Notes under the pieces: model-generated
What the model was told of the DNA's origin: nothing
The model's database searches: none
Seen by the model: only the letters and a program-made list of their open reading frames with translations
In this document: positions 1 to 64,000 of the stretch, in pieces
Layout of the letters: each line of letters starts with the position of its first letter
Numbering within the stretch: the stretch's first letter is position 1
DNA from: Alphaproteobacteria bacterium CG11_big_fil_rev_8_21_14_0_20_39_49
GTDB taxonomy: Bacteria; Pseudomonadota; Alphaproteobacteria; Rickettsiales; UBA6187
DNA: 64,000 bases
Reading direction: 5' to 3'
NCBI GenBank assembly: GCA_002787635.1
Contig: PCXK01000009.1
Coordinates: 5,770-69,769 of the forward strand
Position numbers and translations under genes: made by a program

Positions 1-2428
1 CATCGGCAAAAATATATACCGTACCATCTACTTCACCCGTGATTAATATAGGAAAATCAAGTTCAACAGGAACACCCGGACGTGCTACGACTTCCCACCC
101 CTTATTTACCGGTGACCAGTAGGGGTCTTCCATACTTTCCGTTGCAAGCTCTATGTTAGTCGGATAATAAACCGGAATACGATTTAATAATACGGCTCCT
201 TCATTGTTTGTTTGTCCCTCTGCTTTAACCCTGCCTATATTAAATTTTACATCTTTCAAGGGTTCATCACCTTCATCGAAAACACTATTTTGATTATTAT
301 CAAGATAAACCCTTGGTGCAACGGCTCCTTGGTTTGCTATTTGTTCGTAACTTGATTTCCATTCACCGCTTTGAGGATTTTTTCCAAGCCCAACGGAAAG
401 GCTCACTCCTAATTGTACTTCATTATCGCTATCAACACGGCTATTTACTCCAAGTTTGAAAAAATCATATGAACGGTTGACCTGAAAAGAACCGCTGGTA
501 ACGTTACCGTTTTCAAAATTATGTTCAAGCCCTAAACGATAATTAAGCATTATTGTCGGACGGTATTCCAAACTAAGGTTAGTACGACTCATATCAAGTA
601 GCGGTTTGATACCATATACCGCCTGCCCTCTTAAATTCCAGTTTTTAAAAGGACGAACACTAAGCAGCAAATCACCTTCAAGCTCTTCGGATTTTTCATT
701 ATTATTACCGGGCAAGCCTTCATCGTAATCATAAAGCAGAGTATGCGATATATATGCCATTTGGATATATGTAGAAAGACGGTTACTAAATAACTTTTCA
801 ATACGCCCTGATTTATGCTGTTTGTAATCAGCCCTGAAGCCATATCCTATAGGACGTGAAAAACCTATATTTACATTCCCGTCAACCCTCATAAAAGTTT
901 GTCTTATAAAAGGATCGGCAAAAATATCTGTCCTTTCGCTTACAAAACCATTCAAAAATTCCTGATGCTCGGCAGTAATATTTATGCTTTTTATGTTCGC
1001 TTGTGCAAACACCCTGAATGCATCCCCCTGATTTTTAAGTGCTTTTATATACTGAAATCCGTTTGAGATACCCGCAAATGATGTATCTATACCTGTTGAA
1101 AGATAGGCCTCCCTCTCTCCTGTTTCCAAAGGCAATGATATATAGCTTGAATTTAATGACATGTTATCTGTCAGGTTATAGGCAGCTTCCATAAATATAC
1201 GCTCCTGTCCAAACGCATCATTTTGGGCATTATCGTCCTTATTAACGTCTATCAAATCCTTACTATCTTGATTGACCACAAAGCGATATGATATTTTGCC
1301 TTTATCACCTATATTAGGATCATTAAAAAAACTTCTGGTTTCTTCCCTTTTCTCACCAAAGGGACCATAAAAAACCAAACGCATGTTATTAAACCCGGTT
1401 AAAAGAGGAACATCTAAAAATTCATACTGACCATTCTCCCCAACTTTCTGAAATTGCAAAAGAGTATCGTTCCTATATAGCTCAACCTCCCAGTCAGGAG
1501 AAATATCACCTCTTATAATCACCGTATCCGATGTTCTTGTATAACTATCATTTATATTTGTAAGTATTACGCCACGACCGTCTGTGCTTTGTGCCACCAT
1601 TTCCACCTTTGGAGAAAACACGTCACCTATTGCAATCTCACCGGCATTTAGAGGGGGAAATAAAGAAGCATCAATATCTTTGCGGTCAAACCTTAGTCTA
1701 ACCTTGCTCAGACCGCTATTTTCATCACCCGATACAAATAACAGATGATTCATTTTCAAAATATCTCCTGTTGCCAAAACAGAAAAATCAGTTTCCAATG
1801 TACGTTCATTTTGGCTATCAAAACCGCTACTTATCTGCATATCAACCGAAGGCATTGATAACATACTATATGGCTTTTCAACACGAGGATATTCAGGTGC
1901 TACATAACTCTCGCCACCTGATAACTGACGACCCTGACGGTTTAATGACGCTTCTAGCGGCAGGGTTTCGAGTGTCTGTACTTCTACCATCTGCCATAAT
2001 TTGTTAAAATTAAGCAGGAACGGAAACCATTTTTCTAAAGCTTCCTTTTTTACGTATATATCATCTGTTTGATATACGATATCTCCTTTTTCAATAGGAA
2101 TATTTTTGCCGTCTATCACTACATCCTGTCTATAGCGTTTAAGCTCAAACTCACGTTCTTCTTCGATAAACCAACCTTTAGCGTTACCTTCTACCACATT
2201 TACATCAATCGGTATTTGCAATCTGAACATTAGCTCACCAAGTGGAAGATATAACGTTTCATCCTGATAGTAGGCAGGCATTACATCGCCTAGGGGGTAT
2301 CGTGACAATGAAATTTTCAGGATAACCAGATTATCGTCCGATAGCTCCTTATCTTCCTGTGCTATCGATGGCAAAGGGCGAATAAGCAAAAGAACCGCTA
2401 CTATAAAAATGAGGCATATCAGACGCAT
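1..2428 (-). CDS. Outer-membrane usher-like protein of a chaperone-usher type fimbrial system (3' end runs off the window)
   Basis: Absent from the ORF track because it has no stop in the window. My hand translation of the minus strand starts at ATG 2428 (MRLICLIFIVAVLLLIRPLPSIAQED..., signal-peptide-like). I translated both ends exactly and read the interior by eye, seeing no stop down to position 2 (about 809 codons). It ends ...GWEVVARPGVPVELDFPILITGEVDGTVYIFAD. It is large and beta-rich and lies directly downstream of a PapD-like chaperone, which is the usher position. Confidence 0.6.
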   Translation of the reverse strand, partial: MRLICLIFIVAVLLLIRPLPSIAQEDKELSDDNLVILKISLSRYPLGDVMPAYYQDETLYLPLGELMFRLQIPIDVNVVEGNAKGWFIEEEREFELKRYRQDVVIDGKNIPIEKGDIVYQTDDIYVKKEALEKWFPFLLNFNKLWQMVEVQTLETLPLEASLNRQGRQLSGGESYVAPEYPRVEKPYSMLSMPSVDMQISSGFDSQNERTLETDFSVLATGDILKMNHLLFVSGDENSGLSKVRLRFDRKDIDASLFPPLNAGEIAIGDVFSPKVEMVAQSTDGRGVILTNINDSYTRTSDTVIIRGDISPDWEVELYRNDTLLQFQKVGENGQYEFLDVPLLTGFNNMRLVFYGPFGEKREETRSFFNDPNIGDKGKISYRFVVNQDSKDLIDVNKDDNAQNDAFGQERIFMEAAYNLTDNMSLNSSYISLPLETGEREAYLSTGIDTSFAGISNGFQYIKALKNQGDAFRVFAQANIKSINITAEHQEFLNGFVSERTDIFADPFIRQTFMRVDGNVNIGFSRPIGYGFRADYKQHKSGRIEKLFSNRLSTYIQMAYISHTLLYDYDEGLPGNNNEKSEELEGDLLLSVRPFKNWNLRGQAVYGIKPLLDMSRTNLSLEYRPTIMLNYRLGLEHNFENGNVTSGSFQVNRSYDFFKLGVNSRVDSDNEVQLGVSLSVGLGKNPQSGEWKSSYEQIANQGAVAPRVYLDNNQNSVFDEGDEPLKDVKFNIGRVKAEGQTNNEGAVLLNRIPVYYPTNIELATESMEDPYWSPVNKGWEVVARPGVPVELDFPILITGEVDGTVYIFAD

Positions 2429-2451
2429 AATCTATATACTATTATGAGCAT

Positions 2452-3270
2452 TTACAAAGTAATTTCCTCTTTTGCCAATATCAAATCCTCATCTTCGGCA
2501 TCACGATATTCAATATATAATTTTCCCGAATTGATATTTTCATTAAGTGCGATTTCGACTTTACGTTTATCCAGCGGATAAAGAACGCCTATACCCCTTA
2601 TTTCCTTTATTATTTCTGATTCGCCGCCTGATTTTTGATGAATTACATTTAAATTACCGTACCTTGATGCCATGCCCTCACGCTTTAAGGCGAAGAAAAG
2701 ATTCTTTTTATCTTTTGCGATATGTGCATTTTCAATTGATATATTAGAATCAAGCTCGCCATGCCTTACTATTACAGGAATTGACACCCCGAAAATAGGT
2801 ATAAGTTTTACTGAAAGATTTTTACCGCCTGATTTTTGTTCTTCTATATGATAACGGCTATCTTTTTCAGAAGGAATTGCTTTGAAAAAAAGATGGGTAC
2901 GGTATTCGGCCTCTTCTATATCTTTTGGTTTACGCACCATGAGCCTAACATTTTGTACTTCACCGGGTTGCAATGTAACCTGTCTTGGTGAAAATCTTAT
3001 CATATTCGATGCGGTTTTGTCGTATGGCATGCTTTCAGATAGCTCTTTATATCCGCCGCTTTCTTCCATGGAAAGGTCTTGAAATGACAAACGGTAGGTG
3101 GCTGGCTTATCGGATTTATTGGCAAGCTTAACTTCAGCAGAACGCTCACGCCCTTCAAGGATAATTCTTGTCGGCGATACCAACAATTCACCTACAGCAT
3201 TGGCATTTAAAGGTAATATTATAAAAATAATAAGGAATAATCTAAAAACTAAAGGCTGTTTATTGTTCAT
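2452..3270 (-). CDS. Periplasmic pilus/fimbrial chaperone (PapD-like)
   Basis: 272 aa with a signal peptide (…LPLNANA). N-terminal motif GELLVSPTRIILEGRERSAEVKLANKSDKPATYRLSF matches the chaperone pattern (l.v.PtRvi......sv.l.N). It sits between the subunit genes and the usher-like gene. Confidence 0.7.
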   Translation of the reverse strand: MNNKQPLVFRLFLIIFIILPLNANAVGELLVSPTRIILEGRERSAEVKLANKSDKPATYRLSFQDLSMEESGGYKELSESMPYDKTASNMIRFSPRQVTLQPGEVQNVRLMVRKPKDIEEAEYRTHLFFKAIPSEKDSRYHIEEQKSGGKNLSVKLIPIFGVSIPVIVRHGELDSNISIENAHIAKDKKNLFFALKREGMASRYGNLNVIHQKSGGESEIIKEIRGIGVLYPLDKRKVEIALNENINSGKLYIEYRDAEDEDLILAKEEITL

Positions 3271-3353
3271 ATTTTTCTCTTAAACATACAAATTCAATTA
3301 AGAACACAGAAAAGCGGATTACCTCCACTTTTCTGTGTATTTTTTAATATAAG

Positions 3354-3830
3354 CTAGTAACTTACGCTTACATTATATTGACCGCTGTAATCCCCGTCAG
3401 GCTGATTAGCCGCAACAGATATTGTTCCGTCAATTTCAAATATACTAACACCGGAGCCATTTAGCGAACTTGAAGCAGGTACAGTCAAAGTGGCAGACAT
3501 ATTATCAGACTCACTACTTAGGGTAACATTGGAATCTGCAATAATATTATATGCGGTATTTGCGATTCCTGTTACTTCGAACTCAGCAGGATTACTACCG
3601 TTTAGCTGTACAACATCACCTGTAGCAATTTGACTTGCAACACTGTACGTACCTCCGGTGGCACCTACTGCCAATTCACCGAACTCCAACACTTCAATTT
3701 GCTGTATAACAAGATTTTCATTGTTAATAATGGCAACTGCATCAGCACTAATGTCTTTAGCATTTGCCGCCGCAACACAAAATAATGTTGTTATTGCCGA
3801 TGCAAATGTTATAATGAACTTGTTATTCAT
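3354..3830 (-). CDS. DUF4402-family secreted fimbrial-subunit-like protein
   Basis: 158 aa with a signal peptide (…AAANA/KD). Motifs LEFGELAVGATGG, AEFEVTG..NTAYNI and C-terminal PDGDYSGQYNVSVSY fit the DUF4402 pattern as I remember it. It is a paralogue of the neighbouring ORF. Confidence 0.6.
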   Translation of the reverse strand: MNNKFIITFASAITTLFCVAAANAKDISADAVAIINNENLVIQQIEVLEFGELAVGATGGTYSVASQIATGDVVQLNGSNPAEFEVTGIANTAYNIIADSNVTLSSESDNMSATLTVPASSSLNGSGVSIFEIDGTISVAANQPDGDYSGQYNVSVSY

Positions 3831-3897
3831 AGTTTTATCTCCTGTGATTCAGGGTCGGAAAAGGCACATTCTCCGACCCCGAACATTTAAGAACTTA

Positions 3898-4365
3898 TTA
3901 ATAGTTTACGCTAACGTTATAAGTACCTGTGTAAGTACCTGAAGGTTGGTTAGCAGCAAGCTCTATCTCACCATCAACTTCGAAAGAGTCAATGCCTGTT
4001 CCATCTGTAATATCAGATACAGGAGCTGTAAGAGTGGCGTTTGCCGAATCAACACCGTTAGTTAGATTAACAGCCGGCTCAACAGCTATGTTATAAGTTG
4101 AATTAGGCTCACCTGTTACGCTGAATTCAGCCGCGTTACCAGGAGTAAGAACAGTAACACCACCGGTTGCAGAACCGGTTGAAGCAACCGCAGTACCGGC
4201 AACAGCACTAGATGTAAGCTCACCGAAATTCAACGCATTAACCTGTGTAATCTCAAGTTGCTGAACGATTTCAGCAGTTGCATCACCTAATATATCAGCA
4301 GCCATAGCGTTGGCAGCTATTAATGAACCGATAATACCGGTTGTAGTAACTAATAATTTTTTCAT
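3898..4365 (-). CDS. DUF4402-family secreted fimbrial-subunit-like protein
   Basis: 155 aa with a signal peptide (…AANAMA/AD). Motifs LNFGELTSS, AAEFSVTGEPNSTYNIAV and C-terminal QPSGTYTGTYNVSVNY. Confidence 0.6.
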   Translation of the reverse strand: MKKLLVTTTGIIGSLIAANAMAADILGDATAEIVQQLEITQVNALNFGELTSSAVAGTAVASTGSATGGVTVLTPGNAAEFSVTGEPNSTYNIAVEPAVNLTNGVDSANATLTAPVSDITDGTGIDSFEVDGEIELAANQPSGTYTGTYNVSVNY

Positions 4366-4714
4366 AGTATGTCTCCTAGAGTTAATTAGATTAAAACGCC
4401 AATGACTTAATTGCCATTAACTATTCTCGGTTTTGAGAATGATTAATTAGTATAGGAAACAATCTAAAGGAACTATTACTATATACTTAAACTTCGTAAG
4501 TATGTCGTTAAAGGAGGCTAAATTTTGCGTTCTTTTAAAAGGAAAATTTATAAAAGACCTATAGGTTGAGTAATAAAACCATGGGAAAAGTAACCGTCCG
4601 GTAAAGTAGATCACTAGTTAATATATTTAGTGAACACTCTTGAGGATCTGTTTGCCGAGAAAACTCGTAGAACTTTTATGGCAAATAAACCATTATTTAG
4701 AAATACCGATTATA

Positions 4715-6958
4715 TTAAGGAATATCGATCGGTGTACCGACCCTGTCACCTAAAATCGAACCATCGGTTTCTACATCATCGGATATCCTTATCCGTTCCT
4801 GCTTAGTAACGGTTCGGTTGGTCATATTAATCTCTGATTGAATCATATATTCGCCCACAGGTAAATTCAACAAACTAGGATGTGCCATACCACCCATATA
4901 GAAAAGACCCCACTTCCAGTATTCCGGTGCATTGGTATTATGCTGCTGGATAACGGGAGTGCCACCTGACATTCCCGGTGGAACCGCTGCTATTCTAAGA
5001 TTTACCCAGTTTACTTCGGCAAGATCAATGTTAGTGCTTGGAATTAACCTTACACCGACGTGATTTAAATTTTCACTAGGAGAGTAGAACTCACTATTAA
5101 GAATCTTTACCTCAAATTCAAATTCTTTGGCAAAAAGTTCGTCCAAAAGAGCTACAAGTGCAGCATCTGTTACAATATCCTGAACTTGAAATTCGAAGGT
5201 TTCCTCGTATAGTAATTCTACGGTGTTAGTACTTGTATCATGGCTTATAAGACAATTTGTAAATATGTCGACTTCTGCATCACATTGAACGTAATTTGCC
5301 GGGTCGCCTTGTCCGGTTGCAGTTAGCTCCACTTTAGCATTATATGTACCTAAAGCCATGTTCATTAATAAGGTGTCGTCATAAAAAACATCCAGAATGC
5401 CGAACTCGTAACCCGGTGTAGAATCGTGCCTAACTAGTTGGTAAGCACTGTCGGGTTCTGATATTCCTTTTATAAAAAGCGATATATTATTTACGTTGGC
5501 ATTCAAAGCTGTCACAGGAATTATTTCGATACCGATATCTTTATTAACTTCATCATATGAGAACTCTATAGGCACACCGAATACCGTAAAATCAAGTTCT
5601 TTATCAATTATGATTGTTCCCGATCCGTTAGGGTTAGAGATTTCAGTCTCGGCTTTTAGCGTATAGTCACCCGGATCAAGTTTTTCAAGTTTTACATCGT
5701 TAAATGTAGGGTTTTTCGAACCCCATAAGAACGGACCGCCTACGCTTGTTGCATCTTCCCTGATGAAGTGACCGACCGGATCCCACGTAGCAGTACTTAT
5801 ATCCTTTATGTATAGCTTTACGGCACTAACAGTGACGCTAGGGTCAAGTACGGTTACTTCAACTCCGATATTACCGAATGTTATTTCCTCTGTGGCGATA
5901 TCTAAAATACTACCTATAACTTCAAACGGCGTTTCGGCAAAAGGATTGAATTTTGATGCAGGAGAAGAAGGGTTATATGAAACACCTTCAACCTTGAAAT
6001 TATACATTCCGCTAGGCAGTCCTGCTAAAAGAGGATATGTCAGATGATCCCATGTAATAGTAGATGGTGGAGAAGTGATTATTGCACCGACTTCTTCCCA
6101 AACGCCCGGTGCGGTAGGTCGTTCCATAAATAATTTCACCGATTCCAGAGGTAGTGATCCTGTGTAAGTGGTCGTAATTAAGAGATTGCCGCTGTTTTCC
6201 GATAGATCGTCAAACGTAAATGCGTTAGCAATTGACGGGAAGCCTCCGCCTCCGGCAGGAGTAGCACTTGCCTGCCCGATTGATATGGTAATGGTCTCGC
6301 TGCGAGGGGCTTTTGTACCGGACGTTACCGTATATTCGGCTGTAGCCCTTAATGTATAGGTTCCATCGGCAAGAGTCGTATTGAATAATAAATTATAGGA
6401 ACCGGGTTCGGTCGGATAATTAAAGGTGTTTATAACCGAGTACGCAGAATCAGGTGCACTAAATAGCTTGTATTCCAGCGTCATTTTGTTGATAAAGTTT
6501 CCGGCTCCGTCACCAAAAGGTACTGTACCGGGCAACAATTGTACATTCAGGTTATTACCTGAAACGGTATAATCAAAAACAAATTGGTCGGTAGAATGGT
6601 CATGAACAATAACATCATGGGTTTCCGCTATCCCTAAAAGAGGGTCGGAAACCTTGAATTTCAAGCGTCCTGCGGATATGCCGCTCAAAGTCCCCCAATC
6701 ATAGGGAGCTGCTAATAATGTGGCAACCTCTGCATATGCCGTATCAGGAGAGCTAGCGGGCTTCATTTCAAGTTTCAGACCGCCGACACCGGGTACAAAT
6801 GTAGGTGTCACAGCAATGCTTACATCGCCATCATTCTGATTTATAAAAAAATTATAGTTGGCTGCATTACTTGGCGTGCTATAACAAAAAACCGTAAAAA
6901 ATAGAGTTAATACTAAAAATGATTGTAAAAATTTATAGTATAAATTTGTTATTTTCAT
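4715..6958 (-). CDS. Secreted 747-aa protein built of about six tandem Ig-like-sized repeats (candidate adhesin or tip protein of the adjacent fimbrial cluster)
   Basis: Signal peptide (…YSTPSNA/ANY). A signature recurs roughly every 100-120 aa: LKLEMKPASSPDTAYAEV, MTLEYKLFSAPDSAYSVI, VKLFMERPTAPGVWEEV, VKLYIKDISTATWDPV, ISLFIKGISEPDSAYQLV, VNLRIAAVPPGMSGGTPV. Same strand as the DUF4402 genes and upstream of them. Confidence 0.55.
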   Translation of the reverse strand: MKITNLYYKFLQSFLVLTLFFTVFCYSTPSNAANYNFFINQNDGDVSIAVTPTFVPGVGGLKLEMKPASSPDTAYAEVATLLAAPYDWGTLSGISAGRLKFKVSDPLLGIAETHDVIVHDHSTDQFVFDYTVSGNNLNVQLLPGTVPFGDGAGNFINKMTLEYKLFSAPDSAYSVINTFNYPTEPGSYNLLFNTTLADGTYTLRATAEYTVTSGTKAPRSETITISIGQASATPAGGGGFPSIANAFTFDDLSENSGNLLITTTYTGSLPLESVKLFMERPTAPGVWEEVGAIITSPPSTITWDHLTYPLLAGLPSGMYNFKVEGVSYNPSSPASKFNPFAETPFEVIGSILDIATEEITFGNIGVEVTVLDPSVTVSAVKLYIKDISTATWDPVGHFIREDATSVGGPFLWGSKNPTFNDVKLEKLDPGDYTLKAETEISNPNGSGTIIIDKELDFTVFGVPIEFSYDEVNKDIGIEIIPVTALNANVNNISLFIKGISEPDSAYQLVRHDSTPGYEFGILDVFYDDTLLMNMALGTYNAKVELTATGQGDPANYVQCDAEVDIFTNCLISHDTSTNTVELLYEETFEFQVQDIVTDAALVALLDELFAKEFEFEVKILNSEFYSPSENLNHVGVRLIPSTNIDLAEVNWVNLRIAAVPPGMSGGTPVIQQHNTNAPEYWKWGLFYMGGMAHPSLLNLPVGEYMIQSEINMTNRTVTKQERIRISDDVETDGSILGDRVGTPIDIP

Positions 6959-7303
6959 GATTTTTTCTGCCTTTGACGCCCGTTTTTGTGCATTTATTTT
7001 ATTATATAAGATATATAACTTTGATATTATGATAATAAAATATTAAAGTTATTTTAAAAAATGCGATTTGTTAATTTTTTAATCGCACAAGCATAATTTT
7101 ATATTTAATTCATATTAAATTATACCCTATCAGAGGCACTTGTGTCAAGGAAAAGCGACGATGATGCTTATGTTCCATTTTGAAACAGTTTGATAATTTT
7201 CATTATCGTCAGCTTTTGAATGATAATACTTTTCTTGTGTCGTGAAGTCGTTATATTTCAGGCTGTTATGTAGCAAGTGTTTTATTTTGGTACAAAAAGC
7301 TCA

Positions 7304-8638
7304 TTATATAGATTTGCGGCTTGAAACAGTTATAGAACGGAACACTACTATTATAAAAAGCAGTCCTCCGAGGATAGCCATAGAGCCGCCTGCAAAGAAC
7401 AGCAATTTGGGAAAAACGTTAGTTATTTCATGCGAAGATGCCGCAGATTTACGTAACGCACCGTAGCCGCCCATCCACGCTAAACCTGTTATATGCAATA
7501 TCTGTCCGACACCGTAAATATATGGCTGTGATGCAGCTAACTTACCCTTTACATTGCCATATCCCACTTTCGGCAGCAAATGATAACAAAACGCTATAAA
7601 TGCAAGGGTTACGGCTACTATAGAACCATGGTAGTGAGCAGGTATAGTAACGTTAACACCGCTTATCATATAACCGAGTATGCCGCCATAGCCAAACAAT
7701 ATTATAGATAAAATAAGGCTTGCCTTTATGGCGTGGGGTACTTCCTTGCTTAATTTAGATGAAAAAGCCCCGAATATTATAGCACCTCCGATAAATAATG
7801 CCGATATACCGCCGCCGCCACGCATTTGTTGGGTAAACAGGTTGTAGGCATTATCCGACATATAAAATAACGGCGAAGGTATGGTAATGATAAGATTGAA
7901 TATCAAAAGTGCGTAAATAACGGCATTAGGCAGTAATTGCTTTATTTTACATTCGCCTGCAAGATATAGCCATATCACCAGCATACATGCGGTAAATGTA
8001 TATTGTAAAATATGACCGCCTCCCCAGAAAATTGTTTCGTAATAATGGTGCAAATCATCTTTAACCATCGGTATCGGGGTTTGTTGGTGTGCTATATAAA
8101 AGCAAACTGCACAAATCAGGGTTATTAACGCAGAAATATATATTCCCGCATTCAAAATGCTTTCTTTAATCCTTTCGAACATGGCAAGGGTAAGGAACAT
8201 CTGAAACAATATACCGGTTGCAAATATGCTTAAACCTATTATGAAAAATGGATTATGCAGCATAGGGACATAATTATTCTTTATCGGGTAACTTTCACCG
8301 ATAAACGGTGCTACGGTCATCATTGTCGCACCTATTGCCGCCATGATAAAAGCCGTCCTGTATATCTTGTAATAAGCCGGACATGCCAAAAAACTCCATA
8401 ACGCCCCTGCTATGGATAAAAACCATACCAATACGGATAAATCAACATGCACTACAAGTGCAGTGGCGAAAATATGCTCAACATCAAATTTATCGGAAAA
8501 ATAAGACCCCCTTAATATTACGGGAGGCAAAGAATACAAACCTGCCGCCGCCAATGAAGCAACTGCCAGTAATATCCAGTATCTTATAAGCCTTATCCTG
8601 CTATCGTCAGGGATATTTAATTCTAGACTTTTTGTCAT
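7304..8638 (-). CDS. Polytopic (about 12 TM) membrane protein with heme-copper-oxidase subunit I-like histidine motifs
   Basis: 444 aa. FWGGGHILQY resembles the helix VI WFFGHPEVY motif and keeps the H-x3-Y spacing. IPAHYHGSIV resembles the helix X HFHYV motif. There is a helix II-like His (LVVHVDLSVLVWF). I found no HH pair where helix VII should be. It is divergently adjacent to ctaA. Confidence 0.4.
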   Translation of the reverse strand: MTKSLELNIPDDSRIRLIRYWILLAVASLAAAGLYSLPPVILRGSYFSDKFDVEHIFATALVVHVDLSVLVWFLSIAGALWSFLACPAYYKIYRTAFIMAAIGATMMTVAPFIGESYPIKNNYVPMLHNPFFIIGLSIFATGILFQMFLTLAMFERIKESILNAGIYISALITLICAVCFYIAHQQTPIPMVKDDLHHYYETIFWGGGHILQYTFTACMLVIWLYLAGECKIKQLLPNAVIYALLIFNLIITIPSPLFYMSDNAYNLFTQQMRGGGGISALFIGGAIIFGAFSSKLSKEVPHAIKASLILSIILFGYGGILGYMISGVNVTIPAHYHGSIVAVTLAFIAFCYHLLPKVGYGNVKGKLAASQPYIYGVGQILHITGLAWMGGYGALRKSAASSHEITNVFPKLLFFAGGSMAILGGLLFIIVVFRSITVSSRKSI

Positions 8639-8717
8639 CTTTTTATATAGTTCCTAAAAAATATATAGATACATATATCAGCGAAAGATTATAGTGCAAG
8701 GTTTGATTTGATAAGAT

Positions 8718-9788
8718 ATGGCTACAATAGTAAATAATAAAAGTAAATTACCGACTTATGATACGGTAGGTAATTCAAATAACAGGAAAATAGCCGTATG
8801 GCTGTTCGTATGTTGTTTTATGGTCGCCATGATGGTTGGAATAGGAGGCGTTACAAGGTTGACCGAGTCAGGGCTTTCAATGACGGGGTGGAAACCTGTT
8901 ACAGGGTGGCTTCCTCCATTGACCCAAAACCACTGGCTGGAACATTACGAAGGATATAGGAAAAGCCCTGAATACAAGCATATAAATTACGGTATGACTC
9001 TGGACGAGTTCAAGGGTATATTCCGGCTGGAATATATACACAGGCTTGCAGGAAGGATAACAGGGCTAGTTTTTTTTATTCCGTTAGTGTTTTTCATTTA
9101 TAAAAGAGTAATTGATAAAAAACTCGCACTGAAATTAACCGGAGTTTTGTTCCTCGGAGGATTTCAGGCAGTGGTAGGGTGGCTGATGGTCAGTAGCGGA
9201 CTTAAAGATACTCCGCATGTAAGCCAGTATTGGCTTGCGTTCCATTTATGCATGGCATTTATCTTATTTGCCATATTATTTCTGATGGGGCTTGGCAGAT
9301 ATATGGGGAATAAACAATTTCTGACAAGCTCAAAAGGTATAAAAAAATTCTCGTACTTTGTTACGGCTTTAATATTCGTTCAGGTATTTTGGGGGGCGTT
9401 AGTAGCAGGGCTTGATGCCGGACTGATATATAATACTTTTCCGCTAATGGAAGGTGCGATAGTCCCGAAAGGATTGTTTGAGGTGGAGCCGTGGTATATC
9501 AACTTTTTCGATAACGTAAAAACCGTACAGTTCACCCACCGATGTATCGCTATATTCTTATCACTGGTTATTGTTGCGTTCTGGTTAAAAGCAAGAAGGA
9601 CACCTATTTATAAGGTATCAGATCTTTTGCTTTTTATATTGATAATACAGTTCACCCTTGGTGTGCTGACCTTAATACACGTAGTTCCGATACCGCTTGC
9701 GTCCGCACACCAAATGGCAGCTCTGGCACTTTTTGCAGTTTCCCTATATATTAATTATATCACTAAAATTAACGGAAACTCTAATTAA
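8718..9788 (+). CDS. ctaA: Heme A synthase (COX15/CtaA family)
   Basis: 356 aa, multi-TM. Has the N-terminal signature GGVTRLTESGLSMTGWKP and conserved His residues in TM segments (FTHRCIA, ASAHQ). Confidence 0.85.
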   Translation: MATIVNNKSKLPTYDTVGNSNNRKIAVWLFVCCFMVAMMVGIGGVTRLTESGLSMTGWKPVTGWLPPLTQNHWLEHYEGYRKSPEYKHINYGMTLDEFKGIFRLEYIHRLAGRITGLVFFIPLVFFIYKRVIDKKLALKLTGVLFLGGFQAVVGWLMVSSGLKDTPHVSQYWLAFHLCMAFILFAILFLMGLGRYMGNKQFLTSSKGIKKFSYFVTALIFVQVFWGALVAGLDAGLIYNTFPLMEGAIVPKGLFEVEPWYINFFDNVKTVQFTHRCIAIFLSLVIVAFWLKARRTPIYKVSDLLLFILIIQFTLGVLTLIHVVPIPLASAHQMAALALFAVSLYINYITKINGNSN

Positions 9789-9811
9789 CTCGGTTATTGC
9801 TTCATTATTAA

Positions 9812-9963
9812 ATAACGGAATGTCCCATTAATTGGCTTTAGTGCTAAAATAGTTGCCATGGGCGAATTTATTTCAGCATCTCACTTTATTTTAAAAAGAC
9901 CCTGAAACAAGTTAACAGGTGACAAAAAAATATAAAAAACCAATTAATGGGGCATTCCGTTAT
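9812..9963. mobile_element. MITE-like palindromic element, family A, copy 1
   Basis: Terminal inverted repeats ataacggaatgtcccattaattgg ... ccaattaatggggcattccgttat. The interior carries hairpins (ccctgaaacaagtt..., atttatttcagcat). It is the reverse complement of the copy at 31740-31882. Confidence 0.7.
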
Positions 9964-9980
9964 ATTTTAACTAATACACA

Positions 9981-10247
9981 TTATTTTTGGAGAGATTTTT
10001 TTTCAGATACCTTGTCAACAAAACCTGTTTTTTTGACAGGTTCTTTTTTTAATGCCTCCTCTTCAGATGTAACCGCATCACTTCTACTGCGACGCTTTAT
10101 TTGACTTGCCCCGTCTAATTTGTTTGCTTCTTCAACTATATCTGTGAATGAAAAAGACCTTACATCACCATCTACTTTTATATCGGGAGCTTTATCTTCC
10201 GGAATTGACGGCAGTTTGCTGCCTGATTTTGTCTTTGTATTTTTCAT
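9981..10247 (-). CDS. Hypothetical small Lys/Glu-rich protein
   Basis: The ORF is all there is (88 aa). No recognisable motif. Confidence 0.3.
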   Translation of the reverse strand: MKNTKTKSGSKLPSIPEDKAPDIKVDGDVRSFSFTDIVEEANKLDGASQIKRRSRSDAVTSEEEALKKEPVKKTGFVDKVSEKKSLQK

Positions 10248-10453
10248 GAATAGTTTATCCTATATTTCCAACATTAAGCACTATAAGTGTTAATATATTA
10301 AGGATTTACTCGTGTCAAAATATATGTATAAAAAATATCCGGCTCTTATAATCCGAGCTTACGGCAGTCCGGTGCCGGAAGAAAAACTATGGTTTGTAAA
10401 TTATATTATTACATATTATAAATACCGATAACAAAATATATGGTAAGGGACGT

Positions 10454-11425
10454 ATGGACGATAACATTATTTTTGCTTATAGTTTGGACGGTAAGGGCGG
10501 TGCTACTCCCATTACGGGCGAGAACATAGTTGCAGAAACAAAAAGTAAAAAGCTGTCATGGGTTCATCTTGACGCAAATCAGCCTGAAACCAGACAATGG
10601 ATAAAAAAAGAGGTCTCCTACCTTGACAGCCTCACTATCGAAGCATTACTTGCCGATGAGACAAGACCTCGCATGACTCAGATAGACGATGGGGTTATAC
10701 TTATCTTACGAGGAGTTAACCTGAATGAAAACTCCGACCCCGAAGATATGGTATCTGTCCGTCTATGGATAGACAAACACCGTATTATATCTGTCAGGAA
10801 ACGTAAGCTTAAAGCGGTTTTAGACATTGAAGAAAAAATCAAAGCCGGAAAAGGACCAAAAGATGCCGGTCATTTTATATGTATGTTGGTTTCACGCTTA
10901 TTTGAAAGAATGGAGCCTGTTTTAACGGAACTTGACGATTCTACCGATGATATTGAAGAAAAAGTTTTAGAAAATGCCGATGCGGCATTACGTGAGTCAA
11001 TAATTGACGTTCGCAAAAAAGCCATAGTATTTCGTCGCTACATGGCTCCGCAACGTGATGCTATCGGTCAGTTGCGTATGAGCGATGTTAACTGGCTAAG
11101 CGATACCGACAAAAGGCATTTACAGGAATCATATAACCACATAACCCGTTATGTGGAAGATTTGGACGCGATACGTGAACGCGCGCAGATAGTAAAAGAC
11201 GAACTGGCTAATATATTGTCGGACAGGCTTAACAAGAATATGTATGTTTTGTCTGTAATTGCGGCTATTTTCCTGCCTTTGGGATTTTTAACGGGTTTAT
11301 TGGGTATCAATGTCGGAGGAATACCGGGTGCAGAAAACAACTCGGCATTTATGATGTTTTCGGGAATGCTCGTAGCATTGGTTATTACTCAGATTGCTAT
11401 ATTTAAAAAATTAAAATGGTTTTAA
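10454..11425 (+). CDS. zntB: CorA-superfamily divalent metal transporter, ZntB-like
   Basis: 323 aa. Soluble N-terminal domain plus two C-terminal TM helices, with the loop motif FLPLGFLTGLLGINVGGIPG (a GxN motif of the ZntB type). Confidence 0.75.
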   Translation: MDDNIIFAYSLDGKGGATPITGENIVAETKSKKLSWVHLDANQPETRQWIKKEVSYLDSLTIEALLADETRPRMTQIDDGVILILRGVNLNENSDPEDMVSVRLWIDKHRIISVRKRKLKAVLDIEEKIKAGKGPKDAGHFICMLVSRLFERMEPVLTELDDSTDDIEEKVLENADAALRESIIDVRKKAIVFRRYMAPQRDAIGQLRMSDVNWLSDTDKRHLQESYNHITRYVEDLDAIRERAQIVKDELANILSDRLNKNMYVLSVIAAIFLPLGFLTGLLGINVGGIPGAENNSAFMMFSGMLVALVITQIAIFKKLKWF

Positions 11426-11481
11426 ATTAAGATTCCTTCAACTATAGCAAATTATAGAGGATTTTATTTAATTTTATTCAG

Positions 11482-11502
11482 ATACCCGCACAAGGCGGGT
11501 AT
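11482..11502. terminator. GC-rich hairpin between convergent zntB and DUF1013 genes (possible bidirectional terminator)
   Basis: atacccgc-acaag-gcgggtat: an 8-bp perfect stem in an otherwise AT-rich spacer. The U-tract is weak. Confidence 0.35.
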
Positions 11503-11582
11503 GACAATGCTTTTTGAAAAGTTAACATACTATAAATCGGCAAAAAATCGGCGAACCTATAGATTGTATAATGGTCATGCAC

Positions 11583-12131
11583 TTAAGCAGAGTTCTTTTT
11601 TTCCTTAGCTTCATTCACCACCCTTAATAAGACATCAAGGTCTCTTTGTGAACATAATCCCAATAAAACAGGGTCTCTTGGAGTCAGGTTGGCATAATTC
11701 CAGTGTGATTTTGTACGGATAGCCTCGATAGTTTTCTTGGTAGTACCGATAAGTTTTGTTATCTGCGAGTCTGTTGCCTCAGGGCAGTGTTTTAATATCC
11801 AAGCAATAGCATCGGGTTTATCCTGTCTTCTGGCAACAGGTGTATATCTGCTTTTTTTCTTGTTCTTTTCTTTTTTAAGATATTTTTCGGTATCGGCTTG
11901 TAATTTAAGCTTTGCTTTAGGGTCTTTCTCACAACGCTCTATTTCCTCACGGGTAAGCTGGTGCGATACTATCGGGTCTTTACCGATGATGCCTGACGCT
12001 ACTTCGCCATCTGCGATTCCCTGTACTTCTAAAGGGTGCATACCGCAAAATTCGGCAATTTGTCCAAAAGATAAAGCTGTATTATCAACCAACCAAACTG
12101 CGGTCGCTTTCGGCAATAAAGGCAATGTCAT
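11583..12131 (-). CDS. DUF1013 domain protein (alphaproteobacteria-specific, TrcR-like)
   Basis: MTLPLLPKATAVWLVDNTALSFGQIAEFCGMHPLEVQGIADGEV... matches my memory of DUF1013. I prefer the internal Met (12131) over the track start (12161). Confidence 0.7.
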   Translation of the reverse strand: MTLPLLPKATAVWLVDNTALSFGQIAEFCGMHPLEVQGIADGEVASGIIGKDPIVSHQLTREEIERCEKDPKAKLKLQADTEKYLKKEKNKKKSRYTPVARRQDKPDAIAWILKHCPEATDSQITKLIGTTKKTIEAIRTKSHWNYANLTPRDPVLLGLCSQRDLDVLLRVVNEAKEKKNSA

Positions 12132-12194
12132 CGTTTTCTCCGATTTAAAAATTATAAACAATCCTATTGGGGAAAAACTCCTTATACAGGCTGT

Positions 12195-13160
12195 TTAATC
12201 AATTTTCAAGACAATTTTGCCTATATGTTCCGATGTTTCCATTAGATTATGGGCTTTTTGCACATCATTTAGCTCAAATACCGTATCTATAACCGGTCTT
12301 ATATCACCGCTTTCTATCATGGGCATAATATATTCGATGAGTTCGTCCCTTATTTTCTTTTTGAATGCTAAAGGCTTGTTCCGCAAAGTAGTACCCTTTA
12401 CACAAAGGTTATTTATCAGTAACGGAACAAAATTAACCTCGGCTTTAGCTCCGCCCATCATGGCCATGGATATCAGGCGACCTTCTTCTTTTAGCACTTT
12501 CAGGTTTTTAGACCAATAATCACCGCCTACCATATCAATCACCACATCTGCCCCGCCCAGACCTTTTACTATTTCGACAAAATCCTGTTCTTTATAGTTA
12601 ATTGCGTTTTCAACGCCAAGAATCTCCAAAAAATCACATTTTTTCCTTGAACCTGCCGTTGCGATAGATTTTATCCCGAACCGATTTGCCATCTGTAGAG
12701 CAATTACACCTATACCGCTAGTACCGCCGTGAAAAAGCAGGGTTTCCCCTCTTTGCATATCTGCGTATGTAAATAAATTACTCCATGCCGTAAATAATGC
12801 CTCAGGCAAAGATGCTGCCTGTACATAGTCGGTATTTACAGGCATCGGCAGGATACAGGCTTCATTTGCTATCACATGGCTTGCATATCCCCCACCTTCA
12901 AGCAAAGCCATAACCTTATCGCCTTCTTTAAAAGCCGATACGTTTTCACCGGTTTCTATAATTATTCCTGAAACTTCAAGCCCCAATATATCGGAAGCCC
13001 CTATAGGCGGCGGATATTTGCCGTTTCTTTGCAGTATGTCAGCTCGGTTTACGCCTGCGGCACATACTTCTATAAGTACCTGACCGAGTTTCGGAGCGGG
13101 AATTTCACGACTACCTATCTTTAAAGGGACGCTATCCCCCGCTACCTCGACTGCTTTCAT
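12195..13160 (-). CDS. NAD(P)H:quinone oxidoreductase (zinc-type ADH superfamily, PIG3/Qor-like)
   Basis: 321 aa. VNRADILQRNGKYPPP and LFHGGTSGIGVIALQMA are typical of the MDR quinone oxidoreductase family. Confidence 0.85.
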   Translation of the reverse strand: MKAVEVAGDSVPLKIGSREIPAPKLGQVLIEVCAAGVNRADILQRNGKYPPPIGASDILGLEVSGIIIETGENVSAFKEGDKVMALLEGGGYASHVIANEACILPMPVNTDYVQAASLPEALFTAWSNLFTYADMQRGETLLFHGGTSGIGVIALQMANRFGIKSIATAGSRKKCDFLEILGVENAINYKEQDFVEIVKGLGGADVVIDMVGGDYWSKNLKVLKEEGRLISMAMMGGAKAEVNFVPLLINNLCVKGTTLRNKPLAFKKKIRDELIEYIMPMIESGDIRPVIDTVFELNDVQKAHNLMETSEHIGKIVLKID

Positions 13161-13183
13161 AACTATAACTTTATAGTATATTT

Positions 13184-13260
13184 GTCATTCCACGAATTTT
13201 GTTAGTAGAACAAAATTATAGTGGAATCCACAATCTAAAAAGTTAGGAAACTTTTTAGAT
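13184..13260. repeat. Palindromic repeat, family B (partial copy)
   Basis: gtcattccacgaattttgtt...aacaaaattatagtggaatccaca plus the hairpin tctaaaaagtt-agga-aactttttaga. Nearly the same sequence occurs at 56649-56772, and a fragment at 31886-31925. Confidence 0.6.
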
Positions 13261-13340
13261 TAGTAAATTAAAATTTACTTTATTATTTTTTTTTACAGAA
13301 CCCATATATAAAAGCTCTAAAATAAAAATACTATATTTAA

Positions 13341-13709
13341 TTAGTTCTCTGATAATGTGCGAACTAACAAGTTAATAGCATTTTGGTGCATTGGGTTTTT
13401 AATACGCAAAAAGTTACGTGAAACCTCAATACACATTCTTTGGTGCTGACTCGGCAGCATATCGCCGTTATCTTCCTCGACACCTTCAAAGAAAAATGCC
13501 ACAGGTTTATTCAAAGCTTTTGCTATAGCTGCCAATCTTCCTGCGGAGATACGGTTAGTACCTTTTTCATACTTTTGCAATTGTTGGTGTGTTACACCTA
13601 TTTTATCAGCTAACTGCTGACGGGATAACCCCATTGAAATCCGCAGTTCATGTATTTTCATACCGATATACGTATCAATCTTCTCTGTAAACTCATTTTT
13701 TCTTGCCAT
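13341..13709 (-). CDS. XRE-family helix-turn-helix transcriptional regulator
   Basis: HTH segment LSRQQLADKIGVTHQQLQKYEKGTNRIS. Start chosen at MARKNEF (13709), which has gggag 8 nt upstream. Confidence 0.8.
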   Translation of the reverse strand: MARKNEFTEKIDTYIGMKIHELRISMGLSRQQLADKIGVTHQQLQKYEKGTNRISAGRLAAIAKALNKPVAFFFEGVEEDNGDMLPSQHQRMCIEVSRNFLRIKNPMHQNAINLLVRTLSEN

Positions 13710-13919
13710 TTTTAATCTCCCGTATGTAATCCTTTTTAGCATTATTTGCTATCGTTTATATGTGCAACTTATGTGCCATTTTTTCGTTTGCACCCGTAGA
13801 TAGCAATAAACTCAAGGTTTATCAAGCAAAATAATTGTAATATTATTAGTTTTTTTAAAATATATTAATATAATAAACTTCTCAAATAACACCTTTGATA
13901 CACTAATATAACACACTCG

Positions 13920-13945
13920 GTTGCAAATTGAAACATTTTTGCAAC
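13920..13945. promoter_or_regulatory. Perfect 8-bp inverted repeat (GTTGCAAA-N10-TTTGCAAC) just upstream of the bolA ribosome-binding site
   Basis: Read directly from the sequence. It lies in the divergent spacer between the XRE regulator and bolA. Candidate operator, function unknown. Confidence 0.3.
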
Positions 13946-13962
13946 ACCGAAGGAGATTTTTT

Positions 13963-14250
13963 ATGACTATTTTTGATAGGATAAACCGAAAATTAAACGA
14001 ACAATTGTCGATTTTCAAACTAAAAGTAGAAGATGAGTCCCACAAGCACCAAGGACATGCAGGATATATCGAAGGTGGGGAAACTCATTTTAAGATAGAA
14101 GTAGTAACTGATGATTTCATCGGAAAAAGCAAGGTGGCAAGGCATAAAACGATATATAAAATACTCGGGCAGGAAATTGAGGATAGGATACACGCACTTT
14201 CCGTTACGGCACTGACAAAAGATGAATATAATAACAAAACAAAAAATTGA
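13963..14250 (+). CDS. bolA: BolA-family protein
   Basis: KLKVEDESHKHQGHAG...THFKIEVVTDDFIGKSKVARHKTIY is BolA-like. Start chosen at MTIFD (13963), preceded by aaggag. Confidence 0.85.
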   Translation: MTIFDRINRKLNEQLSIFKLKVEDESHKHQGHAGYIEGGETHFKIEVVTDDFIGKSKVARHKTIYKILGQEIEDRIHALSVTALTKDEYNNKTKN

Positions 14251-14373
14251 TTTTGTAAAATATCCTTAATAAAAGCCCACTATCGTACTATTGGTTCTGA
14301 AATAACTTTAAAATTTCAGGTAATCATACTTGCATAATTTCAATTTGATAAAATACATATGAGGAGACAAAAT

Positions 14374-14589
14374 ATGGCTTTAAATGTTACCGAAGGATTA
14401 GGACAAAAAGAAGAAGTAATAGAACAAAAGGCTAGAGAGTCTAAAGAGCAAAGCGAACAACAACCTGAAAGAACCGGCATCGCCGGACGCATAGTTGCCG
14501 AAAGAGCTGCCAAAGAAAACCGCTCGAAGGCAGAACAGGTTAATGAATCTAAAGCGGCTTCAATAGCAGCCGGTGCAGGTCGTCTATAA
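14374..14589 (+). CDS. Small hypothetical protein (71 aa, Glu/Lys/Ala-rich)
   Basis: AGGAG 7 nt upstream of ATG 14374, and a canonical terminator directly downstream. Confidence 0.5.
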   Translation: MALNVTEGLGQKEEVIEQKARESKEQSEQQPERTGIAGRIVAERAAKENRSKAEQVNESKAASIAAGAGRL

Positions 14590-14617
14590 TTACTATGAAA
14601 GAACAAATAATTTCAAA

Positions 14618-14642
14618 GGGAGGCATCAGCCTCCCTTTTTTA
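14618..14642 (+). terminator. Rho-independent terminator
   Basis: gggaggc-atca-gcctccc followed by a T7 tract. Confidence 0.75.
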
Positions 14643-14728
14643 TACACCGATAAATAGTTGACAAAAACAGTCATATATAGTATTAAAAACTTCGGATAAC
14701 ACATTAAAATTCAAAAGGAGTATAATTT

Positions 14729-14947
14729 ATGTCAGATAATGATTTAAGACAAAGAAAAGACCCTAGTTCAGGTGTGGACTTCCGTCACGGAAGCAGCATA
14801 CGCTCAAATTCGGTAACCGGTTCAAATTCAGAGAACATTTCCAACTCGCTAACTGTAGCGGCTATTTTATCAGGCGCTACTACAGCGGACTATAGAAGCA
14901 GCATTGAAGATGAACGTGAAAACGCTTCTCAGGAATTATCCCTTTAA
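14729..14947 (+). CDS. Small hypothetical protein (72 aa, Ser-rich)
   Basis: aaggag 8 nt upstream of the ATG, and a canonical terminator downstream. Confidence 0.5.
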   Translation: MSDNDLRQRKDPSSGVDFRHGSSIRSNSVTGSNSENISNSLTVAAILSGATTADYRSSIEDERENASQELSL

Positions 14948-14983
14948 GGATAAACCTGCAATATATGTAAGATGTTTTGCCGA

Positions 14984-15011
14984 AGAGAGGATTTAAGTCC
15001 TCTCTTTTTTT
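14984..15011 (+). terminator. Rho-independent terminator
   Basis: agagagga-tttaag-tcctctct followed by a T-tract. Confidence 0.75.
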
Positions 15012-15160
15012 ATGTAAAGATATTATACTATAAAAGCTGTGGAAAAAAACTAAATATAGTTGTTATTCGTAGATATATATACTACATTTAATTACTTGCA
15101 CCAGGTAGGAGCTAAAATTTATTTTAACTTTTTATAGCTAAATATTTAAGCTTACTACCT

Positions 15161-17269
15161 ATGGCAGAAGATGTAGCAGCAAAACAGGTGTCTTCCCTTC
15201 CCTTTGGAATGGATAAGATAATGCGGCATACCGATATTATGTTTGCATTGGGCATAATAGGTATTCTGGTTGTCCTGCTTGTTCCCGTCCCCACATTCAT
15301 GTTAGACCTTTTGTTGGGAGTATCCATAACTTTCGGGGTTATGATACTAATGACGGTGTTATTTATTGATAAGGCACTGGATTTTAGTTCCTTCCCTACT
15401 ATTTTGCTTGTTGCGGCAATGTTCCGCCTGTCACTCAATATAGCATCTACCCGCCTTATATTGGCAAACGGTCACGAAGGACCGTCTTCCGCCGGTCATG
15501 TGATTGAGGCATTCGGCGGCTTTGTAATGGCAGGTTCGGTAGTTATAGGGGCTATAGTATTCGGTATCCTTACCATCATTAACTTTATAGTTATAACCAA
15601 AGGTTCGGGGCGTATTGCGGAAGTTGCGGCACGTTTTTCTTTAGATGCCATGCCCGGAAAGCAAATGGCTATTGATGCGGATTTGTCGGCAGGTCTGATA
15701 AATGAAGACGAGGCAAAAAGACGACGCAAGGAGCTGGAGGACGAAAGCACATTCTTCGGAGCAATGGACGGTGCGAGTAAATTCGTGCGTGGTGATGCCA
15801 TTGCCGGATTGCTTATAACTTTTATTAACCTGATAGGCGGTATGATAATCGGGATAGTACAGCGTGACCTTAGTTTTTCGCAGGCTATCGAATCATATAC
15901 CATACTTACTATCGGCGACGGTCTGGTATCGCAGATACCTGCTTTAATAGTTTCCACTTCGGCAGGTTTGCTTGTTTCAAAATCAGGAGTAAGGGGTTCA
16001 ACCGATAAAGCAATATTCAAGCAGCTGGGAACTCACCCGCAGGCACTTGGGCTTGTCAGCTTCATTATGGCATTGATGGCTTTTATGCCTGCCATACCTG
16101 CCGTACCCTTCCTGTTTATCTCGGCTTCGGTTGGTGCTATCGCATGGAACGTATATGCGAAAGGCAAACAAAAAGAGGAAGTAAAAAAAGAAGAGTCCAA
16201 GCAGGAAAAAGCAAAAGAACAGCAAAAAGCCGTTGAAGAAGAGCCTATTTCCAACGTCCTGCAACTGGAGAACATAAAACTTGAGCTTGGTTACGGTTTG
16301 TTGCCTCTTATTAATTATGAAAAGGGTAATAAACTGCCCGACCAGATAAAGGCTCTAAGGAAGCAGATGGCAAAGGATATGGGCTTTGTTATGCCGTCTG
16401 TCAGGATTCAGGATAATATGCAACTGCAAAACCACGAATATGTTATCAGGATAAAGGATATTGAATGCGGAAGGGGAATGGTTCGCCCAGACATGCTGCT
16501 TGTAATGGATCCAAGGGGACAGAAAATAAATATTCCGGGCGAAGAGACCAAAGAACCTACTTTCGGGCTTCCGGCAAAATGGGTTGGCGAGTCTTCACGT
16601 GAGGACGCATTATTTAGGAACTATACCGTTGTTGACCCTCCTACGGTGATTACCACTCACCTTACCGAAATAGCGAAAGACAATATCAACGAATTATTAT
16701 CTTACAGCGAAACGCAGAAATTACTTGATGGCTTGGGCGAAGAGCATAAGAAACTAGTCGATGAGACGGTTCCTGAAAAAATGTCGGTCGGAGGTGTTCA
16801 GCGTGTATTACAAAACCTGCTTTCCGAGAGGGTGTCTATCCGTGACCTGCCTACCATATTAGAGGCAATATCGGAAGTTTCTGCATCTACCAAGAGCGTT
16901 ACCCTGATTACCGAATATGTAAGGGGGCGTTTATCACGTCAGATAAGCTTTGACAACGTCAATGACGATAATGTGATTGAGCTTCTGGCACTATCCTCAC
17001 TTTGGGAAAAAATGTTCACCGAAGGGCTGGGTGAAGGTGAAGACAGACAGCTTTCTATTCCTCCTTCAAAATTACAGGAATTCATCACTAACGTGAAGCG
17101 TGCCTTCAATCAGCATGAAATGCGTGGCGAAAGCCCCGTTTTATTGGTAAATCCGTCAATCAGACCCTATGTCCGCTCGGTAGTTGAACGTTTCCGCCCT
17201 TCTACGGTGGTATTATCACAAAATGAAATTCACCCTAAGGTAAAGATTAAAACTCTGGGACAGATATAG
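15161..17269 (+). CDS. flhA: Flagellar export apparatus protein FlhA
   Basis: 702 aa. FPTILLVAAMFRLSLNIASTRLIL, INFIVITKGSGRIAEVAARFSLDAMPGKQMAIDADL and MDGASKFVRGDAIAG are near-canonical FlhA motifs. Confidence 0.95.
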   Translation: MAEDVAAKQVSSLPFGMDKIMRHTDIMFALGIIGILVVLLVPVPTFMLDLLLGVSITFGVMILMTVLFIDKALDFSSFPTILLVAAMFRLSLNIASTRLILANGHEGPSSAGHVIEAFGGFVMAGSVVIGAIVFGILTIINFIVITKGSGRIAEVAARFSLDAMPGKQMAIDADLSAGLINEDEAKRRRKELEDESTFFGAMDGASKFVRGDAIAGLLITFINLIGGMIIGIVQRDLSFSQAIESYTILTIGDGLVSQIPALIVSTSAGLLVSKSGVRGSTDKAIFKQLGTHPQALGLVSFIMALMAFMPAIPAVPFLFISASVGAIAWNVYAKGKQKEEVKKEESKQEKAKEQQKAVEEEPISNVLQLENIKLELGYGLLPLINYEKGNKLPDQIKALRKQMAKDMGFVMPSVRIQDNMQLQNHEYVIRIKDIECGRGMVRPDMLLVMDPRGQKINIPGEETKEPTFGLPAKWVGESSREDALFRNYTVVDPPTVITTHLTEIAKDNINELLSYSETQKLLDGLGEEHKKLVDETVPEKMSVGGVQRVLQNLLSERVSIRDLPTILEAISEVSASTKSVTLITEYVRGRLSRQISFDNVNDDNVIELLALSSLWEKMFTEGLGEGEDRQLSIPPSKLQEFITNVKRAFNQHEMRGESPVLLVNPSIRPYVRSVVERFRPSTVVLSQNEIHPKVKIKTLGQI

Positions 17270-17283
17270 CAAAGGAAAATAAA

Positions 17284-17946
17284 ATGCTAAATTCAAGAAT
17301 AGAAATCGATTCAAGACGCATAGACTATATAAGGAAGGTTTTTGCACAAACCGATGAGGCACTTTCAAATGTAGGCTGTAACCTGCCCGACAATGAAAAG
17401 CGTATGCAAATAGGTGCTGACGAAGGCAAGACCCTATTCACTCTGGCAAGAATGATAAATGCACAAAAAATTGTTGAGATAGGCGTTTTGAACGGATATT
17501 CCAGCATCTGGCTGGCAAGGGCATTGCCTGAAGGAGGCAAGCTTTATGCACTGGAAAAAAGCAAGGAGCGAGCCGGTATATGCACCGGGAACTTTGAAAA
17601 ATGCAACGTTGCAGATAAAATCACCGTAATTGATGGCGAGGCTTTATCAAACCTTGATAAAATATCTTCTCACGGACAGTTCGATATGGTATTTATTGAT
17701 GCAGATAAAGCAAATTACTGTAATTACCTTGACTGGGCGGAACACAACGTAAGAAAAGGCGGCTTGATAATTGGCGATAATACTTTCCTGTTCGGCTCGG
17801 TATATGGCGACAACGTTCGCAATCAGCCTGAGGAAACCATAAAAATAATGCAAGAATTTAATAGCCGCCTTGCAAATATTGAAAAATACAGTTCGATTAT
17901 GATACCAACAACTGAAGGAATGACTGTTGCAGTTAAGGAATTTTAA
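17284..17946 (+). CDS. Class I SAM-dependent O-methyltransferase (CCoAOMT-like)
   Basis: IVEIGVLNGYSSIWLA (SAM motif I) and FDMVFIDADKANY. Starts 14 nt after the flhA stop. Confidence 0.8.
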   Translation: MLNSRIEIDSRRIDYIRKVFAQTDEALSNVGCNLPDNEKRMQIGADEGKTLFTLARMINAQKIVEIGVLNGYSSIWLARALPEGGKLYALEKSKERAGICTGNFEKCNVADKITVIDGEALSNLDKISSHGQFDMVFIDADKANYCNYLDWAEHNVRKGGLIIGDNTFLFGSVYGDNVRNQPEETIKIMQEFNSRLANIEKYSSIMIPTTEGMTVAVKEF

Positions 17947-17951
17947 AAATC

Positions 17952-18686
17952 ATGAGAATATCTAAAAGCATATTTAAACTATGCCTAATAGCAATATTAG
18001 CTAATGGCATTTATAACAACGCGTACGGCAACGAAGTCACTAACACGCCTTATTTACATTCAAGCAGCGATTTAGGCAATGATAACATAGAACTAAGTAC
18101 CGGATACTTATTATATGACTTCTACAATAAAAACCAAAACTCCAATGAAATTGAAAATCTCACTTTATATAAAAATCCCAACACTTCCTCTGAAAAGATT
18201 GGAGTAATAAGTGCAGAAAATTTTATATATATTTATAACGAAAAGTCTGAAAAGAAACCTCTAAATTCCATATTAATTGATTATGATACAGCTGTTTTAC
18301 CGGTAAATGAAAAAGACGGTTGGCTTGAAACTCAGTATGGCTGGGTAAAACCAAACACTTTATATAGCTATGTGTCATGGAAAAGCTATTTTGACGACCC
18401 TCATAGTAATATGATACAATCATATTATAATTTACCTTTATATAGCAATAGTACCAATAACGAAGCTACGGGATATTATACGGGCAGTTATGATCTATAT
18501 ATCAAAGAAATTGATAAGAACAATAACCGTATGTTAGTACTTGTTGACCAAAATGAAAGCTTTTCAAAGCTATGTAATGGCGATATCAAAATAAACGACA
18601 TTCCTGAAGGAAATATTGGCTGGATAGACTACATAAACGAAAAAGGACAAGCTCAGGTATTTATCCCATATCCTAAAGGCTGCTAA
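17952..18686 (+). CDS. Hypothetical secreted Asn/Tyr-rich protein (possible SH3b-like repeats)
   Basis: Signal-peptide-like N-terminus. Two segments end in GW-containing motifs (DGWLETQYGWVKP, GNIGWIDYIN). Confidence 0.45.
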   Translation: MRISKSIFKLCLIAILANGIYNNAYGNEVTNTPYLHSSSDLGNDNIELSTGYLLYDFYNKNQNSNEIENLTLYKNPNTSSEKIGVISAENFIYIYNEKSEKKPLNSILIDYDTAVLPVNEKDGWLETQYGWVKPNTLYSYVSWKSYFDDPHSNMIQSYYNLPLYSNSTNNEATGYYTGSYDLYIKEIDKNNNRMLVLVDQNESFSKLCNGDIKINDIPEGNIGWIDYINEKGQAQVFIPYPKGC

Positions 18687-18763
18687 AAACAATATTTCTT
18701 GCCGTTTTGATATTTTTTATCTATATAAGTATGCTTCTTATTAATTTAGTTTAAAATAAAAAC

Positions 18764-19096
18764 ATGCCGCACATAATAATTGAATATTCCGATAACTTAA
18801 AAAAAGATATCAAGGATTCGGGTATAACCGAAAAATTGCATAAGGCGGTCACAGAATCAGGCTTGTTTTCCCCTGATGCGGTAAAGGCTCGTGCTATAGG
18901 CTATAGCGACTATGTATTACCCGAAAGTGCTAAAAGCTTTATCCATATAACGGTTTCAATACTGGAAGGCAAAAGTACGGGTCAGAAAGCTTCGCTTAGC
19001 AACAGCGTATTTGATACCGCTCGTAAAGCTATCGCTTCATGTGACAAGTTGTCCGTGGATATCCATGAAATGGAAACCGAAAGCTATAGAAAGTAA
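18764..19096 (+). CDS. 5-carboxymethyl-2-hydroxymuconate isomerase-family (tautomerase-like) protein
   Basis: 110 aa. The N-terminal MPHIIIEYSDNL is the CHMI-family signature (catalytic Pro after the Met). Confidence 0.7.
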   Translation: MPHIIIEYSDNLKKDIKDSGITEKLHKAVTESGLFSPDAVKARAIGYSDYVLPESAKSFIHITVSILEGKSTGQKASLSNSVFDTARKAIASCDKLSVDIHEMETESYRK

Positions 19097-19099
19097 CGC

Positions 19100-22000
19100 T
19101 TATTGTAAAGGAATTCCCCATTTATCACTAAGGTAAGTTTCTACGGTATTCCTTTCTTGATTATTAAGTTTATTATCATATAGAACTATCTCACCGATAT
19201 CTCCGTAATAAATTTCAGTAAATACCGAGCCGACTTTCCAGCCTCCTATACCTCCCGGTCCCCATTGAGTTAATTTATTCTTAGTAGCAGGATTTGTACC
19301 GCCGCCTTTATAAGAACTGTTTCTATAGTATGAAATTCTATTGGCATCATATGATACTACGGAAATATTATGTATACCGACTCGGTACTGATGACCGAAC
19401 ACATACCTTGTTTTGTCTTTTCCTCTATATAGCATTAATCTGGAAGGACTAGCATCAAACGTTAGCCATACAGAGTCCTCCTCAACATCGCCGTTAGATC
19501 CTATAAGCGTCATATATTTACTAGAATCAACACCTGAATATTGATACTTGTTTTCCTTATGCATCACAAAAAGTGAGAAACCTGCGGTATAACTTTTATA
19601 TGGATAATATAAGAGATTCTGGTTAAACCTTACAGTCGGATAACCGTTTTTTCCTTGCGACTTGCTTGTATATAAAGGTCTAAGCGACGTATTACTTTGT
19701 TTAGCATGATAATTGTTACCTGATTTATCTTTCCAGCAAGCAATCCTGTCACCTCCGGGATTTGCTTTACCCGTACAATTAGTATTTTTGAAAACCGTAT
19801 TACCGTCTTGTGCGTCAAACCACATCACCATATCCGAAATAGTAACTTTGTCGTAGTCAATATTTGGAACGCATGCATTTCTCTCGTTCACCCATTGACC
19901 TGATTTATCACAATTCATAAGAGGAGATCCGTTATATCCTTCGTTACAAACACCTGTAATATTATTTGTACTAACCGGTGTCTTAGGATATCTGGCATTA
20001 TTTATAACGGCAACCTGACAATGAGTCTCAGGTACGTAATCAGGTGTGCAGGCTCCAATCTGATTTACCCAGTTACCGTCGGAATCACAATCCATCGTCG
20101 GAAAACCTGAGTATCCTTTATCGCATTTTCCGTTAACACCGGTTTTTCCACTAAAGGTCTTATCGTACGTTGCGTTATTAATAGTTTTTGTCGGACAAAA
20201 TTTTCTGCAAGAAAGCCTTTCATTTACCCATATTCCTTCAATTGAGCAATCCGCAACCGGACTACCTTCATAGCCGTTAGCGGTATCACATTGCCCCTTA
20301 ATATCATCTTCACCGGCAAATGTCTGAGGGTAAGTAGCATCATCACCCGTAGAGGCGGTACTGTTAACTGCCTTTCCTGCATTACATACTATTCTTTCAC
20401 ACGGCACGATAACATCACCCCATGTTTCATCAGCATTACATCTTCTCTGAGCCGTTCCTATAACATGATAACCTTCATTACACCTATCTGAATGTGCTAT
20501 ACTGTTTTTTGGGGTTGCAGGCCAGTAAGCATTTCCAACCAGATCATTTGTAGCATTACATATACCGCTTGTGCAATTATTACTAGCTGTCTCCCATACA
20601 CCGTTATCATTACAATATTCTGTTATCGTACCGTTAGAGCCGTTATCGCAGTAGGCTCCTTCTTTTACCCTGTATGAACCTACGGATTCACCGCCGTCAC
20701 ATGTAATTGGGGAGCAGGTATCTATTAATGTAGTCCAATAATCAGTATCCGGAGCTTGTGCGTCCATACAGATCAATGTGTGCTTTCCGACCTTGCCTCT
20801 AGGACAGCCTATATCTTTAGTATCACCGGCAGTACATGACCCGCTATAATCCGGAGTACATGTCGAACCTACCGAAGTTACTTCCCAACCACCTGAAATA
20901 GTACAAACTTCTTTTACCGTTCCTATATAATCAGATCCGCAACTTAATCCCGAATTGCCCGATACACCTATATCTTTAAAATCACATTTTGTAGGTGAGC
21001 ATGAATCGTCAGTGTTAACCCACTTGTTGTCCGTACAGGTTTGAAGTAAATACCCCTCCTGACCGAGACCACACGCCTGTGTTTTTCTAACTTCACCGTT
21101 ATTTTGGCACGGACTACTCTCCTTTACCGAGCAATCGTTGTTTTCTATCTCCCACACACCGCTTTCATTACACCTTTGAAGAATTCCTGAGCCTACCATA
21201 TTATTTATACAGCCTAAACGTCTTGTATCTCCGAATAAACCGCCATCACTACATTTTACTTCTTCACATTTGCTATCCATAACTTCCCAGCTACCGACAT
21301 TATCTTCGTTTACACGGCAAGTTTCTATTATCGAGCCTTCATATCCGTCAGGACATGTTTGTGAAGGATCGCTTTTCTGCCTTGTAAGTCCAAGTGCGTT
21401 ACAACTACCCGTTACAGGTTCCATATCTATATTCTTACTACCTCTTATAATAAAAATTAAACGGCATGAAGCCGTTTTCATAGAAACATTATATTTTCCG
21501 TCGGAATTAATACAATCCGTGCCATTGCCATCAGCTAGCACTATTCCTTTGCTAGGGTTTCCGTCATCGAGCTTTTCATCTATGGACTTTGCATCCTCAG
21601 CGGTTATTATGGCTAGCGTATTATTACTATCTAAATGATTATAACCTGCAAGCTCAATTGCTATTGCCTGTTCGGAAATATTGCCCGAAGTAATCGTGCC
21701 GGCAAGCCTTACTTTATATCCTCCACCTTCAATATTTGCGGAAGGGACACCTTTGCCCGGTGTATAAGTCGAGCTACCGTCATATCTCCCCTGAAGAAGC
21801 CCCGCAATTGCCAAATGATGCCAAAAACCGATTGCCTCAGCTTCGGTATCAATAACACCGTTACCGTTGCCGGGATTTGCATTCGGCAATGAGCTAACAT
21901 CGGCTATATCTCCCGGAAGGGCGTTATATTCTTTCTCAAATTTTTCGACGGCTGTAGAAAATTTAGATATTTGGGAAAGTACATTGTTATTTTTTGTTTT

Positions 22001-22123
22001 ATTCAGAACCGCAGAACCACCCAAAGCCATTACTACTATTGCAGAAACCGACGCTAAAACCACAGACATCTCAGTGAAACTAAAACCTCTGCTTGAACCG
22101 AATAATTTTAATCTAGATATCAT
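19100..22123 (-). CDS. Giant modular type IV pilin/pseudopilin: pilin domain, ten Sushi/CCP-like four-Cys modules and a LamG/ConA-like C-terminal domain
   Basis: Prepilin motif SRG/FSFTEMSVVLASVSAIVVMAL (Gly-1, Phe+1, Glu+5). Pilin head with a D-region-like Cys pair (C204, C220). Between aa 241 and 751 there are ten modules, each with exactly 4 Cys and one Trp placed 7 (once 9) residues before Cys4, e.g. CQVAVINNARYPKTPVSTNNITGVCNEGYNGSPLMNCDKSGQWVNERNAC. The C-terminal roughly 250 aa end in ...NQERNTVETYLSDKWGIPLQ, typical of Laminin_G_3-type domains. Confidence 0.7.
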   Translation of the reverse strand: MISRLKLFGSSRGFSFTEMSVVLASVSAIVVMALGGSAVLNKTKNNNVLSQISKFSTAVEKFEKEYNALPGDIADVSSLPNANPGNGNGVIDTEAEAIGFWHHLAIAGLLQGRYDGSSTYTPGKGVPSANIEGGGYKVRLAGTITSGNISEQAIAIELAGYNHLDSNNTLAIITAEDAKSIDEKLDDGNPSKGIVLADGNGTDCINSDGKYNVSMKTASCRLIFIIRGSKNIDMEPVTGSCNALGLTRQKSDPSQTCPDGYEGSIIETCRVNEDNVGSWEVMDSKCEEVKCSDGGLFGDTRRLGCINNMVGSGILQRCNESGVWEIENNDCSVKESSPCQNNGEVRKTQACGLGQEGYLLQTCTDNKWVNTDDSCSPTKCDFKDIGVSGNSGLSCGSDYIGTVKEVCTISGGWEVTSVGSTCTPDYSGSCTAGDTKDIGCPRGKVGKHTLICMDAQAPDTDYWTTLIDTCSPITCDGGESVGSYRVKEGAYCDNGSNGTITEYCNDNGVWETASNNCTSGICNATNDLVGNAYWPATPKNSIAHSDRCNEGYHVIGTAQRRCNADETWGDVIVPCERIVCNAGKAVNSTASTGDDATYPQTFAGEDDIKGQCDTANGYEGSPVADCSIEGIWVNERLSCRKFCPTKTINNATYDKTFSGKTGVNGKCDKGYSGFPTMDCDSDGNWVNQIGACTPDYVPETHCQVAVINNARYPKTPVSTNNITGVCNEGYNGSPLMNCDKSGQWVNERNACVPNIDYDKVTISDMVMWFDAQDGNTVFKNTNCTGKANPGGDRIACWKDKSGNNYHAKQSNTSLRPLYTSKSQGKNGYPTVRFNQNLLYYPYKSYTAGFSLFVMHKENKYQYSGVDSSKYMTLIGSNGDVEEDSVWLTFDASPSRLMLYRGKDKTRYVFGHQYRVGIHNISVVSYDANRISYYRNSSYKGGGTNPATKNKLTQWGPGGIGGWKVGSVFTEIYYGDIGEIVLYDNKLNNQERNTVETYLSDKWGIPLQ

Positions 22124-22225
22124 ACACTAACCTTTTTTAATATGATCAGGTATTTCAGAACAAAACGTTCCAAACATACACAATTGTATCACATTTAAAA
22201 CAAAATGTATAATAAAAAGTAAGGT

Positions 22226-24337
22226 TTAAGCAAATGTAGTTTCTTTAGTTTTTTCAATGTAAGAAACCTGTTTTTCAAAGCCGAACAGATAAAGCAGCAT
22301 TTCCAGTGACTTGCCTCTTTCGGTCTGCAATTTAGGGTCTGTTTCCATTATATATGCGGCATCTTTATTGGCATCTCGTAGTAAATCCATATGGGTGTAG
22401 AGGTCTGCAACCTTGAACTCCGGCAGTCCTGACTGCTTAGTACCCAGAACATCACCTCCGCCTCTTATTTTCAGGTCTTCTTCGGATAAATAGAAACCGT
22501 CATTACTTTCCCGCATTATTTTTAAGCGTTTGACCGATATCTCCCCCAGATCGTGATATAGTAAAACACAGCCGGATTGTTTATCATTCCTGCCCACCCT
22601 TCCTCTTAGCTGGTGCAATTGTGACAGACCGAACCTTTCGGCATGTTCAATGATTATTACGGTAGCATCGGGTACGTCCACCCCTACTTCTACTACGGTG
22701 GTTGCTACCAATATGTCTATATCACCCTCTTTAAAGTCCGTCATGGTTTTTTCACGCTCTTGTGCGTCCATACGTCCATGTACCATGCCTACCATACCTT
22801 TAAATATCTTGCTTAGTGCTTTAAACCGCTCTTCTACATTAGCCAGCCCCGTCATTTCCGATTCTTCTATAAGGGGGCATATCCAATATATTTTTTCACC
22901 TCTGTCTATTACACTCCAAAGCCTCTCAACTATATTATCTATTTTTGCAGCCGGAACTATGCGTGTATCTATCATTTTCCGCCCTTTAGGTTTGTCTGTA
23001 AGCCTTGAACACTCCATATCGCCATATAATGTCATGGTAAGAGTTCTTGGAATAGGAGTTGCGGTCATTAACAACACGTCAACGTTTTGTCCCTTTGCGG
23101 CTAATGACATACGCTGTGCTACACCGAATCTGTGCTGTTCATCAATAATAATAAGCCCTAAATCTTTAAATCCCACCGCATCTTGGAATAATGCATGCGT
23201 ACCGATAATTATATCTATCTTTCCGCCTTTTAGGTCGTTAATTATTTCCTCACGCTTCTTCCCTTTTGTTTTACCGATTAGCAGACGGACATTACAGTTA
23301 ATACCCTCGGTAACCTGTGTTATCCAATTCATATGCTGCAATGCCAGTATTTCGGTAGGAGCCATAACAGCCACCTGCTTTCCTGCCTCTACTGCATTTA
23401 ACGCCGCCATTAATGCCAAAACAGTTTTTCCGCTACCCACATCGCCTTGTAATAGCCTCATCATACGGCTGTCTGACTCCTGATCGTCATTTATCTCTTT
23501 GATTACCTGAAACTGCCCTGCCGTCAGTTCAAAAGGCAGGCTATCGGATAATTGTTTTCTTAAACTACCGTCCCCCCGCATTGAAACGCCACCGGTTTTA
23601 TTTACATATTTCCTAACGATAGCCAGTGCCAGTTGGTTTGCAAGCAGTTCGTCATATGCCAGCCTGCACATTATTTTTGAATCAGGAAGTATATCTTCAG
23701 GTTCGATAGGTTTATGCATGTTAATTATACAATTTGCCCAGCTATCCCATTTATTGTGCTGTAAGTAGTCGGTGCTTATCCATTCGGGCAACGGGCTTAC
23801 TCTTTTTAAGGCATCATTCATAGCCTTCATCAGCGTTTTTCTGCCTATGCCGGAAGATAGAGGGTAGACAGGCTCAACAATCCTGATTTTATCTATATCG
23901 CTTACAGGGGCTATATATTCGGGGTGAGCCATCTGTATTTCACCTGCGAATTTATCAATTTTACCGCTTATAACCCTTGCCTGCCCTACAGGCAGGAGTT
24001 TTTTAAGATAGTTTGAATATGCGTTAAAGAATACCAAAGTTACAAAACCGGTTTCATTATAGCAACGTACTTTATAAGGAGAGTTTTTATCATATGCTCT
24101 TGCCGGAGGGATATGAGCATCAACTTTTATTACTACCGTTACCACATCTCCTTCTTTCATGTCCCGAACCGAAGGCATATATCTCCTGTCTACGGCACTT
24201 TTGGGGTAGTGGTACAATATGTCGATTACCTTATCGCCGATGATACGCTTGAAGACGCTCCTTGTTTTACTACCGATACCGGCTAGATTGGAAACATCTG
24301 CAAATAACGGGAACAATATGTTCGGTCGCATAAACAA
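22226..24337 (-). CDS. recG: ATP-dependent DNA helicase RecG
   Basis: 703 aa. GDVGSGKT (Walker A), IIDEQHRFG (DEQH box) and QLHQLRGRVGR. Confidence 0.95.
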   Translation of the reverse strand: MFMRPNILFPLFADVSNLAGIGSKTRSVFKRIIGDKVIDILYHYPKSAVDRRYMPSVRDMKEGDVVTVVIKVDAHIPPARAYDKNSPYKVRCYNETGFVTLVFFNAYSNYLKKLLPVGQARVISGKIDKFAGEIQMAHPEYIAPVSDIDKIRIVEPVYPLSSGIGRKTLMKAMNDALKRVSPLPEWISTDYLQHNKWDSWANCIINMHKPIEPEDILPDSKIMCRLAYDELLANQLALAIVRKYVNKTGGVSMRGDGSLRKQLSDSLPFELTAGQFQVIKEINDDQESDSRMMRLLQGDVGSGKTVLALMAALNAVEAGKQVAVMAPTEILALQHMNWITQVTEGINCNVRLLIGKTKGKKREEIINDLKGGKIDIIIGTHALFQDAVGFKDLGLIIIDEQHRFGVAQRMSLAAKGQNVDVLLMTATPIPRTLTMTLYGDMECSRLTDKPKGRKMIDTRIVPAAKIDNIVERLWSVIDRGEKIYWICPLIEESEMTGLANVEERFKALSKIFKGMVGMVHGRMDAQEREKTMTDFKEGDIDILVATTVVEVGVDVPDATVIIIEHAERFGLSQLHQLRGRVGRNDKQSGCVLLYHDLGEISVKRLKIMRESNDGFYLSEEDLKIRGGGDVLGTKQSGLPEFKVADLYTHMDLLRDANKDAAYIMETDPKLQTERGKSLEMLLYLFGFEKQVSYIEKTKETTFA

Positions 24338-24391
24338 ATGCCTTATTTAAAAGGTTAAACACTATAGCGACCTTATATTACATTAATATTG

Positions 24392-25918
24392 TTATTGTAC
24401 AAATGTAATGTTATTTGCAGCGGAATTAGGGAAATGTAAGTCACGGTTAACAAACACTTTTATTCTGGTTCCCTGCTGAACTATTACGGTAGGTTTGTCA
24501 TTTAACAATCCCTCGGCTATACTATCGGCAATATCGCTAATATCACTAACAGACGAAAGTACCGCAGCATCTGTCGTTGTTCCCGTATTAGAAGTAGTGG
24601 TACTTCCATCGGTGTTTGTAGTTGAAGTTGAGGTCTGTTGTTGCGATTCGTTAATATCATCAACTAACAGTGAAGTTCCTATTGATAAAGTACTCAATAA
24701 TAGAGCATTAGTGATTATATCAAAATATTTGTAGTCAACAAACCCCGGAATACCTGCCCTTCCCATTTTATCGGTTCCGGGTGAATCTATCATTATATCA
24801 ATACCGTCCGGTCTTATAACCCTTGTCCACTCAATTACAACCCTTCCGGCTCCCTCATCGGGAACGGTATAATTACCTATAAGCCTTGATCCTTTAGGAA
24901 TTAATATATTTCTACCCGATTCGGCGTAAGTATCTCTACTTATTATCGCTCTTATAACGCCGTCAAGATCAGTGTTAATAGCCGTTTCTAAAACAGCATC
25001 AATCATTTTTCCCTGAGCTATCATATTATCGGTATTGCCGATCAGTGCTGCCTTGCTTTTATCGGCAGAAGTTAGCTGCATTTCAAAATCACCGTTTAAC
25101 AGTTCATCCAGTTCTTTTTGCCGTGTACTTGCGTTTCCCGCTCCGCCTCCTCCGCCTCCTACCATCAACATCGGCTGGCGTCTTTTAGCTGATTCTTTTG
25201 CAGCAATCTCTTCAGGAGTAGGACCTCCTACGTTGACCTGCACAGGTGTCCTTGCAACTCTTGAAGTAATTGATGTAGTAGCCGGAGCTACAACAGGTAC
25301 GGCAGGGACTGATGCCTTTACTTCCATGGTAGGAGGCAATATACCGCCGACACCTGTCGGTCGTTCTGTTTGTACGGTAATTTCCTTCCACCCTTCAGGA
25401 TCAAACTCTTGATCATTAGTCTGATTCTGATTGAAGGTAGGCCACTGTTCGAAAATATTTTTATCACTATCTTCGTCACTAAAACCATCACCTTTAGGCA
25501 TGTTCATTTTGCTATCATCTACCAGAGATATTTCATCTTCAAAATTGGGGAGTTCAGGTGCTTGTGCAACACCTACGTTCAACTGAATGCCATCGGAATC
25601 CTGCGTTGGTCTGACTGCATTTTTAACAGGCTGTGACTTTATGTCTTCCTGTATTTTTTTCGCTTTTATCTCTTCATCGGTTTGTTTAAATACAAGATTA
25701 TATACAAGATATAAACTACCTATTAATACGACACCAAGTAATAATATGTTCTTGCCGGGAGTTGATGCTAGTGCAGAAGCCTCTTCCTGAACTTCAATAT
25801 CATCATCTAGGTTATCAACATTTACCGTATTGATTTGCTCTTCATAATCACCCTTGCCGATATTAGAATCATAATCATCATCGTCAGGTATATTATTATT
25901 GTTGTTACCTACTAACAC
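24392..25918 (-). CDS. virB10: Type IV secretion system protein VirB10
   Basis: 508 aa. One TM segment, a Pro-rich linker, and a C-terminal VirB10/TrbI-like core (AVLETAINTDLDG..., GIPGFVDYKYF, VIVQQGTRIKVFV). Low-complexity N-terminus (NNNNN, DDDD) and a GGGGGGAG tract. Confidence 0.9.
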   Translation of the reverse strand: MLVGNNNNNIPDDDDYDSNIGKGDYEEQINTVNVDNLDDDIEVQEEASALASTPGKNILLLGVVLIGSLYLVYNLVFKQTDEEIKAKKIQEDIKSQPVKNAVRPTQDSDGIQLNVGVAQAPELPNFEDEISLVDDSKMNMPKGDGFSDEDSDKNIFEQWPTFNQNQTNDQEFDPEGWKEITVQTERPTGVGGILPPTMEVKASVPAVPVVAPATTSITSRVARTPVQVNVGGPTPEEIAAKESAKRRQPMLMVGGGGGGAGNASTRQKELDELLNGDFEMQLTSADKSKAALIGNTDNMIAQGKMIDAVLETAINTDLDGVIRAIISRDTYAESGRNILIPKGSRLIGNYTVPDEGAGRVVIEWTRVIRPDGIDIMIDSPGTDKMGRAGIPGFVDYKYFDIITNALLLSTLSIGTSLLVDDINESQQQTSTSTTNTDGSTTTSNTGTTTDAAVLSSVSDISDIADSIAEGLLNDKPTVIVQQGTRIKVFVNRDLHFPNSAANNITFVQ

Positions 25919-25921
25919 TTA

Positions 25922-26686
25922 TCACCCCTCATTATAAATATAAACAACATCGTCATTCATCCTTAACGCCAATCTATCTATTAGCTGCTTTACTACTATA
26001 TAATCTCCCTCTCTGAAATAGGTGGCTCTTTCTTCTTTTCCGTCACTTGAAACCGTAAACAACTTAGGAACTACGGCATTATTGTTACGGAACTGTAAAT
26101 ATGTACTTTGACCGTTATCAAATACCTTGACCGGAGCAAAATCCTCAGGACCCGTCAAGGTGTAATTAAAATTATATTCTTCTTTTTTTACAACCGGCTG
26201 ATACACCTCGACTGTTTCCGGCGTATATTTACCGATATCCATGTTCATATCAACAATTTGAGCCTTTGGTTTATCAAGGTCTTCCAGCGGATAGAAAAAT
26301 CGTACCACATACACAAGGTCTTCATCTAAGTTATCATCCGGATATTTAGACTGTAACTCAAACTGATAGGTTCTCTTATTTGTTATTACGGTCATGTTGG
26401 TCTGTGCATCACCCTCTATAGCCTTTATGAACAGACGGCGGTCAACCGGAGTTATTTTCCATGAATAGTTGTTACCTATTGAGATAGTTTCTATTTCTTC
26501 ATTCTTAGCGAACTCTATATTAGACTGATATCCGTACTGCACAGTAACATGAAAAACTTCGTTCTCATTATAGACAAAGGTTTTTATCCTACTATCCGTG
26601 GTGATAGGCGTTTTGCCATATGCTACCGAATTACCGTAAAAAACAGTACATACTATGATTAAAAATTTATATATATTATTTTTCAT
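25922..26686 (-). CDS. virB9: Type IV secretion system protein VirB9
   Basis: 254 aa with a signal peptide. VYNENEVFHVTVQYGYQSNIEF...WKITPVDRRLFIKA...TNMTVITNKRTYQFEL is VirB9/TrbG-like. Confidence 0.9.
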   Translation of the reverse strand: MKNNIYKFLIIVCTVFYGNSVAYGKTPITTDSRIKTFVYNENEVFHVTVQYGYQSNIEFAKNEEIETISIGNNYSWKITPVDRRLFIKAIEGDAQTNMTVITNKRTYQFELQSKYPDDNLDEDLVYVVRFFYPLEDLDKPKAQIVDMNMDIGKYTPETVEVYQPVVKKEEYNFNYTLTGPEDFAPVKVFDNGQSTYLQFRNNNAVVPKLFTVSSDGKEERATYFREGDYIVVKQLIDRLALRMNDDVVYIYNEG

Positions 26687-26739
26687 TCTTTTTTTACCTT
26701 CACACTAAGTTATATATAATTTATAAAATCATCTCTTAA

Positions 26740-27510
26740 TTATTGACCGACCGCAGGTTCACTCGGAACAGTACTCAAAACATCCTCGGTCTCATAATAA
26801 GTATCAGGGTTTACGGCATATCTTGTTACCTGAAATCCTAACGGATTGATACTTAGTTCCGCTAATGTATTTTCAAGATCCTCAAATTGAAAATCTATTA
26901 TTGCACTATATCTTCTCGTTAAGGTCTTGCCCCTTGATACTGTGGTTGTTGCCTTAAAATTAACAAGATAAGTCATAACCACGTTTTTATCTTTACCTTT
27001 TTGGAGATTCAAATTCGACCTGTCATTGATTGATAATACTTCAATATCCCTTCTTGAGCCACGCGACCTTATCGATGATTGTATATCGTCTATCTCTCCG
27101 GATCTCAATTTTTCCCTAAAAGAGGTATAAGACGCTTGGTTCGATAAAAGCCTTACCTTTTTATAGTAATCATCTTTATATGTGGATGGGTTATAACCTT
27201 CTCTTGCCTGCACATATTGGAACAGGAAGTAACGCTTCAGAGCCTCTTCCTGACTGATTCTTTCACGCAGGAAAGGTCTTATAACGTTAGTTATGCCGGT
27301 TTTTTCCTCAATCTCAATAACAAAAGGTTCTATTTTCTTGCTTGAGGTAACCTCAATGATACCGAGGGTAGATATAATAATCCCTACAGTTGATATCAAT
27401 ATTAAAATGACCAGAAAGTTTCTTTGCACGACAACAGTTTGATACCTGTCCTCATACCAGTTTTTACTCGCTGCAATTGATTCGTCTTTTTTATTTTTTT
27501 TAAAAAACAT
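26740..27510 (-). CDS. virB8: Type IV secretion system protein VirB8
   Basis: 256 aa. N-terminal WYEDRYQTVVVQRN followed by a single TM and a periplasmic domain. Position is upstream of virB9. Confidence 0.85.
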   Translation of the reverse strand: MFFKKNKKDESIAASKNWYEDRYQTVVVQRNFLVILILISTVGIIISTLGIIEVTSSKKIEPFVIEIEEKTGITNVIRPFLRERISQEEALKRYFLFQYVQAREGYNPSTYKDDYYKKVRLLSNQASYTSFREKLRSGEIDDIQSSIRSRGSRRDIEVLSINDRSNLNLQKGKDKNVVMTYLVNFKATTTVSRGKTLTRRYSAIIDFQFEDLENTLAELSINPLGFQVTRYAVNPDTYYETEDVLSTVPSEPAVGQ

Positions 27511-27688
27511 TAAGATTTACCTTTCTTAATATAAATGTGAGTTGTTAAAACACCCTTATGTTACAATATTTATTTCGCTCTAGCAATAAAAACAGATTTA
27601 CCTTTTTAAAGCGGGCTTTAAATCTTTATGCTAAGAAAATATATAATACCCACAATACACACAATAAACAAACTTTATTAACATATTA

Positions 27689-28243
27689 TTAAATTATACA
27701 AGTTTTCGCTTCAATATCAGTATATTTTTTATATTTCTCATGAAAAGGCAGTTGATAGTGCCACCACTCGTTAGGATTATGCTTCCAGCCTGAGGCGATC
27801 ATTATCCCCATTAACATATATCTGTTTTTTTGTGCTTCAATGCTAACTTCCTGATTTCCATGATGTGACAGCGGAGTAAATGCGTCAAATTCGGTTCCCA
27901 TATCAAGCTCTTTTAAATTAGCATCGACAAGCGTCATATCAACCGCAATGCCTCTACAATGCGGGGTAACACCGTTTTGTGGATCGGAAACAAATTCAGG
28001 GTCAGGGAATTTATTCCATAATGCCCATTGGGCTTCAAGCGGTCTAAATGCATCGAATATTTTTATTTTATAGCCTATTTTATTTGCAAATTCGGAGGCT
28101 TTTTTCAAAGCTGCCGCCGCATCTGTGTGCAAAAAACAGTAACCGTTCTTATATATGGATTTTCCGGTAACGTTCCTGTCGGTAGCATATACTATGTCCG
28201 TTTGAACATTATATTCTTCAGGTTTTATTTCTATCAGTTCCAT
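27689..28243 (-). CDS. ddpX: D-alanyl-D-alanine dipeptidase (VanX/DdpX family, peptidase M15D)
   Basis: 184 aa. IFDAFRPLEAQ, HCRGIAVDMTL and EWWHYQL match the VanX-type zinc-dipeptidase motifs. Confidence 0.75.
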   Translation of the reverse strand: MELIEIKPEEYNVQTDIVYATDRNVTGKSIYKNGYCFLHTDAAAALKKASEFANKIGYKIKIFDAFRPLEAQWALWNKFPDPEFVSDPQNGVTPHCRGIAVDMTLVDANLKELDMGTEFDAFTPLSHHGNQEVSIEAQKNRYMLMGIMIASGWKHNPNEWWHYQLPFHEKYKKYTDIEAKTCII

Positions 28244-28569
28244 TATTTTATCTCGTTTATTTTAGCCGCAATAATAAAGTCATTTTCATGCAGACCGCCT
28301 ATGGAGTGGCTTTGCAAGGTTATGTTGCAATATCCCCAGCCCATTTTAATATCGGGGTGATGGTTTTGTTCTTCTGCTATTTTTCCGACTTTATTGACAA
28401 ATTCCAATGCCTGTTCAAAATTCCTGAATTTGATATCTTTTACAATTAAATTAAACTCGGCATTAGTCTGCCAGCCGTCGATTTCACTCAAAAGATTCTT
28501 TACTTCATTTTGAGATAACGGCTTAACTCCCCCTTTGCAAGGAACACATTTTTTGGTTGAAAACCCCAT
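28243..28569 (-). CDS. phhB: Pterin-4a-carbinolamine dehydratase
   Basis: 108 aa. AEEQNHHPDI motif. Its stop overlaps the ddpX-like start by 1 nt. Confidence 0.85.
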   Translation of the reverse strand: MGFSTKKCVPCKGGVKPLSQNEVKNLLSEIDGWQTNAEFNLIVKDIKFRNFEQALEFVNKVGKIAEEQNHHPDIKMGWGYCNITLQSHSIGGLHENDFIIAAKINEIK

Positions 28570-28656
28570 GGAAAATACTCTGATTGAAATTAATGATACG
28601 TTACTATATAAAAACTATACGATTTTCCAATTTTTATTTTTTGTTCTTTATACAAT

Positions 28657-29325
28657 ATGAAAATTCTATCTGTAGACACTACTTGCGGCGACTGTTCCGT
28701 TTCACTGTTAAAAGACGGTAATATTGCCTGTGAAATTACTCAGACCGAGTCCGGCAAGCAGGCGGAGCAAATGATATCGCTAATACAGACCGTCCTAAAA
28801 AACGGCGGTACTAATTATAAAGAGCTTGACGCAATAGCGGTAAACATAGGTCCCGGTAGCTTTACGGGGGTAAGGATAGGGTTATCGGGTGTAAAGGGTA
28901 TTAACCTTGTAACCGGAACTCCTATAGTACCCGTCACAAGTTTTGAATCGGTTGCCATGCAGCTTGACCTGAAAAATAATAAAAAGGATATACTTGTTGC
29001 ACTCGATGCCAAAAGGAAGCAGCTATATGTTCAGCTTTTCAGAGCAAATCTAGAACCGCTGACACCACCTGAATTAATTAGCTACGACCAAATAACCAAG
29101 TTCAATAAAAATAATGAAATCATATTAACCGGTAACGGCAGTATGCTTGTAGCGGATATCCTGTCGGCAAATAACTGCAATTATGAAGTAATTAACAAGA
29201 ATGCCGCATCTGAATCGGTATCTATAGCATATGCCGCATATAAGAAATTTAAGGCTAATGATTATCCGAAAATTATCTCTCCGCTTTATATAAGGAAACC
29301 TGACGCAAAAAAACAGACACCTTAA
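28657..29325 (+). CDS. tsaB: tRNA t6A biosynthesis protein TsaB
   Basis: MKILSVDTTCGDCSVSL and GPGSFTGVRIGLS. Confidence 0.85.
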   Translation: MKILSVDTTCGDCSVSLLKDGNIACEITQTESGKQAEQMISLIQTVLKNGGTNYKELDAIAVNIGPGSFTGVRIGLSGVKGINLVTGTPIVPVTSFESVAMQLDLKNNKKDILVALDAKRKQLYVQLFRANLEPLTPPELISYDQITKFNKNNEIILTGNGSMLVADILSANNCNYEVINKNAASESVSIAYAAYKKFKANDYPKIISPLYIRKPDAKKQTP

Positions 29326-29327
29326 TG

Positions 29328-30395
29328 TTAGTCTTTTTCTTCAACGGTACTTTTTATAAGGGTGATTAGATATTCTATATTTTCTATACCGCCTTCTTCC
29401 TCATCGAACATAAGCATATTTGTTATGATTCTTTTTGAATCTCTTTCAAAAAGTTTTACGCCTGTTCCGGAAAGCTCATCGCTAAGGTTATTAATAACAC
29501 AAAGTAATGTTTCGGTAGCATCGAAGAGGTTATCGGGCAGCTCTGCCCTTTTATAAAGCTCACTAAAACTATTTGATGCGTCACTATCAAGTATTCTCCT
29601 TATATTAAGGGTGGGTACTTTTAATTTTCTGGCAACACACATTTCAAAAAGCTTTCTGTTCCCCATACAAAGAGCGTAAATCGGAGCTATATTTTCCTGC
29701 ACTCCTCTTTCTTTGATAATTTTGATAAACAGGCAATATTCCTTATCGACATCTTTTTGACATTTTTTATCATCAAGTGTCTGTTTATCATCTTCTCGGA
29801 CGATTTTTTCCCGAACCGTATTTAAGATACTTGCAGGCACTCTTTCTCTATGCTTTACCGAGATAAGTACAGCTTTTACCTCAGGGAATTTCTCAACTAT
29901 CTCTTTATATCCGTCGTCTGAAACGGCAGCTCCTTTGTTATTTAATAAAGTAACTACAACGTCTTCATGTCCTTTATGTATAAGTGCGTCCGAAACGCCC
30001 TCTGAAACCGTTTCACGTTTTGATATGGTTTTTTGTTTTTCAATGTCATCGGTTCTTTCTATTATATATACCAGATTTTCATCAGTCAGGACTTTTGAAA
30101 ATTCCAATATAGGTATTGCGACAATATCAATATCCTGAGCCAACTGCATGACAAGGTCGTTTGAAGCATTTAATGCGTTCTTTATGGACTCGGATATTCC
30201 GCATTTTACAAGAGTATCGGACTCTCTTACAAGTGACCTTAGGATTCTTTCAGAAGCTTCTTTTTGCTGAACGGACAAACTTTCGGAAGTGTAATATTTA
30301 CCTATTTTTTTTATTACTTCCATTTTTGTTTCTAAAGGACTCTTTAAGAGAACTTCAATATCTACATCAGATACTATATTTTTTTCCGCACTCAT
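29328..30395 (-). CDS. DUF2336-like protein (paralogue 1)
   Basis: 355 aa. ...IVAIPILEFSKVLTDENLVYIIERT... resembles the alphaproteobacterial DUF2336 core as I recall it. Clear paralogue of 30423-31475. Confidence 0.5.
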   Translation of the reverse strand: MSAEKNIVSDVDIEVLLKSPLETKMEVIKKIGKYYTSESLSVQQKEASERILRSLVRESDTLVKCGISESIKNALNASNDLVMQLAQDIDIVAIPILEFSKVLTDENLVYIIERTDDIEKQKTISKRETVSEGVSDALIHKGHEDVVVTLLNNKGAAVSDDGYKEIVEKFPEVKAVLISVKHRERVPASILNTVREKIVREDDKQTLDDKKCQKDVDKEYCLFIKIIKERGVQENIAPIYALCMGNRKLFEMCVARKLKVPTLNIRRILDSDASNSFSELYKRAELPDNLFDATETLLCVINNLSDELSGTGVKLFERDSKRIITNMLMFDEEEGGIENIEYLITLIKSTVEEKD

Positions 30396-30422
30396 AACAA
30401 ACTTTTATTCCTCAGGCTTTAA

Positions 30423-31475
30423 TTACTTATTTACCCCAATATTGATTAATGACACGAGATATTCAAGATTTTCGGTAACATCCATTTCTTCTGCGAGCAT
30501 TATCATATTATTTATTACTCTTTTAGCTTCCGATTCAGTCAGGCTTGATATTTCGGTATCAATATCTTCACTGAAACCCCTTAATACCAAAAATAACACC
30601 CTGCTTGCACTATGAAGCTTATCCGGCAGGTTTGCCCTTTGATATATGATATCGAATTTTTCACCGTTTTCGTCATTATTAAGTAGCTTTGAAATATTTA
30701 CAACCGGTATGCAAATATTTCTTGCCACACATAACTTAAACAGCTTAAAACTCCCTTTGCATAAAGCATAAATCGGTATTATATCATCGTTAATACCTTT
30801 TTCCCTTGCCCGCTTGATAAAGCTGCTATATTCCATGTCGTCACTATGCTCTGCGACCTCGTTCATATTTTCCGGCGACATTTTTTTTGCAGCATCACGT
30901 ACTATATATAGAGGTACTTTAGGACGCTGCATGACCTCTTCCATAATTGATTTTTTATGGGCAAAGATTTTTATGATATCCTCATACCCCTTGTCGGGTA
31001 CACGTGAACTTTTATTACGCAGCAACGTTACTATAACCGCCTCATGTTTTTTATCTATCAGGGCATTTGATACTACATTTGAAACGTTTACCCTTTTAGA
31101 AATGCTTTTTTCTTTTTCAATGTCATTTGTTTTTTGTATTATATAGATAAGGTTTTCATCTGTAAGAACCGGCGAAAATTCCAATACCGTTATGGATACG
31201 ACTGTAACGTCTTCCGCCAGATGCATTACTATTTTATGCGGAATGTCATTAGAGTTCTTGATGGACTCGGACATAGCCTGCCTAACCTGCTCATCAGGCT
31301 CACTCTCGGCGATGGTAGATATTATTTTCTCAGCGGCTTTTTTTTGTTCATCTGAAAAACTGCCTGCGGTATAATACTTACCTATTTTCTTTATTATATC
31401 CAACTTGATATCTTTCGGACTTTTTAGCAGTGCATCAATATCAACTTCAGATAAAATTCTCTTTTTTGCTTGCAT
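30423..31475 (-). CDS. DUF2336-like protein (paralogue 2)
   Basis: 350 aa. Collinear with the neighbour (VDIDALLKSP..IKKIGKYYT.., VVSITVLEFSPVLTDENLIYIIQKTNDIEKEKSISKR). Confidence 0.5.
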   Translation of the reverse strand: MQAKKRILSEVDIDALLKSPKDIKLDIIKKIGKYYTAGSFSDEQKKAAEKIISTIAESEPDEQVRQAMSESIKNSNDIPHKIVMHLAEDVTVVSITVLEFSPVLTDENLIYIIQKTNDIEKEKSISKRVNVSNVVSNALIDKKHEAVIVTLLRNKSSRVPDKGYEDIIKIFAHKKSIMEEVMQRPKVPLYIVRDAAKKMSPENMNEVAEHSDDMEYSSFIKRAREKGINDDIIPIYALCKGSFKLFKLCVARNICIPVVNISKLLNNDENGEKFDIIYQRANLPDKLHSASRVLFLVLRGFSEDIDTEISSLTESEAKRVINNMIMLAEEMDVTENLEYLVSLINIGVNK

Positions 31476-31739
31476 TTATCCCCTAAACCAAAAAATGAAA
31501 TTTTATTTCAAATCTAAAATCATTATACATTCAAAACCTTAACAAATTACTAACGTTTTTATTACAATTTAGCTTATATACGCTTTTTTTGCTACCAAGA
31601 GTTGTACAACAGGTATTTAAATGTACATTATTGCTAAAAGTTGTTGTGCATATTTATTATCCGAACGGCATACAGATTTATGGCATTTCTAACTCAATAA
31701 CCCAACTCGCTTAAGACATTATTTAACTATATTATTTTT

Positions 31740-31882
31740 CAGAATGTCCCGTTAATTGGTTTTTATAATTTTTGTCAACCTGAACTTGTTTCAGGTTCTC
31801 GTATAAAAAAGAACAGATGCTGAAATAAATTCAGCATGACAACTAATTTTTAGTATAAAAAACCAATTAACGGGACATTCCG
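31740..31882. mobile_element. MITE-like palindromic element, family A, copy 2
   Basis: TIRs cagaatgtcccgttaattgg ... ccaattaacgggacattccg. Interior hairpins aacctgaacttgtttcaggtt and atgctgaaataaattcagcat. Inverted relative to copy 1. A family B fragment follows at 31886-31925. Confidence 0.7.
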
Positions 31883-32020
31883 AAACAAATTATAGTGGAA
31901 TCCACATTTAAAAAGCATCTTTTCAGTCAAGGTTAAATTATCGTGAATCACGTTAACAATTTGGTAAGGAATGTCGGTTATAATCGGTTCTGGGATATAC
32001 TTAGATTGAGTGTTTATATT

Positions 32021-32377
32021 ATGAATTATGATAAAAATAAATTTTCAGAATGTATAAGTAATATTATAAAAAATATTCATTACAGCTCACATTACCCTTC
32101 TTTCTATGACATTATTATAAAGAACGAAACAGGTAATAAAAATGAGTCTAACAGTTTTGTATATTACCTGTTATCGGAAGTTTTCCACAAAGACAACAAG
32201 CAGATATCAAACGAATTAAAAATATTTTCCAAGACGGGTCGTATCATATTGAAGAATTATACGAAAGATGTTGCCGAAACAAAGATGTTATTTGCTAACG
32301 AAAGTGCTTTTGAAAGCGGAATAACTCTTAACATATCACTTAGAAGGGGCGAAAGTAATGCTATCAAAAAACCTTGA
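32021..32377 (+). CDS. clpS: Divergent ClpS-like adaptor protein
   Basis: By-eye alignment to E. coli ClpS. PSFYDIIIKNE...FVYYLLSEVF...KTGRIILKNYTKDVAETKMLFANES aligns with [27 protein letters not shown]...[24 protein letters not shown]. It occupies the canonical clpS slot and overlaps the clpA start by 20 nt. Start uncertain (track start 31943, internal Met at 32021). Confidence 0.5.
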   Translation: MNYDKNKFSECISNIIKNIHYSSHYPSFYDIIIKNETGNKNESNSFVYYLLSEVFHKDNKQISNELKIFSKTGRIILKNYTKDVAETKMLFANESAFESGITLNISLRRGESNAIKKP

Positions 32378-34685
32378 ATTAAGTCTGCACAGAGCGTTAA
32401 CACTGGCTCATAAATGTTCGCACGAATACGCAACTTTAGAACATTTATTACTGGCATTAACCGAAGATCCGGACGCATGTGCAGTGCTTAACGGTTGCGG
32501 GGGAAGCCTTCCCTCATTATGCGAGGAGTTAAAGCATTTTTTAGGCAACGACCTTGAGGCACTTGTTGTTGAGAACAACACTGATGTAAAGCCCACTGCC
32601 GGTTTCCAAAGAGTAATTCACAGGGCGGCGATACATGCACATTCGGCTAACAGCAAGATAGTGACGGGTGCGAACGTATTGGCGGAGATGTTCGGCGAGC
32701 ATGAATCACATGCCGTCTTTTTTTTAAAGGGACAGGGAATTACTTATCTTGATGTAATTAACTATATATCTCACGGTGTGATTAAATTCGCTGACGAGGG
32801 TGATGATTATAACGATGACGAACAAGGCTTGTTCGATGAATTTCCGAAAAAGCTTTTTGATAAAGCACATGAGCCTAAGCCTACCGTGTCACCGTCTACC
32901 GTAAATACCGAAAAAGATAATAACAGTGCATTATCACAATATTGTATCAACCTTAACAAAAAGGCAGAAGCAGGTAAGGTAGATATTCTTATCGGCAGAG
33001 AAGAAGAGGTGCAAAGGACGATTGAAATTCTATGCAGGAGAACCAAGAACAACCCGTTATTTGTCGGTGAGCCGGGTGTAGGGAAAACCGCCCTTGTGGA
33101 AGGTCTTGCACTGAAGATATCAAAGGGACAGGTTCCGGGGATTTTGAAAAAAGCCGTTATATTCGCTCTGGATATGGGGTCACTACTTGCAGGTACAAAA
33201 TACCGAGGTGATTTTGAAGAGAGGATAAAATCTGTAATTGCCGAAATAGAAAAATTACCCCATGCCATAATATTTATTGATGAAATACACACTATAGTAG
33301 GAGCCGGTTCCACAAGCGGCGGTTCTTTAGATGCAGGCAATCTTTTAAAACCGGCTTTAGCAAGGGGCGAGTTCAAATGTATCGGCTCTACCACTTATAT
33401 GGAATATCACAGCCACTTTGAAAAAGATCAGGCCTTGATAAGACGCTTCCAAAGAATAGACGTTGAGGAGCCTACAAGGGATATGTGCATTTCCATACTT
33501 GAGGGTTTAAAACCTTACTATGAAGAACATCATGGCGTTTCTTATACTCAAGATGCTATTATATCTGCGGTAGACCTTTCAAGACGCTATATCAGCAATA
33601 GAAGATTGCCTGATAAGGCAATAGATATAATAGACGAAGCAGGCGCACATCAGAAGCTTGCCCCGAAAGAGAAAAGGAAAGCGGTAATAGGCGTATCCGA
33701 TATTGAAAACATAGTTGCGAAAATAGCAAAAGTCCCTATCCGCAATGTAGGAATGGACGAGGGTATCAAGTTAAGGAAGCTCGAATCATGTTTAAAGAAA
33801 ATAATATTCGGGCAGGATTTGGCTATTGAGTCTTTATCAACCGCTATAAAAATGTCAAGAGCAGGTCTTAGGGACAATATCAAACCGATGGGCAGTTATT
33901 TATTTTCAGGTCCGACAGGAGTCGGGAAAACCGAGCTTGCTGCACAGCTTGCACTTATAATGGATATGGAACTGGTAAGGATAGATATGTCGGAATATCT
34001 TGAACAGCATTCTATAGCAAGGTTAATAGGCGCACCTCCGGGATATGTAGGTTATGACAAAGCCGGTATATTGACCGAGGCTATAGAAAAAAACCCGTAT
34101 TCGGTAATATTATTTGACGAGATAGAGAAAGCACACCCCGACATATACAACCTTTTATTACAGATGATGGATTATGGAAGGATAACCGATAATAACGGCA
34201 AGAACCTGAATTTCCGTAACAGTATAATAATAATGACCACCAATGCGGGGGCGGAGGAAGTAAACAAAGCACCTATGGGATTCGGTCGTTTTGACAGGAA
34301 CGGTGAGGATTCGGACGTTATCAATAAAACATTCTCTCCCGAATTTCGGAACAGGCTTGATGCTATAATCCCGTTTACACCGCTATCTCCTAAGGTAGTT
34401 GAAAAAGTGGTAGATAAATTTATACTTAATTTACAGTTGCAACTTGCGGATAAAGCGGTAAAGATAGAGATTAATAAGAAGGTTAGAAAGCACCTTGCCG
34501 AAAACGGCTATGATTCAAAGAACGGTGCAAGACCTTTAGAAAGAATAATAAACGAACAAATTAAAAAACCGCTGGCAGATGAGATATTATTCGGAAAATT
34601 ATCTAAAGGTGGCGTTGTAACGGTTAGTTTGGTTAAAGATATTCTGCAATTCAAATGCACTAAAATATCAAAGATTCAGGCATAA
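32358..34685 (+). CDS. clpA: ATP-dependent Clp protease ATP-binding subunit ClpA
   Basis: 775 aa. Clp N-domain (LELSLHRALTLA...EHLLLAL) and two AAA+ modules (GEPGVGKT, GPTGVGKT). Confidence 0.95.
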   Translation: MLSKNLELSLHRALTLAHKCSHEYATLEHLLLALTEDPDACAVLNGCGGSLPSLCEELKHFLGNDLEALVVENNTDVKPTAGFQRVIHRAAIHAHSANSKIVTGANVLAEMFGEHESHAVFFLKGQGITYLDVINYISHGVIKFADEGDDYNDDEQGLFDEFPKKLFDKAHEPKPTVSPSTVNTEKDNNSALSQYCINLNKKAEAGKVDILIGREEEVQRTIEILCRRTKNNPLFVGEPGVGKTALVEGLALKISKGQVPGILKKAVIFALDMGSLLAGTKYRGDFEERIKSVIAEIEKLPHAIIFIDEIHTIVGAGSTSGGSLDAGNLLKPALARGEFKCIGSTTYMEYHSHFEKDQALIRRFQRIDVEEPTRDMCISILEGLKPYYEEHHGVSYTQDAIISAVDLSRRYISNRRLPDKAIDIIDEAGAHQKLAPKEKRKAVIGVSDIENIVAKIAKVPIRNVGMDEGIKLRKLESCLKKIIFGQDLAIESLSTAIKMSRAGLRDNIKPMGSYLFSGPTGVGKTELAAQLALIMDMELVRIDMSEYLEQHSIARLIGAPPGYVGYDKAGILTEAIEKNPYSVILFDEIEKAHPDIYNLLLQMMDYGRITDNNGKNLNFRNSIIIMTTNAGAEEVNKAPMGFGRFDRNGEDSDVINKTFSPEFRNRLDAIIPFTPLSPKVVEKVVDKFILNLQLQLADKAVKIEINKKVRKHLAENGYDSKNGARPLERIINEQIKKPLADEILFGKLSKGGVVTVSLVKDILQFKCTKISKIQA

Positions 34686-34715
34686 TCTGACTTATTAAAT
34701 GTAAAGTGATTAAAA

Positions 34716-35687
34716 ATGGAAACTACATTATCAGCTAAAAGGAAGGGTGACGCACTAATAACTATCAGACAGCATAACAATAATAAAGTTGTTGAAGTTG
34801 TCGGTATGAACCCTGCTGCGGAAAAATTAACAGGCTATAAGCCCGAAGAACTTGTCGGAGGCAGAATTGCTTCACTTTTACCCGACAGGATAAATGAATC
34901 TCTCGAAGAAAATATTGAGTTTGAAGATCCTTCATATGATTTTGCATCGGTTGCAAGAAAGATACCTAATTTTCAGGTAAAAAATAAGAACGGCAAAAAA
35001 ATAGAAGTTAGCATGAAGATATTTTATCTAACATCTAAAAATCCGACCGTTCAGGATTATGAGATATTATTGAGGGATATAAGGCTTATCAAGAAGATTG
35101 AGGAGTTGAAAAACGAGATAGCCTCTGAAATGAACGGACGCGGCTCTACGGATATCAGCACTTTAATGCACGCATATAATACCGCCTATAAATTTATTGC
35201 CGAAGATCCTATTGAAGTCACATTCGTAACTCTTGGAATAGATAATTTTTCAAAGCTTGCAAGTCATGATGAAATGACCGTATCTAAAGTTATAAATAAA
35301 TACACGGACATTATTAAGAAAACATGCCGTAATGAGGATATTGCGGCACATATTGAAAACGGGGTAATCGGTCTGGTTTTACTTGATTGTAATACACAAA
35401 ATGCCAAAGACGTTATAATAAACCGTATAATAGATAATATATCCTCTAAAACTATCGGTTTATTTGACGGAACCGAGTTTAATACAACCTTAACAGTATG
35501 CTACACTCAGCTTATAGCCGATGACAACCCTACTGATATTTTTAATGCTTGCATTGACAAAACCTTATATAATCAGCAACTTGGTGGAAATTCAATTTCC
35601 GAGTTATTTGATGACTTAGCCGAAGAAGACGGGCTTGATGAGGAAAGATATGAAGAAGGGTATATTGAGGGTGACTCAAAATACTAA
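34716..35687 (+). CDS. PAS domain protein with a degenerate GGDEF-like C-terminal domain
   Basis: PAS-like VVEVVGMNPAAEKLTGYKPEELVGGRIASLLPD. The C-terminal domain has GIDNFSKL (compare DIDHFKxIND) and AAHIENGVIGLVLLD where R.GGDEF..ll would be expected. Confidence 0.5.
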   Translation: METTLSAKRKGDALITIRQHNNNKVVEVVGMNPAAEKLTGYKPEELVGGRIASLLPDRINESLEENIEFEDPSYDFASVARKIPNFQVKNKNGKKIEVSMKIFYLTSKNPTVQDYEILLRDIRLIKKIEELKNEIASEMNGRGSTDISTLMHAYNTAYKFIAEDPIEVTFVTLGIDNFSKLASHDEMTVSKVINKYTDIIKKTCRNEDIAAHIENGVIGLVLLDCNTQNAKDVIINRIIDNISSKTIGLFDGTEFNTTLTVCYTQLIADDNPTDIFNACIDKTLYNQQLGGNSISELFDDLAEEDGLDEERYEEGYIEGDSKY

Positions 35688-37507
35688 GCCGCTTGCTCCT
35701 CTTCCTGCACTTCCTGCTGTTCCTGAACCGCTTTTTTACCGTGTTTTCTAGGGTCATAAGGCTCTTGTGTCGGAACGAATATCGGCGGTAATAACCTCTT
35801 AGTAAAGAAAGAATCCTTATAATATTTTATCTTTTTAGATTTTATCGGCGGGCTTGCCTCTATCAGAAGGATTTGCAGATCTCTGTCCAGACTCACAACC
35901 TCCTGCGGTAATAACAATGCCCTTTGCGTTTCCGAAACGTGCAGGGAACGTGCACCGGGGTTAAGATCAAGGAACTTAGGCTTATTCGCAGAAACCTGTT
36001 CCACCGTTTTATTACCTACCATTTTAGAAATAAGTTCTGCCGTCTCCACGTTATTTGCAGCAAATGTGATACGGTATGTAGAGTTGGAAAGAAACGAGTT
36101 CATTCCTGCATCTTCATAAATATCCTTAAGCTGCTCGGTATCTTGTACGATAAGGAAAAGCCTTAATTTATATCCACGGAAATAAGCGATACCTGCTTTG
36201 AACTGATCCATTTTTCCAAGTGTCGGAAACTCGTCCATCATAAACAAAACGCCATACTTGTCCTCTGCGGTAGGTATGGAACGGGCAAGGAATTCGGTTG
36301 CCTGCTGATAGAATACCTGTAATAACGGTTGCAGACGCTTTAAGTTATCGGGAGTCACCCCTACATACACCGTCGTAGGCTGCCTTTTAAAATCACTGAT
36401 ATTAAAATCGCTTGTAGCTGTTGCGGTATCAATTAACGGGTTTGCCCAAAGCTCCAGCTTGGAGTTCAATGTCGATATAACGCCCGAACGCTCTTTATCT
36501 GCCTTTTGCAGGAATGACGCTATATTCATATATGAAACGGGGTGAATGTCTTTGCCTATGGTGTCTAACACCACCGCAAGGTTATAAACCACATCGTCAC
36601 TACGCAAGGTTCTGACTACCTCCCCGAACGACTGCACCTTCTCAGGTACGGCACACAAATACAGCACTATCCCCGTAAATAAACTTCTTGCCTCACTTTC
36701 CCAGAAATCCGATGTATCGGGAAGCAATATGTTAGCTATTTTCTGTACGTCATCAACCATCTGTCCGGGCTTAAGACTAATCCATTGCAAAGGGTTGTAG
36801 CAATGGCTTATGCCGTCTGAGTCGGCAGGGTTCCATAAATATACGTTCTGTTTTAATTTTTCTTTTCTCCACCCGCTTGTAAGCTCATAGTTTTCCAGTT
36901 TAATATCGTGAATAAAACATGAATCCTCCCAAAACAGCAGGTTAGGTATAACAAATCCCACACCTTTTCCCGAACCGGTAGGAGCAAACAACAAAGCATG
37001 CTGAAAGCCGCCTGCTACCAGAAAATTCCCTTTCGTATCAGTCCCCAGTAACATTCCTTTTTTAGCTCTTAATCCCGCCTTTTCAATGTCTTTGTCAGTT
37101 GCCCACTTAGCATCACCGTGTAATGACTCTTTTTTCCTGAAAGGTCGCCAGTCCATTAACGGCGCTCTGAATATTAATATAAGAGTACCCATAGAAATAA
37201 CGGGGAATATAGTTGCGGCAAAAAGTTTTATTATAAAGAACTTACTTATATTACCGTTTGATAACACTATACTGTCAAGAGGTTTTAAAGTGTATTTATT
37301 ATCCCACCATACTATCCAGTATTCTATGAACCGCCTCCAGAAATAACCGACATCTGAAATGATATCACCTGTAAATCTAACGCTTCTTACTTCCTCAACC
37401 AGTATTACTACTAAAAATGCAGAAACCGTCAGGCAAATAGCCAGAACCACGCAAACCACAAATGATATTGCGACGAAATTCCTGAATGCTCTTGATAATT
37501 CCGACAT
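35684..37507 (-). CDS. virD4: Type IV secretion coupling protein VirD4 (TraG/TraD family)
   Basis: 607 aa. Two N-terminal TM segments, Walker A FAPTGSGKGVGFVIPN and MMDEFPTLGK (Walker B region). Confidence 0.9.
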   Translation of the reverse strand: MSELSRAFRNFVAISFVVCVVLAICLTVSAFLVVILVEEVRSVRFTGDIISDVGYFWRRFIEYWIVWWDNKYTLKPLDSIVLSNGNISKFFIIKLFAATIFPVISMGTLILIFRAPLMDWRPFRKKESLHGDAKWATDKDIEKAGLRAKKGMLLGTDTKGNFLVAGGFQHALLFAPTGSGKGVGFVIPNLLFWEDSCFIHDIKLENYELTSGWRKEKLKQNVYLWNPADSDGISHCYNPLQWISLKPGQMVDDVQKIANILLPDTSDFWESEARSLFTGIVLYLCAVPEKVQSFGEVVRTLRSDDVVYNLAVVLDTIGKDIHPVSYMNIASFLQKADKERSGVISTLNSKLELWANPLIDTATATSDFNISDFKRQPTTVYVGVTPDNLKRLQPLLQVFYQQATEFLARSIPTAEDKYGVLFMMDEFPTLGKMDQFKAGIAYFRGYKLRLFLIVQDTEQLKDIYEDAGMNSFLSNSTYRITFAANNVETAELISKMVGNKTVEQVSANKPKFLDLNPGARSLHVSETQRALLLPQEVVSLDRDLQILLIEASPPIKSKKIKYYKDSFFTKRLLPPIFVPTQEPYDPRKHGKKAVQEQQEVQEEEQAA

Positions 37508-38508
37508 TATTCCTCTTCCGTTTTGCGGTGCCTGTTCTTGAAATATATTTCCGAAATATGACGCACTTTACCGCTTCTTTTTAGCTGTACCACAATATCA
37601 ATTACCTGAGATATATATTGCCTTACCTCGGCAGGAGGCATACCCAGCCCTGCCTGCATAACCATTAGCTTTAACTGCTCCATTGCCATCTGCGGCGTAT
37701 CTGCGTGCAGTGTTGAAATAGAACCGGGGTGTCCGGTATTGATAGCACGCAGAAAACTGAATGCTTCGGCACCACGAACCTCTCCCACGATTATCCTGTC
37801 GGGACGCAAACGCAAGCAGGCTTCAATAAGATCCTGAGTAGTTACCTGTGCACGTCCCTGCCCCCCTTTTGATGCAAGAAGGTGGACACGGTTAGGGTGC
37901 TGATCAAGAATAACCTCACGTGCGTCCTCTGCGGTTATAAGGCGTTCTTCGGCAGGTATCGCCTTTAGACAGGCATTTGTAAATGTTGTTTTACCTGTTG
38001 AAGTACCACCGCTTATTATAATGTTTTTCTTATATTGAATTGCCTTTATCATGAATTGTTTTATTTCATTTTTATCGAGCAGTTCAGATAGTTCTTTATC
38101 ATGCGGATCTTCTTGTTCATCTACTGCCGTGTGTGAGAAAGCTCCCATTTTTTCATAGTCATCAAGGTTCCAGTTAAGTGTAGAGCCTTTACGAATTGAC
38201 ATAATCACATGTCCGGGTTCCGCTGCCGGAGGGAACACCACCTGAATACGAAATCCGTTAGGAAGGGTTGCCGATAGTAGCGGGCGTTCCTCGCTTACTT
38301 TTTGCTCCGTTGATTGTGCAATAAGCCTTGCAAGACCTTTTAAATGCTCAAAATCAAACTCCGGAAGCTCTACCATGTACATATCGCCACGCTTCTCAAT
38401 CCACGCCTCTCCGGGTCTGTTGATTGATATCTCTGCGACTCCGTCCTCTTCGAACAATTCTTTTAATGGTGCCAGATAAGTTTCTAATGCAGCGTGACTT
38501 TGAACCAT
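37507..38508 (-). CDS. virB11: Type IV secretion ATPase VirB11
   Basis: 333 aa. IIISGGTSTGKTT (Walker A), RPDRIIVGEVRG and TGHPGSISTLHA. Its stop overlaps the virD4 ATG (TAATG). Confidence 0.92.
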   Translation of the reverse strand: MVQSHAALETYLAPLKELFEEDGVAEISINRPGEAWIEKRGDMYMVELPEFDFEHLKGLARLIAQSTEQKVSEERPLLSATLPNGFRIQVVFPPAAEPGHVIMSIRKGSTLNWNLDDYEKMGAFSHTAVDEQEDPHDKELSELLDKNEIKQFMIKAIQYKKNIIISGGTSTGKTTFTNACLKAIPAEERLITAEDAREVILDQHPNRVHLLASKGGQGRAQVTTQDLIEACLRLRPDRIIVGEVRGAEAFSFLRAINTGHPGSISTLHADTPQMAMEQLKLMVMQAGLGMPPAEVRQYISQVIDIVVQLKRSGKVRHISEIYFKNRHRKTEEE

Positions 38509-38573
38509 AATTTCTTAACTTTCTTGATTTAAGGAGTTTAACTTTACAACAAAATTTATAAAAAATCAAAACC

Positions 38574-39749
38574 TCAAGCTACGATTTTACTTGTTAGCGA
38601 TGTTGTTTTTTTATTTATCTCGTCTACCACTAATAACACGTCATCAATATTCTGTAAACTACCGGATTTTACAGAATCCATTATTGATTTTATAACGCTT
38701 ACTATATCGTTGAATCCTATATTTCCCTTTAGGAACTGCTCAACCGCCACCTCATTGGCACAGTTATATGCTATTTGCATCATGCTTCCTTCCTGCAATG
38801 CCTGTTTAGCCAGTTTTACAGCTTCAAACCTTTTATTATCAACCTCTTCAAAAGTAAGGCTCCCTATCTTTGTAAGGTCGAGCTTTTGGGTATTTATCTT
38901 AAGCCTTTGAGGCCATGCCAATGCAACACCGATAGGCGTACACATATCGGGTGCGCCAAGCTGTGCCAGTACCGAGCCGTCATGATATTCCACCATTGAA
39001 TGAATAATAGACTCAGGATGTATAACGACATCTATCTGCTCTTTTTCGACCGGAAACAGATAATACGCCTCTATTACTTCCAGCCCTTTATTCATCATAG
39101 TTGCCGAATCAACCGATATCTTGCTGCCCATATCCCAGTTAGGGTGAGCTAATGCCTGCTGAGGCGTAACCGAGGTCATCTGCTCTTTGGTATAAGTCCT
39201 GAAAGGGCCGCCTGACGCTGTAAGTATTATTTTGGAAACATTTTGCGGGTTATCAAAATCGAACACCTGATAAATGGCGTTATGCTCCGAATCAACAGGA
39301 ATAAGGGAGGCTTTATATTGCTTTACCGCATCAGTCATGATACCGCCTGCACATACGAGGCACTCTTTATTTGCAAGGGCTATTTTGCTCCCCTGTTTTA
39401 TCGCCTCCATAGTAGGCACAAGCCCTGCCACGCCTACAATCGCCGACATAACTATATCCGCTTTTATAGAGGCGGCGTTTGCTATCTCACCAAATCCTGC
39501 CAATGCTTTTATATCACTACCTGCCAGTAGTCTTTTTAAATCCCCATACAAAGATTCATCGGCTATTACCGCATATTTCGCCCTTAGTTCCCTTGCCTGT
39601 TTTGCTAAAAGCTCTACGTTTGAATTAGCCGTCAGTGCCGTCACGGAATATTTTTTATCCGACTCGCTTATTACCCTGACCGTGTTACAACCGATTGAAC
39701 CGGTAGAACCAAGTATAGTTATAGATTCAGGTGCATCATCTGATATCAT
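38574..39749 (-). CDS. dxr: 1-deoxy-D-xylulose 5-phosphate reductoisomerase
   Basis: ILGSTGSIG, LANKECLV, PVDSEHNAI and HPNWDMG. Confidence 0.95.
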   Translation of the reverse strand: MISDDAPESITILGSTGSIGCNTVRVISESDKKYSVTALTANSNVELLAKQARELRAKYAVIADESLYGDLKRLLAGSDIKALAGFGEIANAASIKADIVMSAIVGVAGLVPTMEAIKQGSKIALANKECLVCAGGIMTDAVKQYKASLIPVDSEHNAIYQVFDFDNPQNVSKIILTASGGPFRTYTKEQMTSVTPQQALAHPNWDMGSKISVDSATMMNKGLEVIEAYYLFPVEKEQIDVVIHPESIIHSMVEYHDGSVLAQLGAPDMCTPIGVALAWPQRLKINTQKLDLTKIGSLTFEEVDNKRFEAVKLAKQALQEGSMMQIAYNCANEVAVEQFLKGNIGFNDIVSVIKSIMDSVKSGSLQNIDDVLLVVDEINKKTTSLTSKIVA

Positions 39750-40471
39750 TGCAAGAAACTACCGCCATTTATTAGAACCAGAAACGCAAACACTGTCGAA
39801 ACGGTTACAAATCCGTCCATTCTGTCCATAACACCGCCATGACCGGGAATTATATTACCGCTATCTTTAACACCGAACTTACGCTTCACCCATGATTCGA
39901 AAAAGTCACCCGCCTGTGCCAGAACCGCCATCAAAGCACCGCCTATGAACATTACCGTAAAACTGTGTACGTTAAATACAAAATGGGCAATACCCCCTAT
40001 CAGTGCTGCAGCAGCCATTCCGCCAAGAAGACCCGCCCATGTTTTGTTAGGACTTATCTTCACGCATATTTTCGCCCCCCCTATCAATTTGCCTGAAAAA
40101 TACGCCGCAATATCGGTAGACCATACCAAAAGCAGCATGAAAAGCACTAGGTCCTCACCGCCTTCAACATTTCTTAGCAACAACAGGCTTGAGGCAAATA
40201 CAGAAACATACATAACACCGGTTGCCGTCCATATTTTCTGCTGTTTTTCATCAAGTTTTTTGCCGCCTTCAGGTATATTATCAACTATCCCTTTCCACTC
40301 GAACGACATTATAACCGCCATCAGTACCACCAGCGTACTGAAAAAGGCCCCTCCCTTCCATAGTATCAACAAAACCAAAGGGGCAAGAATAGCAGCCGAT
40401 ATTATACGATGTTTCAGATTTGCAGATATTTTAGGAATTTCCATAACGCCGCTCTCTTTTGGTAAAATCAT
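39746..40471 (-). CDS. cdsA: Phosphatidate cytidylyltransferase
   Basis: Multi-TM protein with C-terminal signature SWVKRKFGVKDSGNIIPGHGGVMDRMDG. Start uncertain (internal Met at 40444). Confidence 0.85.
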   Translation of the reverse strand: MILPKESGVMEIPKISANLKHRIISAAILAPLVLLILWKGGAFFSTLVVLMAVIMSFEWKGIVDNIPEGGKKLDEKQQKIWTATGVMYVSVFASSLLLLRNVEGGEDLVLFMLLLVWSTDIAAYFSGKLIGGAKICVKISPNKTWAGLLGGMAAAALIGGIAHFVFNVHSFTVMFIGGALMAVLAQAGDFFESWVKRKFGVKDSGNIIPGHGGVMDRMDGFVTVSTVFAFLVLINGGSFLQ

Positions 40472-41159
40472 TTATAACATCTACTATATGCTGCTTTTTA
40501 AGATCAGGCCACAAAACATCTATAAAAAACAACTCCGTATATGCCAACTGCCATAAAAGGAAGTTGCTAAGACGTTTTTCTCCGCTTGTTCTTATAAGCA
40601 GGTCGGGATCAGGAATGCCCGACGTATAGAGGAAGCTTTCAAAAACTTTCTCATCTACCTTGTCTTTATCAAGACCGCCTTCAATTACGTTGCTTACTAT
40701 CTTTTTAGCTGCCGACACTATTTCCTGACGACCGCCATAGCTAAGGGCTATAGTCAGGCACAACGATTTATTATCTTTTGTCAGCTCTTCTGCTTGTTGT
40801 ATTTTCGTATTTATTTTATCTGACAGAAGCGTTCTGTCACCGATAACGTTAAGTTTTATGTTTTTCTCGTTTAACTGCTTTAACTCTTTACCCAAATAAT
40901 AGTTAAGCAATTCCATCAGCCCTTCCACCTCATCTACCGGACGGCTCCAGTTCTCTGATGAAAAAGCGTATAAAGTCAGGTAGGGGACAGATTTTTCCAC
41001 ACACGCCTCTATAGCCTCCCTGACAGCTTCCGCACCTTTTTTGTGACCCGATATACGCGGCATATTACGCTGTTTTGCCCAACGACCGTTGCCGTCCATT
41101 ATTATAGCGATATGAACGGGAGGAAATTCATTTTCCATTCTTCTATCAGCCTTTATCAT
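40431..41159 (-). CDS. uppS: Undecaprenyl diphosphate synthase
   Basis: HIAIIMDGNGRWA, YAFSSENWSRP and RTSGEKRLSNFLLWQ. Confidence 0.92.
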   Translation of the reverse strand: MIKADRRMENEFPPVHIAIIMDGNGRWAKQRNMPRISGHKKGAEAVREAIEACVEKSVPYLTLYAFSSENWSRPVDEVEGLMELLNYYLGKELKQLNEKNIKLNVIGDRTLLSDKINTKIQQAEELTKDNKSLCLTIALSYGGRQEIVSAAKKIVSNVIEGGLDKDKVDEKVFESFLYTSGIPDPDLLIRTSGEKRLSNFLLWQLAYTELFFIDVLWPDLKKQHIVDVINDFTKRERRYGNS

Positions 41160-41277
41160 ATAGTTATCAGTGTTAAGTGTTGGTGTCAGTCATATTAATT
41201 ATTCTACCGCTTACAGAACATTGTGTTATTCAATATAAAACAAAAAAACCACTTAACACAAGCACTATCACTTAACA

Positions 41278-41835
41278 CTAAACAGCCATTATATCATCTT
41301 CTTTTGTGGACAAGGTATCATCGATAGTTTTAATGAAGTCATCGGTAAGCTTTTGTATTTTCTCGCCGATATCATGCTGCTCATCTTTTGATATATCGCC
41401 GTCTTTTTCCATTTTCTTAGCATTGTCCATACCGTCACGCCTTATGTTACGCACTGCCACCCTTGCTTTCTCAGCATATTGACCGGCTATTTTCACCATT
41501 TCCTTTCTTCTTTCCTCACTCAGGTCAGGAAGCGGTACTCTTATAACATTGCCGTCAGTTTGCGGATTAAGACCCAAGCCCGCATTTGAAATTGCTTTTT
41601 CAACGGCTTTAGCGTTTGATACGTCCCACACCTGTACGTTTAACAACCTTGCCTCAGGCACGCTAACCGTAGCTAGCTGGTCAAGAGGCATCTTTGAGCC
41701 ATACGCTTCAACGCTAACATGGTCAAGCAACGCCGCATTAGCCCGCCCCGTACGCAAACCCTTTAGGTCATGGTGTAATGAGCCAATCGCTCCTTCCATA
41801 CGTTTTTTCAAATCATTTATGCTTACTTGTGACAT
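41278..41835 (-). CDS. frr: Ribosome recycling factor
   Basis: 185 aa. [26 protein letters not shown]. Confidence 0.95.
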
Positions 41836-42548
41836 TATTTCTTCTCCCTGATTATTGTAAATATTCCTTCACCGGAAACGGTTTTTGCGAAAGCCCCTTT
41901 GCTATGAATAGAAAACACCAGAATCGGGATTTTATTTTCACGTGCCAATGATATGGCAGAGGCATCCATAACTTCCAGATCATTAGTCAGAACTTCCTTA
42001 TAAGTCAATACGTCATAGCGTTTGGCTTTTTTATCTTTTTTAGGGTCTGCCGAATATACTCCGTCAACCTGAGTGCCTTTAAGCATAGCATCACAGCCCA
42101 TTTCAACGGCTCGAAGTGATGCCGCCGTATCGGTTGTAAAGAACGGATTACCCGTACCCGCGGCAAATATTACCACACGCCCTTTTTCCATATGCCTTAC
42201 CGCTCTGCGTCTGATATAAGGCTCACATACCGTAGTCATCGGTATAGCAGAAAGCACCCTGCTTTGCACACCTATTCCGTCAAGAGAGTTTTGCAGTGCC
42301 AGAGCATTTATCACGGTGGCAAGCATTCCCATATAATCGGCACTTGCCCTTTCCATTCCTATTGCTGCGGCAGAAACTCCCCTATATATATTACCTCCGC
42401 CTACAACGAGGCATACCTCAATTCCCTTTTCATGCACCTGCTTTATATCGTAACATATCCTTTCAATTGTTTCCCTGTCGTGACCGTAGTTTCCTTTTCC
42501 CATCAGTGATTCACCCGATAGCTTTAATAAAACACGTTTATATTTCAT
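41835..42548 (-). CDS. pyrH: UMP kinase
   Basis: [15 protein letters not shown]..., [10 protein letters not shown]. Start taken at the internal Met (42548) rather than the track start (42665). Confidence 0.93.
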
Positions 42549-42665
42549 AAAATAGCCTTGAAATTCATTATTGCACAGAACAATAATACATAAGGACATA
42601 TTTGTTAAGAAAGAATTTACGCAATAAGCGGGGAGTGTTCGATAAAATATATATTTTGCCGCCAC

Positions 42666-43646
42666 TCACATATCAAGACACCATGACCAGACCTGAGCGG
42701 CAAGTCCCTGACAGACGGCAGGATCGACTACTCCGCTGCATGCATCGGTTAAGTTACCCGTACCGCCATTAGCAACTTCAACTACATCTTTGGCGGAAAT
42801 ACATATGTCAAAATCATCTATCATACCGGCATTTTCCATTATCTGCCATTTTGTACGGTATCTTACAATATCATCGAAAACGGTTGTTGCATCTTTTTGC
42901 ACGAATGTCGGCACAAAAGGGGTGGAGTTTTTTGCATTTTGCTGTTCATCAGCATCAGCAGGTGCGGTTAAAGTAGCACCGCCAAAGTTCGGCCGTGCAC
43001 CCAAACCGTTCTTACCGTGACTTATCAGAACATACACCGCCTCAGTGGTACGTTCCTCTCCCGAAGCATCTTCAACAGTTATAGTGCCTGCATCTTGATA
43101 TCTGAAACAGGCACTGTTTGCACCCGCTCCCGAATCATCACAAAGAGGATTAGTACAACTTTGACTTGCAGGACTACAGGCAGGATCACCTCCACTGCCC
43201 TCAAATTCAGAGCCGTTATGGGCGAACCTTGCATCTATAGCATAAGAAAAACGCCTTCCCCAACCATCGAACATAAACTCATCGGATATCATCAGGTCTT
43301 TGGTAGGCACACCTCCATAATAAACACTACCGCTATCATCAAAGTTGCTTTTGTCGCATTCACCGTTCACACCGTTGATTGTAGGTATATTATCTTCCCA
43401 TCCGAAATCCACATTATTTTTTGCCAGACTACCGTCTGCCGTACAAGGAAGCCTGCCGTGGCGTGCAAGATATGCGTCCATTGCATTTTCAATTTTATCC
43501 ATTTTATAATTAGTTTCTTCTATTTTGTCGGATATTGTTTTTTTGGTAGCGATAACAAGCGCCCCGCTTATGGTAAGACCTATTACGGCAAGAACCACCG
43601 ATAGCTCGACTAGTGAGAATCCAAACTGCTTGTTTTTATAATTCAT
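42666..43646 (-). CDS. Large (326 aa) prepilin-type N-terminal cleavage/methylation domain protein (pilin/pseudopilin), paralogue 1
   Basis: KQFG/FSLVELSVVLAVIGLTISGAL prepilin motif with Glu+5. Shares blocks with its neighbour: RLPC..DG, MFDGWGRRFSYAID, VYVLISHGKNGLGA, FDDIVRYRTK. Four Cys in the C-terminal roughly 45 aa. Confidence 0.7.
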   Translation of the reverse strand: MNYKNKQFGFSLVELSVVLAVIGLTISGALVIATKKTISDKIEETNYKMDKIENAMDAYLARHGRLPCTADGSLAKNNVDFGWEDNIPTINGVNGECDKSNFDDSGSVYYGGVPTKDLMISDEFMFDGWGRRFSYAIDARFAHNGSEFEGSGGDPACSPASQSCTNPLCDDSGAGANSACFRYQDAGTITVEDASGEERTTEAVYVLISHGKNGLGARPNFGGATLTAPADADEQQNAKNSTPFVPTFVQKDATTVFDDIVRYRTKWQIMENAGMIDDFDICISAKDVVEVANGGTGNLTDACSGVVDPAVCQGLAAQVWSWCLDM

Positions 43647-43660
43647 TTTACAAATCTATT

Positions 43661-44641
43661 TTACTTTAAACACCTTTTATATATCTCTACGGCAAATGAT
43701 TCGCAATCATCTTCCCCCGAAGCACCCGTACATTGATTGTTACCCGGACTATCGACTATATCACCGGAAGTGACGCATATAGGGTCAAATATTATTGCCC
43801 CTGCGTCCTTAACCAAAACATGCTTTTCTTTATACCGTAGGATATCGTCAAAATATATCCTTGCTGCATCTGCTGCGGCTTTATTATCCACTCTTACATA
43901 TTCCCTTACGATATAATCCGCATCATGCGTTCCCTCAACTCCCGCATTTGAAAGATGCGAGTTATTTATCTCATCGGCAGATGCAGTCGGATCTCTGTAA
44001 GGATTGCCTGTCGGAAAGCCGTTCAACCTTGTTGCACTACCGTTCTTGGTAAAAGCACCATGCCCGTTTTCACCATGACTTATTAGGGTGTATACGGCAT
44101 TTGTGGTTATGTTGCGTCCCGATGACTGATTTATATTTATGGTCGGGTCGTCACTCATTACAAAGCATCCGGTACTTGGGTCGGGGCAAGATGTATTGGT
44201 TACTTCATTATTGGCATATTTTCTGTCTACTACATATGTGAACCTTCTTCCCCAGCCATCGAACATAAAATCATCAGGTAGTTGCAAAGTATCAACAGGA
44301 ACGACACCTATATTATTCCATGTGCCGGATGTGAAGTTTGCGTTAGGGCAAGTGGCGGGAGTTGCAGAAGGTCCCACGACTCCCTCTTGACCGAATGTCG
44401 CGTTTGCAATGGTAGTAGCACCGTTTGCAGGGCATGGAAGCCTGTGGTTCAAGGATACATATCCTGCCAATGCTTCTTCTATCCTGTTTAATTTAGCTTC
44501 GGTTTCGTTTTTTTTGACATCAAAATCATTTGTGATTGCTACGGACATGGCACTACTTACTATCATGCCTATAATAGCAAGTGATACACCCAACTCTACA
44601 AGAGAGAAACCTTTACTACGGTATTTGTCCGATAATCTCAT
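43661..44641 (-). CDS. Large (326 aa) prepilin-type N-terminal cleavage/methylation domain protein (pilin/pseudopilin), paralogue 2
   Basis: SKG/FSLVELGVSLAIIGMIVSSAM. Shared blocks RLPCPANG, MFDGWGRRFTYVVD, VYTLISHGENGHGA, FDDILRYKEK. Four C-terminal Cys. Confidence 0.7.
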   Translation of the reverse strand: MRLSDKYRSKGFSLVELGVSLAIIGMIVSSAMSVAITNDFDVKKNETEAKLNRIEEALAGYVSLNHRLPCPANGATTIANATFGQEGVVGPSATPATCPNANFTSGTWNNIGVVPVDTLQLPDDFMFDGWGRRFTYVVDRKYANNEVTNTSCPDPSTGCFVMSDDPTININQSSGRNITTNAVYTLISHGENGHGAFTKNGSATRLNGFPTGNPYRDPTASADEINNSHLSNAGVEGTHDADYIVREYVRVDNKAAADAARIYFDDILRYKEKHVLVKDAGAIIFDPICVTSGDIVDSPGNNQCTGASGEDDCESFAVEIYKRCLK

Positions 44642-45019
44642 AGTTCAACCCTATGTTCAAGACTTACATTGTAACACATTTTTTGCAAAAAGTTAAATAT
44701 TCTCTGTAACATAATTAGTTGCAACAATTTCCTCATTATGAAAGTAATGTAAATTTGAATTTACGCATGCTGTCATATTTATATTAATTTCAAAGTTACT
44801 ATATAGTTTTCAACACCTTTTAATAATCATTGAAAAGTTCAAACATTATACATATAAAATTTTACTATAAAACGTAAAGTGCAAAAACACTCTAGCACAA
44901 GCAACTTGCACTTGAACAGAAAAAATAATATTCAATATATTTATTTAATTGAAACAGTGAGCATCGGTTATTTTTGTCGTGGGCGGGAATTTAAACAATC
45001 ACTAATTATATAAGGCGAA

Positions 45020-45751
45020 ATGGAAATTATTGATAATCGGCAACTTGGTACAGCTTTTGCCTTTATATTCGGTTTATTGTTCGGCAGCTTTGCCACTATG
45101 GCAAGCCATAGGATACCGCTTGGTGAAGAGTTAATATTCACACCGTCACATTGCCCAAAATGCAACCACAAATTAGGCATAGTCGACCTGTTACCTGTTT
45201 TTTCGTGGCTTTTCAACAAAGGAAAGTGCCATTATTGCCGATCAAAGGTTCACTGGAGATATCCGGCGATAGAATTGGTTATGGGGTCTTTATTTGCGGC
45301 TTTTTATTGGAAGAGCGGTTTTACAACTCAAACTCTGTCACTGACATTAATGACGGTTTGTATTGTAATTTCACTTGTTATACTGCTTGAGAAAAAACAG
45401 ATATCAAATCAGGTACTAGGCTGCATGATACCTGCGGCTATTTTATATAAATACTCCGTAGTATCTGACATCGCAGGCTACCTTATATTACCCGTCTTCG
45501 CCTTTATTATAATAAAAGCGGTAAATTTATTAGCCGCCCCCTTGAAAAAAGGAACTATTTTTCCAAATGAGGCGGCAAATCTTGTTTTTGTAATTTTCCT
45601 ATTTGTTAACCTCAACAGTTATATAGGATATTTAACTTTATTATCGGGGCTGTTTTTTATGGTTTTTTTCACTTTTGGAAAAAAAATATTTACTTTATCT
45701 ATATATTTTTCCTTGTTCACATCACTATTATTATATCATTTATCAATCTAA
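45020..45751 (+). CDS. Prepilin peptidase (A24/PilD family) homologue, apparently lacking both catalytic aspartates
   Basis: The N-terminal region is canonical (GSFATMASHRIP, CPKCNHKLGIVDLLPVFSWLFNKGKCHYCRSKVHWRYPAIEL). By-eye alignment to P. aeruginosa PilD puts SLVILLEKKQISNQ against SLIDADHQLLPD, and KKGTIFPNEAANL against KEGMGYGDFKLL. Confidence 0.65.
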   Translation: MEIIDNRQLGTAFAFIFGLLFGSFATMASHRIPLGEELIFTPSHCPKCNHKLGIVDLLPVFSWLFNKGKCHYCRSKVHWRYPAIELVMGSLFAAFYWKSGFTTQTLSLTLMTVCIVISLVILLEKKQISNQVLGCMIPAAILYKYSVVSDIAGYLILPVFAFIIIKAVNLLAAPLKKGTIFPNEAANLVFVIFLFVNLNSYIGYLTLLSGLFFMVFFTFGKKIFTLSIYFSLFTSLLLYHLSI

Positions 45752-46094
45752 AATTTTTGAGCAAGACACGAAATTAATGCGTTTTTGAAGCAAAAACGTT
45801 ACCGAACCGCCGCCTTTTGTCACAAAGTAGCTACAGCAGTCTAAGTAGCTAATAATTAATAAATTTTTAATAAAAAATAGCTATAATTTTATATTACAAG
45901 TTAACTATTTATTAACCTAATTAACGTATAAATAGAATTTAGAGGTAATGTTTCTTTTTGACACAAGGTATAATTATTAGAAAAATTTTGTGCAAAACAA
46001 GTAGAAACTAACCGATAAAAATAATTTAAGGAAACTGTAATAGGTAAATAATAAGGGTAGAAAGCATCAAAATTGCGTTCATAAGGTATTGAAG

Positions 46095-47939
46095 ATGAAA
46101 TTTTTAAGTAAAAAATTAATTACATTCACCAAAGCAACAGTTTATTTTTCTGCGTTTTGCATGGTTACATCGTGCATTCCTATGACGAAAATAACTCAGG
46201 CAGAGATAGACCGAGTCAATAACGAGATAATCGATCCCGAACTGGGGCTTAGCCGTCAGCAGCTTAAAGACTCATTGAAGCCTTCGCAGGTAAGAGACAC
46301 TAATAATGACCGTGACGATCGCAATAATCGTGCAAGGAATCTTAATGCAAGACATAACTATGAAGGCTCAAAAAATGATAATGACTACGGTTACAATGCA
46401 AATGGCTATACGGAGCCGGCTATACCCGAAGCATCTAATATATTAACCACTCCTATACCTTCATCCGTAATGAACGACAAACTTATATCGATTTCAGTTA
46501 CCGATGACATACCTTTAAAAGATGTGCTTATAGAATTATCACGCCTTGCCGACGTGGATATGGAGATAGACCCGAGAATAGACGGCGGTATCATATTGAG
46601 AGTGAAAGACAAACCGTTCAACACTGTAATTGATAAGGTTTCCGCCCTTGGAGGTTTAAGGTACAGTGTTAAAGACGGAATAATGAGAGTTGAAAGGGAC
46701 ACTCCGTATAAAATGGATTATGAGGTAGACTTCCTTAATATGACAAGAACCTCTGAAAGCAGTATAAGCGTTGACACTCAAGGTTTGGGCGGTTCTGAAT
46801 CAGATCTACCTTCGGGTTCTGCAAGCAGCACTACCCAGTCATCCGAGGCTGATGTTTGGACATCTATTGAGGAGACCGTAACCAACATATTAAATTTCAC
46901 TCAGCAAACCAATATACTATCTACCGCCAGATTTGAAGATACCACAGCAGCGGCATCTAACGGTTCGGCTTCTTTACAATTGAACAGACAGGCAGGTGTA
47001 ATCTCTGTTATTGCGACTAACAAGCAGCATGAAAGTATTAAGGATTATTTAGAAAAAGTTCGTAAACAAGTATCTACGCAAGTTTTAATTGAGGCAAAAG
47101 TTGTTGAGGTAACTCTTGACGAACAGTATCGTAGCGGTGTTGACTGGAGTTACCTGAGCAGCGAGAACAGTGCACTTTCTATAACAGGAAACTTTGATGC
47201 TGCTATAAGCAATACTGCCGACTTCTTCACGATAAGTGCATCACACACCGGAGCATCCAGCTTAACCAATGCTATAAGCTTTACCGAACAATTCGGCGTA
47301 ACAAGGACTTTATCCAGCCCAAGGTTAAATGCGATGAATAATCAGCAGGCGGTATTGAGCTTCGCCGAAAATCTAGTGTATTTCACTATTGAAGCTCAGG
47401 AAGAAGAAGAAGATGACGGTGCAGGCGGAACAAGCACGACCCTTACTATTGATTCCCAATCAAACACAATACCGGTAGGGGTTATACTTACATTGCAACC
47501 GTCTATCAATTTAGAAACTAATGAAATTACTATGCATGTTCGTCCTACTCTTTCAAGGATAACCGATACCGTGTCAGACCCCGGTGTAGCTATCATTGCG
47601 GCTCGTAACAACGTACCTTCTATTCAAAGCAATATTCCGATAGTGGAGATAAGGGAGTTGGATTCCGTATTGAAGATAAAAAGCGGTGAAATAATGGTTA
47701 TAGGCGGTCTGATGCAGGATATACAAAGCAGCGAGGATAAAGGCGTACCTTACATGAACAGGGCTCCTATAATCGGCAATCTGTTCAAAAGCAAGGTTCA
47801 AACTACCAGTACTGTTGAAACCGTAATATTTATAAAAGCTACGATAATCCAAAATAACGATACCCGTAGCATACATAAAGACGATAAAAATTATTACAAC
47901 ACGTTCGTTCCTAGGGATTCTCGTCCGCTGGCATTCTAA
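46095..47939 (+). CDS. Secretin (GspD/PilQ superfamily; lipoprotein, MshL-like)
   Basis: Possible lipobox MVTSC. Secretin core VLIEAKVVEVTLDEQYRSGVDW ... LDSVLKIKSGEIMVIGGLMQD...GVPYMNRAPIIGNLFKSK...ETVIFIKATII. The track start is TTG 46089; an ATG lies at 46095. Confidence 0.85.
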   Translation: MKFLSKKLITFTKATVYFSAFCMVTSCIPMTKITQAEIDRVNNEIIDPELGLSRQQLKDSLKPSQVRDTNNDRDDRNNRARNLNARHNYEGSKNDNDYGYNANGYTEPAIPEASNILTTPIPSSVMNDKLISISVTDDIPLKDVLIELSRLADVDMEIDPRIDGGIILRVKDKPFNTVIDKVSALGGLRYSVKDGIMRVERDTPYKMDYEVDFLNMTRTSESSISVDTQGLGGSESDLPSGSASSTTQSSEADVWTSIEETVTNILNFTQQTNILSTARFEDTTAAASNGSASLQLNRQAGVISVIATNKQHESIKDYLEKVRKQVSTQVLIEAKVVEVTLDEQYRSGVDWSYLSSENSALSITGNFDAAISNTADFFTISASHTGASSLTNAISFTEQFGVTRTLSSPRLNAMNNQQAVLSFAENLVYFTIEAQEEEEDDGAGGTSTTLTIDSQSNTIPVGVILTLQPSINLETNEITMHVRPTLSRITDTVSDPGVAIIAARNNVPSIQSNIPIVEIRELDSVLKIKSGEIMVIGGLMQDIQSSEDKGVPYMNRAPIIGNLFKSKVQTTSTVETVIFIKATIIQNNDTRSIHKDDKNYYNTFVPRDSRPLAF

Positions 47940-48019
47940 ATAAAATTGACAATTTACTAATATAATCAAGAATATAATTCCAACTTATATTAGTAAATTT
48001 GTCGTCTTTGAACACTACC

Positions 48020-48051
48020 AAATGCAATTCTCAATTAAGAATTGCATTTTT
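48020..48051 (+). terminator. Rho-independent terminator downstream of the secretin gene
   Basis: aaatgcaattc-tcaattaa-gaattgcattt followed by Ts. A longer AT-rich hairpin precedes it at 47948-48003 (gacaatttactaatataa / ttatattagtaaatttgtc). Confidence 0.55.
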
Positions 48052-48105
48052 ACATATACTAACTATTATTACGCAAGATAAGTAATCATAATTAGTGGTA
48101 ATCTG

Positions 48106-48909
48106 ATGAAAACTATAATTAAGTACACAATCCTTACCGCATCTAGGGATTTGTTGTTTATAGGTCTATGTGCCATAATTTTCATGGCATATGGTTTTTC
48201 CGTATTTGTAGGTAACACGGCTTTGGTAGAACAAGGGCAGATGTCTATGGCATATTTTGCCGGTTCAAGCCGTATAATCATAGTTACCGGTCTGATAGTG
48301 TTTGTGTGTTTCCATGTCCGCAGGTCGTTTGATAACCGTGAGGTAGAGTCTATATTGTCCAAGCCTATCTCAAGGAGCCGTTTTGTTATAGCATACTGGC
48401 TCGGTTTTTGTTTCCTTGCGTTTGTTTCTATAGTTCCCATCATACTTATAATCGGTATTTTCTTTATGCCCGGTCTTATAAGTATGAATTTAGTTTCCCC
48501 TTCCGAACACTGGCTGGGGCTTTTGGCGTGGTCAGGCAGTCTTGTAATGGAAGTATCCATAATAGTCGCTTTTGCGATGCTTGCCTCTCTTATCATGAAA
48601 AGTGCGGTTAGTTCGGTATTATCAAGTTTTTCGTTTTATCTGATATCACGCCTGATGGGTTTTTTCATAGCTACTATGGACGCTCCGGGTGCTATGATGG
48701 GTGGCGGTAAATACGGACATGTGCTTGAGTTCATCCTGGAAAAAGTAGCATACATCTTGCCGAGGCTTGATCTTTTTGCAAAAAGCAAATGGATAATATA
48801 CGGGGTATCGGGTCAAGAAGATTTGTGGGTATTCCCTGTTCAATCAATAGTATTCATATTGCTTTTATTATCTGTTTCAGTGTACGATTTTAAAAGAAAG
48901 CAGTTTTAA
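48106..48909 (+). CDS. Integral membrane protein (ABC-2-type permease-like topology)
   Basis: 267 aa with about 6 hydrophobic helices. No ATPase partner is in the window, so the family assignment is weak. Confidence 0.4.
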   Translation: MKTIIKYTILTASRDLLFIGLCAIIFMAYGFSVFVGNTALVEQGQMSMAYFAGSSRIIIVTGLIVFVCFHVRRSFDNREVESILSKPISRSRFVIAYWLGFCFLAFVSIVPIILIIGIFFMPGLISMNLVSPSEHWLGLLAWSGSLVMEVSIIVAFAMLASLIMKSAVSSVLSSFSFYLISRLMGFFIATMDAPGAMMGGGKYGHVLEFILEKVAYILPRLDLFAKSKWIIYGVSGQEDLWVFPVQSIVFILLLLSVSVYDFKRKQF

Positions 48910-48936
48910 TAAAAGGTTTGATATAGGTAGATCAAA

Positions 48937-49770
48937 ATGTCACAGAAACGTTTTTACAGGTCGGATATATTTGTAGTGATATTCCTTGCGGTACAGATAT
49001 TGTTATGGCATGAAACCAAAAAATTTAAGCCGGATTTTTCTATAGTACCCGATGTTCCGAGCAAAGAATCGGTAAAGGCTATTTCATTGGGAGATGAACA
49101 ATTTTACTTTAGAACGCTGACCTTCCAGTTGCAAAATGCAGGCGATACGTTCGGCAGGTTCACGGCACTAAGGGAATATAATTTTGTTAAACTTTATAAC
49201 TGGTTTAAACTTCTTGATACGCTGGATCCCAAATCACATTTCGTCCCTTCGATAGCAGCTTATTATTTCAGCCAAACCCAAAACACCCCAGATGTGAAGT
49301 ATGTTGCCCAATATCTGGAGGAACACGCGGAAAAAGATCTGTATAACAAGTGGTGGTGGATGGGGCAGGCAGTGTATCTTGCCAACCATAAACTAAAGGA
49401 TAAGGATTGGGCATTAAGGCTTGCTTATAAGCTTTCTGAAACTCCTCGTGATGATGTGCCTATGTGGGTAAAGCAGATGCCGGCTTTTATACATGAAAAA
49501 CGAGGTGAGAAGGATCAGGCAATGGGTATAGTGTGCAATATTATCAAGAATATTGATAATATTGAGCAGGGCGAGATTAATTTTATGACGCATTTTGTTC
49601 TTGAACGCCTTGACGAACAATATCAGGGACTTCCTATGAACGAGCAGATAGCTAACCTTGCGAAGGATTGCCCTCAGTTCGAAAGATTGTATGAAAATAA
49701 TCTTTCTGATTTTGAAAAAAAGCCGAAAAGTGAAGATGCTGATAAAGAAGATGACTCGGCGAGCAATTAA
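48937..49770 (+). CDS. Hypothetical membrane-anchored protein
   Basis: 277 aa. One N-terminal TM (IFVVIFLAVQILLW) and an acidic C-terminal tail. No family recognised. Confidence 0.4.
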   Translation: MSQKRFYRSDIFVVIFLAVQILLWHETKKFKPDFSIVPDVPSKESVKAISLGDEQFYFRTLTFQLQNAGDTFGRFTALREYNFVKLYNWFKLLDTLDPKSHFVPSIAAYYFSQTQNTPDVKYVAQYLEEHAEKDLYNKWWWMGQAVYLANHKLKDKDWALRLAYKLSETPRDDVPMWVKQMPAFIHEKRGEKDQAMGIVCNIIKNIDNIEQGEINFMTHFVLERLDEQYQGLPMNEQIANLAKDCPQFERLYENNLSDFEKKPKSEDADKEDDSASN

Positions 49771-49791
49771 TCAAGACTACAATATACACAG

Positions 49792-50886
49792 ATGTTAATA
49801 GAGAAAGTTACTTTAAGTTTTGTTCAGTCTTTACATTTAGCGGCTTTATTTCCCTGCGTTATAGTTATTTTCTACCTTCTTTATAAAGCAAGGCAAAAAG
49901 AGCTGGTTGTTGTTCCGACATTATATTTTTTATCCCTGATATCGGGAATATCGGCATCTTTACTACCGGCATTTATTAATATGCAGGAACACCAAAATCT
50001 TGAGGCATTCCTGATGTTGGGTGAGGCGTTCATACCTTCCATTAGTTTTTTACTGGTATTCCAGTTTATACTTAACAGACTTCCACCGAGCTACTACTGG
50101 CTGGTACTGACGATACCCACTTTAACTGCCGGCCCTCTTTTATTTAAGTCTATCGGGCTTGATGAGCTTTGCCTTGTTATAGATGTATGTTTTAAATCAA
50201 GCGTATTTACAAATCTTAATAATATAATTTTATCGTCATTGATATTTATCCTTCTTACATTGATAGTAGGAAGGCGTAGGTCTGAGATAGTAGGAGACAG
50301 GGTATATAAGAAATATAAATACTGGCTGGTTATTTCGCTTATCATTTATAATGTAGGATTATTGTTACTTGATCTGGGTTATGTTTCCGAGAATGTATCT
50401 AGGGCAAGATATGATTTTGCTAAAATAATATTTAAGATTGCTTTCATATATATGGTTATGACATCTATTTTCCGTGTATTTACCGATTTGTTTGATGTCG
50501 GTCTGCCTCCGTTGTCTTTAAAGAAAAACTCTTTGACAAAATATGAACAAAGCTTATCTGAAAAGATATATATCTTACTTGAGGATAGGAAAGTTTACAG
50601 GGAGGTCGGTTTTAACAGAGCTAAGTTATCCGAAACTCTCAACATAAGCGAGCATATGCTATCGAGGATAATAAATATAAAGTTCAAAAAGAGCTTTAGC
50701 GATCTGGCGAATGACTACAGGGTAAAGGAGGCAAAGGATTTGTTGAGCAACTCTGAAAGTCCGGTTACCGATATATCCTATGATGTAGGTTTTAATAGCA
50801 TTGCCTCGTTTAATCGTGTATTTAAGAGCCTTACAGGTAAATCACCCACCCAATACAGGGAGGACATGAAGAAAGGCATTGTATGA
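49792..50886 (+). CDS. Membrane-embedded AraC-family transcriptional regulator
   Basis: The N-terminal roughly 230 aa are multi-TM. The C-terminus is an AraC-type HTH (LSETLNISEHMLSRIIN...DISYDVGFNSIASFNRVFKSLTGKSPTQYR). Confidence 0.75.
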   Translation: MLIEKVTLSFVQSLHLAALFPCVIVIFYLLYKARQKELVVVPTLYFLSLISGISASLLPAFINMQEHQNLEAFLMLGEAFIPSISFLLVFQFILNRLPPSYYWLVLTIPTLTAGPLLFKSIGLDELCLVIDVCFKSSVFTNLNNIILSSLIFILLTLIVGRRRSEIVGDRVYKKYKYWLVISLIIYNVGLLLLDLGYVSENVSRARYDFAKIIFKIAFIYMVMTSIFRVFTDLFDVGLPPLSLKKNSLTKYEQSLSEKIYILLEDRKVYREVGFNRAKLSETLNISEHMLSRIINIKFKKSFSDLANDYRVKEAKDLLSNSESPVTDISYDVGFNSIASFNRVFKSLTGKSPTQYREDMKKGIV

Positions 50887-51665
50887 TTGAGCTACTTAGA
50901 ACATTAGCAGAATTTGGAGCTGACGAGGCTATTGAGGAAAAACCTATAAACAGATATAAACAAAAACCCAAACCGCAGACGGAAGATAACACTTCCCCTG
51001 CCGTTTCTCTTAAAAGAGCCGTAAAACCTATACAAAGCCCCTCAAATACGGCAATGGAAACGCTGGAACAGGCAAAATCCTGTGACACAAGGGAAAAACT
51101 CAAAGAAACCATCGAATCTTTCAAAGGTATATCAATAACAAAAACGGCAACCAACACGGTATTTTGCGACGGTCAGCCCGATGCCGAGATAATGCTAATA
51201 GGTGAAGCTCCCGGTGCTGAAGAAGATGCAAGAGGTATCCCGTTTTGCGGGGCAAGCGGTCAGTTGCTTGATAAGATGCTTATTCATATAGGTTTGTCAC
51301 GTGAAAAGAATTTTTATATAACCAATACTCTTTTTTGGCGACCACCAGGCAATCGTCGTCCTACCCCCGAAGAGATAAATATCTGTCGCCCTTTTGTTGA
51401 GAAACACATAGCATTGATAAACCCGAAACTAATAATACTTGTAGGCGGAACTGCCGTAACATCGGTTTTGAACAACAATCAGACCATCACAAAGATACGC
51501 GGACAGTTTTTTGATTACACAAATCAGTTTTTGGACGGTACTATAAAGACAACGGCTATTTTTCACCCTTCATATCTTTTAAGGTCACCCGGACAGAAAA
51601 AGAGTGCATGGCATGATTGCCTTACCATACGTAAGCATATCAGGGAAAACAGTATAAAAATTTAA
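50883..51665 (+). CDS. Uracil-DNA glycosylase, family 4
   Basis: GEAPGAEEDARGIPFCGASGQLLDKML and HPSYLLR motifs. There is a roughly 90-aa N-terminal extension. Confidence 0.85.
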   Translation: MIELLRTLAEFGADEAIEEKPINRYKQKPKPQTEDNTSPAVSLKRAVKPIQSPSNTAMETLEQAKSCDTREKLKETIESFKGISITKTATNTVFCDGQPDAEIMLIGEAPGAEEDARGIPFCGASGQLLDKMLIHIGLSREKNFYITNTLFWRPPGNRRPTPEEINICRPFVEKHIALINPKLIILVGGTAVTSVLNNNQTITKIRGQFFDYTNQFLDGTIKTTAIFHPSYLLRSPGQKKSAWHDCLTIRKHIRENSIKI

Positions 51666-51683
51666 AGCACTGCTGAGGAACCA

Positions 51684-52103
51684 ATGAAAGAAGTTATATT
51701 TTTATTCTTAGTATTTCTTAATACAAATGCTTTTGCGGATAATTTAATAAAAGATGCTCTAAGCATTTTTACAAAGACAGACCTTGATATAAAATATGTC
51801 GGCAATATTACACTTGGTGAACCTTATGTGGTAACAGGTTCATTTAAAAGCCAATATACGCATATTCCTTTTACCTTTACAGACGGTCAGTGGCATGAAA
51901 ATTCAGCTCAGGGTTTTCATGGGACAAAATCATCCGTTCAAGGTTCGGTAATAAACTTTACCTGCCAGAAAGGGCTTGGTTATCCAAAAGGCTTGAAAAA
52001 AGAGATAGTCCTAAAGAATCTGAGTGGTGGCAACTACATAGTAAACTACCAAAACCCTGACGGCAGCATAGTTTATGTTGGCACTATAAAACTAGAACAC
52101 TAG
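51684..52103 (+). CDS. Hypothetical secreted protein
   Basis: 139 aa with a signal peptide (…NTNAFA/DN). No family recognised. Confidence 0.4.
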   Translation: MKEVIFLFLVFLNTNAFADNLIKDALSIFTKTDLDIKYVGNITLGEPYVVTGSFKSQYTHIPFTFTDGQWHENSAQGFHGTKSSVQGSVINFTCQKGLGYPKGLKKEIVLKNLSGGNYIVNYQNPDGSIVYVGTIKLEH

Positions 52104-52206
52104 GTAAAAGGTATTAAATTCAACAGCTTGACAAAATAATATTTCCAAGTAAATTTAGAACCCGTAATTTTGTTAATTTTTTAACAATCGGAGGTAGTGT
52201 TTTAAA

Positions 52207-54120
52207 TTGCATTCAAAAGCCCCTAATTTAACAATGACGCAAGGCTCTGCCTTATTTAGACGTTCGATGCAGCGTCTTGTAGCATCTAATGCACGCTATT
52301 TGAGTACCGAGCCTGATTCGGTAGATGAGTATGTGCATGAAGAAGGATTGCGACCTTTCCATCGAGCATCTACGGATCTGATATATTCAAGGGCAGACGC
52401 TAAAGAGGTTATCGGTATGGCAAAGGCTTTGGGAGTGTCTGATATTAAAGTAATTACAACCACTACTCCAAAGGCTGACAGGTCATTATTGCATTCGATA
52501 TTGAATATGGTACAAACCCGTTTACGCATAGACGAAACCGATGAAACATTACGCGGATTGATAAACCATGAAAAATCACAGCAAATACATTCTGCAATAA
52601 AAGAACCTTTCGATGATGCAGTAAGAAAGGGCAAGCTTGATGAAATGCCTTATACTTTTGACGAACGGCTGAACATTACAAATGGTTTTATTTCGCAAAT
52701 CACATCATCACAAAAAGACAGACCTTGGAATCTCGAAGCATTTAACGAGCAATGGCAGATATCACCTTCTAGACCACGTTATCAGAATAAATCTATCGAA
52801 ACATATAAAAGAGTAAGAGACAGGATAGAACAAGGCACTTTTAGTCCGCAAGACGGTGAGGACGCAGGAGATATTACCCGCCGTATAATGGGGCATACGG
52901 AAACATATAAGCAGTTACGCAGGATAGGTGTAACACTTACCGACAGTCATATAAACTCGCAAATACCCGAGCATGAACGGCTTACACTGCATTCGTGTGA
53001 CCAAAGGATAGGACATATAATTTTCGGAGGCATGGGAGCGGGTAAGAGTTATTTTTTATCATCGGCACATTACCCCGATGTAAGCCACCAGAACGCAGAT
53101 TATCTGAAAACCGCATTATGGACTACCGCCACCGAGGAGGGCAAGCTTGATTCGCAATATGGTCTGGAAGCAACCCAGAACGAATCTTCCATAGTGGCTT
53201 ATGAAAGCAGGCTGACCCGTTGTCATGATGCCCGCTCAAGATGGGTAGGACCCAATGTTATTATAGGCTCACTCGGGCTTAACAGACCTGAGATAGACGA
53301 ATTTTTAAACAGCGGTAAGGAAATTAAGGCAGACCACGTTTCAATGGACGTTGATAAGGCTGTAAAGGGTTGTTATGAAAGGGCACTTAGAATAGGCAGA
53401 AAGCCTAATGAACCGGCAATCCGCAAGTCATATGAAGACTCTGCCCGTAGTATATTGAATATAACCGAACATAACGGTAAGAATATTGAGGTGAATATTT
53501 ATGAAAGACGGGACGGCAATCCCGAACTAAACGCACGAATAGATTGCACGAGAAGCTTAGTCGATGTATTTGATAAAGAAGCCTTCTTACGCACTATATC
53601 AAGGTCCAATCTTGGCAAGACACCTGAAGAATCATCTGCTATCTTTATAGATAAATTTAAGCAGGCAGGTTTTGCGGTAAATTATAAACAAGGGCAATTG
53701 TCCCAACCTTTCGATGAAAACTCCTTAAACGGCTCAAAAAGAAACAATGCGATAGTAATATCTACACAAGCCGATAAAAACACACAAAGCTCTTTTGAAC
53801 GCTCGTCTTCGGCTTTGAGCATTACAAATGTCGGGCAATATAAGGGAGCGAATGTAAAGGCATATCTGTTCGACGGCGATGTATCCGAAGGAAGGCTGGG
53901 AGCGGTTATTGACTGTAAGGAATGTAAAATAAACGTCCACGACCAAAAAGCGTTTACGGATATATTGGCAACATCTGACCTAAATCCCAAAAACAAAGAG
54001 GAATCTGCAAACATGTTATTGAACAAACTCAAAAAAGACGGGTTTGAAATAGTGGATAAGGAAAAGCAGACTTCATACAGCCAAATGGTACGAAACTCCC
54101 AAAGGGATTTGGTTATATAA
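52207..54120 (+). CDS. Large hypothetical protein with a central P-loop (zeta-toxin/AAA_33-like kinase) region and a duplicated C-terminal module; candidate secreted effector
   Basis: Walker A at IIFGGMGAGKSYF (nt 53026-53049), followed by NADYL and NVIIGSLGL blocks reminiscent of zeta-type kinases. aa 424-495 and aa 547-620 are recognisably duplicated. TTG start; first ATG at 52234. Confidence 0.45.
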   Translation: MHSKAPNLTMTQGSALFRRSMQRLVASNARYLSTEPDSVDEYVHEEGLRPFHRASTDLIYSRADAKEVIGMAKALGVSDIKVITTTTPKADRSLLHSILNMVQTRLRIDETDETLRGLINHEKSQQIHSAIKEPFDDAVRKGKLDEMPYTFDERLNITNGFISQITSSQKDRPWNLEAFNEQWQISPSRPRYQNKSIETYKRVRDRIEQGTFSPQDGEDAGDITRRIMGHTETYKQLRRIGVTLTDSHINSQIPEHERLTLHSCDQRIGHIIFGGMGAGKSYFLSSAHYPDVSHQNADYLKTALWTTATEEGKLDSQYGLEATQNESSIVAYESRLTRCHDARSRWVGPNVIIGSLGLNRPEIDEFLNSGKEIKADHVSMDVDKAVKGCYERALRIGRKPNEPAIRKSYEDSARSILNITEHNGKNIEVNIYERRDGNPELNARIDCTRSLVDVFDKEAFLRTISRSNLGKTPEESSAIFIDKFKQAGFAVNYKQGQLSQPFDENSLNGSKRNNAIVISTQADKNTQSSFERSSSALSITNVGQYKGANVKAYLFDGDVSEGRLGAVIDCKECKINVHDQKAFTDILATSDLNPKNKEESANMLLNKLKKDGFEIVDKEKQTSYSQMVRNSQRDLVI

Positions 54121-54124
54121 AGAA

Positions 54125-54610
54125 TCACTCATATTCTGCCATGAAAGTATAGCTTAACTCACCGCTTGTATATACTCCCGGCACGGCATTACTATGAACG
54201 AATATCCTTCCTCCCACATTAACTGCCCTTCTTCCGTTAGAACCTATAGTTTGCGAGGCAGGTATTAGCAACCTGTCAAAATCCACTCCGGGTATTGTTG
54301 AATTTGTTGATATTACGGTATAATTAACTACGGCATTGGGCGTACCGAAAATGCGGAAACGTGCGTTTTGTTGAAATGAGCCTATAGTTCCTTGTGTGTT
54401 GGCATTATATTGACCGTTACGCCTTACCACAACAAGATGACTGCCTGAGTTGGGAACGAACACTTTACCGAAGTTAAGTTCCTGTAACTGATTAACCTGC
54501 ATAGGAAGATGAATTTGTACCGATGCCGTAGATGATGCGGTTTCCGAAAAAGCCGGATTCGATGATAAAACACCGATAATTGCTAATAAAAATAACCTTA
54601 ACTTCCCCAT
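54125..54610 (-). CDS. DUF4402-like secreted protein (orphan copy)
   Basis: 161 aa with a signal peptide. LQELNFGKVFVP, ARFRIFGTPNAVVNYTV, ...PGVYTSGELSYTFMAEYE. Same architecture as 3354-4365 but no chaperone or usher nearby. Confidence 0.55.
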   Translation of the reverse strand: MGKLRLFLLAIIGVLSSNPAFSETASSTASVQIHLPMQVNQLQELNFGKVFVPNSGSHLVVVRRNGQYNANTQGTIGSFQQNARFRIFGTPNAVVNYTVISTNSTIPGVDFDRLLIPASQTIGSNGRRAVNVGGRIFVHSNAVPGVYTSGELSYTFMAEYE

Positions 54611-54943
54611 GTTATGTATATTTTATATAATAAAAATGTTAACCCGCTTTATATAGTAAAGTTGAATTTAATTTACTATATTTAGAATGTATCATAATAG
54701 TACGGCATGAATATTACATAAATATTACATAAAAAAGACTAAAAAGCCAGCTCTTTTATCATATAGTGTTTTTGCTTTTTATTTACACTAAGAAATTCAG
54801 GCGATGTGTAAAAAACACACATGAGCCGAAAATTGATGAATAATAAATGACAATCAAAAAATCAAGATTGCGATAATCATTGATTATCAGCAGCATACAT
54901 AGTTAGCGATTAACTTCCGACTCCGAACTCCGGTTATTTATTT

Positions 54944-55050
54944 TCGGAATTGTACGTTTAACGGTTGATGTGTCACCCTGAACTTGTTTCAGGGTCTTCC
55001 TTAAAGTAAAATGTCATGCTGAAATAAATTCAGCATGACATAAAATTAAA
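54944..55050. repeat. Degenerate family A palindromic element (copy 3)
   Basis: Retains caccctgaacttgtttcagggtc and atgctgaaataaattcagcatgaca. The left TIR is degraded (cggaattgtacgtttaacgg) and the right TIR is not recognisable. Confidence 0.5.
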
Positions 55051-55078
55051 GATTTCAGTACAATTTTTACAAAATATC

Positions 55079-55220
55079 TAGTAAATTCTAAATTCATTTA
55101 CGTCATCGTCCGAGTTTTCTTTAGAAAACTATAGGGTGATCTCATGAAGATTACCCTATAATTGCCTTTGGCAATTCGGGTAATGACGTTTTTTATGAGA
55201 AATGAATTTAGAATTTACTA
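55079..55220. mobile_element. MITE-like palindromic element, family C, with perfect 21-bp terminal inverted repeats
   Basis: tagtaaattctaaattcattt (55079-55099) is the exact reverse complement of aaatgaatttagaatttacta (55200-55220). The interior is itself a long imperfect palindrome (acgtcatcgtccgag... / ...ttcgggtaatgacgt). The outermost TA on each side could be a TA target duplication. Confidence 0.7.
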
Positions 55221-55368
55221 TATATTTATTGAAAACTCCAATTCATACACGGATTTACAATTTTGTAATCCTTATAAAAAACAGGGTGCAACCTAACAAA
55301 AGCAGCGTATATCACAAGAATAATAGACTAAAGTTATTATATTAACATTTATATTTTGAGTTTACAAA

Positions 55369-55737
55369 ATGACTGACCCACAGAAACTATTCGTAAAATT
55401 ATACGGAAAGACGGTATCTCCTATACCCATAAAATTGAAGAATAGTTATAATGTTACCCGTTCAGAAAAAGTTGAAACAAAAAACATAACAGACCGTCAA
55501 CTATCCGCAATAATAGTTAATTTAATATACTCAAAGTTACCGTTTACCGAAAGCTCTACAACTTGCCAAGCTTTCAATGATAATAATGGAGTTGAACATA
55601 TTTTAGAGAGTGGCTGCACTGACTACATGATAAAATCAGGACTTGTTTCTGATGAAGGAGGTGAATGGGGCAATAAAACTCTAAAACTTACTAAAAAAGG
55701 AGAGTTAGAAATAAAAAAATTCCTAACTCTCAAATAA
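55369..55737 (+). CDS. Hypothetical protein
   Basis: 122-aa ORF with no recognisable motif. Confidence 0.35.
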   Translation: MTDPQKLFVKLYGKTVSPIPIKLKNSYNVTRSEKVETKNITDRQLSAIIVNLIYSKLPFTESSTTCQAFNDNNGVEHILESGCTDYMIKSGLVSDEGGEWGNKTLKLTKKGELEIKKFLTLK

Positions 55738-55746
55738 ATAAAAAAC

Positions 55747-56622
55747 CTAAGCAGCCAATAGCTTTTTCATGGTCTTACCAAGAGCAGCAGGTGAATCGGA
55801 AACTTTAATTCCTGCCGATTGCATAGCTTCGATTTTATCTTCAGCACCACCTTTGCCGCCTGAAATGATAGCTCCGGCATGTCCCATACGCTTCCCCGGA
55901 GGGGCAGTACGTCCGGCAATAAACCCTACAACAGGTTTTTTGACTTTTGAATCTTTAAGGAACTGTGCCGCATCTTCTTCTGCCGAGCCGCCTATCTCAC
56001 CTATCATAACGATAGCCTGCGTTTCATCATCGCCCAGGAACATATCCAGCACATCAATGAAGTTAGTACCGTTTACAGGGTCACCGCCGATTCCGACACA
56101 TGTTGATTGTCCGAACCCTTCAGCCGTAGTCTGGTGCACCGCCTCATAAGTTAGAGTACCCGAACGTGAAAGAATACCGATTTTACCACGCTTGTGGATA
56201 TGACCCGGCATAATACCTATTTTGCACTCGTCAGGAGTTATAACACCCGGACAGTTAGGACCTATAAGACGTGTTTTAGAGCCGCTTAGTGCTTTTTTGA
56301 CTTTCACCATATCAAGTACGGGAATTCCTTCGGTGATACAGATAGCAAGTTCGATTTCGGCATCTATTGCTTCTAAAATAGCATCTGCTGCAAACGGAGG
56401 CGGAACGTAAATAACAGAAGCATTAGCACCCGTAACATCTTTAGCTTCCTGTACCGTATCAAATATCGGAAGGTTTAAGTGCTTACCGCCACCTTTACCG
56501 GGAGTAACACCGCCTACCATTTTTGTTCCATATTCGATAGCCTGTTCAGAGTGGAACGTACCTTGCGAACCGGTAAAACCCTGACAGATAACTTTAGTTT
56601 CTTTGTTAATTAAAATAGCCAT
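55747..56622 (-). CDS. sucD: Succinyl-CoA synthetase alpha subunit
   Basis: [23 protein letters not shown] and GHAGAII. Confidence 0.97.
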
Positions 56623-56648
56623 TTTATCTCCTTCATTATTTCATAATT

Positions 56649-56772
56649 GTCATTCCACGAATTTTTTTAGGAGAAAAAAATTATAGTGGAATCCACATTC
56701 AAAAAAGTTAGAAAACTTTTCGAATTGGATCCCATAGTAAAAAATTTTCCTAAATTTTTTCTATAGGATGAC
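56649..56772. repeat. Palindromic repeat, family B (full-length copy) inserted between sucC and sucD
   Basis: gtcattccacgaattt...aaattatagtggaatccaca..., internal hairpin atcccatagtaaaaaattt / aaattttttctataggat, and terminal gtcattcc / ggatgac. It fills most of the 159-bp sucC-sucD spacer. Confidence 0.6.
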
Positions 56773-56781
56773 ACGTCAGCA

Positions 56782-57984
56782 TTAAGCCGCAGCCTTATTC
56801 TTAACGGCAGCTACAACCTTAGTTGCAGCGTCTTCCAAATCATTCGCAGGAATAATATCCAAACCCGACTTATTTAATATCTCTTTGCCCAAGGCAACAT
56901 TAGTTCCTTCCAAGCGGACAACAAGAGGAACGCTTAAAGATACTTCCTTAGCGGCAGCAATAACACCTTCTGCGATTACATCACAACGCATAATACCGCC
57001 AAAGATATTAACCAAGATACCCTGTACGTTATCATCAGACAAAATAATTTTGAATGCCTCGGTCACACGCTCTTTAGTAGCACCACCGCCAACGTCCAAA
57101 AAGTTCGCAGGCTCACCGCCTTTTAACTTAATGATATCCATAGTTGCCATTGCAAGACCGGCACCATTTACCATGCAACCGATATTGCCGTCCATTTTAA
57201 CGTAGCTTAATTCATGGTCTTTTGCTTTTTTCTCCTGTGGGTTTTCCTCAGACTCATCACGCAAATCTTCAATATCAGGGTGACGGAAAAGAGCGTTATC
57301 ATCAAAACCGCACTTAGCGTCCAGTACGACTATCTGACCGCTTCCTGTAAGCACCAGCGGGTTTATCTCTATTTGAGATGCATCGGTTTGCAAAAATGCT
57401 TCATATAGGGCAAACACGATTTTAGAGAACTGCTTTAACTGATCACCTGCAAAGCCTAGTGAAAAGCCTAATTTTCTGGCATGAAAGCCCGAAATACCCG
57501 CAGCCGGATCTACGCTCAAAGTAATGATTTTCTCAGGCGTGTTATGTGCAACTTCTTCAATATCCATACCGCCTTCTGTAGATGCTACGAAAGCAACCCT
57601 TGAAGTTTCACGGTCAACAAGCAGCGAAAGGTAATATTCTTTTTTAATGTCCGAGCCGTCTTCGATATATAAACGGTTAACCTGTTTGCCTTCTTCGCCT
57701 GTTTGTATTGTAACAAGGGTGTTACCGAGCATTTCCTCAGCGTTTTTCCTAACTTCCGCAACGGACTTTACAACGCGTACACCGCCTGCCGCATTTGGAG
57801 TTTCTTTGAATTTACCCTTACCGCGTCCGCCGGCATGTATTTGTGATTTCACCACATAGACGGGTCCGGACAGTTTTTTAGCGGCTTCCTCAGCTTCGTG
57901 AGCTGAATGAGCCGGATATCCTTCCGGCACAGGCACACCGAACTGGGCCAATATACGTTTGCCTTGATATTCATGTATATCCAT
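56782..57984 (-). CDS. sucC: Succinyl-CoA synthetase beta subunit
   Basis: [20 protein letters not shown]... Start set at the conserved Met (57984), not the track start (58047). Confidence 0.97.
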
Positions 57985-58009
57985 AATTCTTCCTTGGTTT
58001 TTTATTAAT

Positions 58010-60585
<2,576 letters not shown>

Positions 60586-60887
60586 AAAATGATGCCTTAA
60601 ATATTAATTGATAAGTATTTGTATAGATATTGTCATCCGGATTTTTTTACATTGGATAATGTTTGGAATTTACTTAACATTTGCCCATGAGCTTTTTAAT
60701 TTACAGGCAAAAAGTATCTATCAGTTACCAATAAAAAACCTTGTTGTCAACATGTTATAAGCTAAAAAATTAATTTTATCATATGTTTTGCAATTTAAGA
60801 TTCCCCACAAGCCATTGAAAAACAATCAAAACTATAGTAAATTCAAAGTTACTGTACTTCATATCAAATATTTTTAACGACCGTTGA

Positions 60888-61382
60888 TTATATATTTCTT
60901 TGACTCTTTTCTTTATCGCTTAATATAATTTTTTGTAAATAACTTTCACTATTATTTAGATCGCTTTGCTTTTCCTCACCCAATCCGTTATCTGACTTGA
61001 ATTGATTTATGAGTCCCTGTTGTTTTTCATTAAATTCTTTTAAAATCCCGACATAATCATCAGAATTATTTTCTTTGATTTGCCTTGCCTTATCAATACT
61101 TTCCTTTTGCATTGCTACGATTACCTGCTCCCCTAGATTTTCTATCATATCTTTTGAAGCACCCGAACTTTTAGCGTTGTAAAACTTTTCTATTACTTCA
61201 TTTACATAGTTTGCATGTTTATACTTTTTATCGGATTTTTTTTCCTTACCGCCATAACTTTCAACAACATACGCATCGGGCAAAGCATAACTATCGTCCA
61301 TATCCTCCTGTTTATCTTCTTTTCGGATATTTTCTTTATTTTGTCTGAACAGGGATTTTATTTTATCTAATATTATCGCCAT
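60888..61382 (-). CDS. Hypothetical Lys/Glu-rich protein
   Basis: 164-aa ORF between flhB and rho. No motif recognised. Confidence 0.35.
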   Translation of the reverse strand: MAIILDKIKSLFRQNKENIRKEDKQEDMDDSYALPDAYVVESYGGKEKKSDKKYKHANYVNEVIEKFYNAKSSGASKDMIENLGEQVIVAMQKESIDKARQIKENNSDDYVGILKEFNEKQQGLINQFKSDNGLGEEKQSDLNNSESYLQKIILSDKEKSQRNI

Positions 61383-61470
61383 ACCTTATGCCTTGAAGAT
61401 TTTAAATAACCTTCCTGTACAAAGAATAGCACATTACCGCCATCTAAAAAAGTAAATTTTTTAAATATTT

Positions 61471-62556
61471 TTACGCCGACTTTTTATTATTCTTTCCTTT
61501 CAGCTTGTAGATATAGCGTATTACTTCAGCAACCGCTTCGTAATGTTTGAACGGAACTTCCTGCTCAAGTTCTACCGATGCATATAACGCCCTTGCCAAA
61601 GGTGCGTTTTCGATTATAGGTACGTTATTTTCCTTTGCTACTTCCTTTATTTTCAGAGCTATAAAATCCATTCCTTTTGCGACAACCACAGGAGCCTGAT
61701 TAACCGCCTCATCATATTTCAGGGCAATAGAATAGTGTGTCGGGTTGGTGATTACCACATCAGCGTCAGGTACGTTCTGCATCATACGGTTTTGTGCTCT
61801 TTTATTCCTTATCTCCCTTAATTTGGCTTTAACTTCAGGACTACCTTCTGTTTGTTTAAACTCGTCCTTAAGGTCACGTTTGGACATCTTGAGGGATTTT
61901 ATATGTTCATATTTCTGGTATAGAAAGTCAATTACTGCAATAACGCTCATAAATGCACATACGCCTATCATCATTTTCGTAGCAAGCTGCAACAGCAAGA
62001 GCATTGTCGCCATAATGCTTTCATTTTGTACATTGATTATCTCGTTTAAGCTTGGATAAACGACAATATAACCTACTACGGCAACCAGTGTTATTTTAAA
62101 AATTCCTTTTAAAAATTCCATAATGCTTCTCATTGAAAAAAGGCGTTTAAGCCCTTTTAATAGCGATATCCTCTCTAGTTTAGGCATAAAAGATTCATGT
62201 GAGAACACTATAGGGTGCTGTATCATGCTTGAAACATATATGATAAGTATAAGTATTGATACGGGCACTATCATAAGGAACAGGACGCTTTTTAGCACTT
62301 GGGTTGAAATGCCCGTAATGCTTTGACTATCTATATGGAAATCATGGGCAGAGCCTATAAAACGAGTCATGTTCAGGGTGGCACGCTCCATAATGGAGGG
62401 AGCCATCCATATCATTATAAGGGCGAACACAACCAGCATCAGCAAGCTGGTTACCTCCCTTGAATGAGGAACCTGCCCTTTTTTAAACGCATCATCAAGG
62501 CGTTTTTGTGTCGGGTCTTCGGTCTTTTGCGAATTATCCTGATCTTCGTCCGGCAT
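61471..62556 (-). CDS. flhB: Flagellar export apparatus protein FlhB
   Basis: QKTEDPTQKRLDDAFKKGQVPHSRE, four TM segments, and the autocleavage motif NPTHYSIALKY. Confidence 0.92.
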   Translation of the reverse strand: MPDEDQDNSQKTEDPTQKRLDDAFKKGQVPHSREVTSLLMLVVFALIMIWMAPSIMERATLNMTRFIGSAHDFHIDSQSITGISTQVLKSVLFLMIVPVSILILIIYVSSMIQHPIVFSHESFMPKLERISLLKGLKRLFSMRSIMEFLKGIFKITLVAVVGYIVVYPSLNEIINVQNESIMATMLLLLQLATKMMIGVCAFMSVIAVIDFLYQKYEHIKSLKMSKRDLKDEFKQTEGSPEVKAKLREIRNKRAQNRMMQNVPDADVVITNPTHYSIALKYDEAVNQAPVVVAKGMDFIALKIKEVAKENNVPIIENAPLARALYASVELEQEVPFKHYEAVAEVIRYIYKLKGKNNKKSA

Positions 62557-62713
62557 GGGCTGAGTTACTATTTTTTATTATAGCTAACAAATATAACTTT
62601 TTTATTTTATTAACTAAAGATATTTTACCGGAATATAATCAAAAAAGGAGTTCCGGAAACAAAACATTGATTATTTAGTAAACATCATTTATTAACAACA
62701 TTCTTTACTTTAA

Positions 62714-62803
62714 GGAGAGGTGGTCGAGTGGCTGAAGGCGCACGCTTGGAAAGCGTGTTTAGGGGCAACTCTAACGTGGGTTCGAATCCCATCCTCTCCG
62801 CCA
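62714..62803 (+). tRNA. tRNA-Ser (anticodon GGA), CCA encoded
   Basis: Acceptor stem ggagagg/cctctcc. Anticodon arm cacgc-ttGGAaa-gcgtg. Long variable arm. T-arm gtggg-ttcgaat-cccat. 3' gCCA. Confidence 0.9.
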
Positions 62804-62978
62804 CTTTATATGCAAACCACCTGAATTTAATAAAGGTTTTTCGCCTTAACCTTAAAAACTCCCACACTCGTTCCCACGTTATACAAGTGCTTAAAATGCG
62901 TATTTAGCAGTATTTTTATTTAGTATAGTAAAAAAACTTCTACAAATTAAATTTTTTCTTAATTTTTACGAAACGGAT

Positions 62979-63596
62979 TTAAAAACCATCAATTAAACCT
63001 AGCTTCTTAGCTGCAAATGTCATTGAGGCATTATCGTAATATTCCATTTCTTCCATAAGCCTATTATAGGTTTTCCAGTGCATGCCTTTAGGCTTTTTTA
63101 CATAATCCATGGTGCAACCACTACCGCCAAGTTTTCTATGGATATTTTGAGCTTTTGTTAGCATGCGGTAATGCATGCCATCATTTTGACTATCATAAGC
63201 AAGGTTATAGCAATGACGACACGCAAATATTTTACCGCCATATAAAACGCCTACACGCCTTCCACACCCCTTCGCAGGGCAAATAAACCACCAACGCTTA
63301 CCTCCATAATTAGGTGAGGTAGTTGTTAAGTGAACCTTATAATCATATTCTTGATCTGAATTTTTATTAGTATATCTTAACCTCAAATATGACGAACCTG
63401 AAGTTAATGTATTTGACGTGTAACTTATTGAAGAAGTTACTTCACCACTTCTTAACCATTGCCAACTACCGATTTTATGCTTTGATTCACCGACAATACC
63501 TTCTTCCACAAGTCTTTTCATATTCAAATTATTATAGTCACTTATGGTATCTTTCTTGCTCCATCTGTACCAACTTCCTGAACCTGAACCGCCCAT
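62979..63596 (-). CDS. Hypothetical protein with a zinc-ribbon-like Cys4 motif
   Basis: 205 aa. WWFICPAKGCGRRVGVLYGGKIFACRHCYNLAYDSQ (CxxxxC...CxxC). I remember this pattern from uncharacterised proteins in mobile-element contexts. Confidence 0.45.
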   Translation of the reverse strand: MGGSGSGSWYRWSKKDTISDYNNLNMKRLVEEGIVGESKHKIGSWQWLRSGEVTSSISYTSNTLTSGSSYLRLRYTNKNSDQEYDYKVHLTTTSPNYGGKRWWFICPAKGCGRRVGVLYGGKIFACRHCYNLAYDSQNDGMHYRMLTKAQNIHRKLGGSGCTMDYVKKPKGMHWKTYNRLMEEMEYYDNASMTFAAKKLGLIDGF

Positions 63597-63647
63597 AATT
63601 TTTTATCTCCATCTTTTTACCGAAATAATTAGCTAATGTAGTTTTGC

Positions 63648-63722
63648 GTCATTACCCGAATTTTGTGTAACAAAATTCGGGTAATCCGGTTAAATTGACA
63701 GAGATTCCCCTATAATTTACTA
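63648..63722. repeat. Family C-related palindromic repeat fragment
   Basis: gtcattacccgaattttgt-gtaac-aaaattcgggtaatc hairpin followed by gattcccctataatttacta, which resembles the right part of the 55079-55220 element. Confidence 0.4.
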
Positions 63723-63740
63723 TAAATTTAGCAGTAAGTG

Positions 63741-64000
63741 TTATGGACTAACTTCGATAATAGTAATAGTAGCACCATTTCCTACTTGTGTAACCCTGCT
63801 GGAATTGAAATCTCCGATCTGCTCCTTGTTTATGGTATTTCCATTACCGTATTGAAGGTCGGCAGAGCTGTTAAAGTCGCCCTCCTGACTCAAATTGTTG
63901 GTATTGCCATCACCTTCTTGAACCTGAATAGCAACGTTGCCGTAACCCATTGAAACAACTTCGGCAATGTTAAAATTGCCGTTTTGATATTGACCGGCAT
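63741..64000 (-). CDS. Curlin-repeat (CsgA/CsgB-like) protein, C-terminal part (5' end beyond the window)
   Basis: Hand extension of the track ORF shows the frame stays open to position 64000: AGQYQNGNFNIAEVVSMGYGNVAIQVQEGDGNTNNLSQEGDFNSSADLQYGNGNTINKEQIGDFNSSRVTQVGNGATITIIEVSP. It has an 11-residue G-[DNY]-[GF]-N-x5-Q periodicity. Confidence 0.55.
   Translation of the reverse strand, partial: AGQYQNGNFNIAEVVSMGYGNVAIQVQEGDGNTNNLSQEGDFNSSADLQYGNGNTINKEQIGDFNSSRVTQVGNGATITIIEVSP

Follow-up and report, generated by a model that had tools for sequence, protein, structure and literature searches.

Type IV pilins whose N-terminal pilin module is combined with one or more grafted non-pilin modules are called modular pilins (Raynaud et al., 2021, PMC8179133), and they account for the acquisition of new functions by simple pili. 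A 2021 survey counted 264 such architectures, of which N_methyl-PF13385 was the commonest (229 proteins) and none included a Sushi/CCP module (PMC8179133). The protein described here, encoded in a 64-kb window (the whole stretch of DNA that was analysed), falls under the same definition with its pilin head, ten CCP-type modules and lectin-type domain. With PilC of Streptococcus sanguinis, a minor pilin with a ConA-like lectin module, it shares its class III signal, its pilin module and a lectin module of the ConA/LamG type. Unlike PilC, whose two modules are separated by a short linker, it carries ten CCP-type modules that make up a stalk of about 510 aa; its host is diderm, resembles alphaproteobacteria and has a secretin whereas the PilC host is a monoderm, and sequence similarity between the two proteins is undetectable. 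No paper describing a CCP- or Sushi-bearing pilin was found in the literature searched, and the statement in the original prediction that no pilin with a CCP stalk is known agrees with the absence of Sushi architectures from the survey.

Two other described systems are relevant to this locus. Animal CCP proteins (CR2, CD46, beta2-glycoprotein I, factor H and CR1/SVEP1-like proteins) consist of tandem modules of 50–60 aa, the size of the last four modules of the target, and share with it four Cys per module, a Trp between the third and the fourth of them, a C-x-x-G-Y motif and linkers of 3–9 residues. Unlike these proteins, the target occurs in a bacterium and has its modules joined to a pilin, its six short modules (37–46 aa) lack most of the C1–C2 segment, and the likeness implies no complement-related function. 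The second system is the MSHA-type type IVa pilus (with the secretin MshL, the ATPase MshE and the TPR protein MshN), in which the nearest relative of the window secretin, MshL, is found; gene clusters that encode relatives of the target head in other genomes additionally hold a PilB/MshE-like ATPase, a PilC-like platform protein, a TPR protein and an A24 peptidase. Scores stay under the equivalog cut-offs, and the system is therefore a related one and not MSHA itself; compared with MSHA, the system in the window is incomplete and includes a degenerate peptidase homologue.

The best reading of the target is a modular minor pilin that shows a lectin domain on a CCP stalk. We put the probability that it is a modular pilin, and with that one of the subunits of a type IV filament, at about 60%; its role is probably that of a pilus-borne adhesin with a long reach. 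The features on which this reading is built are collected in Table 1.

Table 1. Positions of the target protein, its parts and the pilus-related genes within the window.
Feature	Position (nt)	Strand	Basis
Whole ORF, modular prepilin-like protein	19100..22123	-	1007 aa + stop; ORF list and translation
Leader peptide (predicted), aa 1-13, MISRLKLFGSSRG, ends at Gly-1	22085..22123	-	Sequence; motif conserved in family
Pilin module, aa 14-236, starts F+1...E+5	21416..22084	-	AlphaFold, head profile, prepilin homologues
Short CCP-like modules 1-6, aa 241-517, four Cys and one Trp each	20573..21403	-	Layout, hhalign
Full-size CCP/Sushi modules 7-10, aa 522-751	19871..20560	-	phmmer, Pfam, Foldseek
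ConA/LamG-like jelly roll, aa 762-1007, C783/C796, ends ...ERNTVETYLSDKWGIPLQ	19103..19840	-	Model, Foldseek, BLASTP
Two 326-aa prepilin-like genes (GFSLVEL...)	42666..44641	-	N_methyl matches
Prepilin-peptidase homologue, A24 N-terminal Cys-rich domain	45020..45751	+	Pfam A24_N_bact only
Secretin, closest to MshL (MSHA-type pilus)	46089..47939	+	Pfam Secretin; NCBIfam
ORFs 48106-48909, 48937-49770 and 49792-50886	48106..50886	+	Synteny with Micavibrio L009

Prepilin Signal and Pilin Head

The target ORF runs from an ATG to a stop, encodes 1007 aa and lies on the minus strand, at window positions 19100–22123 as first proposed; the span nt 19871–21403 given for aa 241–751 is likewise right on the minus strand, the original prediction having named no strand. 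Sixteen metagenomic contigs carry the identical protein with the same neighbours, and the target is therefore a real, conserved gene. An orthologue of 64% identity (P0002) shares the downstream neighbour and keeps 44 of the 44 Cys. Judged by these comparisons, the protein is under purifying conservation; a reading of the ORF as an artefact or a pseudogene was dropped on the same two grounds.

Its N-terminus, MISRLKLFGSSRG/FSFTEMSVVLASVSAIVVMALGG (the slash marking the predicted cleavage), has Gly-1, Phe+1 and Glu+5 together with a hydrophobic segment some 21 residues long. This is the canonical class III signal that was originally proposed, and it is kept across the family: the motif G/F-S-[LF]-[VT]-E is present in about 60 of 73 related clusters, with G-1 and E+5 strict in most members. 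Cleavage by a prepilin peptidase is predicted after Gly13.

The AlphaFold model of the target (pLDDT 86) was built on an alignment of 67 sequences, a single-sequence run having given a pLDDT of 30. In the alignment-based model the head consists of an alpha1 helix at residues 16–66 (51 residues), with Gly-Gly at mature positions 22–23, followed by a helix and a beta-sheet whose strands (134–139, 154–162, 167–170, 195–199 and 218–227) have high pLDDT; over residues 41–230 the pLDDT is mostly above 90. The predicted D-region-like Cys pair (C204 and C220) is found closing the pilin module and is conserved among homologues. The suggestion of a pilin-sized head is thus supported by the model and also by homology to stand-alone prepilins of 230–290 aa (n = 231), which align with the head over about 90% of its length, share with it the motifs LPGD, GNGNG-ID and DDGNP besides the terminal Cys pair, and end where the first CCP-like module of the target starts. 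These prepilins occur in Rickettsiales MAGs, Micavibrio, Caedibacter, Caedimonas, Bdellovibrionales and Limnobacter, and CCP modules are found at only two of 63 species-representative genome loci (L001, with eight, and L003, with six). A search of the head profile against PDB gave a list topped by type IV pilins only, at weak scores (E ~0.01).

An ordinary Sec-dependent surface or secreted adhesin with a merely prepilin-like N-terminus would agree with the N_methyl score of the target (PF07963, 12 bits, E 0.17, cut-off 21.2) and with the NCBIfam scan of the whole protein, which gave no match. Relatives of the target do score on N_methyl, the homology to prepilins of pilus operons extends over the entire 236-aa head and thus beyond the motif, the motif is kept in some 60 clusters, the modelled alpha1 helix has 51 residues, and the hydrophobic segment comes after the Gly and not ahead of a Sec cleavage site. 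The Sec reading is very improbable and was dropped.

CCP-Type Modules of the Proposed Stalk

The 44 Cys of the target comprise the C204/C220 pair, forty arranged in ten fours between C241 and C751, and finally C783 and C796. A script reproduced the spacings that had been reported: from the third Cys to the Trp there are 10, 6, 5, 6, 11, 6, 6, 6, 6 and 6 residues in modules 1 to 10, and from the Trp to the fourth Cys there are 7 throughout, save in module 4 (9). Linkers from the fourth Cys to the next first Cys measure 3–9 residues. The ten modules with four Cys each stand as described; the single Trp per module does not hold for module 7, which has two (Trp 534 and 568). The C-[ND]-x-G-Y motif noted after the second Cys of several modules was recovered, in the form C-[ND/P]-x-G-Y, in modules 1, 7, 9 and 10, and module 8 has a longer variant. 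The Cys and Trp of the modules are invariant or nearly so across 16–67 homologues and every module relates to every other in profile–profile comparison; by these sequence criteria the pattern is not a product of chance. The modules fall into two length classes, 37–46 aa for modules 1–6 and 50–60 aa for modules 7–10, which had not been told apart earlier.

Sequence and fold both indicate that modules 7–10 are true CCP/Sushi modules. When the target was compared with PDB using phmmer, all 17 matches (17/17) were CCP proteins with Cys and Trp in register, among them CR2 (2.4e-9), CD46 (5e-7), beta2-glycoprotein I and factor H, and a HMMER search matched animal multi-Sushi proteins, including an amphioxus CR1-like protein. 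The direct CCP matches are confined to modules 6/7–10. Foldseek on the target model placed CR2 at the top (1.3e-12), followed by beta2-glycoprotein I, CD46 and CD55, which supports the CCP-type fold that had been put forward. The Pfam Sushi family (PF00084) reached 17.0 bits on module 7, 17.4 on module 9 and 14.6 on module 10 against a cut-off of 20.7, and it matches in 5 of 16 relatives. The three Pfam families named in the original prediction (Sushi, N_methyl and Laminin_G_3) stay below threshold in the target itself, and all three are found in relatives. The only family returned by a Pfam scan of the whole protein is Ephrin_CRD, on module 9 (29.6 bits, cut-off 27); the Cys-rich region of Eph receptors has a sushi-type fold.

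The CCP-like designation has to be qualified for modules 1–6: they gave no score at all in the Sushi scan and have no Pfam or PDB sequence match of their own, and modules 1–5 alone returned nothing meaningful from PDB with phmmer. AlphaFold models modules 1–6 confidently as small beta modules, and hhalign relates them to one another with probabilities of 95–98.7% and to modules 7–10 with 79–96%, the latter over the half from the second to the fourth Cys. They are best classed as a shortened subtype, tied to modules 7–10 by profile comparison only.

The significant similarity of modules 7–10 to CR2, CD46, factor H and amphioxus CR1-like proteins might also be read as mimicry of a complement regulator, in which the CCP modules bind host complement or CCP ligands and were acquired from an animal host by gene transfer. 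Such an origin and function is highly doubtful. Identity to animal CCPs is just ~26–29%, six of the ten modules belong to the bacterial-style shortened subtype, and of the two metagenomes shown to contain the identical protein, one was obtained from groundwater (Crystal Geyser) and not from animal tissue. The host association supposed in the original prediction is putative, and groundwater is the source of some samples. Additionally, the CCP block is constant across the family while the cargo varies, which suits a spacer rather than a ligand-binding site. Complement mimicry as the main function was dropped in view of the groundwater sample and of this constancy.

C-Terminal Lectin-Type Domain

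The last domain is, as modelled, a jelly roll of ConA/LamG type with a putative lectin role. In the AlphaFold model it is beta-rich with a helix at its end, and Foldseek matched it to trans-sialidase lectin domains at ~1e-10, to 5hon with a TM-score normalised to target length (TMt) of 0.63 (AbnA domain 4 was also matched), to the CBM40 domain 2v73 (TMt 0.56) and to S. sanguinis PilC (7oa7/7oa8, E 5e-7, TMt 0.40–0.44). In BLASTP it aligned with three tandem C-terminal domains of a relative (P0003) at E 2e-41 to 3e-22; a precomputed PF13385 match is on record for that protein as a whole. Laminin_G_3 (PF13385) gave no match on the target even at E 10, is matched in 9 of 16 relatives, and phmmer of the domain alone against PDB returned nothing meaningful. 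The Laminin_G_3/ConA-type jelly roll that was originally assigned is accordingly carried by the lectin folds found with Foldseek and by the homology to the P0003 domains.

Pilus Genes in the Window and in Other Genomes

The window secretin is matched best by MshL among NCBIfam models (3.9e-64), ahead of GspD and PilQ, and its homologues adjoin pilins of the head family in 10 other loci. The three ORFs that follow it match the genes lying between the secretin and a head-family pilin in Micavibrio locus L009 (tblastn E 3e-35, 9e-53 and 3e-37; the third is AraC-like). Synteny between this Micavibrio operon and the window extends over 45–51 kb, where the pilin slot of the window is empty; the target head is the best match in the window to the Micavibrio operon pilin. 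The secretin cluster is 23 kb away from the target gene, and the two are therefore tied by homology and by synteny in other genomes only. On the other side of the peptidase homologue, the 326-aa prepilin-like genes match the GspG N-terminus and TIGR02532 weakly, and their homologues directly adjoin head-family pilins in six other loci (L005–L008, L047 and L069); they probably encode additional subunits of this filament system.

Loci of Bdellovibrionales and Micavibrio have stand-alone head homologues that neighbour genes for a secretin similar to MshL, for an A24 peptidase that is intact, for an ATPase of the PilB/MshE type (E 1e-122), for a PilC platform protein and for a TPR protein. The ATPase of the related cluster is PilB/PilF-like with a MshEN-type N-terminal domain. 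The sole prepilin-peptidase homologue of the 64-kb window has lost both catalytic Asp motifs (AID and GLGD are replaced in the alignment with the Micavibrio homologue) and has no NCBIfam peptidase match; the window encodes no extension ATPase or platform protein, VirB11 only.

Another reading takes the class III signal to be no more than an anchor or a tag for export: the target, with its N-terminus cut or uncut, would sit in the inner membrane or in a short pseudopilus spanning the periplasm and form no long pilus, in the manner of T2SS pseudopilins or of archaeal sugar-binding proteins with class III signals; it would still be a surface or periplasmic binding protein. The degenerate A24 homologue, the missing ATPase and platform genes, the weak GspG-type matches of the neighbouring 326-aa prepilins and the name 'pseudopilin PulG' given by JGI to some head homologues all agree with this, and family members of up to 3863 aa would be awkward cargo for a pilus. 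However, the secretin is nearest to MshL and not to GspD, the ATPase of the related cluster is of the PilB/PilF kind with its MshEN-type domain, G-1 and E+5 are strictly kept in most members, and a ten-module stalk carrying a lectin makes little sense in the periplasm. An anchor or pseudopilus is regarded as rather unlikely.

Variable Cargo and a Model of the Probable Modular Pilin

Grouped at 50% identity, the 150 best matches comprise at least 92 clusters of relatives, and the family is large, unstudied and mostly known from metagenomes. What stays constant in relatives is the head with the first ~8 modules, and the C-terminal cargo may be absent, consist of 1–13 LamG-like copies or of Lcl_C/DUF1566, or be an unassigned tail. 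The genes often stand in tandem arrays, which in some genomes include fragment copies. A constant stalk, varied cargo and tandem arrays fit a diversifying adhesin family. A more general proposal, that of a widespread bacterial pilin family using CCP/Sushi modules as a constant stalk on type IV pili, with swappable lectin or other binding cargo at its end and tandem arrays that could recombine, is made here only tentatively.

The modular pilin reading would work as follows. A class III signal and an entire pilin module are present in the protein, as are four further regions rich in Cys or in beta structure. After a cut behind Gly13, the N-terminus of alpha1 with Glu+5 would dock the target into an MSHA-like type IV pilus, which may be assembled by the system that has its secretin and accessory genes at 42.6–51 kb. 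A subunit of ~105 kDa is presumably too big for packing along the shaft and would therefore be of low abundance and most likely located at the tip, a place that follows proposals for other modular pilins. The ten CCP-type modules, putatively disulfide-stapled and joined by their short linkers, would form a thin, protease-resistant stalk, whose length, if it resembles that of CCP strings in animals, may be a few tens of nanometres. This stalk may keep the lectin domain off the filament, where it could bind a glycan on a partner surface such as a host, a prey cell or a particle.

If the more general proposal is true, this would be the first CCP-stalked pilus adhesin, and recombination within tandem arrays with fragment copies could generate adhesin variation. 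CCP strings would then be a building block that is old in bacteria, or one that was exchanged between them and eukaryotes, and not an animal invention, and the family provides bacterial material for the question of the origin of CCP repeats. The general class of modular pilins is already known, and no long-standing question is resolved by this family; what it would add is a design principle, a long spacer of eukaryote-type, putatively disulfide-stapled CCP modules between pilin and binding domain, with varied cargo borne on an unvaried stalk. It is also a concrete object for the study of partner attachment by uncultured alphaproteobacteria, some of which encode type IV secretion of the VirB kind and some of which are kin to lineages living on or in other cells.

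Gene Neighbourhood

Pilin genes often have a sigma54-type promoter. Upstream of the target the sole candidate is an imperfect TGGAAC-N5-GTTCT, which is not counted as evidence, and sigma70-like matches are at background level only. The target gene is flanked by recG and by a CHMI-like gene. The named RecG sequences nearest to the one encoded there, from a Rickettsiales MAG, Terasakiella and Magnetospira, have about 53% identity to it, and the source was placed no more closely than in a deep alphaproteobacterial lineage. The target gene probably belongs to the same genome as an array of paralogues on the tatC side, which includes P0006.

The pilin head

The 1007-aa ORF was recovered from ATG to stop by ORF listing and translation, as originally predicted, and its product is read here, with a probability of about 0.6, as a modular minor pilin that would belong to an MSHA-like type IV pilus and display an adhesive lectin at the end of a CCP stalk. 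The class III signal claimed for it, MISRLKLFGSSRG/FSFTEMSVVLASVSAIVVMALGG (slash, predicted cleavage), holds at the sequence level, with Gly-1, Phe+1, Glu+5 and a run of ~21 hydrophobic residues; a Gly-Gly pair lies at mature positions 22–23, and many pilins have a helix breaker at about these positions. Pfam N_methyl scored 12 bits on the protein, under the cut-off, and an NCBIfam scan of it gave no match. A library-wide HMMER search with aa 1–759 recovered a large family, several members of which pass the N_methyl threshold; among its best 150 cluster representatives, local HMMs found the head (the N-terminal pilin module, aa ~1–236) in 92, and the pattern G/F-[ST]-[LFI]-[VT]-E is kept in ~60 of the 73 representatives selected by a simple motif screen.

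In the AlphaFold model (67-sequence alignment, mean pLDDT 86), a helix at residues 16–66 is followed by a helix and a 4–5-stranded sheet, which the conserved pair C204/C220 closes. The top PDB matches of the head profile are type IV pilins only (geopilin, PilE1, PilA and MshA), all weak (E ~0.01). The profile matches 231 proteins; those listed are almost all stand-alone prepilins of 200–320 aa (mostly 230–290) that align over ~90% of the head, and many are annotated as prepilin-type. Of the 63 head-homologue loci in species-representative genomes, 61 lack CCP-like modules, and nearly all encode such short proteins; the carriers include Rickettsiales MAGs, Caedibacter, Caedimonas, Micavibrio, Bdellovibrionales and Limnobacter. 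Sequence and model together support a pilin module at the N-terminus, next to which an ordinary Sec adhesin appears unlikely.

The putative CCP-like stalk and the C-terminal domain

The ten four-Cys modules of the original prediction were recovered with the same counts by script. The 44 Cys comprise C204 and C220, forty in ten groups of four (C241–C751), and C783 and C796; C3 and Trp lie 5–6 residues apart (10–11 in modules 1 and 5), Trp and C4 lie 7 apart (9 in module 4), and linkers are of 3–9 residues. The claim of one Trp per module stands except in module 7, which has a second (W534), and the description, sound in its layout, had left unseparated two length classes, modules 1–6 (37–46 aa) and modules 7–10 (50–60 aa). 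Records of the identical protein come from 16 metagenomic contigs, where a CHMI-like and a methyltransferase gene adjoin it as they do here, and its 64%-identical orthologue P0002 also has 44 Cys and the same downstream neighbour.

The Sushi/CCP assignment is clearest in the region of modules 7–10, where a phmmer search of PDB with the full-length protein gave 17 matches, all CCP proteins (CR2, 2.4e-9; CD46, 5e-7; beta2-GPI, factor H, C2 and a CR1-like protein). They span aa 484–752, and C2, C3, W and C4 align in register, as does C1 of the following module. The library-wide search also matched thousands of multi-Sushi proteins, among them SVEP1-like and annelid proteins and a CR1-like protein of amphioxus (E 2.8e-80), in which Pfam counts 42 Sushi repeats. 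With single modules, Pfam Sushi reached 14.6–17.4 bits on modules 7, 9 and 10, under its 20.7 cut-off, Ephrin_CRD matched modules 8–10 (over cut-off on module 9) and HRM matched modules 7 and 9; modules 1–6 singly had no Pfam match, and modules 1–5 alone found no CCP in PDB. Profile–profile probabilities were 95–98.7% among modules 1–6 and 96.7–99.3% among modules 7–10, and since the two groups are joined at 79–96% over the C2-C3-W-C4 half, modules 1–6 are read as putative N-terminally shortened CCP derivatives. Foldseek with the confident model agrees with a CCP fold, ranking CR2 first (1.3e-12), then beta2-GPI, CD46 and CD55; the C1-C3/C2-C4 disulfide pairing is a predicted one. Complement mimicry, which these likenesses might bring to mind, is considered unlikely.

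The C-terminal domain itself gave no match to Laminin_G_3 or other Pfam families, but it has homologues in a relative, P0003, whose three tandem C-terminal domains each match it (E 2e-41, 5e-35 and 3e-22); P0003 is one of the 9 of 16 relatives with Laminin_G_3 matches. The LamG/ConA-type fold proposed for it is favoured by Foldseek matches of the model to trypanosome trans-sialidase lectin-like domains (about 1e-10), AbnA domain 4 (TM-score normalised to target length 0.63) and CBM40 (0.56). Foldseek also matched the domain to the modular minor pilin PilC of S. sanguinis (7oa7/7oa8; E 5e-7). Modular pilins are an established class, of which a 2021 survey counts >1,200 proteins in 264 architectures, N_methyl-PF13385 being the commonest, and its dataset has no Sushi entry (PMC8179133); no account of a pilin with CCP modules came up in full-text literature searches, in keeping with the novelty originally claimed for the CCP-like stalk with a lectin.

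Pilus machinery and synteny

Window secretin homologues lie within a few kb of a head-family pilin (a stand-alone homologue of the head) in 10 loci (tblastn of window proteins against loci), and homologues of the two 326-aa prepilins of the window directly adjoin such a pilin in several others, including immediate neighbours in Caedibacter, Caedimonas and Bdellovibrionales loci. A DGWGRRF motif and a Cys-rich C-terminus are common to the two window paralogues. In one locus from Bdellovibrionales (L008), the secretin gene is followed by the head-family pilin, a second prepilin, and then ATPase and platform components. In a Micavibrio pilus operon (L009), a TPR protein, an intact A24 peptidase, two ORFs, secretin and three ORFs precede the head-family pilin, and the syntenic window segment has counterparts of the peptidase (the A24 homologue), of the secretin and of three ORFs (E 3e-35 to 9e-53 for these three), two of them uncharacterised and one AraC-like. 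The pilin slot is empty in the window, a uracil-DNA glycosylase gene replacing the pilin that ends the Micavibrio operon, and that pilin finds its best window match in the head of the 1007-aa protein. The window secretin is nearest to MshL in NCBIfam (3.9e-64), with GspD and PilQ behind. On the strength of the linkage in these loci, the Micavibrio synteny and the MshL-nearest secretin, the head is assigned by sequence to the MSHA-like type IV pilus pilins, of a system that is partly in the window.

Features of the window and of related loci
Feature	Location	Strand	Details
1007-aa ORF	19100-22123	-	ATG to stop
PapD-like chaperone, two DUF4402 proteins, 747-aa ORF	2452-6958	-	
virB8-virB9-virB10; virB11-virD4	24392-27510; 35684-38508	-	VirB-type type IV secretion, two blocks
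Two adjacent DUF2336 paralogues	29328-31475	-	355 and 350 aa
Two tandem 326-aa prepilin-like paralogues	42666-43646; 43661-44641	-	GFSLVEL...; weak GspG-type matches
A24 peptidase homologue	45020-45751	+	243-aa ORF, apparently intact
Segment syntenic with L009	45020-50886		L009 1794-9754
Third DUF4402 gene	54125-54610	-	
ATPase	L008		PilB/PilF-type, MshEN-like N-terminal domain; E 1e-122
Platform protein	L008		PilC-type; E 4e-37
Tandem paralogue arrays, tatC-rnt	L064 12862-17747; L065 6424-9920, 17822-21265		
Stand-alone head-family pilin genes	L067 1-8004; L069 9931-15230		Beside large glycosyltransferase clusters

The A24 homologue keeps the Cys-rich CxxC...CxxC N-terminal domain and has lost both catalytic Asp motifs (Micavibrio AID/LPD and GLGD align to VCIV/LLE and ANLV); its role may be a different one, as a pseudo-peptidase. 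PilB/PilC-type genes were not found within the window, where the sole T2SSE-family match is VirB11, beside VirD4. The degenerate peptidase homologue and the ATPase missing from the window speak for the main rival reading, a class III signal that does no more than tether the protein to the membrane or a short pseudopilus; this is considered rather improbable. As a modular minor pilin, the protein would probably be located at the pilus tip, where the CCP stalk would present the lectin for adhesion. In other genomes, head-family pilin genes stand beside the glycosyltransferase clusters of the table or, in one locus (L068), directly after a sigma54-type response regulator, so that pilin glycosylation and control of a PilR-like kind may exist there.

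The organism

The neighbouring genes, which include recG, virB8-9-10, virB11-virD4, flhA, trcR and DUF2336 genes, indicate an alphaproteobacterium; GC is ~39%, the nearest named sequences to the window RecG are only ~53% identical, and a scattered virB arrangement is typical of Rickettsiales. The VirB system makes host association plausible, as do relatives that are predators or endosymbionts. Of the two metagenomes displayed for the identical protein, one (3300025007) comes from Crystal Geyser groundwater. The PapD-like chaperone and its neighbours, including the 747-aa ORF, which had no family match, resemble a small fimbrial cluster of the chaperone-usher type and, with the third DUF4402 gene, suggest that the organism may have several kinds of surface fibres.

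Family diversity and gene arrays

Family members have 5–10 CCP-type modules (mode 8), the most being in the 1007-aa protein and P0002, and are 337 to 3863 aa long. LamG-like copies (1–13) are present in 40 of the 92 head-bearing clusters, and others end after the modules or bear Lcl_C or tails without family assignment; since the modules are kept and the C-terminal tails differ, head and stalk are taken to be constant across these sequences, with variable cargo at the tip. In related genomes, 3–5 family genes stand in tandem between tatC and rnt. Some genes of the arrays are split or fragmentary: a 496-aa product with the head and modules 1–5 is followed by a 1089-aa piece that begins in module 2, and another pair measures 762 and 381 aa. 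These may represent recombination or decay, or an assembly artefact, and one array copy has a signal without Glu+5 (NKGVSVFGILF).
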